In this document: piece after piece, positions 1-64,000 of the stretch | How the letters are laid out: each line of letters starts with the position of its first letter | Position numbering within the stretch: position 1 is the stretch's first letter | Source of the DNA: Bilabrum cf. latius | Lineage: Eukaryota | Direction: 5' to 3' | DNA: 64,000 nt | Assembly (NCBI GenBank): GCA_965178125.1 | Contig: OZ237741.1 | Coordinates: 930,001 to 994,000, forward strand | The notes under the pieces: model-generated | What the model saw: the letters and a program-made list of their open reading frames with translations, nothing else | Database searches by the model: none | Told to the model about the DNA's origin: nothing | Position numbers and translations under genes: made by a program

Positions 1-1629
1 GACAAGATCAGCGTGCTGAGGTCCTCCGAGGTAGAGTTCCTCGTCAGCTCCAGGGGGTCCCAAATCCGGCTGGACATATCGAATCAGACAAGGACTGAGA
101 GTATCTACGCGTTTGCACTTACGCAGGTCATCATCATCTTGCTTGGTGTCCAGGCTGGCCTCCTCCAGCAAGATGTAGACACTCTGCTGGTGCACCCGCT
201 CGAGAGAATCAGCATGTACTTGCGGCCCATCATGCAGGATGCAATCTCCAACATCAGTGCGAAGAGGAGCGGGCAGGACCAGAGCAACATGCTGACAGGA
301 CAGTCTACGTCGAAGGCGAAGGGCTGGCGAAAGATGCTGGGCCAGGACGATGGCGAGGAGATGAGCACCAAGCTCCTGCTGGCAGCGATCGAGTGCATGC
401 GACGAGACCTGAGCGCCACGGCAAGGCGCAATTTCGCGAGAAAAGAGCTTATGTCGCACCTGAAGCAGGCCGACAAGACGAAGCGGGGCATCAGAAAGAG
501 CATGGTCATGCTCAAAAAGGCGGGTCAGATGGATGAGGAGGGTGGCCTCAGGTTTGTGCCAGTAGCCGATGAAGACGATTTTCTCAGGGCGTATCGTCCG
601 GGGCAGACGAACCAGGGGCGGCTGCTCAGGCCAGCGACCTCCATCATTCCGTACAGCAAGCTAACACGTGTACAGGAAGCCGACGAAGCTGCGGCCGATG
701 AGGAGGAGGACGATGGGGAGGAGGGTGGCCATTCCTCCGAGAGGCACCTGAACGACGGAATGAAGACTGGTGACGGGCACAACAGCGACAGCGGTTCGCA
801 CGGGACTGGCAGCGCTTCGGAAGAGCTTGACCTGGGTATTGGCAACCCTGTTGATGCGTGGTCTCCAGCCGCGACTGGAGGCATTAAGAGCATATCTCGA
901 TCTGGTTCTGCAGCTGGGCAGGCGCCAGCAAGCGCTGCCGCGCCGCGAAATCCGTTTGCTATCGATCTGGATGCGCCTGGGGGCCAGGCACCACTCCTCG
1001 AAGAAGCAGATGTGGAGCAGGGCGGTGGTTCCACCCGAATGATGCAGAGCTAGGAGAGAAAGTCCACGTCGGCAGATGAGGACGGCAGCGGCAGCGGAGG
1101 CAAGGACGAGTTCGGGCTGCTGCCGCTTGAGGCCATGAAGCCACCGACAACTCTCACCAGAGGTGCATCGATGAGAAAGAAGAAAAAGACCGGCAACAGC
1201 AAGTCAAACGAACCGGAACTAACCCTTGGAATCATGTCTCCCTCCCAGCCAGACCCGGCGGGCACTTCGTCCTCGCGTCATCGACGAGGGCAGTCAGGCT
1301 TCACCGCTGGTGGATCGACAGGGTCGCAAGAGGACGGCGACAACGATGACCCCTTCGCGAAAACGATGGGAGCAGGCGGCGGCCTAGATTACACCAAGTT
1401 TGCGGAAGATCCTTTGCTCGCGCCCATTGCCGACGGGCCGACCCCATCCGGGTCGTAGTCCCGCGAGGGCTCCATGTTCGGGGGCTCGGGACGGAAGCTA
1501 GGCACGCTGTCCAGGTCCAGGAGTCGCGGACGGCGGCAGAGAAACAGCCGCAGGAGGATAACGAGGGGCTCCACAAGGGAGCTCGACGATGAGGAGAGGA
1601 TCAAGGTGGATGGGGATCCTGATGCTTGA
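1..1629 (+). CDS. 3' part of a membrane protein: TM helix, LLVHPLERI segment, long disordered tail; 5'-truncated by the window
   Basis: ORFs 13..1053 and 1135..1458 share a frame and are joined through TAG (1051, 1456); first TGA at 1627-1629. The N-terminal part resembles the pre-catalytic membrane segment of protist ion-channel/adenylyl-cyclase proteins (from memory). Confidence 0.65.
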
Positions 1630-1790
1630 TGAGAGGGTAGGGAGGCGGTGTTTACATCCAGGATACACCTCGCTGCGTCCGTCCTGTCCTGCCGCGCGGG
1701 ACACGCCGGTCGCGCTTCACGTCTCATATGGTAGTTTGATTTATATGCCAAGCTGTTTGTTCATCATTTTCGGATCTGCACAGGTGCTTG

Positions 1791-3059
1791 TCACGGCGAG
1801 CCATCCTCGCGTAGGGTCGCCATCCCACTGCGCAGCCTCGAGTTGGTCTGCTCCATCAGCTCGATGACGTCATCATCTCTCCCCGGAACCAGGGAAAAGT
1901 TCGCAGGAATTGTGGCCGACCGCTGGTAAAATTCCCAGCACCACACCAGCGCTGTCGTTATCCCGGTGCGCTTACTTGCATCACCAGGCAAAGCCGACGC
2001 CCCATCGGTCGGTGTTTGGCCGACTGGCCCCAACGACGAGAGCACGGCATGTGCCCAAGGCCTAGCGCCTGGAAGCGGGTCGCCAAACTCGCCCAGTAGA
2101 GGTTGCTTGCCCATGCCTCGAATCGCCTAGTTGAAGATACCAAGGAACGCCGTGTCGTAGGGTGCTACCGGGGTGGTGTTGAACCTGACGTTGCCATCTG
2201 GGCCTGGGTGTGCATACAGGTGCGCAGAGGCGATCTCAAAGGGCTCGTGAATAATGCGGAGGACTTCTTCGAACTGCTCTTGAGTGTCAAGGGTGAAGTC
2301 TTGCTTCCCCGTCGGATAACTCTGCATCAGGTGGAATGCGCTCGACCGTGGCATCGAGTAGCCAGCACTCACGGGGCGATGGTACGGATCCAATCGCGCC
2401 AGAAGGGATACGACATTCTTGCCAAACTGTACGCCAACAGCCGTTGACATGTTGTCAGCCTGCGTTCGCTCGGTGGGCGTTCCTCTTGAAGGTGCAATGC
2501 TCGTTTTCCGTCCTGCCATGTCTAGGTCCATGAGAAGGTTCAGTTCGTTTGTGACTTCCCACGCCACGATGGCTTTCGATGTTCCCACTGCTTCAACCAT
2601 TTCATGAATATAGCGAGACATCAACCCCCAAGTGCTGGAAGTCTCGTCAGCTATCGAGGGGAGAGGCAGCTTTGCCATATCTGGGAAAGCAAACGTGTTC
2701 CAGAAAAGCGTGAGCATCAGGCTGCAATTTGCAGCTTCTGCATCTGATACAGCTGTCTGAACTGCATTCCACCACATTGAAGAGTTTGATTGCCAGATCT
2801 GCATGTCGTCTGGCCAAAATCCTCCCCCAGCTGCCCGTATTGTTGAAAAGCCATTCTAACACGCATGGTGCATCGACTCAATGGCGAAGCTCCTATTTCT
2901 TGGGCTCTAAATCCCCCCACTTGCAGAGGGTAAATAGTGAAATAGCAAGTCGATCGCATCAACTCCAACGCCGACCGGAAGCCCACCTTCTGTTTCCGAG
3001 CGTGCAAGTGCATCTGCTGCGCACAAGGCCACCAACACACGCGCAATCACCCCTTTCAT
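1791..3059 (-). CDS. Secreted glycoside hydrolase, GH5-like (clan GH-A)
   Basis: Signal peptide MKGVIARVLVALCAADALA; acid/base motif AWEVTNE; nucleophile motif LLGEFG. The two catalytic Glu lie in ORFs separated by TAG 2127. Three in-frame TAG; ends TGA. Confidence 0.85.
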
Positions 3060-3302
3060 ACTTTGAGCAGTATCCTGTGCAGAGGCCTCGCGGATCCGTG
3101 CGAAATGTGTGGAAAAAGTATTGATCTACTAGTAGATTCTCCTGCCAACAATAGAAACCGGACTTCGGAACCGGAACCCCGGGGCTACGGTACGAAAAAA
3201 AGAGGACCTGATCGCACAACAAGCGAATTGATGCAAAGGTGCATCATATAAACAACAACACATGGGACCAGCGGGCGATGGTCGCCCCAGACCACTCAGG
3301 AT

Positions 3303-4805
3303 TCAGTGGAACGCCCGGAGAAGATGCGCGACAGTTTTCCTGTCCTGCTCGCTCATTTCGCCCGCTACCCGCTGCACATCTGCAACAACACTTCGCTTGG
3401 TGGCATAGGGCGCCCGACGTCGTCCTGTTGCGCCCACAGTCCACCCACCCGAGCCGCTAGGAAGCATCGTGCTCGGTTTCGTCACGAACTGGGAGGCATC
3501 CCCGACCTAAACTCTTTGCCGGGCGCCGGCCCCTTGCATAGCTCCCAGAGCCAACGCAGAACCTCTTCGAACGTCCCTTGCAGATTCCGCAGAGCCTGCT
3601 TGCTCCCTGACTGCTGCGAGCGGTTCGCTCGCCGGCGGGAAATGGGAGGTGTCTGCTGGGTGCGTGACCCGCGGGACAAAGGCTGGGCTCAGTCCGCCGC
3701 GAGCCGCCAACTCCCAATCGATCCCCTCAAAATAGCGCAAGTGCTTCAATTCCCCCAGTCGTCGCGGTCGCTTGTCGGGGTTCGGATGCATGCAAGCGAG
3801 CACGAGCTCTTTCACATCAGAAGGGATCCCCGCCGGCCACCTGAACCGGCCCTAGGCTGCGGCAGCCTACAGCACGCTGCCGGCGCTTGACATGGAGCCA
3901 AAAGGTGTGGAACCCGTGGTGATCTCGCAGGCCAGCGCTCCGAAGGCCCACCAGTCCGTGCTCGTGTCGATGGAGTCGAGCCATGACGCGTGCTCCTGGG
4001 CTAGGCCTTGCCCGCTGCCAGTGGGCTCAGCCTGGGTGACCCCAGCGGCTGGTCCAGGGATTGTCCACGCTGCCTTGGCTTGGGGCTAGCTTGGTCTGAC
4101 CTTGCGATCCGCGCGCTAAGAAGGTTTTTCCTTCGGTTTGACTGGGCACACGTGATAGGCGGGCAGCTGGGGTAGCTGCTCCCCAACGGGGGAGCCTACC
4201 GCCGGCTCCGACTGGCGACCGCGCAGAACGCTGTCTGAGTAATCGACCAGCCGAACATGACCCAGCGTGTCAAAAAGTATGTGGTCCCTGCACAATGACC
4301 TGTAGATCACCCCAGCGCTGTGAATTGCATCCAAGCCGCACGCAATCTCTGCTAGCAGACCTATACACAGGCTGGCAGGGATGGATCTCCCGGGCAGTCG
4401 CGGAAAATGAGTCGATAGCGGCCCGCCAGGTACAAATTCCATCACGATATGGGCTTGCTCTCGTGAAACAAGCCCGCCAAAGCATGCCGGGGTGAAAGGG
4501 CTGTGTAACTTGTCAACGGCTGCCAGCACCCTTAACTCATTCCTGGCTTTCTATGCTCCTGCCACTGTGGCTGGGTAAGACTTTCCAACGGCAAAGTCTC
4601 TTGTTACATAATGCTAAATTAGCTTCGTCATGGACGTTAGACCTAAGCATAGGTGCTCCTGCGGCTCCACGTATTTCGAGTTGCTGTTGCTTGCATCCAG
4701 CCACCTAGCTAACGCTTCGGCCCGGTGCTTGCGCTTTGCAAGCTGCTGTATTTTTGGACTATTCTGAAGTATTCCATTAGCATTTGTGCTCGCACAACAA
4801 CCCAT
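3303..4805 (-). CDS. AGC-group (PKA-like) kinase-fold protein, probable pseudokinase, with N-terminal MGCC acylation motif
   Basis: One frame through 7 TAG: NELRVL, IVMEFVPGG, YRSLCRDHIL, LVDYS, DWWAFG, and the AGC C-tail YFEGIDW...PAFVP...DTSHF. Ends TGA 3303. Confidence 0.85.
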
Positions 4806-4951
4806 GCGATGTCACATACTAGAGTGCTTTTCGCTACGGTAGTTTTGCACTCATAACAACACTTTATAAACGAAGAAATACAGATTTTGCGAGACGTTTG
4901 CTCGGGCTCACGATCATGTCGCTCACGATCATGTCGCATGATCAGATGATC

Positions 4952-6148
4952 ATGGAGAGACCAATTGATCCTAAAGTTCGAAACATTGATCTTAAATCAC
5001 TGCAGGACAGCCAGGCCCGATTTGCAACGGCCTAGTAGCAGTACGTGGACTCGCACACATCATCAGCTATGCTCGAAGCTTTGCAAGGACCTGCCCCGTT
5101 TGCAGCAGTGAAGGATTCTGCAGCATTGTCAACATATCGTGAGAGAAATGCGTTGTTGACCGTCTTGCAGCTCTTTGGAATGAGACAACCGGGGCTAGCT
5201 TCAGAGTATTCCCGGACCGCACCCGCAGGCGCACAAGTAGATGCAGTAAAGAAATCAATCGAAGGAGATCTGTCGGAAGTTTCCTCACAGCGATAGATAT
5301 TGCGAGATGTTTCGCATTAGTTTGCAACATCATACGGCTCGGCATAGCGCAAGCAGCAAGAGCTTGTTGATGTCAAGTCAGAAATCGCGGCCTTGAGAGC
5401 TGAACTAGCAGGCGGTATTCCTTGCGAATCGGACAGCACCTCTCTTGGTTCTTCATTGCACACATCCGTTCCAATGTCGGATGCTCCTGCTGGAGGCGAG
5501 TCCTCAGAGCTCGCTGAGGCCAAGCGAGCAACGGCTGAAGCAGTTGCGTCTGCCTCGGCTGCCGAAAGGCGAGCCATCGACGCAAAGGAGCGCGCATCCG
5601 CAGTCACAAACGCAGCAGAATCAGCAGAAGCGAGGGCGGCAGCGCTCGAGCGCGCTGCCAGTGAGCGAGCGAGCAGGCAAGTGTCCAGCGCACAGCAGGT
5701 CGCAAACGCGAAGGCGTGGTATGAGGCGGCGGCAGAGGCCGGGGACCGCCTCCTGGGAGTGAAGGTCCTTGAGGCACATGCGGAGAGGGTGTGTCTGCAG
5801 GTGAGGGGTAAGGGCGGGCCCAGGCGGCTAGCGATCGGCTTGCGATCGGTGAAGGGCAGGCGGGCAGCAGGAGGCGGCAGGGCCCAGGGCACGAGCTCTG
5901 GCGCTGGCGCTGGCGCTGCCCTCGGGGCCCCATCCGCTACGGATCCCAGCGGGTATGGCGGGGTTCTGCAGGAATCGATTCCGGTTTGGGCAACAATCAC
6001 GCTGCCTGGGAGGGATTAGGAGGACGAAGAAGCGGCTGGTGGCTGGCTGGATGCTGCGGTGGACGCCGCGGCCGCGCTGCACGGCGACTCGGCTCCGGCG
6101 ATCCCCGCAGCGCAATGGGTCGTGCTCGAAGTTCTCAAGAGGATCTAA
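4952..6148 (+). CDS. Coiled-coil protein of unknown function (Zwint/Kre28-like architecture is only a guess)
   Basis: ORFs 5045..5296 and 5393..6019 are in frame through TAGs, including GCC TAG TAG CAG (A-Q-Q-Q). Ends TAA 6146-6148. Start is ambiguous (in-frame ATGs 4916-4952). Confidence 0.65.
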
Positions 6149-6326
6149 TGGAGGCTTACTGACAACTTCGGCGTACTATTCTTCGCACTCTTTCTCTGTT
6201 CTTGGCTACAGCCATTCCGAGTCAATCCAGCAGTCGACACGTTGTTGTTGGTGGTGCTCGTTCTCGACACAATTGATGCAATCCAAGAGGATCTGCCGTG
6301 ACATCTATCCGTGATAGTGCTTTCAA

Positions 6327-9300
6327 ATGCCCAAATCGAAAGCACGCGCGCTTCTGAGAAAGAAGAAACAGGATCGGGGACGGCCGCCGTCTGTCGACGC
6401 CCTGCGTACTTGCATGCATAGCGTTTGCGAAGCGTCAGTTGCTTTCCCCATCGAAGCTCCCGTAGTTGCCAAGTCTCCATTTATGGAACCAGTATCATTG
6501 AGACCTGGGGAGATGGAGCACTGGCAGGTGATCACAGCTCGGCTGTCGAAGGCGAAAAGGTCCAGCTCTGCGATCCGAAGGCTGGAATCGAGCGGATTTT
6601 TGGGCCTGGCTCTCGATTCCGAGATGAGATTAGATCCGAAAGAGTTCGAGAAGCACGGCCTGCGAGACGGGTGGGCTCGGCTGGCGCCGGCGGCGATTCA
6701 CGGATGCGGGGACGGTGAGTCTGCAAAGCTCAGGGCCGGATTGTACCGCCTCTGCACGAATTCGTTAAGCCCTTGCCTGAATGCAGGATGCACCATGCTG
6801 CATCTAGTAGGACTGAGCGGGTCGCGAGACGACTCTGTGGCACTCATGCGTGTGATTGACAGCGTTCTCGAGTCTCGCTCTGGCAGACCCGAAGCAGTTC
6901 TAAAGCTCGCTCGGGCGCTGGAGAGCAGTAGCGCAGGACTTGGCATGAATGTACTGCATTGTGCCGCAGTACACGGCTCTAGGCAATGGACCCTGACGCT
7001 GGTCAGGACGGTGCTCGAGCTTCTGCAGATCAGGCTCGTGGCACGCGGGCAGCAGCAGCTCGCGTTCGAAGACGCTTCCGCATCGCCTCCGAGGGCCCAT
7101 GATGCCGCGGAAGGAGCAGAGGTACCTGCAGATGACTCAAGTGCAGCGACTTCCAGGGAGGAATAGTGCTCCTTGGAATCTCGCGTGTCGGCGTTTCGCC
7201 GCTGGATCAACGCAGAGGTCACGCCGGCAGATGCCGCCTTCGAAGCGGCCAGCTGGGGCCCAGGGGCGCCTGGCTTGCATCCGTCGGCTGACGCAGCGAG
7301 AGTCGCTCTGCTGGAACGGCAAGAGAAGCGCGGGCCATCGCTGCTGGATACTGTGCGCGCGATGCTGGGTACGCCTCAGAGCGAGCCCGAGGACCCTGCC
7401 GGCCAAGTAGGCCGGCAAGTCCCTGTGTGGTCCGCAGCAGAGGCTGCAGCGATGGAACGCGGGGAGTCTGTCGGATCTGTAGGATCGTTGGGTGACGGGG
7501 ATGCATCGGACCCGTCTACGGGCTTGCCCATATCGAGGCAGTGCTGGCAGTAGATTCGCAGGGCCCTTCCAGGCCCAGGTGGCGAAGGATCCGACATGCT
7601 CTCGTACGGCGGCGTCGGTACTCGGGATGCGACCATGGCCGCATTGGAGGAGCATGCCAGGCGGTTGTTGTCAGACAGGGACCGGACCTGCAAGCCCGGT
7701 CATGACCCGCGATGGTACTACTCCGAGTCTTGCGCGCGCGCCGTGCTGCAGGAACCTGACCTGTCAGCCCCTCCCACAGCGGTGTGCATGTCGGCAAGGG
7801 CCATCGCACCGGAAGGATCCACGGCGCTTGGACTGGCTGCATTGCACTGCAAGAGCGCAACTGTTCGTTTGCTAGTGCTGCTCGGCGCATGCGCCGACCA
7901 GGAGGACCCGGATCTCCTGAGCGGAGAGGGCCCGCTTCACCTGGCCTGCAGGTGCAGCCGCTAGGCCAGCATGCTGCCCTGCCTGAGCAAAACCGAGACC
8001 AGCCGCATGTACATGGACGCAGTCGGCCAGGTGCCCGGGCATGTGGCATGGGAGAAGGAGAAGAAGGGGGAAGCGTACGGAGGAGTCTCCGATGGTGCGG
8101 CTGCCAAGGCCCGGGCCAGCCTGCGCGAGCAGCAGCGTGAGCTTAGGAAGCAGGTCCAGTATGCTGGTGGACTGTCCATGGCTGAGCTGATGAGTGCGGC
8201 TCAGGGCCATGTGGACGACGCAGGCTCGAGCGAGGCCGCAGTTGCTGGATCTGAAGGTGAGGTTGGACCTACTAGTGTGTCTAGCGGGGCAGTACCCGGT
8301 GCCGGTGCACGAGTTGCTGAAGCAACTGGGCTGCCTCCCCAGGTGCACGCTGCGCTAAGCGGCGTGCTGGCGGAGGATCCCGCAGGGACGGGGGGCGTCA
8401 CGTCCACGCGTGAGACTTTAGGTCTTCCGCTCCGACGCGACGGCCGAGACACAGTCGCAATGGTGCTGCACGCAGCGAAGATCGTGACCGGCGCTTTGCA
8501 GAGCGCCGCGGCCGTTGGATTGCATGAGCCGCACAGCAGCGCGCACAGCCGAGTGAAGGACCTGGCGTGGAACATTGCCCACTTGCTTGCAGCCGGAGCA
8601 AGCGCAGACAGCTGCATGGAAGGGGGCTGGAGCCCGCTCATGGTGCTGTGCTGGGCAGGGCATGGTGGCCACCCCCTGCCTCTCGCCGCTCTGCTGAGCT
8701 CCGGTTGCACAGCCAGAGTACCGCTGGAGCAATCCGTCAATCCAATGAATTTGCAGAACGCGCTTCACATGCTGTTCCAGGCAGCGGCGGGCTTTGTGGG
8801 AGGCGAGCCAGGCCTGGACGGGGCACTAGCGCCGAGCATCGCCTTACTGCTGCAGTATGGCGGGGCAGATGCGTGCTTGGCGCGGGATTCGCAAGGCCAG
8901 ACTCCGCTGCACTTGGTGCCTGACAGCGTAGGGCTGGCGTTGATTGCGCTTCACGTGGAGCTGAGACGCCTGGGGTAGCAGCAGGCGCATCAACGCGTGA
9001 CTGAGGCGATGGGCCGACCCGAAGACTCTGGTGCTGTGTCAAGGCCTGCTAGGGCCGGTACCGGAGCATCGACAGTATTGGATGCGGCACGTCCTGCTGT
9101 TGACATGTTCTACCTCATCCAGCGAGATGAAGAAGGCATGCTCCCAGTGGATCGCAGCGCCGGCCTGTCTTGGAGGTGCATGCAGGTACACAAGCAGCTC
9201 ACTGCCCCCGGGTTCAGAGCCACGGACTGGTTGCCCGAGTCAAAATCACTGCAAGGCGTGTTTGATCGCGGATCTGCAAGGCCCTCAGGCGGTGCGACCG

Positions 9301-10199
9301 GTGAGGACTTCAGGGTGGTTTCTATGAGCCCGAGGGAAGAGATGCTAGGTGCATTTGCCATCGACGAGGTGCGTCACTGTGCCCCTGCCGCTTTACGCAT
9401 GGCTGCAAAGCAGCAGCCGTGGCAATGGATCGATTCTGACTTCAGGCTGCTAGAAGCGGTGGAGTACGTACTTAGCTACTTTCCACGGTGCCAGCAACTG
9501 CGGTTGTTCTACCCGTAGCGGCGTCAATTCCAAGTGTATGAGTGGCAAGAGTAGTATCGGTTTGAAGCAGGGTTGCTTCGAGACAGGGACTCTCACAGGC
9601 TGCAGGATGAGCTGGGCGCCAGGCTGCTGGCTCACATGTCCTATGGGGGCGTCAATGCGGATCGTGCGACCAAGGTTGGCTTTGAGGATGGAACATCCAC
9701 AACTCAGTATGAGCTGCGATGCCAGTGGGCCACGGGCGGAGATGCTGACAGAATCAGTGATCTTACTTATATAGACTAGGGTGTTGGAGTCGAACTTCAG
9801 CCGCTCCTGCGATTGTGTGATGCCAGCGTGCACGACTAGACGACTCTTGGCACTGGCGACTCCGCAACCAAGGCGATCTAGGTTGCGCCCGGGGCCGCCG
9901 CAGTTGCTGCAATGCTGCACATCGGCAGTTTGACCGCAGCAATAGACATCAAGAATGAACTGACTTACTACTTGAAGCAGCTGCGTAGGCTAGTGAACGT
10001 GCCTGCTTGCGCGCACCTGTCCCTTGCAACGGCTGGCTGGCTGACGAAACGGTCCAAGTGGTCGCCGCGGCGCGTATGGGCGGTGGAGTGGCGGGCAGCT
10101 GTGGGGCAAGCCCGTCGGGAGCGCGAGTTAGCTGTCGTGCAGCAGGCCCTGAATGACAAGCTGCGTCGGTCCCGCCACGGGGGTCAAGCCCCGAAGTAA
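6327..10199 (+). CDS. Large ankyrin-repeat protein (about 1290 aa)
   Basis: Seven ORF-track fragments share a frame and are separated only by TAG. Ankyrin-like motifs GMNVLHCAA, GEGPLHLAC, GWSPLMVLC, QNALHML, GQTPLHL. Ends TAA. Confidence 0.8.
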
Positions 10200-10383
10200 G
10201 CATGAAGCCGTGGTGACATGCGGATTTCGGATCCGGGTGAGTCCAGGGTGTCCGGATTTTTTGGTGCACGGTTTGCGGCAATTGCCAGTCGCTATAATTG
10301 AAAACATTTGGTATCCAGAAGCGTTGCAGGGATTCAAACTCTCACAACAGTGGAATTACTGACCATTGGGTGACCCAACCAGG

Positions 10384-13300
10384 TTAGACCGACTTGCCCT
10401 GCCACGCCTTGACAGCAGCAGTCGCGAATTGCTCAAAAGCTTCGTTCACGGCGTCCTCTGCGATGCGCTCCTCCACCGACAAAAGCGTGCTAGAGGTCCT
10501 CGAAGGTGCCACCAGAGTCACCTGCGGAGATCCTCCGCTGTACCTCGACTCGAACAGCCACCTGTGATCCAGAGACAGGTTCAGCTCGCATGCCTTCCCA
10601 TGCAGCTTGGTTGGAGTACTGCCTCCAGATGCAGCCCCTGACTCTGCTATCCTTTCCCAAGTTGACCGTCTCGTCTCCACGGGCAGCACCCCGGCGGACC
10701 GCCCTCGCACTCGAGCCAGGATGGCGCTCATCGAGGCTGCGGGCCCAGACCCCGGCATGCCAAGCACGGGCCTCGACTCGCGAGACGAGGCATAGCCCAG
10801 CCTTCCCTTGCCTGACCGCGATTCGGCGAGCTCGCTGATGGATCCACCGGATGCAGACGCGCTAACTAAATGCGGCAGCAGCACCGCGCCCTCCGCCACG
10901 TTGGCAAGGACATCGATGGCCTCTCTCGACACCTTGCCCTCCTCGCGCAGCTTGCGGATTATCTTTACGGCCTGAATGGCACCGAAGGCCTGCCTGAGCT
11001 CAGCTCGCGCAGTGTCGGCATCAGCCCAGGCTAGTCGGTTGGGTAACCCACCGCCCGAGGCCATCCCACTGCTTGGTACTCCCAGCGGGCGACCGGCGTT
11101 AGGATCGCCCCCTCTATCCAGCCAAGCTAGGACCTGCTTGGGTTCTGGAGCCATGCGAAACATGCACAGCGCCGCTGGGGCTGAGCTTCTCTGCTTCACG
11201 AGTGGGCTCGCTGCGGGTGCCCGTCTCGATGGGACAGAAGGCGACTGCACCACTGTCTAGCGAGCAGCGGCGGCCTTCTCCTCAGGGGTTCTTGGAATCA
11301 TCGGGTGGAGGCCAGAGCCACCCGATCGAGGGCTATACCTCCGGAACAGATCAGCGCCAGAGGCCGCTGCATCGGCAGGTGAAGAGCGCGCGGAGCGGTC
11401 AGCAGATGGGGTGGCAGGGGCGCTGCCAGCCACCGGCAGTCGCGGCACACCACCGTTGCCACCGGCGACAACCTCGCCGCCATTTCCAGAATGAGAACCG
11501 CCGGCTGCTTCGATGTCGTCGTCGCCAATTTCAATTTCGCTGCCGCTGTCATCAGGGTAGTCCTCATCGTCCTCGTCCTCCTCTTCGGACGGACCGAACT
11601 TGCCCTCACCCCTCCACGCAGTATGAAAGACTGGGTCTCGAGGCAGCCTGAAGCGTACGTTTCCCTATATCATGGCCTCTTGAAGCTGGCAGTACCACAC
11701 CCGCCCTTCCTCAGCGGCCATCCGCGCCTACTCTTCCTCTGCACCCCACAGTGGGTCTGGCAAATCAAACACCTATGCTGGAAATTCCGCAGCGGCCGTA
11801 GCCTCCTCCCCTTCAGCGGTTGGCTGCGCTGCTCCTTCGGAGGCCTCATTTCGAGCTCTAGCAGCCACGCTATCGCTCCTCGTGTTCCCCGCACCTTCTT
11901 CCCCCCGTTGCGGTGGAACACCATCTTGGTCCGACGGGGGCACCGCTGACTCTACGGGCTTCTGTGGCAGCCGTGCCTGCTCCGTTGGCGGGTGGGGAGA
12001 CATCAAATACGCTGGCGGCGGGACTGCTCCCTTTGGAGGCGCGGGTGCTGCCGTTCGCTTGGCTGATTCCTGCCCAGCATCGTCGCGTGGCGGCTGGTCG
12101 TGTTCTTTCGCGGCCGATGGTGGTACTGCTGCCTTTTCGATACCGTCTTCAGACTGCGCTGCCTGCTTGGCAGCCTGCGCATCCAACGCAGACATCGCCT
12201 GGCCAGCGATTACCCTTTGCGCTTGCCTGGCCGCCCACGCCATCGCAGTCTGTCGCACCCCAGGGTCGGTGATGTCTCTGCCAGCCTTCTCCAGAGCAGC
12301 GATGGCTCTTTGAAACTGCATCCTGACCTCTTTGGCCACGTCAACCTGGGAGGTGGATGCATCTTCGTCAACTGCTGATGATGGAAGGCCGCTCTGGCCC
12401 GGCGCCTTGGAACTTGCCGAAGCTCGAGATTCCGATTCCGAGCGATCGGCTGTACTATCGTTATCGTTGGCGGGGCGACCAGCTTCGGGCCTGTGCTGTG
12501 CATCCTGCTCGTCTGTACCTGGAGCCTTTGGCCCAGGCGCGTGTTCGCCGGGCTGCTGCCGTTTGGATGTGCCCACCACCTCCACACGATCAGCTTTGGG
12601 TTCCTCTACATCCACTGCGCGCCTCGCTGCGGACCCGGCCGCGATGCCGCCCGCATTTCCGCTGTGCGAGCTGGCCTCCGCTGGTGCAGAATCATGTACA
12701 ACCGCTCCAGACTCTGAGGTCTCATGGTCTCCCTGCACGCTACCGTCTCCCGCATCAGACGCGCTATCAAGCACGAGGTCAGCATGCCGTTCCCACGCGC
12801 CGGCATCCATCCAATCTGGGTGCCCCGCCTCCCCGCCAGCCCCCATCGAGGAAGCTACCACCGAGCCCGCCCTGCTTGCGTACCCACTAGCACCTGTGTA
12901 CGTACCACCGTATTCAGAGGAGCCTCCAGACCAGGGCTACGTCTCATCCTCGTCTCCTGCACCCACTGATGGCCTGCCGCTTCCCCCCGATACAGCTCCG
13001 CCGTGCGAATGCTGGTGGTGGTGGCGACCGCCGTCTCCCTCCACCGAGCTATCGTCCTCTTCGATCTCGTCGTCAGGAATGTAAGCACCGTCTGCAAGCT
13101 CCAGACCCACGACGATCTCCCTAGCCTTGCTGCCACTTGCAGAGGCCTCCTCTACACCACCCCCTTGCAGCAGTCGCACGCGTACCGGACCCGCTTCTCT
13201 AGTGCCCTCCGCCTCGTCATCCACCTCGGCTTCCGCATCAGCCCTCGATCCCCTGGCCGTGCCCCAAACGGGCAGCTTTGACTTGAGCTTCCTGCACACC

Positions 13301-16300
13301 CGGTGTGCCTCGACTACCACGGCAAGCGCGACGTCGTCGTCCTCCCTGCCTCCAGCCAGCGCGCCCGGGGGCACGATCTCCCGTGCACCCAGGCTGCGCA
13401 GCGAGGCCCACGCCGCCTCAAGGTTCCGCCTTCTGGAAGGCTCCGTGGGCGTCATCCACTCGCAGCCTTGCGCGTCCAGAGGGACCACGACTCTGCCCTT
13501 GCCCTTGGTGGCAGCACCTGCCTTGGGCTTGGAACCGCCGTCCGCATGGTCCTCCGGCGCCTCTTGGCTGGACACACCTGCGTAGTACGCAGCGACGCAG
13601 ACGAAGTCTACGCCATCCATGGCTCGCCTCCAGAGCCCCTTTTGAAGCGGCTTTAGCTCTCCATCAGCCTTCGTTCTCCCACCTTTGCCGCCTGCAGAAT
13701 CCGCCAGCTGCTGCTCGATGGCACGCCTGCTGGTTCCCGCCACTGGTGCCCTGCCGAACTTTCGCACGATCCCAGAGAGCCACCGGAGTGCTGAAACGCC
13801 CTTTCTCCGTGCACGTCGGATGCACCACGCGTCGTGCAAAGCGCAGACGAGCTTGCCGCCTGCCTCGGGGTCCTTCGCAGCGAACACTGCACCAGCAGGA
13901 GGAATGGACATCTTGTCCACGTCCCCCTTCCAAGCAGCCCGCAGGCCGATCTCGAGGTTTCGTAGGGCGGCGGCACGCGTCCTGGGCTTGGCCTCTACAT
14001 GAGCCCTGGCCACATCCTGCGCCTGCGTGCGCGGTGCAGCACCCCTGGCCACCGCGCAGAGGAGCAGCCCAGACCTGAGCTCCTGAGACAGGTTCTCCAG
14101 TCGAGCCGCCTGCGGATCGTGCGGTGCACCTGCCACGGCTCGCGCCCAGCTGACTGCGTGGGCGAGACGGTCGGGACCCTCGGGCACTGCCGGCAGGCGG
14201 TGCTGCACAACCGGCTGCGGAGCGACGGCGTCGGCGGCTCCGCCTTCAGGAGCGCTCGCCCCATCGACCTTTCTCGAAGCCACGTCTCTAACCCCCCGCG
14301 CGCCCGTGCGCTGCATATGGGCCCTCCCCTCCGCCCTAGCCCGCTGCCTATGCCCTGACCGGGGATCCACCGGAATGCCCCTGGCTGGAGGCCTCGTCTT
14401 CGGCCTGCTCTCGGCGCGGGGAGACGAGGCACCGATGGAGTTTCGGCGGCCCCTCATGCTGCGATGAGGCTGTCTGGGCACGGGAGGTTTTCTCCTACTG
14501 GTAGCAAGGTCGTTGTCGTCCAGCGCTGCCTGGGTCGAAGTCAGCGACTTGAAGGGCAGGGGCCGGCCCGGCGTGACCCCGTTGCCATGTCTGCGCTTGG
14601 GAATCCCGCTTCCGCTGCGGACGCTTCCGCTGTCCCTGCTGGCGTGGGAGCCCCTGCGTCGCCTGTGTGAGCCATTGTCCGGTGCGTGGGAGGATCCCTG
14701 CCCATCGCTGCCAGCCGTGCTGCCTGCTTTGCCGTGCTTGCGCTCCTGCCTCAGGACGCTGTCTACCACGGGCGAGCCCGCGTCTAGCGAGTGCACCAAG
14801 GGGTCGTACTCGGTGGCACCGGCGGCATCCCTCGCAGGGGGCTTCCGAGTTGATTGCCTTCCGCCCGTCGGGGCCCCGCGACGGTGACGGCTGCTGCTTG
14901 AGGCGTTCCCAGCGGGTGCTGATCGGAGGGAGGAAGCCGCGCTTCCGCGACGCTCCCGACCACTTGGCGCTGGGGTGAGCATTGGAGCTGTGGGCATCCT
15001 CGAATCATCGGCTGGTGCGGTGCCTGGGGCAGCGCCATCGACTGCGGCGTCGAATGAAGAGCTGGCGCCAGCAGGTGGTACCTCGTCGTCGTTCTCGCGT
15101 CCCCCGCTGGTACGCCCGCGGCCTCGGCCCGCCCCACCACCTCGTCCACGACCTCCGCCACGACCGCGGCCACGGCTAGTTGCCGAGCCACCTCCCCTGC
15201 CCCTACCCCTGCCCCGTCCCCGTGCAGCAGCAGTGCCGCCCCTCTCGACAGCAGAGCCGCTCGTGCTGTCCGCCTCCTTCTGCGGCGCTTCCTTTGAGCC
15301 TGCTCCAGGCTGCCCTGGTTTAAGCTGTTCCTTCTCCTTCTGCGCCTGTGCCCTGCGCTCCTCAATGTGCTTCCTAAGGGCTGGATCCTCTTGGAGCGCC
15401 AAGTCAACGGATCGGATCACATCCATCGCTCTCTCCTGGAGCTCAGCGCTGCCAGGCTCCAGCCTGCCTTTGTCTCTGGGCCTGCTAGGGGTCCCGAATC
15501 GAGAGGAGGGGCGAGAGCCTCCACGGCTACTGGGACCCTTCGGCTTGGCAGCACCAGGATCAGCATCTGCAGAGGATGGTTCAGAGCTACCTTGCTGCGA
15601 TTGCTCGCCGGCACCAACAGCTTTAACTCCTGAGGCACCAATACCAGCTTTATCTGCCACATCGGCTGCCTCCTGAGGCACTTCTCGTCCTGAAGCACCA
15701 ATACCAGCTTTATCTGCCACATCAGCTGCCTCCTGAGGCACTTCTCGTGCTGAAGCACCAGTAGCACCAGTAGCACCAGTAGCACCAGTAGCACCAGCAC
15801 CAGCACCAGCACCGCGAACAGGCAGAGCCGTGGGGATGCCTTCCTGATCATGCCCCACAGCAGATACCCCACTCGGAGCATCATCGCTTTGAGCGCCCAT
15901 AGCACTATCAGTAGTGCTGTTTTGGCCGTGCAGGCCCGCGCTCGCACCAGATCCACCCCCGCCGTATGCTATGGATTCAAGCGATCCCAACACCCTGTCG
16001 CCGCCATCGCTGCGCCACCTGGCCTTCTCCACAGGGCTTCTCACCGGGCTTGGGCTCTGACTGGGATGAATTGACATTGGGGGCAAGGGGCGGGGCTCCC
16101 GTGGGGGCGGGCTCTCCGCAAGCTTGGGTGCCCCCTCCATGTCTGCCTGCAGGCCGTCGGCCTCGTTCTCTTCCATCGTGTCAGATCGCCAGGGAACAAC
16201 GCCAGCTCGCCGGCGAAGGTACAGCTGCACGGCCCCCAGAGCTCGAAGCCACTCCTGGCGGGCTCGCTGGGAGGGTGCCTGCAAAACGAAGGTTCGCTGA

Positions 16301-17565
16301 GGGGTCAGCAGAGCGAATGATCGCGGCGGCATGTCACCCCTCCCGCCAATCACGCCCTGTACCACCCCTGGCAGCGGGCCGCCGCCCGACTCCTCCCCGA
16401 TGGGACACGTGCCGTCCCTGGCGCACGCCTTCACTGTCTCAGTCTCCGCAGTGGGCACGAGGAGCGCCTTTACATCACCGAGAGAGAAGGCCCCCTGCGA
16501 GCTCTCGCTGGACCTGGACTTGAAGTACTGTGCCGAGGAGGGGCGCAGCACGAACCACCTTCGCTTAGAGGAGGACCCGCTGCGGCCCCTCTTGTGCAGG
16601 TACCCGTGCAGGACAGCCCTTCCCTCCGGCCCGTGGAGGCCGCTGTCAGTGTCCTCCTGCGCGGCCCGCGCGATGGCGTCCGCTGCGGCCCGCACCTCGG
16701 GCAGGTCCTGCAGCTCCAGAGGATCCATAAAGCCCGCGGAACATACCGGCGCCGCGCGGAGTGACGATGGTAGAGGTGCCGCGGGGGACAAGACGCCCGA
16801 CCGACCAGACCCTGACCCTGCACCCGCTCCAGCTCCAGATCCTGAGGCAGATACCCTGCTGCCCGCGCTCGCGCCCAGAGTGCCCCTGTGGTGCGAACGA
16901 GACCCAGTCCCTGAGCCGGCTGCCTTGTCAGTCCTGGGCGTGTGGTAGCCTTCGCTCTCTTTTCGCCCGGAGCGACGGTCGTCCCCGCGGCTGCTGCGAG
17001 AGCGAGCACGGGAGCGGGACCTGCCGTGACGCCGGCTCCGGCGGGATCGGCTTCGACTTCGACCGCTCCCCCGGTCTCTACCACCATCGCGGCGCCTTTC
17101 CCTTGGAGAGCGTGAATGACCTCGACTACCATGCTAGCTGCGAGGAGTAGCGTCCGTGACGACTTGCAATTCACCGGTTGCGCCGGGTTCAACCATGCTT
17201 GGTGAGTATCCCGTGGCAGCGTACGGGCTGGAGCCCATTCCCTGCGTCTGTTGCAGCCCATACGCTGCAATCATTGCTTGGTACTACTGCTATACCGCGT
17301 CCGAGGTGGAGCCTCCAGGGCCCGTAGAGGAGACTGCTCCGGGAGGCGGCACAGGAGAAGCATGTGCGACTGATCGCGAGGCTCCTTCTGCAACGCTAGC
17401 GTAGAGATCCCGGTTAGAAGTATTCTACGCATGATCTAATTCACCGTCTTGCGCACCGGTCGGTGGATGGGGTCCTGCGTCCAATTCACCGCCATCCCGA
17501 GCCTTTCGCTTCTGACTCGGTGGCGTGTACGCTGGAGGGTGCGGCGAGAACATTTGCTTCGACAT
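10384..17565 (-). CDS. Very large (about 2390 aa) low-complexity protein with a PH domain and two calponin-homology-like domains
   Basis: Single frame through about 9 TAG. PH: GYLHKRG...KRRWFVL...RTFVLQAPS...EWLRAL. CH-like: LRSGLLLCAV...LRNLEIGL and MDGVDFVCV...RNLEAAW. Ends TAA 10384. Confidence 0.8.
15628..15810. repeat. Coding 60-bp direct repeat (2+ copies) with adjacent 9-bp/6-bp GAT/GA repeats
   Basis: tgaggcaccaataccagctttatctgccacatc... recurs with a 60-bp period, encoding REVPQEAADVADKAGIGASG twice. Confidence 0.85.
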
Positions 17566-18594
17566 AGCACAGCCAGGCTCAGTTAAATTGAAAGATTAGA
17601 CAGAACCGGAGGATGTCTACCTGTAGTTTCGTGCGTAGCGGGTGGATGCTGGGCGTCGAATCAACCCGCGAAACTTGCAGGAAAGTGCACACTACATTTG
17701 GCCAGACTGGGCGATCCAGCGATAGCCGCGGCTACACATGACCGGCAGCTCGCCTGGATGTGAGTTTGCTCTCACTACGAGCTTCACGGACAGCAGCCAT
17801 CACGCGCGAACGAGACTAGCCGCAATATTGTTTGAATTGAACAACCGTCGGATGGCAGGACTCGCAGCGGCACGTGGGTGATAAACACTGGTCACGCACA
17901 GTACCGGGCTTTGCACTGGGACACACAAGCCTAGTTACGAGGCAAATTGAGGTGCTATTGGCTGGTGAAGTACGAGGCATCACCAGTCCAAAAATTGCAT
18001 GATCACGATCGAGACAGGCCCTCTGCAGCGGGACAGCGAGTTTGCTCTCCCCACGGCCTGGTGTCCAGCCTGAGGTGCTGGTGACCACTGCCAGTGGCAC
18101 GAAGGCCTGCACCCTGAGACCACGAAGGGGGCAATTGGCGACTTTCGGGCGGATGACGGGAGTGCGGGTGATCCGAACAGCAGCAGCAGCAGCAGCAGCA
18201 CTTAGGTCCTGCCGAGCAATAGAGAGCCTGAGGTGACGCCGCCAAACCGCCCCTTCCGAGCCGGGACGTGCCAGTGGGGAGCGGATACATCGTGGCACTG
18301 GTTCGGTGTGCCAAGTGGGGGGTATTCGAACGTCGGGCAACCAACGGCATGCTACATCAGAAATGCGACTGATTGCCCTCACTGAAGGGCAACGCCGGCA
18401 ATCACGTGGCCCAACAAGGGGGGAGGGTGCAGCAGCTCCATGCAGTGGAAATGGCATGGGTACTATTGGGCCGATGGCATGTTCATGACGTGTGTCTATG
18501 ATACCCATCCTTTATACGTAGGTACATGTGGTAGGTCATTTCCTAAGTCTTCAAGTTGGCGGTCTTGGATCCGTCAGGCAGCTCAAGCCCGGCA

Positions 18595-21500
18595 ATGTCA
18601 TCCGATCGCACCCTAAAGATCACTATACCTCTACAATCAATCGTCATCACTATTCACCTTGGATTCGTCCGAAAATACTTCTATGTGGCACTAATCTAGT
18701 CTCTCAAGGCCATTCGGGCAGTTGCTTCGTAGGTGGTGTTGAATCCGCGAAACCGGAAATCCAATACGGAGGCTGCTCGCTTCAGTTTTCTTCAAATTCG
18801 GCTTGCTTTAAGTCATCGACAGTCAATCAAAACGATGCATTCCATTCGAACGCGATATACAGCCTCCCTAGCCAAGCGCCTTCGGCTCAAGGCGCTTACC
18901 AGTGGTCGCCGAGCAACACTGCAAGTGACGGCGACATCCACGCAGCAGCTGCCGCAGGCTCTCGGCGGGCCATCCAACAGGAGTAGTGAGGGCAAGGATA
19001 CACTCACTCCAATCAACGATATTTCTCGTATTGCGTCGAATGAAGGCGACGGCGGTCGCAAAGGGCCAGGCTAGTAGAAGGCATCCAGATTGCGGCAGCT
19101 TTTCCTGTCACTGGCCGTCCTGGCTTTCATCAACTACATTCTGAGAGAGCATCTATGGGGTTACTACGAATGGGAATCAAATAGTGCGCTGCTCAGTGTT
19201 TGCTCGCAGCTCCCCAGGGCGTACCATTGGCTCCGGCACAGATACCTATCACTTGGCATGCGCTCGTTGTCAGATACCGTAGCGATCGTCAGGGATCCCA
19301 AGATGGCGGAACAGGAGCCGATATTTGACAATTTGACGAAAGATCCAGCGCCAGGTTCGAGGCGTCGCGTGGTTTCTTTCGAGCACGATGGCAGGAAGTA
19401 TGCTATCCGAGTGTGGGAAACTGGCCCAGCTTCTGGACCTGTCGTGGTCGTCAACGCTGGGACCATTACGATGGCTGCTCCTCTCATGCGGACTCTTGGC
19501 AAGCAAGTGCGTGTTATTGCGTACGAACACGCGGGCATGGGCCCGGATGCAGGCGCCCTGCTGTCTGCCGACTCCAGGCAAGCCGCCAGCGCCCCTGTGT
19601 CGGGCCGGTATGTTGCCATCGAGCAGGCGGCCAAGTCGTTCCAGCGCTCGTTCGAGAACAAGTACATGGTAGACCCCAGGCTGGTTGACACTGATTTCAT
19701 CCGCAAGTTGCGTGCAGTTTTGAATGCCTTCCCAGAGCTGTTGCAGACTGTCAGACAGGAGCTTCACGAGGCAGCCACCGATGCCAAAGACTAGGTGGCG
19801 GGGAAAGGGGAACCATAGAACGAAGTACGGGGTGCACCTGCCGCTAACACCGATCCAAGCCCTTCAGATCCTGGGACACGGATCATCTGGCCCATCGTCG
19901 ACTCCACACTCGATGCGATGAAGCGGACGGTGCTTCCTGCGCTGGATGCAGAGTCACCCCTCCCTACACATGATGACTGCAAGGACGGCCGTTCGATGCA
20001 CGAGGAGATGCATCCTGTGGGAGGGGTGAGCAATCTGGACGACAGCACGGATCCATCGGGCATCCTCCGAAGATTGAGGAAGTCGCAGGAGCGGCGACTC
20101 AAGGCGGTGCACGTGTGGCTGTACGGGGATATGGATCCCACGCACGGGTACTGCGAGCCTTTTTCCGCGGAGCAGGACACGCTTTAGAACTGCCTATGGG
20201 ACTTTAGTGACCCTAGAAGCGTGTACTGCGCTTCCACTATCAGGCGACCCATACCATCCCCCTATGCCCCCTTTACTGGCGTACGCCTGCCATTCGCTCC
20301 AACACCAGAGCTCGAGTCCAAGGAGCTCACGGCGGTGCTGCAGTCTACGGTCACTTCAGATGACCCTGTGATCCTTGTTGGAATGCACATGAACTGGTTG
20401 TCAACCCTGCAGTTTTCCGCCAGGAACGCCGGCGCCATCGCTGGGGTGGTATTGGTGGACCCTTTGCTGCCCTTCAGCCAGGTCCCGCTTACGGCATCGG
20501 GAGTGGCGACGACGTGCGGCGTAACGAACATCACGGATTCTAGGCCCATAGTGGCCGAACAGGCCAATTCGGGCATTCAATTACCCTTAAATTCCCGCAC
20601 AGGCCTGATGCAGGACACGTTGCTCAAGGAGGCCTTACAGGGCAGGAGGGATGCCATGGGGCGCTAGACACTCGACGCCACACAGGTACTAGATGCCTTC
20701 GAAATCAAACGATTCCCAGAGACTGTCATCGACTACGTGAGGCAGGCTACCACTGACATTGAGAGTGGGGCGCAGCGGCCGCTCTACGGTGGGTATCACG
20801 ATCAGTGGCTGCTGGGCAAGGTCGGTGCTCTGCACAATGGCGCTCCCTGGCCGAGCCCGTCCACTCGCCATTACTGCCAACCACTTGTGGATGGATCGAC
20901 TGGTAAAGGACGCCGCATTTGCACACAACCCCGCCCTACGGCAGTTCTCGATCGACTCGCTGATTGGAGACTCGCGTCCTGGTCCCGACGTGTATGCAGC
21001 CGGCAAGACGGGATCCAAGGAGCTTCAGATGGCTGCATCCGTGAGTCGGCGGGCCGAGTACGTCCTATAGCAACAGGAGTGCCTGCGCGTCAAGAACTAC
21101 CTGGCTAGTCTGTATGCAGCTGCCAGCGAGGCATCCTTCCAGGAGTGGACAGTAGCCCAAATGAACACAGAGGACAACGCCAAGCAGACGTTGTCTGCAT
21201 TGCGTGCTATTCGAGACAGGACAGACGCACTGACGTCTTCACAGCTGCCCGCAAAGCCTGCGCTGCATAAGGAGTTGAAAGCAGCCAATCGCATGAACCT
21301 GCATGGTCTTGACCTTGACGACGTCACCAACCCCCTGTTTTCCGCACGCGGGTTCCTCAAGGAGATGCAGTCGAGACATTCCGGGACAGCTGCCGCCGTG
21401 GACCGTCGGTACGCTACCCAGCTCAGCATAGACGCCAGGAGCATCGCTCGAGAGGCGCTGGTGCGCCAGGGCTGCATTGAGGTGGATACGAACGGCACCA

Positions 21501-22753
21501 CGTACGCCAAGAAGCCGTGTCCCTCCAGGGCAATGGCGATGAAGACGGCCTAGCACAGCCTGCAAGAGATCATGCCGCATGAGTAGCAGCTGGCCGAGCT
21601 GACGATGTTTGATCTCGACGCAGAGGTGCCGTGGAGGGCACACAACCACGACTCTGTGGCTCTGAGCGGGCTGCATCGCGAGATGCTCGGCTTGCTGTCT
21701 TCGTCGCGACTTACGTGCTCGGTGCACGTGCTTGTAACCCAGCCACTAGCCGACAATTTGTAAGAGACACCTGCAGTACTAGAGGCTAAGCTGGGCAGCG
21801 GCTTGCCGAGCGGGAAGTTCTTGGTGAATGCCGGGGATTAGAATCGGGTTCTCGATCCCTAGGTGTGGGACACAGCTGCGGGGCCCAAGGATATTGGCAC
21901 CCCGTCCGGCAGGAAGCACCAGCTTCCGATCGATAACAGCGACGTCAGCCTGAAAGAACTTATCGGGCCCTCGTTTAGGCCGGAACTGGGAGAGGCCATC
22001 CGACAGAGGGTGGTTCCGAAGCTGTCCTCCGATGCCATGCAGGCGCTGGACCCGATCCTGCAACGCATGGAGCCAAAGGACTGGGGCCTTCTCGGCGCTT
22101 TCTCGGACGTTGATGGCAAGATGAAGCAGGCACCACACAGCAGCTACCCTTTGCTGGACTTCAATGTGGCACCGTTTGACCCGTCTAGCTCGGCAGTGAA
22201 GTCCATGACCAATGACACCAAGACGCTCGTGGATGCCGATGACCTTGGACTGAGCATCAGCAAGACGACGCTGCCGCGCGAGGATGCAGCCCGCGTGCGT
22301 CTCCTTAGAAGCCTTCATAAGAGCCGGCAGGCGGAGACGTCCCACCAGTGGGAGCAGCTCCTGCGCCACCCCACGAATGGGAAGAGGCGATCCATGGTTC
22401 CAGTCGAGAGCCTCACACCCCAGCAGAAGCTAAAGGCTGGGGAGACGGGCAACTGTCCGACCCTCGTGGGGGACTTGCGTGTGCCCGCCGGTGCAGTGGT
22501 AGTGCCAGAGTGGGGCTACCCCGGGCGAGGGTACTTTTGCACCCAGTCCATGCAGTTTGGGGGGCACAGGCCCAACCTCGGTCGGCTGGTGCCCGATGTG
22601 GGAGGAGGGGAGCTGGAGCCTGATTGGGGGGCGGTGTCCAAACACGTTGGGCAGCTGGTGACCGACCACTAGCATGCGAAACGGAAGCAGGCGAAGCTTA
22701 CGGACAAGCAGAGGGCAGCCCAAGCGGAAGGAGAGGGGCAAGGGAGGCAGTGA
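18595..22753 (+). CDS. Large protein with a TM segment and a degenerate alpha/beta-hydrolase fold; contains one unexplained +1 frame change and one in-frame TAA
   Basis: VRVIAYEHAGMG and PVILVGMHMN...GAIAGVVLVDP resemble abhydrolase motifs. About 14 in-frame TAG; frame change near 20820-20860; TAA at 21761; ends TGA 22751. Confidence 0.55.
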
Positions 22754-23066
22754 GGGAGGGCTCCCCCATGCACGAAGTAGTTGCAGAGCCATAGCAAGAT
22801 GGACCTGCATTGGAGCTGAATAAATTCAAAGAACGGATCGATACTTACCTGTAATTTTGCGTGTAAAAATCGTCTCACGTGCAGGAAAATGCACCCAGCA
22901 TTTAGCCAGATCGGGGATGATCGCTGCCGCCTTGTGCCGCTAGAGTTTGGCAAATTTGGCAAACTGCTGGCCTTTGGTGGTATTGGGCAAGAGGCAAAGA
23001 GCTACTTTGAGTTGCTGTCGCGAGGTGCATGTAAGCTAGATCATATAGATTCACTGATGAAGGCGC

Positions 23067-23669
23067 TCATTTGCCGCCCCCTGCTGCCGCCGCGCCAGCC
23101 CCACTTGCAGGCCCATCCCCAGCCTTTCCTACTCGTTTCTTGGAAGCCCCCTGCCTACCTCCCTTGCTGCCTAAAACACCAGGTTTGGACGTGTCGACAC
23201 CAGCGGCCTCCAGTCTAGCTTTCCGTCTCTTTCGTCGCTGGGCTCCGCTCAGGCGGGGCTTTGCCATAAACTTCTCGGTCTCATCAGATCTTGCTGGTTT
23301 CGTCGACGGCCTTCCGGAGTCTGCATCGATGCTACTATCTGCCATTGCCGTTGATACCAAGTCAGACACAACATTCAATGTCTTGATGTCCCTTCGCGAC
23401 TGCAACTGAAATTGCAAACACGTGCTGTCGTCTGTGACCTTTATCAATACCTATCCTTTCGCTGGTCGAGTCGTCACAACCATTCGAACCTGCAGATCAA
23501 ATCAATAATCAGCGGAATTAAATCCAAAATGAAGGTGGAAATGAACTGATATGGCGCTCTGCGCTGACCGAGCTTGCGTCGTGCTCAGGAAGCTTACATG
23601 ACCAGCCCGCTCCTTCACTAGCTTCGACACCGCTTCTTCGAACTCAGAAGCCACTCGAATAAACACCAT
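23067..23669 (-). CDS. SRP9: Signal recognition particle 9 kDa subunit; exons 23669-23598 and 23489-23067
   Basis: MVFIRVASEFEEAVSKLV...|VRMVVTTRPAKG*VLIKVTDDSTCLQF...DIK matches the SRP9 KVTDD..CL signature. GTAAG...GCAG intron 23490-23597; TAG at 23451. Confidence 0.85.
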
Positions 23670-23737
23670 GTAAATACACTACGCTCTGACTCAGGGATGA
23701 GACGGTTGAAAACTTTGTTTGGTTGCCGGTTCGGCTA

Positions 23738-23750
23738 CACTTCCGGTTTT
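23738..23750. promoter_or_regulatory. Candidate promoter element CACTTCCGGTTTT
   Basis: Lies mid-way in the 134-bp SRP9/ValRS divergent spacer. An identical 13-mer occurs at 45091-45103 upstream of another gene. Confidence 0.35.
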
Positions 23751-23803
23751 GGACCTGGAGAAGACAGCCGCAGTTCGCATATATCTTGGATTTACCCAGG
23801 GGT

Positions 23804-26800
23804 ATGTCGGGTTCGGCGGCTCTGGATCCTAGATTTGAGGCCTCGGATACTTTTTCCGGTACGGCATCGGTGCGAGAGGACACTAAAGCGGCATCTCTGC
23901 AGTTTCCTGATCTTCTGTCGTTCGAGGGGGGCAAGGCATCGGAAGCGTCCGCAGCCCCCGCAGCTGGTGAGGCCAGCGGCGGTGAATCTGGCGGAACGAA
24001 GGGCAAAGGCAAGGCTGCGTCGAAAGGTAAAGGCAAGAAGCCAGCTGCTTCGGGTGCTGGAGCTGACGAGGATGACCGCGAGGCCGAACGAAAGCGCAAG
24101 CGCGAGGAAGCTGCGGCAAGGAAGGCGGAAAGGGGTAGGAAAGCCGAAGCTGCCGCTAAGAAGAAGAAGGATGAAGAGGCTGCAAAGAAGAAAAAGGTGG
24201 TCGAAGTGAAGTTTGACAAGGTTCCGGCGGGCCAGAAGAAGAGTAAGAATATTCTCACGTGCGATTGCTGCGCCTTGCGCTCGCAAGACTCGCGGCTCCC
24301 GCAGCATAGTTTGTTCCACTTCTGTATTGCACGCTTGTCTCCCGTTTGCCTACGCAGAGATCGAGGGAACCCCGATGCTGGACGCCTACCACCCCAAGGC
24401 AGTGGAGCACTCGTGGGACGCCTGGTGGCAGGAGCAGGGATACTACTCGTGCGATCCAGAGGAGGCCGCTGCTGTGGGCGAGGAGGGCCGCTTCGTGATG
24501 GTCATCCCCCCGCCCAACGTGACTGGGTCCCTGCATCTCGGGCACGCCCTCACGTGCGCCGTGGAGGACACGCTCGCCAGGTGGCACCGCATGCGGGGCA
24601 AGAAGGTCATGTGGCTGCCCGGCACCGACCACGCCGGTATCGCCACGCAGGCCGTGGTGGAGCGGATGCTCAAGCGCGACGAGGGCAAGACGAGGCAGGA
24701 CCTGGGCCGCGATAAGTTCCTGGAGAAGGTGTGGGAGTGGAAGGAGCAGTACGGGGGGAGGATCTGCTCGCAGCTGAGGTCCCTGGGAGTGTCCGTGGAC
24801 TGGTCCAGGGAGCGATTCACCATGGATGCGGGTCTGTCCAAGGCTGTCAATGCATGCTTCGTGACGCTATTCGAGAGGGGCCTCATCTACAGGCAGTCCC
24901 GACTGGTGAACTGGTGCTGCGCGCTCAACACCGCCATCTCGGACATCGAGGTGGACTACATGGACGTCGAGAAGCCGCTTAAGAGGGCCGTCCCCGGGCA
25001 CGATCCCAAGAAGAAGTACGAGTTCGGGTGGCTGACTAACTTCGCCTACAAGCTGGAGAAGCCGGTTGCTGGGCTGGAGGAGCTGGTCGTCGCCACCACC
25101 CGTCTGGAGACCATGCTCGGTGATGTCGCCGTGGCCGTGCACCCGGAGGATCCCCGGTACAAGGCCATCCACGGCGCCAGTCTGGTGCACCCTTTCACCG
25201 GCCGTAAGATCCCCGTCATCACCGACAGCGAGCTCGTTGACATGAGCTTCGGGACCGGCGCGGTGAAGATCACCCCGGCGCACGACCCCAACGATTTCGC
25301 GTGCGGGCTCCGGCACGGGCTGCCTGAGATCGTGGTTCTGAGCGACGACGGCAGGATGAACGAGCAGGCGGGCATCTTTAAGGGCCAGATGAGGTTCGAC
25401 GCCAGGATCAACGTGGCCAAGGAGCTTGAGAAGCTGGGCCTGCTGCGGGGCAAGGAGCCCAACAAGATGCGCATCGGAGTGTGTTCCCGCTCGGGGGACA
25501 TCATCGAGCCCTTGCCAAAGCCCCAGTGGTGGATGGCGTGCAAGGACATGGCCACCAAGGCAGCGCAGTCCGTGCGCGACGGGGAGCTGAAGATCGTGCC
25601 CAAGATGCACGAGAGCACGTGGTTCCACTGGCTGGACAACTGCCAGGACTGGTGCATCTCGAGGCAGCTCTGGTGGGGCCACCGCATCCCGGCCTACTTT
25701 GTGACGGTCGAGGGCCAGCCCCGCGCCCCCGACTCCTCGCTGGACCACTGGGTGGTCGCGAAGTCGGAGGAGGAGGCAAAGGCCAAGGCTGCCGCCAAGC
25801 TCGGTGTGGACGCTTCCAAGATCACTCTGGAGCAGGACGAGGACGTGCTGGACACGTGGTTCTCCTCAGGGCTCTTCCCCTTCTCCACCTTTGGCTGGCC
25901 TGACGAGGGCCATCTGGACTACAACGGGTTCTACCCCAACACGCTGCTGGAGACGGGTCACGACATCCTCTTCTTCTGGGTGGCGCGCATGGTCATGATG
26001 GGCATGGAGCTGACTGGCAAGCTGCCCTTCCGCACCGTATACCTGCACGCCATGGTCAGGGACAAATACGGCCGCAAGATGAGCAAGAGCCTGGGCAACG
26101 TGATCGATCCCATGGAGGTGATTGACGGGTGCTCGCTGGAACACCTCCACGACAAGCTGTCCAAGGGCAACCTGCCCCCCTCCGAGGTCAAGAAGGCGCA
26201 GCAGGGGCAGTCCAAGGAGTACCCTTACGGGATCCCCGAGTGCGGGGCCGACGCACTTCGGTTCGGTCTGCTGGCCTACACCAAGCAGGGAAGGGACATC
26301 AACCTGGACACGAACCGTGTGGTGGCCTACAGGCACTTCTGCAACAAACTGTGGAACGCGACCAAGCTGTTGCTCAGCTACCTGCCCGAGGGCTACAAGG
26401 TCCCGATGTCGATCGGGGAGATGGAGGCATACTTTGCCAGCCCCGATGGAAGGGGATCGCTGGCTGTGCGCGACCGCTGGATCCTGAGCAGGCTGCACCA
26501 CGCCGTGACCGCCGCCAACACTGGTCTCGACAAGTTCCACTTCGCCGAGGCTTGCGAGGCCATGCACGGGTTCTGGCTGCACGACCTGTGCGATGTGTAC
26601 CTCGAGCTGACCAAGGCCGTGGTTCGCGGGGATGACGCAGCCGCGAAGGATCAGACCCTGATGGTGCTCATGTACTGCTACGAGACGGGCCTGCGCATGC
26701 TGCACCCTGTGATGCCCTTTGTCACCGAGGAGCTGTGGCACCGGATGCCCACGCGAGGCACCGACTGGTCCGAGGGCATCCCCGACCCGCCGTCCGTCAT

Positions 26801-27332
26801 GGTGGCGCCGTACCCCATGCCCATCGAGGGCACGGCTGACCCCCACGCGGAGCGCATGGTGGACGCGTGCATGCGCGCGGTCAAAGCGGCCCGCGTGATC
26901 CGATCCAAGGTCAACCTGAAGGCCAAGCAGAAGACGGAGCTGTTCATCCGATGCGCGGCAGAGGTCGGGGCGGATTTCTCGGCCATGGCTGAAGACATCT
27001 GCCAGCTGGGCGGAGGCACCTCGGTGGCGATCATCGAGCCCGGGGCGGCCGCGCCGGGAGGCTGCTTGCCCGAGGTGGTGGACGCGAGCGCGACCCTGCT
27101 GTCCAAGGTGCAGGGCGCTGTGGATGCCAAGGCGGAGGCTGCACGCATGCAAAAGCAGATGGACAAGAAGGTGAAGGCGCTTGAGAAGCAGGAGAAGAAG
27201 ATGGCCACGGAGAAGTACAAGACCAAGACGCCTGCAGAGATCCAGGAGAAGGATGCTGGCGCGGTGAACGAGCAGAAGCAGGAGATCGCCCGCATCCAGG
27301 AGAGCATTAAGCAGATGCTTGCGCTAGCTTGA
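23804..27332 (+). CDS. VARS: Valyl-tRNA synthetase; intron 24243-24357
   Basis: PPPNVTGSLHLGH, DHAGIATQ, DWCISRQLWWGHRIP, KMSKS and C-terminal coiled coil. The GTAAG...GCAG intron joins GQKKK-IEGTPM. Ends TGA. Confidence 0.97.
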
Positions 27333-27469
27333 TTCGGGCTTGGCATGCTCAAGTTAGTTTGTAGTTTGGTATCTTTGTTCGGCCCGCAGATCCTTTTTTG
27401 GCTCCGGTCCGACATTCGAAAATCCTAGGCAAGCACAATTCCTGCCCGGGATCGAATGAGTGTGCAGCG

Positions 27470-28238
27470 ATGATGAATTGTAGGATGCATGCTGCTCGTA
27501 TCTGGGCACAAGCGCGGACTGCCCGCCTGCACCGATGGCGGAGGGAGCAAGTTGCATCGTTGTGTGCAACTGCTTCCCCGTGGACAGCGAGACTTGAAGC
27601 CGCCAAAGGCATCAGATCGACACCAAGTGAGACCAGTGCAGTACAGCAACTGTCCCATATCGATGGTATGCTGCCTGGAATGGTGGACGTCACCGATAAA
27701 GTGCCCGGCAAGCGTCAGGCTATCGCGGAGGCTTTCGTTGAGCTACCAAAGAGTGTCAGAGAAGTTCTTGCCTCCCGCAATGGAGACGACACCGATGATA
27801 TCGCTACACTGAAGGTAAGCCGAACCTTGATCTGGCATCTGGTCCGCTGCGCGCTCGCATACTCACGTGCACACAGATTTGTGGTCCATGCAGCGTGCGC
27901 AGGGCCCTGTATTTGCTACTGCAGTAATTGCAGGCACGCAAGCTGCCAAACAGACCGCTTCACTCATACCGCTGTGCCACAACCTTCCTGTAACTGGGTG
28001 TCGGATCGACTGCTCGCTGTCTGATGACCTGGAGCGGGTGAGGATCGAGGCAGATGTTCGCACGCACTACGGGACAGGCGTGGAGATGGAGGCGCTCACA
28101 GCGGCCTCCGTGGCCGGCCTCACGGTAATTGATATGCTGAAGGCTTGGTCTCCCGAGCTGGAGCTGAATGGTGTGCGCTTGCTGCGAAAGACTGGCGGCA
28201 AGCGAGACTTCGAAGCACACAGCACTGCCACTGCGTGA
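27470..28238 (+). CDS. moaC: Cyclic pyranopterin monophosphate synthase (MoaC/MOCS1B/CNX3) with a likely mitochondrial presequence; intron 27815-27902
   Basis: LSH...MVDV, KGPVFATAVIAG..AAK.T..LIPLCH, TGVEMEALTAASVA.LT..DMLKA. Confidence 0.93.
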
Positions 28239-28595
28239 CCGAGGAGCCCCTCAGGCTGGCGGGCAGCGAGGTGATATGATGAGGCAATGCAGCCTGCTCG
28301 AACAAAAGAGACAAATTCCATGCAATCGATCAACCGAGTAAAACCAAGCAAACACATGCGCGCCACCCGGGCGCATGGCTCCGCGGCATCAAAGGCGGGA
28401 CGAACTCGGCAAGCAACACAGTGTTTCATGCATTGCCACTGCCTGACTGTCCCCGCTACTTGGATGACCGCTGATTACCCATCTGCAATCGCCCAACGTT
28501 GAGTGAAGGGCCCAGGGGGGGAGTGGGGGGGGGTCTCAGTGTGCGATCGCCTGCCTCGTTACCCACCAGGCGTTGCGGCCCGGGGGGCAGTCAGA

Positions 28596-29872
28596 TCACC
28601 CGCCAAAGCCCCCGCCCATGGCAGCCTCCCACGTGGCCCGCAGCTGCTGGTGCGCCTGCCGAAAATACTCCACGTCTCCCGCGCTCAGATTCGTGTTTGT
28701 GGCATCCCCGTACGTGTAGAATGTCATGCACATGTCGTCCGACACGATTGCCTCTGCCGGGTGGTAGCACAGCCTGGATGTGCAGCACATCTTGGCGCAT
28801 GGGATGTTGTTCTTCTTGGACAGGGCCTCCTCGATCTTCATCATGTTTGACACCCCCATGCTGTACACCCCGCGCCTCCTGAGCTTGACGTCAAACGTGC
28901 TCGCCCGAGCGTATCCTTCAACGAGCCCGATATTCACGATCTCGTGGAAGGGGTTCCAGCCTTGCCTGCCGAGAATGATGAAGCCCCAGACAAAGATGAG
29001 GCTGAGCAACCCCAGCACGGAGTCCAGCACGAACGTAAGGATAGCAGAGATGGGGAGGATGTACACGTACAGGGCGATCGAGATCAAGATGTCGTAGAGC
29101 ATCACGACCAACGAGCCAAAGTACAGGCAGATGCCCAGATTTCGGCACCCATCAGTCCTGGCGTCATCATTACCGCACCTCCCGCCGAAGCAACGGCTGC
29201 AAAGTAGCCACAAGATTGGAACATTACACACAGGACGGTTCGACGGACTCGGCATGCCAAGCAGAAGGGTTGACAAGCGGTCCATCGCTCCCACGAACAG
29301 ACTTGGCAATCCCCAGAAGCCATATACGACTCGAGATTGCCAGGCTGCTACAAATGTCTTGCCACTGACCGCAGTACCGCCCCGAAGTTTATGGATCATT
29401 CCTTGAATAGCGGTGCGCTCGTCGTCTCCTTCGAGCAAATCTCCGTACCGCTGCAGTCTTTCTTCCAGAACGTCAGCGGTAAATCGAGGGAAGAGAGCCT
29501 GCCTCTTTGAGGTGGCTGGAAGTTTGGCAGAGTCGATGCAGTTGCAACTGCGCAGAGCCGAGAGGTAGCCAGCCATTCAGGACCGTATGGACGGTGGTGT
29601 AAACGCAATCAAGCAAACTGAGTAGCGTAAACTCACAGGCATTGGCACTGATAACACCCATTGACGCGGTACATCCACTGCATGAGGGTTTCGTAGTCCA
29701 GCTCGGTAAAGTCAGACGCTGCGCCTGTGCCTCCGTACGAGCCACCGAAGCCGGCATTTCCTGCTGGAGCGGGAGCCGGCTGAGCCGTTCCTTCCTCTGC
29801 AGACACGAGAGCCTTTGCCGATTGATCATTTGAGCCTGGCGCTACGCTTGCGTACTGTGATCCCTACGACAT
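28596..29872 (-). CDS. Multi-pass membrane protein of unknown function; exons 29872-29637 and 29547-28596
   Basis: Starts ATG TCG TAG GGA. The GTGAG...GCAG intron 29548-29636 joins CYQCQCL-CNC in frame. Hydrophobic helices in the C-terminal half; ends TGA. Confidence 0.7.
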
Positions 29873-30112
29873 TGTGCTTTGATTGTGAGTGTAGATTGTG
29901 CGACGCGCCAGACATGTCGCGGATATGTCGCGGACTCGGAGCAGCAGCTTGTCCATCACCGAGCGTCTCAATAGCCGCGTTGCTGCAGCCTAAATGCCAC
30001 CAAAATTCACACGGGTAGCCATAAACAAAAATCGGTGGACGCTTGTGACCGCATGTATGGGCAAAGCAGCAAACAATAGCAAGCTAAAGCCCCCGCCTAT
30101 AGGCTATGGCAC

Positions 30113-30353
30113 TGGCAGCCTCCCACGTGGCCCGCAGCTGCTGGTGCGCCTGCCGAAAATACTCCACGTCTCCCGCGCTCAGATTCGTGTTTGTGGCATC
30201 CCCGTACGTGTAGAATGTCATGCACATGTCGTCCGACACGATGGCCGCTGCCGGGTGGTAGCACAGCCTGGATGTGCAGCTCATCTTGGCGCATGGGATG
30301 TTGTTCTTCTTGGACAGGGCCTCCTCGATCTTCATCATGTTTGACACCCCCAT
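30113..30353 (-). pseudogene. Near-identical 241-bp duplicate of the 3' coding end (28619-28859) of the adjacent membrane-protein gene
   Basis: Direct comparison shows only a few substitutions; the rest of the gene is absent. Confidence 0.8.
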
Positions 30354-30644
30354 TGCCAAACAGAGGCACTCCTGGGGGCCATAGCCCCCTGTCAGCGACG
30401 AACAACCCTGTCCCCCTGGGCTCACTCCCAACGACAGCGGTGCCGGTCCCAAATTCATGAGTAGGAAAGCGTCTGTCGGCAAGAATAATCTATTAGTTGA
30501 CCAGCGACACAACCCTGGTGGAGGCCATGACCTAGATCTGAACGCCTATTTCGTGTTTTCATCTTCGCAATTGTACCAGTCGCACCAATCGACTACGCGC
30601 GCTCGGTCGCCAGACTATAGCGCCCGCAAAGCAATACTGGACCC

Positions 30645-32111
30645 ATGAAATCTATTTAGCGTTGTAGTAAATTGATTGCTTCGGTAGCAAGGCGTTCTTC
30701 GCTCGCCGGAGGTGCTCGTAGCAGTGGGCGCAGTGTTCTGGCTCTCCGGTGCTTTGGCACTAGCTCAGTTGTCTCTGACCAATCGAATCCACCTCCGGGT
30801 ACCATTCTCGACGCTTCTGGCAGCCCTCTTCCTTCCACTGAAGCTGGGGGTGGGGGATCACCGTCTGCCGGGGAGGCAGAGATCTTGGAAGCTAGCGATG
30901 AGACGTTCCAAGAGTTGGTCATGCAGAGCCCCCGACCGGTAATTGTTCAGCTGACAGCAACATGGTGCGGACCTTGCAAGTCGCTAGGACCGAAGCTGCA
31001 GGCTGTCGTGCGCGCAGCAGGAAACACGCTCCGTTTGGTGGTTGTCGACGTGGACAAGTGTCCGCAGGTGGCTGGCGGCCTCCGCGTGCAGTCAGTTCCT
31101 ACAGTACTCGGGGTGGTGGGCGGAAAGGTAGTGGATCAGTTCATGGGAGATGTGCCGGCAGACCGGCTGCAGAACTTCGTGGCCACGATCGGGCAGGCAG
31201 CCTAGCAGCACGAAGCAGCTGGAGGTGGTGCCGGTTCCGCAGAGGGCGCCGCGCCCGCGGGCTCGCAGTTCGTCCAGGCCGTGGATGCCGCCCGTCGAGT
31301 GCTTGCTGACGTCATGAAGGACGTGACCGGCGTGGGTGCCGGGGGAGCGGGCGAGCAAGGAGCAAATGCTTCGGCAGGAGGAGCAGCAGCCTCACCGCCC
31401 GCAGCAGCAGCAGCCTCAGGAGGGGAAGATGCCCCGAAGGGGGGTGCCTTCGCCCCGGGGCCCTGGCTAGCCAGCGCGCCTCAGGAGCAGCAGGCCAAGG
31501 CGGCAGAGGCCGACAGGATCCTCCAAGCCGTGGTGCAGCGGCTGCTCCCCGCCGTGGCAGCAGCCGCATCCCATGCGCAGAAGGGGGCGGGCATTGCCGA
31601 GGACAAAGAGGATGATGCGACCAAGTAGGACGGAGCAGGTGCTCCACCAGAGGTCGCAGACGAGGACAAGGCCGCTCTGGCGGAAGCCCTCTCCCACATG
31701 GTGCTGGTGCGGCTCGCCATGGGTCGCTTCGAGGAGGCCGCGGGCGTGACCGAGGGTGCCAAGGACGTGCTGCTGGAGCACTCGTCACACCCTCCGGTGC
31801 AGATGGCCCTGCGCGAGGTGGACAGGGCACGGGTGGCCCACGAGGCCGAGGCCAAGCTGGCCCCCCTGCGGGAGGCGGTTGCAACCGATCCCAAGAGCGC
31901 CGAGGCGCAGCTGCGGCTGGGCGAGGGGCTGCGGGAGGCTCAGAAATTCGGGGAGGCCGTGGATGCGCTGATCGAGTCGATGAGGCTGGACGGGAAACTG
32001 GAGGACGGGGCGGCCAAAGCTGCGATTCTGAAGGTCTGCGAGGAGGCGGGGGAGGGCAGCGCAGTGGCGACAGATGCCAGGCGCAAGCTGAGCAGGGTGC
32101 TGTTCATCTGA
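30645..32111 (+). CDS. Thioredoxin-TPR chaperedoxin (CnoX/YbbN-like) with a predicted mitochondrial presequence
   Basis: WCGPC thioredoxin domain, TPR-like helices and C-terminal RRKLSRVLFI. TAG at 30657, 31203 and 31626; ends TGA. Confidence 0.85.
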
Positions 32112-32339
32112 GATGATTCTGTGGGCCTGCGGTGGGACTGCGGCTGTGGTGCAAGGAACTTATCGGATTGCTGACAACGGCTTGTGTTTAGGACAGCGTA
32201 TCGCCTGCTGACGCCCCCAGCACAGGCGCCACCTGATCGTTGCTGGCATGCAGTCGTCACACAGTGTGATCATCATCACGTGGGGCGGCGTGGTGGCAGA
32301 TTGTGTGGTGCAGTGCCACAGCGCAAGATTGCAACCAAA

Positions 32340-34583
32340 ATGAACAGAAAACGTAAAAGAAACGAGTTGTACTCTCTTGTGCGGGACAACATGCTTGCTG
32401 ATGAGCTTTACACTTCCGGCAGAAGCGCTGACGGGACCACGTCCGGCCGAGCTAGAAAGCAAGTGCAGCGACTGGGAATCAACGACAAACCAGAGTCTCC
32501 GAAGCGGAAGAAGCCCAGGAAATCTGAACGGGGCAATCAAAATTCTCGCTCAGATCGCGGTCTGCTCCATGGGAAAGTGGTGGAGTGGAAAGCCTCTGAC
32601 TCCGTCGAGGCGAGACCCTCCAGGATTCACGGTGTTGGCCTTTTTTGCACCGAGCATATTGCCGCGAACGAAGTAGTAGGGTATATTGGTGGTATCCTCC
32701 GGGATCTCAGCGAAGAGGCTGGGCGCCTTCGTGCAAAGAAAGGTACGGTGTAGGTCACGGTCGTTCGAAATGAGAAAGGTGAACTCGTGAGGTGGTCCTC
32801 GAAGCCGGAAGACTCGGATGATCACGGTCCAAAGAGACATTGTATCTGTCGACGCACTTGGGAGGAGGATCAAAGCTCAATGGTCGAGTGCACTGGCTGC
32901 AAAGAGTGGTTTCACTTCGGCTGCCTTGGATACTAGGTAGGTCCAGCCGCCTCACTGGAGCTTCCCGCAGCCGATGAATCTGGAGCGGCGGCCGGCCAAG
33001 CAAATACACCTACAAGCACCTCTGCATCTTCGGCCAGCCGCCTGCGGTCTGCTTCCCCGCTCGCTGAATCGTCGTCTGCGGCGAGCGAGCAAAGCGCCAA
33101 GCCAGTGCCAGTAGTGCGGGACGCCTACGGTCGCGTAGTTGACGTGGAGAGCGACTGGAAATGCCCCAAGTGCGCGCCCCCGGAGAGACTGCACCGGGAA
33201 TCGTCCGCGCCATCCGTCGCCCCCGTGCACCTGATCCACCTACCTGGGAATGGAGGCAGATTCGCCATCGATGCCACCCCTCCCCCGGGACAGAGCCCGA
33301 AGGAAGCACTCGCTGCCAACCCATGCAGGTTCATCAACCACTGCTGCCAGCCGAACTGCAGGCTAGAGCTGGAGGAACGCACGGGCAGGGTCAGAATCAG
33401 GGCCATCCGCGCCATCAATCCACCGGTGGAGCTGGTGGCGTCCTACATGGTGGTCGACGACAGCAGCGGCGGCCCCGCCTCGGCTAGCGACCCGCCCCCG
33501 CATCCCAAGTGGATACCATCCGTGGCAAGAGGGGGGCAAATCCTGTGCTGTGACAAGTGCGCTACCGAGCACAGGGACACGGATGCCGCGTGGTACAGAA
33601 AGTGGGTGGCCTGGAAGGGCAGGCGGCGGCTGAAGAAGACTCAGTCGAGAGCTGGAGCTGGAGCTGGAGTGGGATTTGCTGGTTGTGCAGGTGCAGGTGC
33701 AGGTGCAGGTGCAGGTGCAGGTGCAGGTGCAGGTGCAGGTGCAGGTGCAGGTGCAGGTGCAGGTGCAGGTGCAGGTGTCAAACAAATTGAGGGCGTGGTG
33801 CCCATGTCTGCATCGATGCCGAGTGGGGTTGCTACGATTAGATTGGCCGTGTCAGAGCCAGCACCAGCACCAGCACCAGCACCAGCACCAGCACCAGCAG
33901 CACCAGCACCAGCACCAGCACCAGCACCAGCACCAGCACCAGCACCAGCACCAGCACCAGCACCAGCACCAGCACCAGCACCAGCACCAGCACCAGCACC
34001 AGCACCAGCACCAGCACCAGCACCGGCACCAGCACCAGCACCAACAAGCAGCTCTTCATCCACAGCATGGCCAGCCAGCACGGGTCTTGCTGCAGGAGCA
34101 ACAAGCAGCACGTGTCTTGCTGCAGGAGCAACAAGCAGCACGGGTCTTGCTGCAGGAGCAACAAGCAGCATGGGTCTGTCTGCAGGAGCAACAAGAAGCA
34201 GCAGCCTGAAGAACGACTTAATTCAACGAGGTCTGTCACCTTATCCCCGGAAGGCAATTCTAGAGGCGCCCGCGCTTTCGGATGCGTCACCACTGTCGTG
34301 CAATGCAACGGCAGGGCCGGAGACAGCTTCGATGGTGAGCGCCCAATCGGCCTAGAGCCAGGCATGCGTGATCCGCGGAGTCTTGGCCGGCAGCGGGGAT
34401 GAGAGCACACCCCCTCTGCCGCCCAGATCTTTGCATTACCCGGCTGCTGGTCAACTGGCACAGCGCGCGGAGAGTGGGGGTGGACCGCGCGACCTGCGCG
34501 TTGTCAAGCAGGCAGGTCCCAGCCAAGTCCTGTAGAGCAAGGCAGGGAGCCAAGCACCACAGAGCAAAGCAGAGAGCTCATGA
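32340..34583 (+). CDS. SET-domain protein with a PHD finger inserted within the SET domain
   Basis: SRIHGVGLF ... CICRR...MVECTGCKEWFHFGC...WKCPKC ... RFINHCCQPN...ELVASY. Four in-frame TAG; ends TGA 34581. Confidence 0.85.
33687..33776. repeat. (GCAGGT)15 coding microsatellite, poly-AG
   Basis: Seen directly. Confidence 0.95.
33858..34043. repeat. (CCAGCA)n coding microsatellite, poly-PA, about 30 units
   Basis: Seen directly. Confidence 0.95.
34077..34196. repeat. 30-bp coding tandem repeat, 4 copies (STGLAAGATS)
   Basis: agcacgggtcttgctgcaggagcaacaagc repeated with minor changes. Confidence 0.9.
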
Positions 34584-34730
34584 TCTGGATTGGAGGGTCT
34601 GAGCAACAGCGCATGCCTTCATTTTTGCGTGACGCCTACGTGTGGTCAGCGTAAATTACTGTCCATAGGTCCGAAGTAGACAGCCAAGCCACGTCCTGCC
34701 CGAAAGACGCACCAGAAGAATCAGACTCTC

Positions 34731-36410
34731 TCAGCTGTGGGTGTGCCTGCGCACCTCCTTGGGCACCTTGTAGATCTTCGCCATGCCGCTCCCCACGAAC
34801 ACCAGCGACACGTAATGCCCGGTCGGCGACACTCGCAGGCGTCGCACCACGCCCAGGCCCTCCAGCGGGATCAGCACCGAACTGGGGTGCTCGCACTCGT
34901 CATCCGCCGAGGCACCCGCCGCCCCGCCCGTGGCAGCCCCTCTACTGCTCGAAGCGCCTGCCCCACCCCCGGCGTGGAAGGCCTGGTCCCCCACCAGCCC
35001 GCACAGCTCTAGTACGGCAGGCCAGTCGCCTGGCGACCCGCCTCCCTTGCCAGAGCCGCCTGCATCTGCCTCCGCCGCACCTTTCGAAAGCTGCTCCTGC
35101 AGCCGCTTGGACCTTGGCGCGCCCTGGCGCACGCAAGCCAGCACCCTGCCGTCCGTGCTGGTCGCAAGGTGCCTCACCGGCCGGCGATCGGAGCCTGCGG
35201 GCCTGTACCGCCCGAGCAGCTTCGGACTCTCCCCTGACGTCCACTTGACCCCGATGTCCCACTCGGCCCACGTGCCGTCATCGCTTCCTGTGTACGCGCG
35301 CACGGGCTTGAGCGGCTGCGCCCCCACGACCGGCCCTGGGGGCCCGAAAGTGACGGCATTTACGGTGCCGTGATGCCCCCCCGATAGCACCATGGCGTCT
35401 TTGAGGTGCTGCACGGGGCCCATGGGGCTGCTCCTCACCAGGGCACGCACAGGCACCTCGGTTCTCCAGGTTGCAACCGCTGCGTATGACCCGTCCCCCG
35501 AGAGCGCCGCCCCGTTGTTCCCTCCGGAGTTCACGCTCCACTTCTTGAGTTTGGAGCGGGAGTCACCGGAGAACAGGTGCAGGTCCATGTCCTTGCCGTC
35601 GGAGACAACAGTGAGGAACACCCACCTGCCGTCGGAGCCTCCCAGCGGCGCCGCGCACACCTCGCCCAGCTGCGCGGTGTGCGGAACCGGCACGGATCCG
35701 CTGCCTTCCGTGAGTGTTGCAACCGGGACCACGCCGCCACCCTTGCGCGGCTTGGGCGGGTCCTCCACGCGAACGTACCTGATTCGCTGCCGACCCTGGC
35801 ACGCCGCCAGGATGGTGCCTCCGTCGGGGGAGAAAGCGAGCACGGACGCAGTCTCGGCTCCCAAGTCCATTCCTGCCGGCGGCACGTCAGGTTCTTCTGG
35901 CTTTGTGCCCGCAGCGACTCTGTGCAGCTTCACTGCGTTGCCCTCGCACGCAGTTGCAATATGCTTGCCATCGGGGCTGAATACTGCATCCAGTAGTGGC
36001 CGGTCGTGGCCTTTCAGCAGCCGCAGGAACAGCGGATGCGTCGGTGGCTTCTCACTCTTTGACGCCTTCCCGCGGGTTTTCCGCATTTCACGCTCTAGTC
36101 GTTTCAGCTCCTCTTTCTCTCGCCTGCGTTGCTCAGCTCTCGATACGCTGGGGGACTCAGGAACTACGGCGGCGTCACCCCACGTGTCGGCCTCGGGACC
36201 GCGGTCCTCGTCCACCTCCTCTGCCTACGCAGCGGCAACCTCCTGTTCTTCCGTCCTTGCCTTACTGGCTGCAAACTACCCAATGATAATGTACGACACT
36301 GCAACCGTGAAAACAAGAGACAACGATCCCACCACGACTATGCCTGGCCAGTTTGGCTTCCCGTACCGATTATACACCAGCTGGTCAGGCTGGGAGAAAT
36401 CTACAGCCAT
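34731..36410 (-). CDS. WD40 protein with an N-terminal TM anchor, TBL2-like
   Basis: TM segment GIVVVGSLSLVFTVAVSYIIIG; THPLFLRLLKGH...FSPDGKHIATAC; TGSDDGTWAEWDI. Two TAG lie between the TM segment and the WD region; ends TGA. Confidence 0.8.
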
Positions 36411-36627
36411 GAGCTGCTCATGAATGAAAGTTGCGTAGGAAAGGCCCTATCGTATTGCACTGGCCACCGCCATCGCACCGAGGCTTTGAATCCTGCTGTC
36501 TCTACGAACCTATCCACCGCCGACGAACTTTCGGTCCAGAAACGCCGGACACCGTTCAATTCAGATATTCGCCTTGTTTCACGTGGAGACAGGCCTTCTC
36601 AAGTGAAATTCTCTCGTATCTAATAAA

Positions 36628-37775
36628 ATGATTGAGCAGGTAGCCACAATGGGAGCGTAGCTCGAGCAAGCTTTGAAAGCAGGCAGACCGGCGTACGAGA
36701 AGATGTTCCTGTTGCTGGAGCCGGTATTGGCCCCTTTGCGCAAGGCAGTGAACTTTGGTCAGATTGAGCAGGATGTTTTCCACGTAATGGTACCAGAGTC
36801 ATCGCAAGAATTCATCGATGCGAGGCCTTCGAAGGGTTGGGCCTTCACGAGCTTGGAGCATGCTGCGGTTCCCTTTGCGGTGTACGCCATCATCGTTGTG
36901 GCTGGCCTGATCCGTTTCGGCACGTGCGGTGCTGCCAGAAAGGACCCAGCTGATAAAAGGAGTGCTGTTACCAAGCTGATTCAGAGCCCTCTACGGGTCG
37001 TGATGCTGCTGTACAACATCGTGCAGGTAAGATTCGACTAAGGTAGCAGTTGGCGATGCCACCCTGCACAGCTGCGTAGCGTAGCATTTATTCATGGGGT
37101 GCAACGATATTTGTACCAACTACGCTTCTCTTTCTCGTGTACCTGCCGCAGGTTGCTCTTTGCACTTGGATGGCCGTCTTTGCGTTCGGCATCCACGCCA
37201 ACAACAGCCTGAACATGTTCGGCTGCAACCCTGCGCTCAAGGGCGGCGAGGCCGACGACCTGCAGTTCGTCCTCTGGGTGTTCTACGTTTCCAAGATCCT
37301 GGATTTCCTCGACACTGTCTTCATCGTGGTCAAGGGCGAGATCAACCAGTTTTCTCTGCTGCACATCTACCACCACTTCAGCATCTTCGCGTTCTACTGG
37401 CTCAACGTGAACGTGGGCTACCACACGGACATCTACGTGACCATCATTTTGAACGGGGCCATCCACGCGTTCATGTACGCCTACTACGGACTCAGCCTGG
37501 TCGGTATCCGCCTGCCCGGCATGCTCATCACGGTGGCACAGATGACCCAGTTCGTCGCCATGATGACACAGGGATGCGTGATTGCTTTCACTCCCGGCTG
37601 CAAGTACCCGTCCACCATCGCTAAGGTGTATGTGGTGTACATCCTATCGCTGTTCATCCTATTCGCCGAGTTCTTCGTGCGGAAGTACCTGTGCGGCGGC
37701 AAGGGCAAGGGCAAGGGCAAGACGGAGAGCAAAGGCAAGAAGGGGAAGAAGGGTAGGGACAAGAAGAACCAGTGA
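36628..37775 (+). CDS. Fatty-acid elongase (ELO/GNS1/SUR4); intron 37027-37151
   Basis: FYVSKILDFLDT, LHIYHH, HAFMYAYY, TVAQMTQF and C-terminal KKxx. TAG at codon 11; ends TGA. Confidence 0.93.
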
Positions 37776-38069
37776 TCGAAGAGTGGAGTATACTAGTGCG
37801 CTTCCAGGCGCCATGCTTTGGAGTGCGGTAGTGGGCCGCGGAGGCAGAGGTCCCCCACCCCCAACCCCCTGCTGCTGGGTCGGGCCGCGGGTACGACTCC
37901 TCGGAGGAGGGAGGAGGCAACCCCGCTGGCCGTCTGTTTTGAATGATGCCCATCGCTGGTGCCTGCACTGTGCGGGTATCTGAATGCTGGGGCCCGGCTT
38001 GATTGGCGCAAACTGAGTTGGTTTCCCAAGTCATGTGTTCTCTGTGCCGTGCCCAAGCAAATCACACGG

Positions 38070-39909
38070 TTAAATCGTGCCATGGTCACCACCGGCACAC
38101 CCCACGCCCCAGCGCACGCAGCAGTAATTGGAGTTCGTCCTTTTCCACTGAGCAGCGCCGGTAGCCGCGTAGGCCTCGTAGGTGGGCTGGTTCGCACCAC
38201 CGGAAAAGTTGTACGAAATCGCGGGCGGAGCGGGCAGCAGCCCGAATGACTGGGGCACCTCCTTGGGTGGCTGGAAGAAGTTGTGCGTCACGCTGTACAG
38301 ACTCTGCTGCTAGGCGAGCTCCTGCGCCAGGCAAATGTTGCGTGCTCTTATCGTATTGTTCATCCCTTCCTCGGGCTTGTACTGCCAGCCCTGCTCGCTC
38401 GCAAACAGCCGGACCTGGGGCTGCACCCCGACGCCCGAAGGCAGCACCCCGCCGTATTTCTGAAGGAACCTTTTCTGAGGTTCGCGGACCATCTGGTCGG
38501 CGGTGGCAAAGGTAGCCGCTCCATTCGCAGACAGGTTGTGCCTCGGGTCACCGTTGTCGTAGAGGTGCGTCACCACACCCCACGGAACCGCGCCACCCAT
38601 CGGCTGAGGCAGCGACTCGTTGACCGCCAGCTGCCTCCAGATCGCGTCTAGGACGTCCACGCCCCCCTGTTCCTGCACCCTCCCTTTCGACATGCTCTTG
38701 GGGGCCTGCATGAAGTGGTCCAGGCTGACCCACAGGGTGGCCCCTCGCGTGTGTTCCCTGGCTGCCGCATGGGCCTCCCGGAGCAGCCTGGCATTTACGG
38801 CCCCCAGCACGTCCATTTGTTCCCTGGTGTAGGGCTGGTCCACGTAGCGGTTGGGCAGCACGGGGCTTGGGTCTCCCCACCCCTGCGACTGGATCTCGTT
38901 CCAGATCACCAGGCCGCTGAGACGGCCCCGCGGGAGCAGCTTCTCGTCACTGCCCTCGCGCCTCGTCTGGCAGTTGCGACCAGGGTCCGCGCAGCTGGAC
39001 TCGGAGCGAACCTCAGCGAACGTTCCGTACCGCTCCGTGACGAGCACCACGAAGTCGTGCCAGTCGTCCATGTGCTCCCAGGGGTAGCAGCCCAGCTTCA
39101 GGGAGCCCCCCTTCCATGGGAACCCGGTGCAGTTGGGGTGGATGGCCCAGAGAGGGGTGCCGTACAGGATGAAGGAACTGGCCGCGCCGATGGAGGCGTC
39201 CAGCTGCGTGGCCACGTCGAGCTGCTCCAGCTGCCCCGTGCTGTAGCAATGGTAGTTCCGGTATCCCCGGCTGATCCGATCCGACTCGTTGGACGGGATG
39301 CGGATCTGCCCCGCTGGACATGGGGGCAGCCGCACGCTTGCGGTGGCATCCGATTGCCTCAGATGATCGCGATCATCTGCCGACTGCACTGCAGTTGGTG
39401 GTGGTGGGGTGCTCTTGGCCGGCTCAAACCCGATCCAGAACACGTTGTACCGGCGCATTCCCGGGCGTAGCTGGCTGCCAGCCACCGCGTACCGCTCCTC
39501 CAGAGCTTCGAATCCGTTGTTTCGCAGTGTGCTCATTGTCATCTGATCGTCGTCGTGTCCCTGGATCCCGATCAGTTCTGGGAGGCCGCGATCCAGAGGG
39601 TCGCTCCACCTCGGACTGTTGGACACCGTGGTTCGCATCTGGCGCACCGTCTGGCACGATGTCTGGCCTGGACGAGTTCGCCAGCACTGTCCCGCAAATA
39701 AAGGTGGAATTAATCACAATTTGAACGGTGCTTGGGCCCTGAACCCCGGGCTGGTACGCCCAGCCCCTGATTCGGAAGGGAGGCTGAGCTGGACCAGACA
39801 AGTTCGAGGGATTCAAAGCGCTCAGAATACCATCAAAGCACCCTGCGCTCGGTGGATACTCTCTAGCAGTAGTAATCAGAGCAAGAACTGCGAGCGGATA
39901 CAGTCGCAT
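38070..39909 (-). CDS. Secreted clan GH-A glycoside hydrolase-like protein with an apparent frameshift near 39625
   Basis: Signal-like N-terminus; IRGWA...RPDI...NHG module; VIWNE and ASEQGW catalytic-type motifs; C-terminal YCC..WG.GC then TAA. TAG CAG CAG at 38310. Confidence 0.7.
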
Positions 39910-40163
39910 CTTGAATGCATCAAGCCAGATGCGGCCCTCCAGGTTAACATGAAGGTTCGTGCTGAGTTCATGTTCGCCCCTCCTTCCTTGCACCCTCACA
40001 AGGAGTATCAGTACGCCTGCAATAGAGTTGTTCGTCTGTGATTTTGGTCTTATCCATTGAAAAAAACACACGGAAGAGGGTCCGTCAAGTTGTCTTGACA
40101 CACCTCTCACTGCCAGTGCTCCCAACTGCAACTCAAGTGGAAGAAGCCAACTGCGTGCAAGAC

Positions 40164-42761
40164 ATGCTTCGCAGCTGCGTTCATCACTCGTCGAGGGCTC
40201 ACTTCAGCGATGTTATTAATGGCATATTGCTAGGCACGCTACGCCGCTTGAATGGTCCGAGCTAGTTTGGGACACAACGCCGGTGGGCTAGTTCACCAAC
40301 CAGAAAGCTTCGAGCCAGGCTTGAGAGACTCCTAGTCTCGCAGCACGGGATTGACCTGAAAACTGCGAAAGAAGTAGCCAAAGAGTAGGCCAAAGGGTGG
40401 CGCCGCGTAGCAGGCAGTTCTGTGGAATCCGGCGAGCTCCCAACCATTGGAGAGCTCGATGCACTTGCAGCCTCCCTCGCTGGTGTATCTGGCGAAGGCC
40501 CACGCACGATTAGTTCCCCTCTGACAGTAGAACAACTAAATGAAATTGGAGCGCGCTCCAAGCACAGGCTGCGGCACCTTACGGTGGCACTTGTTGGCCG
40601 CCCGAACGCCGGGAAATCCACACTCTTCAACCGCCTCAGCGGCAAGCGCACCGCGATTGTGAACAGCACCCCGGGAACGACGCGGGACTGGCGGGAGGAA
40701 GAAGGGGCGCTGGGTGACATGACTTTCACTCTCCTAGACACGGCTGGACTGGAAGACAGCGCCGAGCGAGCACCTGCTTCGGGGCGAGCACCGGCCAGCG
40801 CCGGAACCATAGGCCTTGCCGAGGCGCGGGCCAGGCAGCGTGACCCCGCCCTCGCCTTTGAAGACCGCATGCTGGCGCACACAGAAAGGGCGGTTCGTGC
40901 CGCTGACCTGGCCGTGTTCCTGATCGATGGGCGGAGGGGTGTCACGGAGGGCGACCGGGAGTTCGCCGCGTGGCTGAGGAAGGTTCGCGGAGGTTCGCCG
41001 TGCATCCTGTGCGCGAACAAGACGGAGGGGTACTTTGATCAAGGAGAGCCCGACGGGCGCTGGCTGCAGCTTGAGGCGGAAGCGGTCCGTCTCGGGCTGG
41101 GGCACCCCGTACCCGTGTCGGCGGAGCACGGGGAGAGCCTGGTGGAGCTTCACGACGCCATGCTACCCTTCGCGCAGGAGGGGACAGGATCTGCCAGTAG
41201 CGATGCTGATGATGGTGAGGAGGCCGCTGGTCACCACGGTGCGCTGTCTCCCATGCAGATGGCTGCTCGAGTCGAGGCAGAGGAGGAGGGCAAGCGGCTG
41301 GTGGCAGAGCGAGTGGCTGCCGTTCGGAGGAGGGCCGGGCTGTCGGACACCGTGGGTCCGTCGGATAGCAAGGTGCGGGGACTGACGAGCGTGGGCCCGT
41401 CACGGGGAGATGCTGCCGACCTGCAGGCGGTGGAGTAGGCTGCCGAGAATGGAAGTGAACCGGAGTCTCCGTATGCGGGTTGGCTGGACGGCGGGTCGGG
41501 CGCGGCCGGCGGCAGTGCAGGCGGCGAGGTTGAAGGTGGTACTAAGGTGGAAGCGCACGGTGGCCGCCGTGCTAGTGAGTAGTAGGCGTGGGACGTCGAT
41601 TACTTCGATGATGCATCTCTCGACCAAGCGCTAAAGGCAGCCGAGAGCGTGAACGAGGGCACGGCTGCTGCGAGTGATGCCGCAGACGAGGAACAGCGGC
41701 CTCTACACGTGTGCATCGTGGGCAGGCCCAACGTGGGCAAAAGCACTCTAACCAACACCCTCCTCGGCACGGAGCGAGTGCTGGCTGGGCCCACCCCAGG
41801 ACTCACGCGAGACGCGACGGAGGTGGAGTGGACGTACGAGGGTCGCACCGTCAGGCTGGTGGACACTGCCGGGATGCGCAGGTGGGGCGTGTGGGACATG
41901 ACCACGCCTCTGGAGGCTCTGAGCGTGTCTCAAGCCAAGCGAGCGCTCGGCAGGTCAAATGTCGTGCTCTTAGTCGTGGATGCGCAAATGGGTGTCACCA
42001 AGCAGGATGCGTCCATCGCGCAGCAGGTCGTGGACGAGGGTCGCGGGCTTGTGGTGGTGATCAACAAGATCGATGCGGTGCCCAACCTGCAGCACAACCT
42101 GGTCGTCATCCGGCAGCAGCTGGACAATTTGCTCCAGGACTGCAAGGGGACCATGTGCGTCGGAATCAGTGCAGAGGCTGGCTTCAACGTGGGCGGCATC
42201 ATGCCGGCGGTGATGAAGACCTACGATGCCTGGAACTCTAGGGTACCCACGGGCCGACTCAACCAGTGGTTCAAGGCAACCAGTGCGGTGCGGCCACCTC
42301 CTGCCTCGCCAAAGACGGTCGTTAGGCGAGGAAGTGGCAGGGACCGAGGACAGGCCACCAAGGGAAGCCCCCTGAAGATCAAGTTCCTGTGCCAGATCTC
42401 ATCGCGCCCGCCCACCTTTGCCATGTTTGCCAACAGGCCGGACGTGCCCGACCACTACGTCAGGTTTCTCACCAACCAGCTGAGGCAAGATTTTGGTCTG
42501 TGGGGCGTGCCAGTGAGACTGCTGTGTCGGGCTCCTAGTAATCCGTACAACAAGAGGGCGAGCGGCGGCGTGGCGGACGCAGGCATGGCCAAGCGGCGCA
42601 AGGCGAGGTCAGGCGTGTCGTCGGCAGCCGTGCGAGAGCGTTTGAGGAAGAGCGACAAGTGGGCGGTGCGGGAGAGAATCCGGTCCCATGAGCGCAGGGA
42701 GCAGCGCACGAAGCTCAGGCAAAGGTAGAGACAGGAGGAGGATTACGCCGGAAGGCAGTGA
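40164..42761 (+). CDS. der: Organellar ribosome-biogenesis GTPase Der/EngA
   Basis: Two tandem G domains (GRPNAGKS/DTAG/NKTE and GRPNVGKS/DTAG/NKID) plus a KH-like C-terminus, joined in frame only through TAG (41436, 41580, 41583). Ends TGA 42759. Confidence 0.93.
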
Positions 42762-43046
42762 AGAGCCTACGTATACAATGGGTAGATCTGAGGTGCAGTC
42801 GACACAATTGGACAAATGGGGTGTGTCACAACATGATGCTTCGCAAATGCACGTCACGGTGCTTCAATGCCTTTTTCCGTGCTTGGCCGCACGTTCCCGG
42901 CTGCGACCGTCCACGGAACCCACCGAGACGTCCCTGCGCTCCCAGTCTGACATCAACACCGAAACTCGTACCGCCTTGGGGTTAGGATATGTCCGATCCC
43001 TTTCAGAGGTGGGCATGTCAGGCCATGCGCGGCCAGCGCTGGCCGC

Positions 43047-44972
43047 TCATGCCAGCAGCTCCACCACGTGCCGCGCCGACTCGCGAGTGTGCTCGTCGGC
43101 CGCATCGCAGCTCACCACACGGGCCAGATGATCCCCACCCTTCGCCCCGGCCACGGCTGCCTTTCCGGCCTCGCTGTCGCACAGGTACTCCAGGCTGCGG
43201 ATGCACGTGTGCCGCAGGGACGCGATGGCCGGTCGGAAGGCTCCGCTGATGGAGCCGTCCGTGGCTTTGGCGTCCTCCTGGCCGCAGCTGGCTGCCACAA
43301 GAGCATCCACACCACCTGGGATGGACAGCACGGCTTCCCGCGCCTCGTCCGATCCGTCCAGGCACTGCTTCAGTGCGATGGCTGCCAGCGTGCGCCGCAC
43401 CACGTCCACACGCTTGCGCATGAAGCACGCGGCCAGGTCAGCCACAGCGGCCTTCTTCTGCGCGCTCTCCACAACCGATGACCCGTCCAGAGAGCCGCCC
43501 CCGACGTGATACCCAGTGCCATCATCGTCCTCGTCATCCTCATCGTCCTCATCCTCGTCGTCCTCAGCATCCTCATCCATGCGGCGCAGCACGGCTTCTG
43601 CCGCGCTCAGCGCCTCCTCCATGGTCATGTCGCGCGCCCCGGGGGCGGCCTTGTCCATCGATGCAGGCGCCTCACCCACGGCCTGCCCGGAGGACATGGC
43701 CAGCAGCATGGCCAGGAGGCCCGGCTGTTTGGCAATGGCGGCTTTGGCTCTGCCCGAGGCATCATCGCTGGCCAGTCGCGCGAGAGATCCGAGAGCCTCT
43801 TCCGAAGCGTCGGCCCACTCGCCCTGCATCATGTCCATGAGTATCTTGAGGCTCGTTGCCAGGCTGCTGCCGTCATCATCGGAAACTGAGGCTTGCTCGC
43901 TGTCCGGTCTCTCGCTGTCGCCTGCAGAGCAGGCTGCGGAGGAGCCAGATGCTGTGGCCGCGTCAGCTGCATGGATCATTGATGTGACGTTTCCATCGTC
44001 TGTCTCTGGCAAAGCCGGGCCCCTGCCCAGCACCTGCTGCGCCGTCCTGCACTGCCCATGCAGCTCCATGCCTGCTTCGTTCAGGCCAAGCATCGTCAGC
44101 CGGTACACGTTTTCGAGCAAGAAGGCGTTGCCCTGCTGCCTGTCGAACTCCACGGCGAAGTGAGGATCTCCCTCCACATCATCCGACGGCAAGCCGAAGA
44201 AGCGAACCTTGAACTGCACCCACTGCCCGAGATCGTCGTACAGGTAGCAAGCGATCCTTCCTGCGTCCTTCTTCACCGACATGCGCGTCTTGGCGGCTCT
44301 CAGCAGTGCCACCACGTGATTGAATACTGTGTCATAGTTTGCACCAGTCACCTCCTGGTGGCTGTACTTCAGGAAATACGGATACGGGGGCATGGGTGGC
44401 GCCCCTGCCGGAGTTGCCGCGGTGGAGGGAACGGCTGCCGAGTATGCCTTGTCACCTGGCTGGAAGCCTCGCTTGATGGCTGCGATGTGCAGAAAGTGGG
44501 GGGGAGAAACGTCTGACGAGCATGCGGCTGCAAATTGCGCTTTCTTTGACCACAGGTCTATTTGGGGTCCTATTGACACCTTGCAGCACCGGGTAGTAAT
44601 GCCGAGATCGAACACATCAAAGCAGCTTCGCGGAGCGGACTATGTCTGCAACGATATGATCACTGGTCCAATAAATATGATTTCTGTCTCACTTGCTCCA
44701 GTCTGGTCAACGATCCGAGGGCTGTCGCCGCTATCGCCATCCAGTCCACCAGCACTCCTGGACACCTCTGTCGCAGCCTTCATCACGTGGCGGTGGTCGT
44801 CCATACCCAAAGCCACATCATCAGAATCCATGGCGCGGTCAACGTCTGCATCTGTTGCGACGTCCCTGTCGCTGCTGTCGTGCACCGTGCCAGCCTCAAC
44901 CTCTGGCAGCCCTCCGAACGCTGCCAAGGCCGCTGCGTGCTTCTTTCTCATCATTGACTCGCTGCTCGACAT
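43047..44972 (-). CDS. KA1-like plus ARM-repeat protein, tandem copy 1; intron 44480-44692
   Basis: GTGAG...GCAG intron in frame; FAVEFDRQQGNAF followed by ARM-like helices; ends TGA. Confidence 0.75.
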
Positions 44973-45477
44973 TGTTTGATCTTTGAATAGTTATCTGCTG
45001 ATATACTGAGTTTCGGATCGTGGGCGCAAAAGCAAGTACTCAGGTGTGAGCGCAAGAACGTTGTCGAATTTCTTCACCTTTCTGTTTCGCCACTTCCGGT
45101 TTTCCTTTAAGCACCGAAAGCCCGTTCCCGGATATGTCTCTTTGGGGAACACGAAGCTCCCTATGGACACGAACCCGGGCAATCATGATTTAATAGAACC
45201 TGCACGCACGCTTCGGCTTGATATGGCAGCACAATAACTTAGGGGTGCACCCTCGCAGTGACCTGCTCATCAACACCACACTCCGCGCTGTGCTACCTCT
45301 TGGCGGCTAAAAATGTCTAAAGAAAACAACTACAATTTGAACTTGAGTTTCGCTAATCAAGCAACTATTCTCGCACTGCTACCCCATTGCACGCTAAACG
45401 CCCTTGCATACTCCCTGCAAACTCCCAAGGGGACTCGCACCAGCCGACCACATTTGACTGTTTCCAGCGCTGGCCGC

Positions 45478-47498
45478 TCATGCCAGCAGCTCCACCACGT
45501 GCCGCGCCGACTCGCGAGTGTGCTCATCGGCCGCATCGCAGCTCACCACACGGGCCAGATGATCCCCACCCTTCGCCCCGGCCACGGCTGCCTTTCCGGC
45601 CTCGCTGTCACACAGGTACTCCAGGCTGCGGATGCACGTGTGCCGCAGGGACGCGATGGCCGGTCGGAAGGCTCCGCTGATGGAGCCTTCCGTGGCCTTG
45701 GCGTCCTCCTGGCCGCAGCTGGCTGCCACAAGAGCATCCACACCACCTGGGATGGACAGCACGGCTTCCCGCGCCTCGTCCGATCCGTCCAGGCACTGCT
45801 TCAGCGCGATGGCTGCCAGCGTGCGCCGCACCACGTCCACACGCTTGCGCATGAAGCACGCGGCCAGGTCAGCCACAGCGGCCTTCTTCTGCGCGCTCTC
45901 CACGACCGATGACCCGTCCAGAGAGCCGCCCCCGACCTGATACCCAGTGCCATCGTCGTCCTCGTCATCCTCATCGTCCTCATCCTCGTCGTCCTCAGCA
46001 TCCTCATCCATGCGGCGCAGCACGGCTTCTGCCGCGCTCAGCGCCTCCTCCATGGACATGTCGCGCGCCCCGGGAGCCGCCTGGTCCATCGATGCAGGCG
46101 CCTCGCCCACGGCCTGCCCGGAGGACATGGCCAGCAGCATGGCCAGGAGGCCCGGCTGTTTGGCAATGGCGGCTTTGGCTCTGCCCGAGGCATCATCGCT
46201 GGCCAGTCGCGCGAGAGATCCGAGAGCCTCTTCCGAAGCGTCGGCCCACTCGCCCTGCATCATGTCCATGAGTGGACCGAGGGCGTCGGCCGGATCGGCT
46301 GACGTGGCCTCTGCGGCAGATCCTGTGCTGATTCCTCGTGCCATAGATAGGGGTGCAACGGCATCTTCTGTCTCTGGCAAAGCCGGGCCCCTGCCCAGCA
46401 CCTGCTGCGCCGTCCTGCACTGCCCATGCAGCTCCATGCCTGCTTCGTTCAGGCCAAGCATCGTCAGCCGGTACACGTTCTCAAGCAAGAAGGCGTTGCC
46501 CTGCTGCCTGTCGAACTCCACGGCGAAGTGAGGATCTCCCTCCACATCATCCGACGGCAAGCCGAAGAAGCGAACCTTGAACTGCACCCACTGCCCGAGA
46601 TCGTCGTACAAGTGGCACGTGATCTTGCCCGAGTCCTTCTTCACCGACATGCGCGTCTTGGCAGCTCTCAGCAGCGCCACCACGTGATTGAATACTGTGT
46701 CATAGTTTGCACCAGTCACCTCCTGGTGGCTGTACTTCAGGAAATACGGATACGGGGGCATGGGCGGCGCCCCTGCTGGAGTTGCCGCGGTGGAGGGAAC
46801 GGCTGCCGAGTATGCCTTGTCACCTGGCTGGAAGCCTCGCTTGATGGCTGCGATGTTTCGGCATGAATCGAATACAGGATTTGTGATTGGGGAAGGTATG
46901 CAGTACTGCCATGTTGCACCGGATCGCGGGGAAACCGGAGACAGTCGGTGAACATGCTACCCTGGAGAACCCGCCGATAGCATGGGTATCATGTCCAATT
47001 CGCAAACTGTACCGTAGCCTACAGCATACAACAACACAAAATCGCGGGCTTGGATGCAAAGACCTCAAAAATGGGTGAACAACTGGCACGCATCTGGGTC
47101 CGTTGCGTACAGCCAAGCAACACCGTAGGACAACCCTCAAGCACGCCAGTACGACCTACTCGGATCAAAAGAGACAATAATATATGCACATGGATAGTGA
47201 CTTGGGCCTTACCTGATCCAGGAGCATCGATCCGACGAATCTCCTCGTCCACGGCAGCACTTCCACCAGCGCTTCGCACAACATCCTCGCCCTGCTTCAT
47301 GGCAACGCCTCGCCGAACCTCTTCAATGACCATATCGTCTGCTGAAGCACCTTTGTAGACATCACTGTCGGTGCCATCATCTCTGTCACTGACGTGCTCG
47401 CCAGCGTGGTCTTCCTGCTCGTCAAACGGAATCCCTCCGAAAGCTGCCAATGCAGCGGCGTTCTGGTCCTCGGTGGAGAATTCAGCTGATGCAGCCAT
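45478..47498 (-). CDS. KA1-like plus ARM-repeat protein, tandem copy 2; intron 46848-47212
   Basis: Exon 2 is nearly identical to copy 1; same intron position and phase; ends TGA. Confidence 0.75.
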
Positions 47499-47975
47499 AG
47501 TTTGCAATCAAAATATTGTATGTGTGCAACCGAAAGGTGCCCTGCTTGGAACAATCTGCCTGTGATGAGCCTTCGAACGCTGTCCTGTGTTTGTGGCCGT
47601 CAGTATCTGTTCAGTTGAACAGAGCGTGGCCACCCTAATGTGATTTCAAGTAAGTAGTAAAATAAATTCTAACGATTAGCTTGAAACACTTAGCAGGACA
47701 TCCTAGGTGCAAGAGTATTGTCTTTCCCACCTCAGACGGCTTCCGCTGTTTCCCGGAATCATCAGAGTTTCACTTTTGGCACTTTCGCGAGCGACAAAAA
47801 GAAAAAGAGATAAACAAATGGGTTCCCGAACGTTCTTTGAGGGATCCAACTGCAACTGCATATCGTTCCTCTTACTGCAAAACGCATGGAAGAAATTGCA
47901 GTGATACTCACGCTTTTATGTTGTATATGCATACCACTATGCATTGGATTAACCTCATTTAGCAAGAATGACCAA

Positions 47976-49070
47976 ATGGACGGTCACACGGCGAGTCTCA
48001 CCAGAATTGCTGAGATTGGTGACGGAAGGATCTTGTGCCGGGTGTAGAGGGCAAGTACCGGCATGATACAGCAGGTTTCGGAAGTAACGACTGCTGCATT
48101 TATGAACAGCCCCTCCTACCTGTTCGTCTTCAGTGCTATTCCTGGGAAGGCCGCAAGGCGGGATGCCCTGCGGTTCCTTTTTCGCCAAACCCTTAGATTG
48201 CATCTCTACATTGATCCGGGCTGCTTATACGTTGTATTAGACGCATCCAAAAGCTCTAGTAATGCACGTGACAAGGATGCAGGCGGCAGTGCGGATGCGA
48301 TCGTGTGCAGCTTCGAACTTCGTCGCTCAGAGCGCAAGGTCAGCCTCTGGAACATGGTGCAGTTCGGGCTAGCGAAGGTACCCTTCCTATACGGATGGAG
48401 CACCCTCACTTCACTCCTCACGGCAGCGGGAGCCTTAGATGAGCAGCTCGCGTTGGCCCAGAAGCACCTGCTCCGAATCGGTCCAGGAGCAGCAGGGCAG
48501 CAGCAAGGCAACAGTCGGCCGGCTTCTGAATCGGGACGAAAACGAGGCTCTGCCCGCATGTTGCAGCTGGAACGCATGGTAGTATCACCTTCGGTGTAGG
48601 GCAAGGGCATCGGCAGCAAGGCGCTGGGTACAGCCCTCCGCGCGATCGAGCTATCCATGGCAGTAGGCGGAAACGCGACTGAACGACTCGGCACGGTTGG
48701 AAGCGAGAGCGAGGGCGAGGGCGAGGGCGAGGTGGCACCTGCCAGTGAGCTCATACGTGAAATCAAAATCCGTCCATCGGCGTTGCAGTCCCTCCGTGGC
48801 ACGTACGGCACTCGAGCAGGGGTCACCCTTACCACGCAGGAGGAGCGCAACGAGGCCTTCTACAAGAGGCAGGGGTTCAGGACGGTGTGGGCTGGGGAGG
48901 CGTACAAGGTGCAGCACTGGGTCATGGCGAGAGCGATGGTACCTGGGAGCCGTCAGGCTGATAGCACTGCACTGCGGCGCGATGACAAGCAGGGTCCGGA
49001 GTCTCCACGCCCTGAGGATGGCTCAATTGGCGGAAAGGTTGCATCGAAGAGGCGGGGCTCCAGGGCATGA
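47976..49070 (+). CDS. GNAT-family N-acetyltransferase
   Basis: QLERMVVSPSV*GKGIGSKAL (motif A) and LTTQEERNEAFYKRQGF (motif B); ends TGA. Confidence 0.88.
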
Positions 49071-49440
49071 CTGAATTGCTCAGTTGGTGTGATCAGCCGC
49101 CATGTGTCATGAGTGTCGTCTCGTCTTCTGTTACTCCTCAGGCTGGCTCGCCCAAACTGGCCTGCTGGTCGCCTGTCGAATCGACGCGGGACGATCGACG
49201 AATCATTGGATCCCGGGACCCTGACCGGACCGCATGCACTCACTGCTGAACAAAATGCAGTATAGACGGTCTTTCATGTGTTTGTGCTTCAAGTTGGTCG
49301 GTCATGGAGGCCAATAGCGGCTTGTGGCCAGCAAGGCCTGCAGCAGCGGCAGTTGCACTGCACTGTACGATGAACCAGCAGACCAGAGTTCCAGTCTAAT
49401 CAGCTCAAAGCAACGCAGACACCGTAGTATGAACTGAATT

Positions 49441-51126
49441 ATGCTCCATTCCCGGCTGACTGCCCGTGCTACCGGCGCGAAGCTATTGTCACGGCTATGC
49501 CGATCACTCTCGACCGCAGTAGTTCCAACTTTGGATCTGTCAACAGCAGGCAGGCGTGGCCACCTGGTGCTAGAGAGAAGCGATGGATCGTAGACACTAC
49601 ATTGGGGCGACAAGATACCGGAGGGTGATAGCATCGCGGCCGACTGGAGGGTGCTCCATCGACGGCCTGCGCTCATTGGCAAGCAGTCCGCAGCCCCTGT
49701 GCCTGGTCCCGGCCGGGTTCTTGTTCTGAAAAAACCTGGAATATCCGACACAACACGCATGTTGTGCAAAACAGCCGATAGTCTTGCTGCAGAGGGGATA
49801 GAAACGCTCATTGAGCCGAATGTTGCCGTCGGTGACCGGGCCGAGCTATCGTTTGCTGGCGGCGCGGTGGTTCGAACGTGGGACCCAGAACAAGCAAGCA
49901 TGGTGGGTCAAGCTGTAGATCTTGTTGTTACCCTTGGGGGGGATGGCACTATTCTGTTCGCCAGCTCCAAGATCGGAGCGGATCTTCCCCCGGTGCTCGC
50001 GTTCGCCATGGGCACCCTCGGCTTCCTGACACCGTTCGACACTGAAGATCTTCAGGCTGCCATCCGGCGCACTCTACGTGGCGATGTTCCAGTTCATTGC
50101 AAGCAGAGGATGCTCGCACACATTGAAGGCGAGAAGCCCGCCGTGCAACCGGAGGACGCGTTGCAACCAGACAGCCCTGCCCTCGTCGTCAACGACGTGG
50201 CTCTCTCCTTCGCCTACCCAGGACAGCGACCGCCGCCGATCGTGCGGTGCCGCGTGAACGAGCGAGACATTCTCACGGGCGCGGGCGAGGGGCTGATCAT
50301 CGCGACCACCACTGGGAGCACCGCATACTCGCTGTCGGCGGGCGGGCCGCTCGTTGCTCCCACAGTCCCTGGGCTGCTCATCACACCCCTGTGTCCCGCT
50401 GACAGGTCAGACGCAACTGCTGCTGTTGTGTCAGACCAAGCAACCGTAGTAGTGGAGACGAGGGCAGCCATGCCGGCCGCACCGGGCAGGGAAGCGAGCA
50501 CAGAAGCACCTGCTCAGACGAGCACCGGAGCACCTGCTCGAGAGACCGAAGAAACGGCTGCCCATCAGGAGCCGCATTGGGACCCCGCGCAGCTCTTTAG
50601 CCCCAAAAATCGGCTATGGCGAACTTCCATCTACGAGCAGTGGCTGGACGCCGAGAAAAGCGAGCGGCCAACCGGGATATTTCCAGCGGGAGAGAGGGCG
50701 AGGATCGAAGAGGCGACTGCGGCGCTCGAGTCGCCACTTGCACACCGTGACGGTAATAGCAAGCCGGACGGCCCATTAGCTGGTCATGAGAGATCCCAAA
50801 GGCAAAGCAACGCGGGAGCGGACTCGGAGGCAACTACCCCACTCGGCGCTGCCGATGGCGAGGAGCAGGTGCTTCAAGCGGGTGCTCACTCAACAGACAC
50901 GAGCGGGTACACGAGTCTTGCGGTAGATATCGACGGGACGAGCGTGGGTCCGCTGAGACCAGGGGCCAGGCTGGTGATCAGGCCTGCAGACAGCCCGCTA
51001 GTGACAGTCAGCGCGCAGGCTCCCCTGCAGGATTGGCTCTCGGACGTGAGCAAAGTGCTCAATTGGTCCAAGCCGCCTCAGCGGAGGGTCGAGCTGAAGC
51101 GCATCGGAACGGCAGGGCATGCATGA
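49441..51126 (+). CDS. NAD(H) kinase, probably mitochondrial
   Basis: LGGDGT, GTLGFL, VVND, GLIIATTTGSTAYSLSAGG; Arg/Ser-rich N-terminus; TAG 49591; ends TGA. Confidence 0.9.
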
Positions 51127-51357
51127 CCCAAGCAATGGACGGAAATTCGAAGAAGGCATAGATTTGTTGATTATATTCAGGAATTGCCACAAACCCAACT
51201 CAACAGTAGACCCATGCAAGTGCACTAGAAAGGGCAGCATGCGCCGCAAGGCTGCAAGCCACCCTAATTCTCCTAGCACTTTGGGCCCTGCTGCAAGCCC
51301 CTACATCATCTCCGCCCGTGGGGCACCAGATCGGCCAAGTCCGGTCCAAAGGCTCGT

Positions 51358-53643
51358 TTAAAGCTCCATCGGAAGCTTGTCTTCCAATTCCGAGTCCGAT
51401 AGAGAGCTCAGCTGCATCTTGGATTCGGGGCCCGGAAGCGCAGTCGTGAACCGATCACTGCTGCTGCCAGGGGTGGCCCCTTTGCCTGCACCGACACTGG
51501 CGCCAGTTCCTGCACCACCTCCCGCACCGGTGCCCGCGAGCCCACCAGTGCGTGTACCCTTCCGACTCTGCCGATCGGTCCCTCTCTCTAGCCTCCCCCC
51601 TGCAGGGACCGACCCGGCGACGAGCACAGCTGCCGAGGGGTTCACCAGCCGCAGCGGTCCGCCCCCTCGTCCCTCTTTACCTGGAACATCGCTTCCCTTT
51701 GACGCGTTGAGGTCGAGGGTGCCCTTGGACCCGCTCGCCGAGGGGAGCAAGTTGCTCACGAACTAGAGATTGGACACACCATGCGTGCCCCAGGCCACTC
51801 CGCTCTGGCTCTGGCTCTAGCTCTGGCTCTAGCTCTGGCCCAAGTCAGACCGCCGGGTCAGCAGCACTTCGTCATCTTCCTATTCTTCACACCCACCCTC
51901 CTCCCCGCCCCCGCCCCCGCCCCCGCCCTACCCACGGTGGCGGAGCAAGCTGCCGTTGGGTTCCATGATCTAGCCCATCCCCACGATGGGGTGCACAGCG
52001 GACCCCCCGCCGCTGTTCCCCGGGTTGTTCCCTGCAGCCACCTCGCCCTCACCCCTGCCCTTGCCGTTGCCGCCCTGGATGGCACCCTCCTCACTGCCGC
52101 TGTTCCTTCTCTTCTTCGTCCGCAAGGACGGCTGCCACTGCCTCAGGTAGTCGCTGATGGCCCACACGAGTTCCCAGGTGGCCCTTGTCGTGGCAGGAGG
52201 GGGCAGGGCGTACCCATACGTCTCCTGCTCGTCCACCACACGCTGCAGCCTCGTCCTGCTCCTCCGAATGGACTCCTCGGGGCCCTCATCGCTGTTCCCT
52301 GAGTCTCCAGGGCACAACTACCACTTGATCGCGGCGCCCACTCGCACCAGCACCGCCAGCCCAAGGAGACCCAGGGCACACAGAAACACGACGACCAGCT
52401 GCCTGTTGGCGTTGTCCGGAACTGCGCCTGTGCCGCTCGCATCCTGGTCCCCGAACCACTGGATCTCCATCTAGGTGTATGCTTCTGTCTTCCACGTCTT
52501 TAGGATGGCCCGGTTGATTGTTTCCCGCAGCCAGGAGGGGGCAGCGGGACCCACCGCGATACCGTACTGCTGTTCCTCAAAGACCGGTCCAACCACGCTG
52601 AAGGCACCCCCGCCGCTATTCACAAAGTACGCCAAGATGGGAAAATCGTACACAACGGCGTCGCCACTCCCGCCCTCGAACGACTCTAAAGCGGCAGTCA
52701 CCGAGTCGTACGTGCTGACCTACACCCCGACTCCGTGTCTGCGTACGTACGTCTCCGCGGTAGAGCCCACGGGAACATTGACTGTCTTGCTTCTCAGGTC
52801 GCCAAAGCTCCCGATTTGTGAGACGGGGGCCTCCTGCAGCATGTACACCGTGACGAGTGCGGTCACCACGATGGTGAGCAGGGGGCCGAGCACCTTGAAT
52901 ACGAGCAGCGCTGGCTTGACGAAAGGTCCTTCTGGCTCCACGGCGTCCTGCCCGAACAGGCCGAGGAGAGCGATAGACGCGGCGGCCTCGAATTTCTGGT
53001 ACTCTGTCCCGCCCTCTGGCCATGCCTTGACTGGGCCTCTCGAGCACTCCTCCAGAGGGACGAGCAACAGTCCGCCGGCGAGGGCGCACACTACAATCAC
53101 ACCGAGGAAGAGTCCCGCCGCCTGGCCCAACGTTCCAAACAATGCAAAAGAGACTGACAGCAGGTCCGTCTGCTCTCTGGCGAGCACGCGGAATCCAGAC
53201 ACGAACCACGAGTGGCTGAAGTCGAGGTTGAAGGTGCTCTCTCTCGAGGACGTCATCGTGATCGCCGTGTGGCTGATGTCCACCTCACCGAGCCCAGCTC
53301 CTCGAAGCATTTCGACTGTTGTGGGGTACTCCGTGAAATTGAGACACGAAAAGTCGATGGGATCGTTCAACGGTGGCAGCAAGGAGTTGTCACCCCGCTG
53401 CTCCTCGATAGCAGCAACTTCCTGCTGCACCGCAGGCACAACCATCTCTGCCCAATACTACATTGCAAACCCTGTGTATGGGGCTGTGAGCTCGATCGGT
53501 AGAACGCCTTCCGCGTCGTCTCCGCTCATGGTGAATGGAGGCGTTATTTTTACTCCCATGTTCAAACATCGGAGAGCCAACGCATGATGAAAACAAAGCA
53601 TCAACACAGAAACTGATATTTCCTTGCGGGCAGACTCGGTCAT
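51358..53643 (-). CDS. Ionotropic glutamate receptor-like channel without an ATD (S1-M1-P-M2-S2-TM)
   Basis: AITMTSSRES.FNLDFS, TM helices, LRSKTV.V..GSTAE, DAVVYDFPIL, QYGIAV, INRAIL...WFG. About 10 TAG; ends TAA 51358. Confidence 0.85.
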
Positions 53644-53828
53644 GTTCAAATTGTGGAATCCACGAGCACAAATCAAGTTAATGCAATTTGCAAGGGGACA
53701 GTTGAATCTCGTGCGCCCAACAGCAGCTACTCCCGTATTATGGCTACTTGAAAAATAAAAGATTATAGCAGTTTACCTCGCTTCCAATCGATTTGTCGCC
53801 TGGGTCGCTAAATATCCTAAGATGGTAT

Positions 53829-53850
53829 GAGAGAGAGAGAGAGAGAGAGA
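53829..53850. repeat. (GA)11 microsatellite
   Basis: Seen directly; intergenic. Confidence 0.9.
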
Positions 53851-54152
53851 AAATAGAGTTTTCGCACGCAATTCAATACCAGAGACAATCCGAGGACTGC
53901 CACCAAAGTAACGCGCACCTTAACAGGGGACCAAGAATGGCGTGCACACTGGTTGGTCGCAAGTTCCGGGCCGCCGGTTCGGCCCGGGGCCCCTTCTGTC
54001 TTTGGGTGGACGAGTGTCCCACAAGCCGGTCACAGCTTGAGTGAGGGCCCTATGCAGCTAATCCAGATACTACTTTCTAAGTTCATATGATCTATAGACA
54101 CAACAAGCTACAACCAAGTCTGGGGATGTGGATCTTTCTCTGCCATGCTCGC

Positions 54153-55650
54153 TCAGAAGCACTTGCGGTGCACGATCGAGGGCCCGCTCTCGTCATACTC
54201 GTCCTTCGAGATCCACATGCTCTGGAAGGTGGAGAGCGAGGACAGGATGGATCCGCCGATCCACACCGAGTACTTCCTCTCCGGAGGTGCCACCACCTTG
54301 ACCTTCATGGTCGGAGGTGCGAGGGCGCTGATCTCCTTGGTCAGCCTCTTCTCGATGTTGGGGAACATGGTGCTGCCACCGGACAGCACAATGTTCTGGT
54401 ACAGGTCAGACCTGATGTCCACGTCGCACTTCATGATGGTGTCGAACAGGGTCTTGTGGATGCCATCCGCCTCGAGGCCGACCTGGCTGGGCTGGAAGAG
54501 GGTCTCGGGGCACCTGAAGCGCTCCGAGGCGATGGAGATCGTGTTGCCGTCGGGCAGGACGTACTGCTTCTCGAGCTCGGACGAGGTCTCGGCCTTGCCC
54601 ATCTCTGCGTCAAAGTCCTCCGCCACGTAGCAGAGCTTCTCCTTGATGTCGCGCACGATCTCGCGCTCGGCGGTCGTGTTGAATGAGTGCCCGCGCTCGG
54701 TCAGGATCTTCATCAGGTAGTCGGTCAGGTCCCGGCCCGCGAGATCGATCCTCTTGATGGCGTGGGGCAGCGAGTACCCCTCGTAGATGGGCACGGTGTG
54801 CGACACGCCGTCACCCGAGTCAAGCACGCAGCCTGTCGTGCGGCCAGAGGCGTACAGGGACAGCACGGCCTGGATGTTGATGTACATGGCAGGGACGTTG
54901 AAGGTCTCGAACATGATCTGGGTCATCTTCTCCCTGTTGTTCTTGGGGTTGAGGGGGGCCTCGGTCAGCAGCACGGCGTGCTCCTCGGGGTTCACGCGCA
55001 GCTCGTTGTAGAAAGTGTGGTGCCAGATCTTCTCCATGTCCTCCCAAGAGGTCACGATACCGTGCTCGATAGGATACTTCAGCGACAGCACACCGCGCTT
55101 GGCCTGCGCCTCGTCGCCCACGTAGGACTCCTTCTGGTCCATGCCTACCATGATACCGGGGTGCTTGGGGCGACCCACGATGGAGGGGAAGACTGCCCTT
55201 GGTGCGTCATCGCCTGAGAAACCGGCCTTCACCATGCCGGATCCGTTGTCAACCTGCGATAGATGAATACGAATGCATTTGACTAATAAATAGTGGCGGC
55301 TATGCTTTCACGTATGCTACCTGGTGTGCGTGTGCCAGAAATGCGGCCATGCTGAGTCGCCCATGTTCGGCGGCCCCCCAGAGGCATCGCAGCAGGCGCG
55401 TCGCGGATCTGACGCGCACATTTGCAGTTATTTCTATGAACTATGCAATTGGACGGTGCGACTGGGGCTACGGCCTGCATGCTGGCGAGCCAAGGGCAGG
55501 TCGCACAAGGTCGCCAGCTGTCGACCGACACTCGCTTCCATGAGGCCGAGATGGTGCACCTTGCGCGTGCTGTAGCAGTGGCAGACAAGGCGCTCGGCAG
55601 CTTGGCTTTGCTTAACTACTCACTACGAGGGGTTGGCTTTCGTCTTCCAT
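54153..55650 (-). CDS. ACT: Actin, 375 aa; exons 55650-55624 and 55253-54153
   Basis: [21 protein letters not shown]...SIVHRKCF then TGA; GTGAG...GCAG intron 55254-55623. Confidence 0.98.
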
Positions 55651-56327
55651 GGCTTGTCTCTTTCCTTTTGCTTCTGTTGCAAGTCTTTGGTGTGAGCAAT
55701 CGGTGCACCGCGACTTGAGCACTGATCCGATCCTACCAAACCGGAAAAGCCGTCCAGCAAGAACGCGGAGCATCCCCAGACTGAAACATCCTTCTACTTC
55801 GACTATGTAGCTGCATCAGTCGGGCATACCACAGGAAACGGTGAAAGTACTCTATAACTTCATCCGTTCTGCAAAGATATTCACCATCCCGGACAAGTAT
55901 TCATTGCTTGCTGCTGTCCCAAACAGTGATCCATGGTGCGCGATTTGAGCTTCAGCGTTCGAATGGAATGCTATTCTCGCAAAATCCAACTCAATAAAAT
56001 TCAGACACTATCCGTTTTGTTCTATACCTGCATCTGCAGAAGCCACATGCCCCGAGTTTCCGACCCACGATGCCAGCAAACCTGGTGCTGCACAGTCTGT
56101 CCCACTGCCCCATGCAAGAGCATGTGCCGATGCTATCGGGTGCTCTGCTATGTATTGAAAGTGGCGAGGACACCAGCTCCAACACCTGCACAAGCAGTGC
56201 ACAAGCAGTGCACAAGCAGGCGCGCCTCCTTCGAGAATCGCGCGTGTGCCTCAATGGCACCGCTAGAACGCCGGCAAACAGCAGCGCTGCTAGCACGGAC
56301 GGAGAGCCACCGCCGAGCACAGGATCC

Positions 56328-57317
56328 TCACACTCCAGCCCCCCCAGTAGCAACCCCTGCCTCCGCGGTACCTGCGGGCGCCTCGCCTCCGTTGTCGTGC
56401 GCGATGAGAAGGCGGATGGCCCCCACGGCCGTGTCGATGGCTGTCACCTTTGTCTCCGCTGCCAGCTCGGGCGACGCCAAGAACGACTCGCTTTCTTGCT
56501 TCTTGTCGGTTTCGCTGCTTCCCTCCTGCTGCTCGTGCGTAGACCCGATCACCGCGAGCACGACCCCGGCGCGCAGCCCGCGCAGCATGGACACGGTGTA
56601 CAGCGCGCTCGCCTCCATCTCCGTGGCAAGCACGCGGCATTTTTCGTAGGAAAGCCACTTCCTCTTCGTCTTGTCTTCGTCAGCAGTGTGCCCGGGCAGC
56701 TCGGAATAGAAGCTGTCCTTGCAGTGAGTCGTCCCAACGTGTGCCCTTCGCTTAAAGCCGCCTGTTCCCGCTGCATTGCTGCCCGAGGCTCCGGCAAGCG
56801 TCTCTGCCAGCTTGTAGCTTTCCAAGAGCGCTGCTACTACAGCTGGCGTAGCCGTGAGCGGCACCTCGGCTGGAACGTACGCCATGGAAGTACCTTCATC
56901 CCGCACACAGGCGTTGCTTACGACGACATCGCCAGCTGCAACAGATTTGTGAGTGGAGCCACACGTGCCCATTCGAATGATTGTGTGAACGCCATGCCGA
57001 GCAAGCTCTTCGAAAACGATAGCGGCAGAAGCAGAACCAATCCCATGGCTGCACACGCTCACGCGTTCACCATCCAGTGTTCCTGTCCAAATCCGGTACC
57101 CCCTCCTATTGGCTACCTCTTTGCCGCCTTCAAGCATTGCACCTATCTTTGGGACTCGGTCTGGGTCCCCACAGACGATGCAATACCCACCAATGGACCC
57201 CTCGGGAGCTGCCAGGTGCATAGTCAATGCGCCCCCTGTTCCTGAAGCGGCTTTGCCACTTTCTGGTATCTCGATCCATTCGCGTGTGTCTGACAGTTTG
57301 GGAAACATTGATAGCAT
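56328..57317 (-). CDS. udp: Uridine phosphorylase (PNP/UDP family)
   Basis: CGDPDRV, SHGIGSAS, IRMGTCG, RDEGTS, KDSFY, EMEAS; ends TGA. Confidence 0.9.
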   Translation of the reverse strand: MLSMFPKLSDTREWIEIPESGKAASGTGGALTMHLAAPEGSIGGYCIVCGDPDRVPKIGAMLEGGKEVANRRGYRIWTGTLDGERVSVCSHGIGSASAAIVFEELARHGVHTIIRMGTCGSTHKSVAAGDVVVSNACVRDEGTSMAYVPAEVPLTATPAVVAALLESYKLAETLAGASGSNAAGTGGFKRRAHVGTTHCKDSFYSELPGHTADEDKTKRKWLSYEKCRVLATEMEASALYTVSMLRGLRAGVVLAVIGSTHEQQEGSSETDKKQESESFLASPELAAETKVTAIDTAVGAIRLLIAHDNGGEAPAGTAEAGVATGGAGV

Positions 57318-57486
57318 GGTACGCCTGGATGCGAGCGGCGCCTGGATGCGGAAAGTGTCAAACAAATTCTGGCGCTGGATCCAACGGAGCGAACGCGACA
57401 GCGAAGGTTCCAGGTTCGCAATATCAAACCAGGCACCGGCAGCCAGATACTGGCAGCAACCATGCAGTTGGCTGCCAAAGCTCCTA

Positions 57487-60400
57487 TCAGCTTGAGGCCC
57501 CTTCCTGGCCAGATACCGCGGCCCCCCCGCGCGCATTCACGCGGCCCCCAAATCCACCGAACAGCAGGTAATCCTGGACGGGCTGCAGCTAGTTGGTGGA
57601 CACGCAGGCAAAGACCCACCTCGCGTCAACGACTGGGCGCATGTAGGCAGTCCCAATGTCCAGCACCCTGTCCATGATCTTGCTGCTGCGAGCATCCACT
57701 GCCCCTCGTGCTTGGCCGCCAGCCGCCTTTGCGCTGCTTCCGTAGCTGGGCAGCACCTTGGCCGAGTGGATGATGATGCAATCGGTCAGCAGCTGTCTCC
57801 TCATCACGTCCATCTCCCAGCGGGCCCGCTGCAAATTCCAGAGCTGCACCGATCGGGACGCGCGGCTTCCGGGCGCGAAGGCCTTCTTCGGAGGCGGGTC
57901 TGCCAGCACCCCGCCAGTGCTCCACTCCCGCACAGAGTCAGCCAGCGCGGCAACATCGTGCTTTCCAACCAGGGCAGACGCCTTGGCAGATCTTCCCGAC
58001 ATGGAGAACCTGACCGGGGACGTTGACATCGACGTGCTCGCGCTGGCTGACCGAGACAGGGATCCTGCAGCGGCGGCGCTGCTGTCGGTGCCAGACCTGC
58101 CGTTACCTACCGCTTGCAACTGGCTGCGCTGCACCCTGTTCCCTAACCCTACCACGTCGTACCCATGCTAAAGGGCTTGCGAAACTCCAGACGTGAACGA
58201 AAGGGGCGACGTCGAGGCGCCAATGGAGGAGCAGCCCAGTCGCGTGCCCAGGTCAGACCCGGTTGGAAACTCGTCCGACCCACAGTTGGACCGCGGCGGC
58301 TGCTCGTACTTCCTCGGTGCACTGGACGGTCTGCCGCGCTGCTAGGACCCCAGCTGTGCGAGGTGCCCCTTGGAGGCACTCAGCTCCATGCATGGAGGCA
58401 CCGCGGCACACACAGGAGTCACGCCGTCGCGCTGACCGTAGCGAAACACAATCTCTGCAGAGTCTGCGCGCGCAGCAGCAGCAGCAGCCCCATCGCCCCC
58501 ATCTGCCTGCGAGACCACGCCAGCTCCAGCGCGGCCCCGCGCGAGGAAGTCTTTGCAAGAAACGTCGTAGTTCATCACATCTCGAGGGTGTGATGCAGGC
58601 CCTACGGCTCTGCGCATTGGTGCTGGCACGATGTGCTGCTTGTCGAGTTTGATGCCTACCTTGGAGCTTGACAGGGTCGGGACGGAGCATTTCTTCTATC
58701 CCTGGCCCCCGGTGTCTGCCAGAATGGTCACGGGCCCAAAGTCGTCCCCAGAGACGATCACCTGCTCCTTGAATTCCTCCGGATCGACGCCATCAGGGAC
58801 CGTGCTGCCACACCGCTCCACCGCCATCGCTGTCCTAAGGGACCCTGCCGTCTTCCGCAGGTGCATCTGCACATCTTTGTCCCGCAGTATCAGCACAGTG
58901 GCGCCCGCGGACTCCAGCACCGACCTCAGCGAGTTGGTCTGCACCTGGGGCTCCTCCGAGTCGGCGATCACGACCACCCATCCCCGCAACAGCCCAGACC
59001 TGCCCCTCATCCTCGTGACCCGGGACGCGCGAGGGACCCTGAAGCCCTCGGTGTCCGCGTCCACCTCGAACTCGTCCTCGGGCACCCAGGCCTGGACCTT
59101 GGACATGCGCTCCACCCAGGACGCGTCAAGCACCCAGCAGCCCTCGGCGAGGCCCCTGAGCGCCTTGGTGGTGCGTCGGCACGCCCGGTGGACCTGCAGC
59201 GGCACTGCAACCTAGCCTGGTTTCAGTTTGGGTGCCGGAGGTCCGCCGCCGGCCTGCTGCCTCTTGAGCAGCTCCAACTTGCTCAGTTTTCTGCCTTCCT
59301 TTGATCCACCGCCCGCAGGTGAGGCGGCTTTGCCGTCGTTCAGCTCCAGCACCACGTGAGTGTGGGCCTGCTTCGTGGTGCAAACGACGTGGGTGGTGAC
59401 ACCGCGCTCGAACTTGTCACATACCCGCGCGCCACCCTAGAGCTTGCCTTCTTCGATCAGCTCGTTGAGTTGCATCTTGAGTTCCTTGATTACCGGTGCC
59501 ATATCGCTTCCAGACGTCAGGGCAATCACAATGGGCAGCCTGTTGGCCGGAGGGCAGTCAGGCTCGCGCACCCTTCGCTCAAGAGGGACCGCCTTGCCCT
59601 CGTCCCTACCGAACAAGATCGGCACAGTGGCCTCCAGAGACTTCTCCATGGCGAGGTAGGACCAAACCTTGGCTTCTTTCGTGTCTGCGTCCGGCGCTGC
59701 ATCCGGGGCGGCCCCGGAGGCATGCGCGTACTGAAGGTACCTGGGTACCTCTGGTGGCGGCAACCTGTGCTCCAGCCCGGCTGCACCAATTGACTCCCAG
59801 GCCCGAGTGAGATATTTCTTGACGGTGTCCGCGCTAGGCTTTCCTTCGTCTCCGACCTCGCTTGCCACCTTTGCCAGTGAGAAGAACTTGGAATTGCGCC
59901 ACCTGTTCAGCGGCTTGCTAGCGGTGAACGAGGGGCTTCTTTGCCTGCCGGTGGCGTGCAGCACCCCCTGATGCATCTGCTTCGCTTTGGCTTCCTGCTG
60001 TTTCTTCCAGGCCAGTGCAGCCGGCGGAATTAGCTCTGTCTTGCCTCCAGGAGGCGTCCTGGCGACCATCTCCAGATCCGAGCTACTGTCGCTATCTGTA
60101 TCAGAACTGCTGCTACCACTGCCGCTGTACTCGCTGTCAGAGGAGCTTCTTTTCTTTGACTTCTTGGCTACCTTAGCCTTGGAAGCACTTGTTTTGCCTG
60201 CATCCGACTCGTCGCTGGATGACGAGATATTTCCTACCTTGCCCTTGGCCTGGCCCTTTCCCATAGCCTTCTCCTTGGTACCGGCACCCGCGCCCTTGTC
60301 CGAATCAGAATCCGAGTCCGACGAAGACGAGCCATTCTCAAGCTCAGCAACGTGTTTCAGCAGCGCAGGCGCACGCTTAGCTGCCTTTCTCTTGCTAGGA

Positions 60401-61872
60401 CTTCTCGAGGGAGGTGAATTGGCAGCACGTGGCATGGCCTTGGATTTCGTCCCTCGTGGCCTGCGCATGCTCTTTTGCAGCTTGTTGTGAAACTCCAAAG
60501 CGGCGGCCTTTTCCTCCGTGGAGGGAGGCTTTCGGGAGTTCCCTTCACCAGTCATGAGGGACGCAGCAGCTGTTGTAGCGCTTGGCAAGGATGGCATGGA
60601 GGAGCTGTTCATGGCTTCAAGAGCGGGCACGGTAGGGTTTGTGCCGCTGCCGGCACTGCTGGCACCGGTAGCGCTGCTGCTACTGGAGACGGATGTCTCC
60701 TCTTCTTTCGCTTCCTTTTCATCCCCAGAGCTCGGTGATGGCGGGATCGGAATGCCGAGGAGCGCAGCCTCCTGCCTGCTTTGCGCCATGACGGCATCGA
60801 GCTGCTCCTAGTCGAGCTGCTGCTGCTTTGCTATCTCATCCATCGCCTGTTTTTCCCGACGTCTCTCGAGCTCTTGCAGCCTTGAGACTCTTCGTCGGCT
60901 TGAACTTGATTTCTAGGATTCCTCAGCATCGGCTGCCTGTGCGCTGCTGCTTGCAATTGCGTCGCTCGTCGAAGAGGCGGCAGCAGCTCCGGCTCCGCCC
61001 TTGCTTTCTGTCCTTCTCCGCTTCGGTTCCTTCGGTGCAGCGGGCATTTTCGGCTGATCATTGTCTGTTTTATGACTCTCTCCTGTTTGTAGAGCGTCTG
61101 CGCTTGTTTTTGAAAAGCTCGAGTGGTCAGCGGGGGCCGAGGCGCCCGAGCTGCCACTCCCGGCACCTGAGGCTGCTGGAGGTGTGGGCGCTGCCGTGGG
61201 CTATGGTCGCTTCCTCTTCCTAGATTTAGGCTTCGCATCTGCCAAACTCTTCGAGGCAGTCTTTGCCAATGCTGCGATATCCTCGTCGCTTTCGTCGCTA
61301 TCGCTCAGCAAGTGCCGCCACTTCGAGAGGAAGTTGTCAAGCATGCCTGCATCGCGAAGATCTCTTCGGTAGCACGGAGTCTTGCACACTGGACACCGCT
61401 AACCGTCTTTAGAATTTATGCGTAAATTCTACTGCATGCATTCCCTGCAATAATAATATTTGGTTTGCCGTACATTGTATAAGGGCTTCGCTGAGGTCTG
61501 TTCTGAGCAAGTGCGCGGTCTACTAATTCATGGAGCCACCCGGCGGATAACCAGCCTACCATTACAAATAATTGAATACTTTCTAATCGCGGACTCACTT
61601 GCATAACATATGGCTACATGGTAGAACTACTGGAGACTGAAGGACATCTCGGCTGCGATATGGGCTTGTGCTTGCAGGCATGAGGTGGATAGCATGTCAG
61701 CAAATTCCACCTCCATTTCATGCATTACAAAAGGGACAGCCCAAATGAGTCGCTGCTATGCTCTTCTCGTGGCAGTGCTTTGAATGAGAGGGGTCGGTCA
61801 CATTTGTGCGGCTCACCAGATTGGACAAATGAAGTCCTCAAGCACCTTCTTTGCGACGCTCTTCCCAGCCAT
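57487..61872 (-). CDS. BRCA1/BARD1-like RING plus tandem BRCT protein; exons 61872-61817, 61652-61599, 61444-57487
   Basis: Spliced C3HC4 RING CPIC...PCSHMLCKEC...CPVC; BRCT1 TTHVV...CRRTTK...WV; BRCT2 end WVFACV..*LQP..Y. About 11 TAG; ends TGA. Confidence 0.88.
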
Positions 61873-62025
61873 TTAGCAACTCACACACAATTGAGTGCTA
61901 TGAAATTGCGACTAGCTGCGTACCAACCCTGAAATGGCCGCCTCGAATCCATCGAGGATCCAATCGGAGCCAATTCGTGCCGAAGCAACGGATTGCTTCT
62001 AGCCACACAGATCCGCCAGCATGGG

Positions 62026-64000
62026 ATGTGGAAATTTGTTGGTCTTATTATCTGGTAGCTTCACACATGCCCAGCAATAAGTGGCAGTGTTCAGCTGCTG
62101 GGACCATGGCAAGGGTCCATGGACGAGGCACTGCTGCGGCTCTGGGAGGCAACGCAGAAAGGGCAAGAGCTGCATGTGTGTGCTGTTCCACGGCATAGCG
62201 AACTTGGTTATTGTGGTGCGAGTTTGGCTGCCAAAACTGCGTGCTAGGCGTCAGACAATCAGTAGACCCTGGTTGCGTTAGGAAGTGCTCCTGCCAACGT
62301 CTCGATCATCGCAGCTCACTGGAATTCCAATGCGTTTGCATCGCAGCTCGATCCATTTGGTTTTCGTGATGTACCTGACAGGGTGGATACGTGCTGCAAG
62401 CTCCTTTAGTGGCATCACGGCCTCCGGTTTAGCGCCAGGAATCCCCCGGTGTGCAGCGCACAGGGTTGGTAGGGCATCAGTACGGCATTGAACCAGCTGC
62501 CCAGTCAAACCATCAGCCAGAAACGCTGGAATCGGGAAGATGTGGGCAGACGTCAGCCGTGGCAGCCGCGCCGGCTGCACCACTCTAGCTTCGATCGCCT
62601 GCCACGGCGCCGCGCCATGCAACACCGAAAGACCAGGGCACACGCTGAAGAAATTTTGGAGCTGTCTCGGGAGCATTTTGGCGTTAATGACGGCGAGTTT
62701 AGGCCCCGAAGCTCGCTACAACGAATCTTGCGCTGGTGCGCTTCTCATGGTCGACGAGGCGTGCATGTGTACAGCGACTCCGAGCGCCTTCGCGTTGGTC
62801 GCAAGCTGTGCGCGACCCGGAAGCTGGGCAACATGCACGGGGAGTCTTTAGGCAGCAAGCTAGCCAGGTAGGCTCTCCTCGTCCTCGGGAAGCAGCACCC
62901 AGAGCACCCCCTCTGTAGACAGAGGCAGTGCAGGCCACACAAGCCTGCGGCCTCATCGTCAGTGCAGCAGGAGGAGGAGCATAGACGGGCACACGCGCAG
63001 GTGTGGCACCGGGATGATTTTGATAGGGTCGGAGACGAGCACGAATGCTCGAGCTGGCACAGCGAGCCCCCTCTGTCATCAGCGCTGTCGCAGCTGCAGC
63101 GCGCATTGCGTGCAGCAGGGTTAGAGACCAACAACCCATCCTCTGCTTGCCTCTTCCTCCCACCGTTCGAGACCACACCATTAAGCACGGTGCTCCAGCC
63201 TATTCAGCTCAGTAACACGCGCGTAGCGTCTGCAGCAGGCCTGCACGGCGACTTCACCGCGCTCCGACTGTCTCAGTACCGTTCCAGCGATGCCGTGGTA
63301 GCCTGGCTTAGGAGCCTAAGGTACTGGGGCCACGCGGCAGAGAGACACATAGTCGCAGATCAGACAGACTCGTTCGTCCCGTGGCTGCATAGGGCGTTCA
63401 TGGATGCTGGCACTGCCCGCGACCCTGTTTGGAGGCTGCACCGAATCGCGCGGTTGGTGTGCAAACATGAAATTCCCTCGAGCGATGAGGGAGAGGCCGC
63501 TCCTGGAGCAGTTGATGTAGATCGTCGACACTCTGCAGACAGCACGGCGTAGCTTTGTTTATGGGCCGGTTTGGGTCACGAAGATGCGACCGAACGCTCC
63601 AGACCTGATGCCAGAGGCTCCGTGGATCCGCCTGCCTGGCTGTCGACTAGGCTGCCTCTGATCGGCAAGAGCAACAGCATACGCAGGTATGAGCGCACTA
63701 AGCACAGTATGGGCAGGATGCTTTTGGGACAGAGCACATTTTCGACGGCACTCCATCACACCACAACCTGTGCAAATCCGGCTGCAAGACACATCAACAG
63801 CATGCAAGCATCCATGCGTCCACTCCTTGCGTCGTTTAGGGGCAGCATTTGGGACAGGGCGCTTGGAAGGGATCCTGCCCAGACCCGCAGAAGGCTCATG
63901 AAATTGCATGATCCATTGGGAGCCCAAGGACGCACGATTATTGCAGAGTCATCGCTGCAGTGTGGAATCGATGAGGATGACGGGTCACCGCGTGGTGCAG
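62026..64000 (+). CDS. Exostosin-like GT47 glycosyltransferase; 3'-truncated by the window
   Basis: VHVYS, TNNPSSACLFLP, LRYWG...RH, RPLLASFRG, TRRRLMKLH in one frame through about 8 TAG. Confidence 0.75.

Follow-up and report, generated by a model that had tools for sequence, protein, structure and literature searches.

For a long time, the shared decoding of UAG and UAA was believed to prevent the two codons from taking different meanings. In the UAR = Gln code (NCBI table 6), found in many ciliates, in hexamitin diplomonads and in some Ulvophyceae, UAA is a common glutamine codon and UGA the sole stop. Condylostoma and Blastocrithidia use position-dependent codes, in which the same codon is frequent inside genes and serves as terminator at their ends. 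Three reports name only a handful of eukaryote lineages whose codes split UAG from UAA (PMC5304391, PMC11687900, PMC8271138). The fornicate Iotanema spirale reads UAG as Gln and stops at UAA and UGA, with UAA as its primary stop, and a T32G change is reported for its eRF1 (Panek et al. 2017, PMC5304391). The ciliates Hartmannula sinica and Trochilia petrani likewise have UAG = Gln and UAA as a stop, and Protocruzia tuzeti is named there as well (McGowan et al. 2024, PMC11687900). Other amino acids have been assigned to UAG with UAA kept as a terminator: Leu in the rhizarian exLh (PMC5304391) and Ser in Scotinosphaera sp. (Li et al. 2021, PMC8271138).

The stretch of DNA analysed here, referred to as the window, comprises 64 kb of Bilabrum cf. 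latius genomic DNA at 60% GC, and the inference of its code draws on these 64 kb and their 23 gene ends. The code in the window matches NCBI table 15, with UAG = Gln and UAA/UGA = stop. Taken as a whole, the window very probably comes from the nuclear genome of a eukaryote with high GC, densely packed genes and few introns, in which UAG encodes Gln and both UAA and UGA terminate. Decoupling of UAG from UAA is not new in kind, having been in print since 2017 (PMC5304391). The lineage of the window, however, looks like one with a UAG-only reassignment that has been unsampled so far, and it appears to add a GC-rich, mainly UGA-terminating member to the lineages with a split code. A full-text literature search for nuclear UAG reassignment in stramenopiles returned nothing relevant.

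With Iotanema the window shares UAG = Gln with UAA kept and the same predicted mechanism, a tRNA-Gln(CUA) together with an eRF1 weakened for UAG. It differs in its gene ends, TGA closing 18 of the 23 complete genes, TAA five and TAG none, where UAA is primary in Iotanema. Iotanema was moreover known from a transcriptome (PMC5304391) and the window is 60%-GC genomic DNA; the likeness between the two is one of code. For the table 15 ciliates the logic of the test was the one applied here, with C-terminal alignments ending at UAA/UGA and UAG spread along genes in the manner of a Gln codon. UAA stands at 93.5-100% of their C-terminal alignments (PMC11687900), whereas UGA dominates in the window. 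exLh and Scotinosphaera share the UAG-only reassignment and differ in the amino acid (PMC5304391, PMC8271138): at the 16 TAG sites of the window covered by the closest relative, Gln occurs seven times, Leu once and Ser never. UAR = Gln codes share the meaning of UAG, but the window has 0-1 internal TAA against 101 TAG, and TAA ends genes. The pattern of Condylostoma and Blastocrithidia was not seen either, since no codon in the window is both frequent internally and terminal.

The case for TAG as a sense codon starts from the reading frames. When TAG was opened, ORFs of at least 300 aa rose from 23 (11,092 aa) to 49 (27,771 aa), while opening TAA instead raised them to 27 (12,694 aa) only. We counted 112 in-frame TAG in 26 stop-to-stop ORFs (18,193 codons). 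From the putative starts onward, these 26 gene bodies (17,272 codons) held 101 TAG, 0 TAA, 134 CAA and 503 CAG. TAG was present in 22 of the 26 bodies, and Pfam domains flanked many of the sites on both sides. Internal and terminal use over the 26 bodies and 23 gene ends came to 101 versus 0 for TAG and 1 versus 5 for TAA, and TGA never occurred internally.

The residues found in relatives point to Gln. Several relatives with 50-95% protein identity were present in environmental assemblies, and their ORFs were broken at the same TAG positions, so that the trait is clade-wide and not a quirk of one assembly. In the closest relative, Gln stood at seven of the 16 covered TAG sites (P = 1e-6 against a background of 3.8% Q); the other nine carried R and E twice each and K, L, D, N and Y once each. 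Fragments from relatives terminated opposite a window TAG at three sites and opposite a window CAG at four close sites, so that they have a stop of their own at those positions. Another fragment, P0034, terminated opposite the window TGA at 22751. DNA of relatives (L001 and L002) came from a metagenome scan with a single protein query and provided three ORFs of 463, 754 and 444 aa. These contained 18 in-frame TAG, 0 TAA, 28 CAA and 28 CAG; the probability of no TAA with 18 expected is 1.5e-8. The relatives' proteins in public collections are fragments throughout. Standard gene calling shatters the genes of this clade, and annotation therefore needs table 15.

The earlier note had placed five gene ends at TAA, and all five were confirmed, each closing a long ORF that stays open only with TAG as sense. 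These ends, with the surroundings of the last one, are the following:

4916..6148, forward strand: Ala-rich coiled-coil-like gene with TAA stop at 6146..6148; 50-codon tail to the next TGA, at the 0.11 percentile, weak.
6327..10199, forward strand: ankyrin-repeat gene with TAA stop at 10197..10199; TGA one codon on, so that this end alone cannot separate stop from sense.
10384..17565, reverse strand: 2,393-codon PH-domain gene with TAA stop at 10384..10386; 13-codon tail at the 0.02 percentile.
38070..39638, reverse strand: secreted glycosidase-like gene with TAA stop at 38070..38072; next in-frame TGA 12 codons on.
51358..53643, reverse strand: CDS of a glutamate-receptor-like membrane protein (solute-binding domain, Pfam SBP_bac_3, weak) with 10 in-frame TAG.
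51358..51360, reverse strand: TAA stop of that gene; C-terminus shared with a relative.
50890..51357, reverse strand: hypothetical read-through tail of 155 codons, from the TAA at 51358 to the in-frame TGA at 50890.
49441..51126, forward strand: convergent NAD kinase CDS with TGA stop at 51124 (Pfam NAD_kinase, NAD_kinase_C).

The PH-domain gene is likewise convergent with the ankyrin-repeat gene. As TGA follows 1-13 codons beyond three of the five TAA ends, those ends alone cannot separate stop from sense. Stop identity at conserved C-termini, proposed at the outset as a check, could be compared with homologues at two of the five ends (51358 and 38070), and TAA fitted at both. The receptor-like gene was matched by eight fragments of relatives at 56-86% identity, which covered all 10 of its TAG sites, and one of them, P0042 (76% identity), has the same last residue, the common end being ...DKLPMEL. 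For the glycosidase-like gene, the C-terminus lies 1-9 residues past a conserved ..YCC..W..GC motif in 13 of 17 homologues, and eight residues past it in the window protein. Read-through of 51358 had been predicted to run antisense into the NAD kinase gene; this was borne out, the 155 codons overlapping the CDS by 237 nt. Their mean log-odds was -0.111 per codon, a 0.002 percentile when ranked among windows taken in frame from genes, and all four scorable post-TAA tails fell under the gene-body median.

Inside genes, TAA is nearly absent and CAA common, as the earlier note had stated from one candidate against about 100 TAG: we obtained 0-1 TAA, 101 TAG and 134 CAA, the TAA count being 0 over the 26 bodies and 1 when the two halves of the gene at 18595..22753 were joined. 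Under a use of TAA like that of TAG, the A:G ratios in other codon pairs lead one to expect 15.3-53.6 TAA, with a gene-weighted value of 36.2 (Poisson P(<=1) = 7e-15), although this depletion statistic is partly circular since the ORFs are defined as TAA-free. Off frame, the same ORFs contained 55 and 57 TAA. A flank scan that makes no use of an ORF definition asked for both 60-codon flanks to be coding-like and without TGA; such flanks surrounded 54 of 870 TAG, 3 of 356 TAA and 3 of 1633 TGA (TAG versus TAA, Fisher P = 8e-6). Of the three coding-flanked TAA, one reflects the antisense shadow cast by the RING/BRCT gene, and another lies six codons upstream of a start ATG. TAA thus resembles TGA and not TAG, and the claimed decoupling of UAA as terminator from UAG as sense held. 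Frequent internal TAA at conserved Gln columns, which had been named as the observation that would speak against it, did not turn up, but one such case did, at 21761.

As to mechanism, a tRNA-Gln(CUA) would decode UAG and spare UAA, with which its anticodon cannot pair, and a tRNA-Gln(UUA) would be missing from the genome. Recognition of UAG alone by eRF1 would have been lost or weakened. No tRNA gene was found in the window or in L001/L002, without any Rfam match, and the eRF1 family was absent among the 32 window ORFs scanned against Pfam.

The single internal TAA deserves closer attention, as it bears on a reading in which UAA has two uses. Two features of the gene are relevant:

21761..21763, forward strand: lone internal in-frame TAA, within a conserved coding stretch; the gene, at about 18595..22753, is unnamed.
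20789..20855, forward strand: site in that gene where the frame changes, through a 67-nt GT..AG intron or else a deletion of 29 nt compared with the close relatives.

The TAA splits two coding-looking ORFs in the same frame, 20741..21763 and 21764..22753, the second with a coding score percentile of 0.66. Around it, 27 of 39 residues are conserved even in a relative of 49% identity (hand count). P0048 and P0075, the two closest relatives (88% identity), have Gln at this position, and P0029 and P0036 have Arg. UAA could then act as terminator at gene ends and occasionally as Gln inside genes, either position-dependently, as in Condylostoma or Blastocrithidia, or in transition to UAR = Gln. The conserved surroundings and the coding-like downstream ORF would fit this, and Gln in both closest relatives is what a synonymous change under TAA = Gln would look like. 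A nonsense mutation would align with Gln as well, however, since Gln codons (CAA and TAG) are the only sense codons from which TAA is reached by one transition. The case is a single one in 17,272 codons against 101 TAG, the relatives' DNA has 0 TAA against 18 TAG, and the gene also departs in frame from its relatives. We therefore consider dual use of UAA unlikely. We hold the same doubt about a lineage between two codes, with UAG fully Gln and UAA a terminator rarely read as Gln internally, 21761 being an example; if true, it would be a living intermediate from a UAG-only code toward the common UAR = Gln code.

Most likely, the TAA at 21761 arose recently by nonsense mutation from a Gln codon, a single transition being enough from either CAA or TAG. 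The gene may be decaying, given that it also shows the frame change: tblastn matches change frame at 20789..20855, the coding frame switches near 20800, and P0028 and P0035 are continuous through the region with nine extra residues. An intron over the TAA was considered and rejected, as GT..AG introns of 17 or 31 nt break the frame, and in-frame ones of 57, 63 or 69 nt (from 21722, 21728 or 21734 to 21790) would remove a stretch conserved at the protein level. ORF 18547..21270 also closes at a TAA, at 21268; this is the out-of-frame tail past the frame change and was left uncounted.

Giant viruses with single-stop reassignments have been described (PMC13524828), and the window could in principle belong to a GC-rich giant virus copying the UAG = Gln code of its host, in which case the statement on eRF1 would concern an unseen host. 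Two observations go in this direction: a 617-kb IMG/VR contig carries a homologue of the receptor-like gene at 35% identity, and four actin homologues of 71-72% identity lie on giant-virus bins. The gene content, however, argues for a cellular origin. The actin gene has a 370-nt GT..AG intron of spliceosomal type (55254..55623), and viral hallmark Pfam families were matched by none of the 32 ORFs scanned. Further eukaryote-type genes encode ValRS, an AGC-type kinase, and SET/PHD and RING/BRCT proteins. Long low-complexity proteins typical of eukaryotes are present, and several proteins have N-terminal extensions before their domains, which may be targeting peptides. GC3 spans 0.54 to 0.88; actin and ValRS, the genes richest in GC3, are both free of TAG. 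A viral origin is accordingly improbable. The sole named homologue, at 39% identity, comes from a foraminiferan, which says little on placement, and a protein-atlas query with ValRS returned bacterial ValRS clusters only. One may speculate that a cellular lineage with UAG = Gln, as proposed here, belongs to a candidate host class for such giant viruses.

A UAR = Gln code of ciliate or ulvophyte type, with UGA as sole stop, TAA rare through high GC and the TAA ends read through, fared worse. It is true that, counted over both strands, TAA is less frequent than the other two triplets (359 versus 874 TAG and 1648 TGA), and the TGA within 13 codons after three of the TAA ends would offer nearby stops. 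Yet A-ending partners are not rare in the window (CAA:CAG 0.27, GAA:GAG 0.35), hence the 15-54 TAA expected, and the relatives' DNA has no TAA with CAA equal to CAG. The read-through tails score as non-coding, the one from 51358 entering the NAD kinase CDS antisense over 237 nt, and P0042 terminates exactly at the TAA position. With conserved C-termini at two of the five TAA ends in addition, the argument of the earlier note against the ciliate-type code was upheld; we regard UAR = Gln as very improbable for the window and close to refuted.

The absence of any code change, with in-frame TAG arising from pseudogenes, introns or assembly errors, has only the bare occurrence of TAG within frames in its favor and is refuted by the gain on opening ORFs, by the codon counts (101 TAG across 22 of 26 bodies, many between Pfam domains, in frames that lack TGA and TAA) and by relatives that have Gln at TAG sites or ORF breaks at the same sites.

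Two other meanings of TAG were tried and rejected. Leu was prompted by a Leu-dominated column (11 of 17, a single site) at the one TAG of the glycosidase-like gene, and Leu occurs at one of 16 sites in the closest relative. Ser was prompted by a comparison with kinase, RING and PHD motifs, and it occurs there at none of the 16. Solved structures were also searched for the residue that TAG encodes; one query was without a match and another had chance matches only. In a solved-structure alignment, two TAG sites of the kinase fell at variable positions (H, D).

UAG is a sense codon with glutamine-like use in the window, and UAA and UGA terminate; the code is of the table 15 type. With standard stops the 64-kb window (57–65% GC) contained few long ORFs, 23 of at least 300 aa with 11,092 aa between them. 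Opening TAG raised this to 49 (27,771 aa), whereas opening TAA instead yielded only 27 (12,694 aa). Pfam searches on 32 ORFs recovered actin, valyl-tRNA synthetase (ValRS), NAD kinase, EngA-type GTPase, ELO and PNP/UDP phosphorylase, as well as AGC-like protein kinase, SET/PHD, WD40, thioredoxin/TPR, ankyrin and PH matches. The SET/PHD gene carries long in-frame dinucleotide-type repeats at 33600-34250 (+), which translate into (Gly-Ala)n and (Ala-Pro)n runs. Neither tRNA genes nor matches to Rfam families were found in the 64-kb window. The main actin ORF lacked its first nine codons; these were found upstream at 55650..55624, beyond the only clear intron among 26 genes:

55254-55623, minus strand: actin intron, 370 nt, GTGAGT..CAG, after codon nine

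On our reading, the window is nuclear DNA from a eukaryote with densely packed genes and few introns.

Among the 23 genes whose 3' ends were counted inside the window, 18 end at TGA and five at TAA, and none requires TAG; TAA 21268 (in an out-of-frame tail), the internal TAA 21761 and one gene running off the window were left out of this count. The five TAA ends listed in the earlier note were all checked, and each triplet is indeed a TAA closing a long, TAG-containing ORF:

6146, plus strand: TAA gene end
10197, plus strand: TAA gene end
10384, minus strand: TAA gene end
38070, minus strand: TAA gene end (glycosidase-like gene)
51358, minus strand: TAA gene end (receptor-like gene)

Beyond TAA 51358 the frame is open for 155 codons, until TGA 50890, and read-through would, as that note had also stated, enter the convergent NAD kinase CDS (stop TGA at 51124) antisense, for 237 nt. 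Frames past TAA ends scored lower than the gene-body median: the coding score of the 155-codon tail lay at the 0.002 percentile of gene bodies, those of the tails of 13, 12 and 50 codons at percentiles 0.02, 0.12 and 0.11, and the fifth tail is one codon long. Two of the TGA-ended genes, at 43047-44972 (-) and 45478-46992 (-), are nearly identical tandem paralogues for an unnamed acidic protein, with identical bases downstream of TGA and no convincing Pfam family.

Internal TAA had been described as nearly absent against about 100 TAG, and our counts agree. The 26 gene bodies (17,272 codons from putative starts) contained 101 TAG, 134 CAA and 503 CAG, and no TAA or TGA; the stop-to-stop ORFs held 112 in-frame TAG, and 55 and 57 TAA in the two off-frames. 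From the A:G ratios of CAR, GAR, AAR, TTR, CTR and TCR codons, 15.3 to 53.6 internal TAA (gene-weighted 36.2) would be expected if TAA were used like TAG, and at most one was observed (P(≤1) = 7e-15), a count that is partly circular because ORFs were cut at TAA. A flank scan using no ORF definition scored 60 codons on each side of every TAA, TAG and TGA, on both strands and in the triplet's own frame, with a codon log-odds table that skipped stops; a site was positive when both flanks were coding-like and free of TGA. This applied to 54 of 870 TAG, 3 of 356 TAA and 3 of 1633 TGA (TAG versus TAA, P = 8e-6; TAA versus TGA, P = 0.07). One of the three TAA, 58169 (+), lies in the antisense shadow frame of a RING/BRCT gene, another, 44993 (-), six codons 5' of a start ATG, and the third is 21761.

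Conserved C-termini were compared for two of the TAA-ended genes, and both ends match those of homologues. For the glycosidase-like gene ending at 38070, 13 of 17 homologues (36–48% identity) end 1–9 residues past a conserved Cys-rich motif, as does the window protein at 8 residues; of the other four, one ends 16 residues past it, two carry long extensions, and one has already diverged ahead of the motif. For the receptor-like gene, a search for shorter proteins gave nine matches, of which eight (56–86% identical) were aligned and P0047 (26%) was left out. The last residue of one environmental fragment, P0042 (206 aa, 76%), is also the last of the window ORF ending at 51358, and this shared end sits in a conserved acidic C-terminal motif. 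The metagenomic DNA sequences L001 and L002 (GC 54–55%), from two relatives, are 63–64% identical across the receptor-like domain. Their ORFs of 463, 754 and 444 aa contain 11, 5 and 2 TAG, no TAA, 28 CAA and 28 CAG, and the two complete ones end at TGA; the probability of no TAA with 18 expected is 1.5e-8, subject to the same partial circularity of ORF definition. The 463-codon ORF, 5' of the receptor-like gene (L001, 149-1540 (+)), has 11 TAG and no TAA although CAA (12) outnumbers CAG (6). Judged from these sequences, the code is common to the window and its metagenomic relatives. The interpretation of the earlier note, that UAA still terminates and is decoupled from UAG, is thus supported by the depletion, the flank scan, the tails, the C-termini and the relatives' DNA.

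Two genes, the receptor-like one and that at about 18595..22753, together have 24 TAG codons, and homologous fragments span 16 of these. At these sites the closest relative has Q seven times, R and E twice each, and K, L, D, N and Y once each, an excess of Q (P = 1e-6) over its 3.8% background in the fragments. In the reverse test, on 21 fragments whose own C-terminus falls inside the alignment, the relatives' stop faces TAG at three sites and CAG at four in close relatives and at a fifth in a protein of 25% identity; other ends face AAG (two sites), ACC, GTG and GAC (one each; these three may be contig ends). Those facing window TGA and TAA (one each) are both true gene ends; P0034, for instance, ends at window TGA 22751. 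Within a (CAGAGC)n run of the receptor-like gene (51790-51850) two TAG replace CAG, where P0042 has Q and R. Together, the tally, the facing stops and these substitutions indicate from sequence comparison that TAG is glutamine. A leucine reading, drawn from a Leu-rich column among the homologues of the glycosidase-like gene, was rejected, as it concerned one deep-homology site only.

Following section 9 of PMC5304391, UAG would be decoded by a tRNA with anticodon CUA, since UUA would read UAA too, and eRF1 would keep binding UAA and UGA and give way at UAG; neither this tRNA nor eRF1 is encoded within the window. Four genes combined have TAG at none of 57 Gln-type codons, versus 13.7% overall (P = 2e-4):

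24375-27332, plus strand: ValRS, no TAG
54153-55650, minus strand: actin, no TAG
56328-57536, minus strand: PNP, no TAG, GC3 0.64
28596-29576, minus strand: ORF g13, no TAG, GC3 0.72

ValRS and actin have the two highest GC3 values of the window (0.87–0.88). Genes with strong bias, at least, seem to avoid the reassigned codon, which suggests that UAG may be slow or slightly leaky there. The final ~80 residues of g13 recur almost exactly inside ORF 29829-30764 (-), which looks like a partial gene duplicate.

On either side of TAA 21761 lies an ORF in the same frame with a coding score; for the 329 codons 3' of this TAA the percentile is 0.66. A search of the region against 1.84 billion representative proteins gave seven matches, all short fragments of 56–95% identity, which were compared along with the other members of their clusters and one additional fragment retrieved by word search. 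Opposite the TAA, Gln is present in the two closest relatives, P0048 and P0075 (88%), and Arg in P0029 and P0036. Short-intron models were ruled out because conservation around the TAA extends even to P0036 (49% identical). The same gene also changes frame:

20789-20855, plus strand: frame change, the coding frame switching near 20800

Fragments P0028 and P0035 run uninterrupted across it with nine extra residues, so that the window is 29 nt shorter here. This could be explained by a frameshifting deletion of 29 nt, or alternatively by a 67-nt GTGGGT..AG intron at 20789..20855, which would restore the frame. TAA 21761 is probably a nonsense lesion, affecting a gene that is dispensable or in decay. 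The Gln/Arg/TAA column would fit a transition series CGA-CAA-TAA or CAG-TAG-TAA. With TAG as Gln, all one-transition routes from sense to TAA start from Gln codons, and fresh nonsense should therefore align with Gln; the alignment does not separate sense from nonsense. Assembly error or heterozygosity takes the probability left over by the other readings. That TAA is on rare occasions decoded as sense or read through, with which the Gln column would equally agree, is improbable.

According to PMC5304391, reassignment of UAG alone with UAA as stop was first reported in 2017, in Iotanema spirale (Gln) and a rhizarian (Leu). Later reports describe it in Scotinosphaera (Ser; PMC8271138) and in phyllopharyngean ciliates and Protocruzia (PMC11687900); in one ciliate UAA is Lys and UAG Glu (PMC10553269). 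This type of code is already known, and the present organism is probably a further lineage with it. As far as these accounts go, UAA is the dominant stop in Iotanema and in ciliates with UAG-only reassignment, whereas the window has 18 UGA and five UAA; its base composition is also unlike that of the described cases. The interest lies in the probable extra lineage, the clade of environmental relatives with the same code and the one internal TAA.

Homologues of two window genes also occur in giant-virus sequences: a receptor-like one, 35% identical, lies at 10001-11290 of a 617-kb IMG/VR contig (L003), and four bins (L004-L007) contain actins 71–72% identical to that of the window.

Follow-up and report, generated by a model that had tools for sequence, protein, structure and literature searches.

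The window, that is, the whole 64-kb stretch of DNA analyzed here, has a GC content of about 60% and carries on its minus strand a gene for an iGluR-like ligand-gated channel subunit, whose extent and internal landmarks are gathered in Table 1. With TAG read through, the ORF harboring this gene covers positions 51361-53772, or 804 codons from stop to stop, and its first ATG, from which all channel residue numbers given below are counted, is located at 53643. On the model of the iGluR superfamily, including its prokaryotic GluR0-type members, the protein would have a two-lobed amino-acid-binding domain that a membrane segment splits, and after it a further helix and a C-terminal tail, the helices being assigned by eye; it differs in being without an amino-terminal domain. 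The best solved relative was the bacterial iGluR homolog 2pyy (2e-18, second lobe), and in the same comparison with PDB sequences the GluN2B chains of the NMDA receptor matched residues 130-397 at about 1e-3, with the membrane region and second lobe both aligned. Among the Pfam profiles, SBP_bac_3 reached 22.1 bits, under its curated cut-off of 26.4, and the channel domain Lig_chan gave no match in the channel protein. The homolog P0001, which carries PF00497 and PF10613, aligns without gaps through TAG residues 62, 308, 391, and 442 (E 7e-84), and a module following the M4-like helix is conserved in both P0001 and P0004. A homolog search with the whole channel protein was dominated by low-complexity words and returned one match. 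The tail itself is presumably disordered and cytoplasmic.

Table 1. Features of the channel gene and of its Ser-Gln tract, in window coordinates
Feature	Position	Strand	Basis
Intronless CDS of iGluR-like ligand-gated channel subunit, 761 codons from first ATG (putative start), 10 in-frame TAG	51361..53643	-	ORF, homologs
TAA stop of channel gene	51358..51360	-	P0151 ends at same residue; coding GC pattern lost beyond
Last hydrophobic helix, M4-like, residues 418-440, ahead of tail	52324..52392	-	By eye, iGluR analogy; conserved in L001, L003, P0001, P0004, P0006
C-terminal tail, residues 441-761, Gly-/Ser-/Gln-rich, 7 of the gene's 10 TAGs	51361..52323	-	Colinear with P0007, P0151
TAG residue 62, conserved stretch of first ligand-binding lobe	53458..53460	-	CAG in L001, L003; Q in P0003
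TAG residue 558	51970..51972	-	E in P0007, P0151; L001 has its own TAG one column off
TAG residue 572	51928..51930	-	Q in P0007, P0151; CAG in L001
Hexanucleotide coding microsatellite (CAGAGC)x6 = (Gln-Ser)x6, TAG for CAG in units 2 and 4	51802..51837	-	Sequence, Tandem Repeats Finder, frame
First in-frame TAG of repeat, residue 605	51829..51831	-	Q in both P0007, P0151
Second in-frame TAG of repeat, residue 609	51817..51819	-	R in P0151; P0007 ends two codons earlier
TAG residue 627, conserved non-repetitive stretch, 18 codons past repeat	51763..51765	-	Q in P0151

Inside the tail, the minus strand reads CAG AGC TAG AGC CAG AGC TAG AGC CAG AGC CAG AGC from 51837 to 51802, exactly the codon string that the initial annotation had proposed for a Ser-Gln (SQ) repeat. 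The tract lies in the frame of the channel ORF, and this frame is corroborated by conserved flanks in P0151, in which the counterpart of the repeat has equal length and shows Q at the first TAG and R at the second. Tandem Repeats Finder reported 51802-51839 twice, with a period of 6 (6.3 copies, 87% matches, score 62) and with a period of 12 (3.2 copies, 96% matches, score 69). Being in frame and built of head-to-tail units whose length is a multiple of three, the tract qualifies as a coding microsatellite, and it was the sole tandem repeat with an in-frame TAG found in the window.

The TAGs in this tract are not an assembly slip. Contigs of all four public runs compared over this region, a set that excludes the small-share runs X9-X11, span the tract; the four runs belong to four studies, one of which may be the window's own source, and they show the tract without a single differing letter (X1 record 1, X5 record 14, X6 record 17, X7 record 30). 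It is true that microsatellites are error-prone and that many other contigs of the runs match the 38-43-nt tract with two to three differences, as would be anticipated if the TAGs of this low-complexity repeat were errors of sequencing or assembly; however, the contigs with unique flanks agree with the window in 4 of 4 runs, and in-frame TAG pervades the window as well as the related contigs from metagenomes, leaving such errors with next to no credibility as the origin of the TAGs. Across positions 47100-54100, no differing letter was found in the four runs at a likeness of at least 90%, and there is therefore no allelic TAG/CAG variation to tabulate. None of the runs is recorded as RNA, two being guessed to be so.

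Coding status of the channel tail

A location of the tract in a 3' UTR had been named in the initial annotation as a finding that would speak against a translated TAG, and the same objection extends to an intron or a decaying pseudogene, where the TAGs would be ordinary stops or noise. The tail has no counterpart in the distant homologs P0001 and P0004, whose sequences stop near residue 508; TAG is also denser in the tail, with 6 per 253 codons versus 4 in the first 508, and introns exist in the genome, as seen in the ELO and MoaC genes, which are split across frames. Two closer homologs, however, are colinear with the tail. P0151 (206 aa, 77% identical) runs as one open frame from 47 residues ahead of the repeat, through it, and up to the identical last residue, and P0007 (185 aa) spans the last membrane helix and extends into the repeat. 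These two proteins could be paralogs or homeologs in one genome instead of orthologs.

The composition of the tail points in the same direction. Matches to the distant homologs stop at residue 508, and in the 253 codons that come after it the ORF frame contains no TGA or TAA, whereas the other two minus-strand frames contain 4 and 7 over the same codons; with approximately 5.5 such stops expected, their complete absence has a Poisson probability of about 0.004. In the same stretch, six of the seven TAG triplets of the minus strand fall in the ORF frame, and the GC content at the three codon positions (GC1/2/3 = 0.65/0.59/0.74) exhibits the GC3 of coding sequence. Within the essential core, too, TAG occurs, at residues 62, 308, and 391, where the homologs align gap-free. 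If TAG is sense, no TAA or TGA occurs between the conserved core and 51358, and the ribosome must therefore read through the SQ tract. On these comparisons we place the tract within the coding sequence of the channel tail and not in a 3' UTR, and an untranslated tract of any of the kinds considered above seems to us highly improbable.

The residue specified by TAG

The alternation of TAG and CAG in the repeat had been presented in the initial annotation as evidence for Gln that needs no database. The conclusion that TAG is coding and stands for Gln holds, and what does not hold is the weight placed on the repeat, which on its own is weak evidence for four reasons: a C-to-T change at CAG gives TAG regardless of what TAG means; a tail that is disordered and of low complexity accepts most substitutions; the 12-nt period hints at a single mutation copied by slippage; and P0151 has R at one of the two TAG positions. 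Taken alone, the SQ repeat is a small supporting observation and not a discovery, and the weight of proof for TAG = Gln lies with the comparison of homologs, which does support TAG as a synonymous variant of CAG inside a coding repeat.

We compared 18 TAG columns of the channel gene and its orthologs, comprising ten from the window, six from the metagenome contig L001, and two from contig L003. The BLOSUM62 sum over these columns was 71 for Q, followed by 21 for E, 18 for R, and 17.5 for K. The relatives' residues at the TAG columns were Q in 33% of cases; by way of control, Q made up 55% at true Q columns and 3%, 5%, and 7% at E, R, and K columns, respectively, so that Q is roughly 5-10 times commoner at TAG columns than at columns of these other residues and comes close to its share at true Q columns. 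At the codon level, among the reliably aligned core pairs from the three orthologs with DNA, TAG was paired with a Gln codon in 6 of 18 cases (CAG four times, CAA twice), and the next-best partners were AAG and GAC with two each. The initial annotation would have taken exchange mainly with non-Gln codons as an argument against Gln; in raw count such codons do form the majority (12 of 18); even so, in view of the Q frequencies above, we retain Gln as the commonest partner.

Two TAGs of the relatives fall at conserved Q positions. One TAG of L003 occupies a Q column of the channel, with Q in 5/5 other sequences aligned there, and in a GT22 mannosyltransferase a TAG on contig L002 comes after the invariant YVHPDE block, with Q in 3/3 homologs; the GT22 protein gave no match among solved structures. 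Based on these comparative data, which come from a single gene family and one further gene in a relative, Gln is the best fit for TAG.

A reading of TAG as some other amino acid, Glu, Arg, and Lys being next best, would turn the repeat into QS-xS-QS-xS, with substitutions tolerated in the disordered tail. Codes with UAG = Glu and UAG = Leu exist in other eukaryotes (PMC11687900), and individual sites are compatible with such a reading. At the seven window TAG sites covered by the closest relatives, Q is found three times, R twice (residues 442 and 609), E once (residue 558), and D once (residue 588), and one TAG of L003 lies opposite K in the window, in L001, and in 4/5 sequences aligned there. 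This assignment is nevertheless improbable in our judgment, in view of the BLOSUM62 sums and control frequencies given above and of the relatives' own TAGs at the Q positions of the channel and the GT22 motif. The paralogous blocks of the window (43050-44990 versus 45481-47064, and 28619-28859 versus 30113-30353) contain no TAG in their aligned parts and are therefore silent on codon identity. In an AGC-type kinase of the window, the C-lobe and the C-terminal extension are retained past TAGs, which stand at variable positions when compared with solved structures and hence demonstrate read-through and not identity. In the GNAT protein (ORF 47841-49067), the TAG at residue 253 presumably corresponds to a Q/R position of acetyltransferase motif A; the Pfam match is weak, the comparison with solved structures gave no useful match, and we do not count this site as evidence.

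TAG and stop codons across the window

Over the window as a whole, in-frame TAG was observed in 19 of the 22 long ORFs examined, totaling 104 codons as against 480 CAG and 152 CAA. Several of these 104 TAGs precede the first ATG in their stop-to-stop ORF and may be non-coding. In addition to the kinase mentioned above, an EngA-like protein has two GTPase domains that flank three TAGs. From the sequence evidence as a whole, TAG is translated in the channel gene and in many other genes. The 22 ORFs are closed by TGA in 15 cases and by TAA in six, and one runs off the window edge. As a terminator, TAA thus accounts for 6 of the 21 complete ORFs, among which the TAA of the channel gene is the one with homolog support, given by the end of P0151. 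Freeing TAA barely lengthens the ORFs of the window; ORF lengths under alternative stop sets do not, however, discriminate, since in GC-rich DNA freeing TGA lengthens random ORFs more than freeing TAG does.

A TAG with two meanings, Gln within genes and terminator near mRNA 3' ends, would make some late TAGs true stops. Context-dependent codes have been documented (PMC4967479), and in two ORFs of the window a TAG lies at most 16 codons ahead of the TGA (EngA-like, 921/931; SET-PHD, 787/802). At a frequency of about one TAG per 100 codons, however, chance alone would place approximately three TAGs this late in 22 ORFs; every complete ORF examined is closed by TGA or TAA, and P0151 ends at the position of the window's TAA and not at an upstream TAG. 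We consider a dual role of this kind unlikely, if somewhat less so than the other alternatives discussed above.

Very probably, then, the tract is a young coding microsatellite, (Gln-Ser)6, in the tail of an iGluR-like channel; the host would be a eukaryote with GC-rich, intron-poor DNA and a nuclear code in which TAG specifies Gln and TAA and TGA are retained as stops. Its history can be envisaged as follows. Two CAG units would have become TAG by C-to-T transition, most likely through one mutation that was later duplicated by slippage of the 12-nt double unit; the change would have been silent because TAG and CAG both specify Gln, so the protein would still read QSQSQSQSQSQS in a tail that is predicted to be cytoplasmic and disordered. 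A tRNA-Gln with anticodon CUA would decode TAG, and eRF1 would be without recognition of UAG. No tRNA genes were found in the window or in L001-L003, the Rfam scan of the window gave no match, and the Pfam scans of the window ORFs revealed no eRF1 gene.

The code thus predicted, in which TAG is Gln and both TAA and TGA terminate, belongs to an already known type, NCBI table 15. UAG-only reassignment to Gln with UAA still a stop is described, in PMC5304391 and PMC11687900, for the fornicate Iotanema spirale and the ciliates Protocruzia tuzeti, Hartmannula sinica, and Trochilia petrani. As in these lineages, conserved genes of the window contain in-frame TAG, Gln is the residue with which TAG aligns best, and TAA still terminates genes (6/21 complete ORFs); unlike them, it is GC-rich and intron-poor, with TGA as the commonest stop (15/21), and our impression is that this compact architecture of long ORFs is unlike that of a ciliate or a fornicate. 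For taxonomic placement, ValRS and actin gave generic matches alone in a protein atlas. The broader reassignment of UAR to Gln is recorded in the same sources for many ciliates, ulvophycean green algae, hexamitin diplomonads, the oxymonad Streblomastix, and the aphelid Amoeboaphelidium protococcarum (PMC11687900, PMC5304391). The window has in common with these codes a stop-to-Gln change that is one transition away from CAG/CAA, presumably by way of a mutated tRNA-Gln; it differs in that TAA is not sense, the channel stopping at TAA where P0151 ends.

S/T-Q cluster domains are defined by several SQ/TQ dipeptides clustered in a short stretch. With TAG read as Gln, the tract holds five SQ dipeptides, or six QS units, in 12 residues and constitutes such a cluster. 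In ciliates, S/T-Q cluster domains and Q-rich motifs have been reported to be expanded through stop-to-Gln reassignment (PMC10942620). The SQ cluster of the window is similarly placed in a presumably disordered region and partly written with a reassigned stop; in contrast to the ciliate expansion, it amounts to a 36-nt microsatellite present in one sub-lineage only, the tail encoded on L001 being without the repeat.

Nuclear codes that reassign UAG with UAA kept as a stop are rare and confined to a handful of lineages in the accounts given in PMC5304391 and PMC11687900. Since UAG and UAA are normally coupled, each further uncoupled case informs on how the constraints set by release factor and tRNA are broken. 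It is possible, though we lean somewhat against it, that the window and its relatives, namely L001/L002 and L003 from metagenomes together with the sources of P0003, P0007, and P0151, represent a GC-rich, intron-poor eukaryotic clade with UAG-only reassignment to Gln and TAA/TGA stops, not previously described with such a code, in which TAG sites turn over fast against CAG between close relatives. In the literature consulted, we found no report of a GC-rich non-ciliate lineage with UAG-only reassignment to Gln, although one may have been published. Should this tentative reading be true, the clade would be a non-ciliate, high-GC addition to the few lineages in which UAG and UAA are uncoupled, and would offer several species of graded divergence in which codon capture can be watched under way. 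In synteny, L001-L003 have the channel gene alone in common with the window.

The locus itself provides a compact and checkable example, in which units of a neutral microsatellite switch between CAG and TAG, the same gene in the relatives showing the swap in both directions. The same codons leave their mark on public protein collections, where standard-code gene callers cut the channel gene at TAGs, as in P0002, P0005, and probably P0007. On the L001 DNA, the ends of P0002 and P0005 coincide exactly with TAG codons. A table with TAG = Gln is therefore required if this organism and its relatives are to be annotated.

The SQ tract within an iGluR-like channel gene

Minus-strand reading from 51837 to 51802 gave CAG AGC TAG AGC CAG AGC TAG AGC CAG AGC CAG AGC, confirming the letters of the SQ dipeptide repeat as the initial annotation had written them. 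Tandem Repeats Finder fitted the array (51802-51839) better with a period of 12 (3.2 copies, 96% matches) than with a period of 6 (6.3 copies, 87% matches), which places the two TAG units exactly one double unit apart. The tract letters are real, since contigs with unique flanks from four public sequencing runs (X1 record 1, X5 record 14, X6 record 17 and X7 record 30), representing four studies of which one is possibly the window's own source, showed no differing letter across it. Further contigs in the same runs matched the 38-43-nt tract alone with two to three different letters, and these tract-only matches suggest that similar hexamer repeats may exist elsewhere.

Reading through TAG keeps the repeat's frame open for 804 codons, and from its first ATG (53643) this frame encodes a protein of 761 residues. 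The closest solved structure in a PDB sequence search was 2pyy (2e-18), from a bacterial homologue of ionotropic glutamate receptors, and NMDA-receptor GluN2B chains aligned with residues 130-397, a span that includes both the membrane segment and the second ligand-binding lobe. In Pfam, the solute-binding domain matched weakly (22.1 bits, below a cut-off of 26.4) and the channel model found no match in this protein; judged from these comparisons, the first ~500 residues would form an iGluR-type subunit, which we call "iGluR-like" without claiming family membership. The 480-residue homologue P0001 (33% identity, E 7e-84) aligned without gaps at TAG residues 62, 308, 391 and 442. No channel could result from a protein truncated at residue 62, and TAG must therefore be translated in this gene. 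Behind the last helix, a presumably cytoplasmic module is kept even in P0001 and P0004 (33-35% identical) and might serve a regulatory or assembly role specific to the family.

The tail bearing the repeat is absent from distant homologues, P0001 and P0004 stopping near residue 508, and could in principle be either coding sequence or 3' UTR. With TAG as sense, no TAA or TGA occurs from the conserved core to 51358, and the 253 codons past residue 508 hold no TGA/TAA in the ORF frame versus four and seven in the other two minus frames. The GC content at codon positions 1/2/3 of the tail (0.65/0.59/0.74) resembles that of the conserved core (0.61/0.44/0.71), and this coding-type pattern is gone past the TAA. 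An exhaustive representative search returned 1635 matches at E <= 1e-3, of which 150 were listed and eight used (P0001-P0007 and P0065), and a second search, restricted to shorter proteins that have the tail region, returned three; relatives' fragments from both searches were 77-92% identical to the window protein. Among them, P0007 (185 aa) begins at the last membrane helix and extends into the repeat, and P0151 (206 aa) runs colinearly from 47 residues upstream of the repeat, across it, to the window ORF's own final residue. Together, the open frame, the GC pattern and stop counts, and the relatives' matching tail show that the tract is coding and that the TAA is the true stop, so that its initial description as a coding repeat holds.

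Glutamine as the probable meaning of TAG

A scan of metagenome contigs yielded at least 598 pattern matches, and three loci encoding relatives were confirmed (54-57% GC; core protein 58-72% identical to the window). L001 and L002 belong to the same species and are 1 nt apart in the channel gene, with L001 alone being counted, and L003 is a separate relative. Their orthologous channel genes carry six (L001), six (L002) and two (L003) in-frame TAGs; as each relative has its own, the code appears to be common to a clade, and the TAG sites vary among species. The database proteins P0002 and P0005 terminate precisely at TAG codons of the L001 DNA, which reveals that standard-code gene callers truncate the channel gene at TAG.

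We aligned the window, L001 and L003 with five close fragments and three distant homologues; P0002, of the L001 lineage, was excluded from scoring, and P0007 and P0151, being near-identical, each received a weight of 0.5. Over 18 scored TAG columns (ten from the window, six from L001 and two from L003, one column having no aligned residue), BLOSUM62 sums were 71 for Q, 21 for E, 18 for R and 17.5 for K, and negative for every other amino acid. The share of Q among the close relatives' residues was 33% in TAG columns; in control columns of the same alignment it was 55% for true Q, 3%, 5% and 7% for E, R and K, and 0-4% for D, L, S, Y and W. Codon pairing among the three sequences with DNA, over the reliably aligned core (nine columns, 18 pairs), set TAG opposite CAG in four pairs, opposite CAA, AAG and GAC in two each, and opposite ATG, GCC, GTG, GTC, ACA, CGT, TAT and TGT in one each. 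At residue 62, the window TAG corresponds to CAG in L001 and L003 and to Q in P0003, and the L003 TAG directly upstream of the last membrane helix faces Q in all five other aligned sequences, including the three distant ones. Beyond the channel, a GT22 (Alg9-like) mannosyltransferase gene at 1-2145 (-) of L002 (Pfam 4e-39) has seven in-frame TAGs, of which the one adjoining the invariant YVHPDE block aligns with Q in 3/3 homologues. Counting against Gln, most TAG columns contain a non-Q partner, TAG occurring mostly at variable positions; over all the comparisons, Gln is the meaning that fits best.

P0007 and P0151 span seven window TAG sites and exhibit Q at three: the first TAG of the repeat (both), residue 572 (both, with CAG in L001) and residue 627, in a conserved non-repetitive stretch 18 codons past the repeat (P0151). 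The remaining sites show E at 558, R at 442, D at 588 (beside an indel) and, in P0151, R at the second repeat TAG. The stretch from the G before to the G after the repeat (14 residues) is equally long in the window and P0151, which has G in place of the fifth S. P0007 breaks off two codons past the first TAG, at a window CAG; probably a TAG lies there too, as at the ends of P0002 and P0005, the alternative being a contig end. The R of P0151 shows that the second TAG site is not tightly kept as Q, and would be consistent with a Gln ancestor, CAG to CGG being one step. The L001 tail has no SQ repeat, which points to a young microsatellite.

The initial annotation had taken the alternation of TAG and CAG as evidence for Gln by itself. 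Its conclusion was right and agrees with the homologue comparisons, which supply the proof; by itself the repeat is weaker evidence than had been stated, because CAG becomes TAG by a C-to-T transition whatever TAG means, the low-complexity tail is probably substitution-tolerant, the 12-nt period is suggestive of a single, later copied mutation, and one of the two positions is R in P0151.

TAG across the window and its decoding

The window is ~60% GC and dense with long ORFs on both strands. In-frame TAG occurs in 19 of 22 stop-to-stop ORFs, totaling 104 TAG (some upstream of their ORF's first ATG and possibly non-coding) versus 480 CAG and 152 CAA, or ~14% of Gln codons were TAG to mean Gln. 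Fifteen ORFs end in TGA, six in TAA and one runs off the window. Behind TAGs, and still in frame, lie a kinase's C-lobe and AGC extension and, in an EngA-like protein, the second of two GTPase domains and a KH domain. ORF-length statistics did not separate the codes in the window, since random ORFs gain even more length when TGA is freed. TAG is translated, and TAA and TGA terminate; that TAG might also act as a stop in some contexts is a less likely reading. Among the three ORFs with no TAG, the valyl-tRNA synthetase and actin have GC3 near 0.9 and hardly any CAA, which fits TAG as a rare, non-preferred codon and suggests its avoidance in highly expressed genes.

By analogy with the codes described in PMC5304391, TAG would be decoded by a tRNA-Gln with anticodon CUA, pairing with UAG but not UAA and descended from tRNA-Gln(CUG), and eRF1 would have lost efficient recognition of UAG. 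No tRNA genes were found in the window or L001-L003, and no Rfam families matched in the window. According to PMC11687900 and PMC5304391, a few other lineages reassign UAG alone, to Leu or Ser, or use a code in which UAA is Lys and UAG is Glu. The present code is of the same kind as known UAG-only-to-Gln codes, but stands apart by its GC-rich genome, its long genes with few introns and TGA as the principal stop, and may be a known kind of code in a new lineage. A literature search made without a lineage name yielded no description of a high-GC, intron-poor lineage of this type; the lineage may still have been published. The SQ tract serves as a compact example and as a practical caution for annotation; the putative clade-wide UAG-only code carries more weight. 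In ciliates, PMC10942620 reports S/T-Q clusters expanded by stop-to-Gln codons, a parallel to the tract and not evidence of its function.

Other features of the window

Coordinates and properties of features in the window
Feature	Position (strand)	Observation
SQ repeat	51802-51837 (-)	residues 603-614
Channel open frame	51361-53772 (-)	closed by TAA 51358-51360
Putative cytoplasmic module	52100-52320 (-)	residues ~455-505
TAG-free valyl-tRNA synthetase	24210-27329 (+)	
TAG-free actin	54156-55307 (-)	
TAG-free nucleoside phosphorylase	56331-57536 (-)	
GNAT acetyltransferase-like ORF	47841-49067 (+)	Pfam match weak, 3.8e-6
Tandem paralogues	43050-44990, 45481-47064 (-)	97-98% identical over 810- and 495-nt blocks; acidic DE-rich repeat in both
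Duplication, 241 nt	28619-28859, 30113-30353	98.8% identity
ORF with duplicated C-terminal part	28599-29576	second copy apparently partial
ELO-family (fatty-acid elongase) gene	36607-37772 (+)	across two frames
MoaC gene	27311-28235 (+)	across two frames
SET-PHD protein tail	33685-34200 (+)	perfect hexanucleotide arrays GTGCAG x15.5, CCAGCA x31.5, plus 30-nt repeat; Ala-Gly and Ala-Pro runs
60-nt tandem repeat	15628-15760 (-)	2.2 copies, 95% matches; duplicated 20-residue peptide in 2403-codon PH-domain ORF
Kinase ORF	3306-4811	
Neighbouring ORF	1794-3302	start resembles signal peptide

The GNAT-like ORF has a TAG at residue 253, in a V-x-G-K-G-I-G stretch, at what would be the Q/R position of motif A; a PDB search with this protein returned nothing. 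The tandem paralogues, for which Pfam gave no match, differ at 26 codons (17 synonymous, 9 non-synonymous). The frame-split ELO and MoaC genes indicate introns or frameshifts in an otherwise intron-poor region. The kinase ORF and its neighbour share a frame with one TGA (3303-3305) between them, and are read as two genes.
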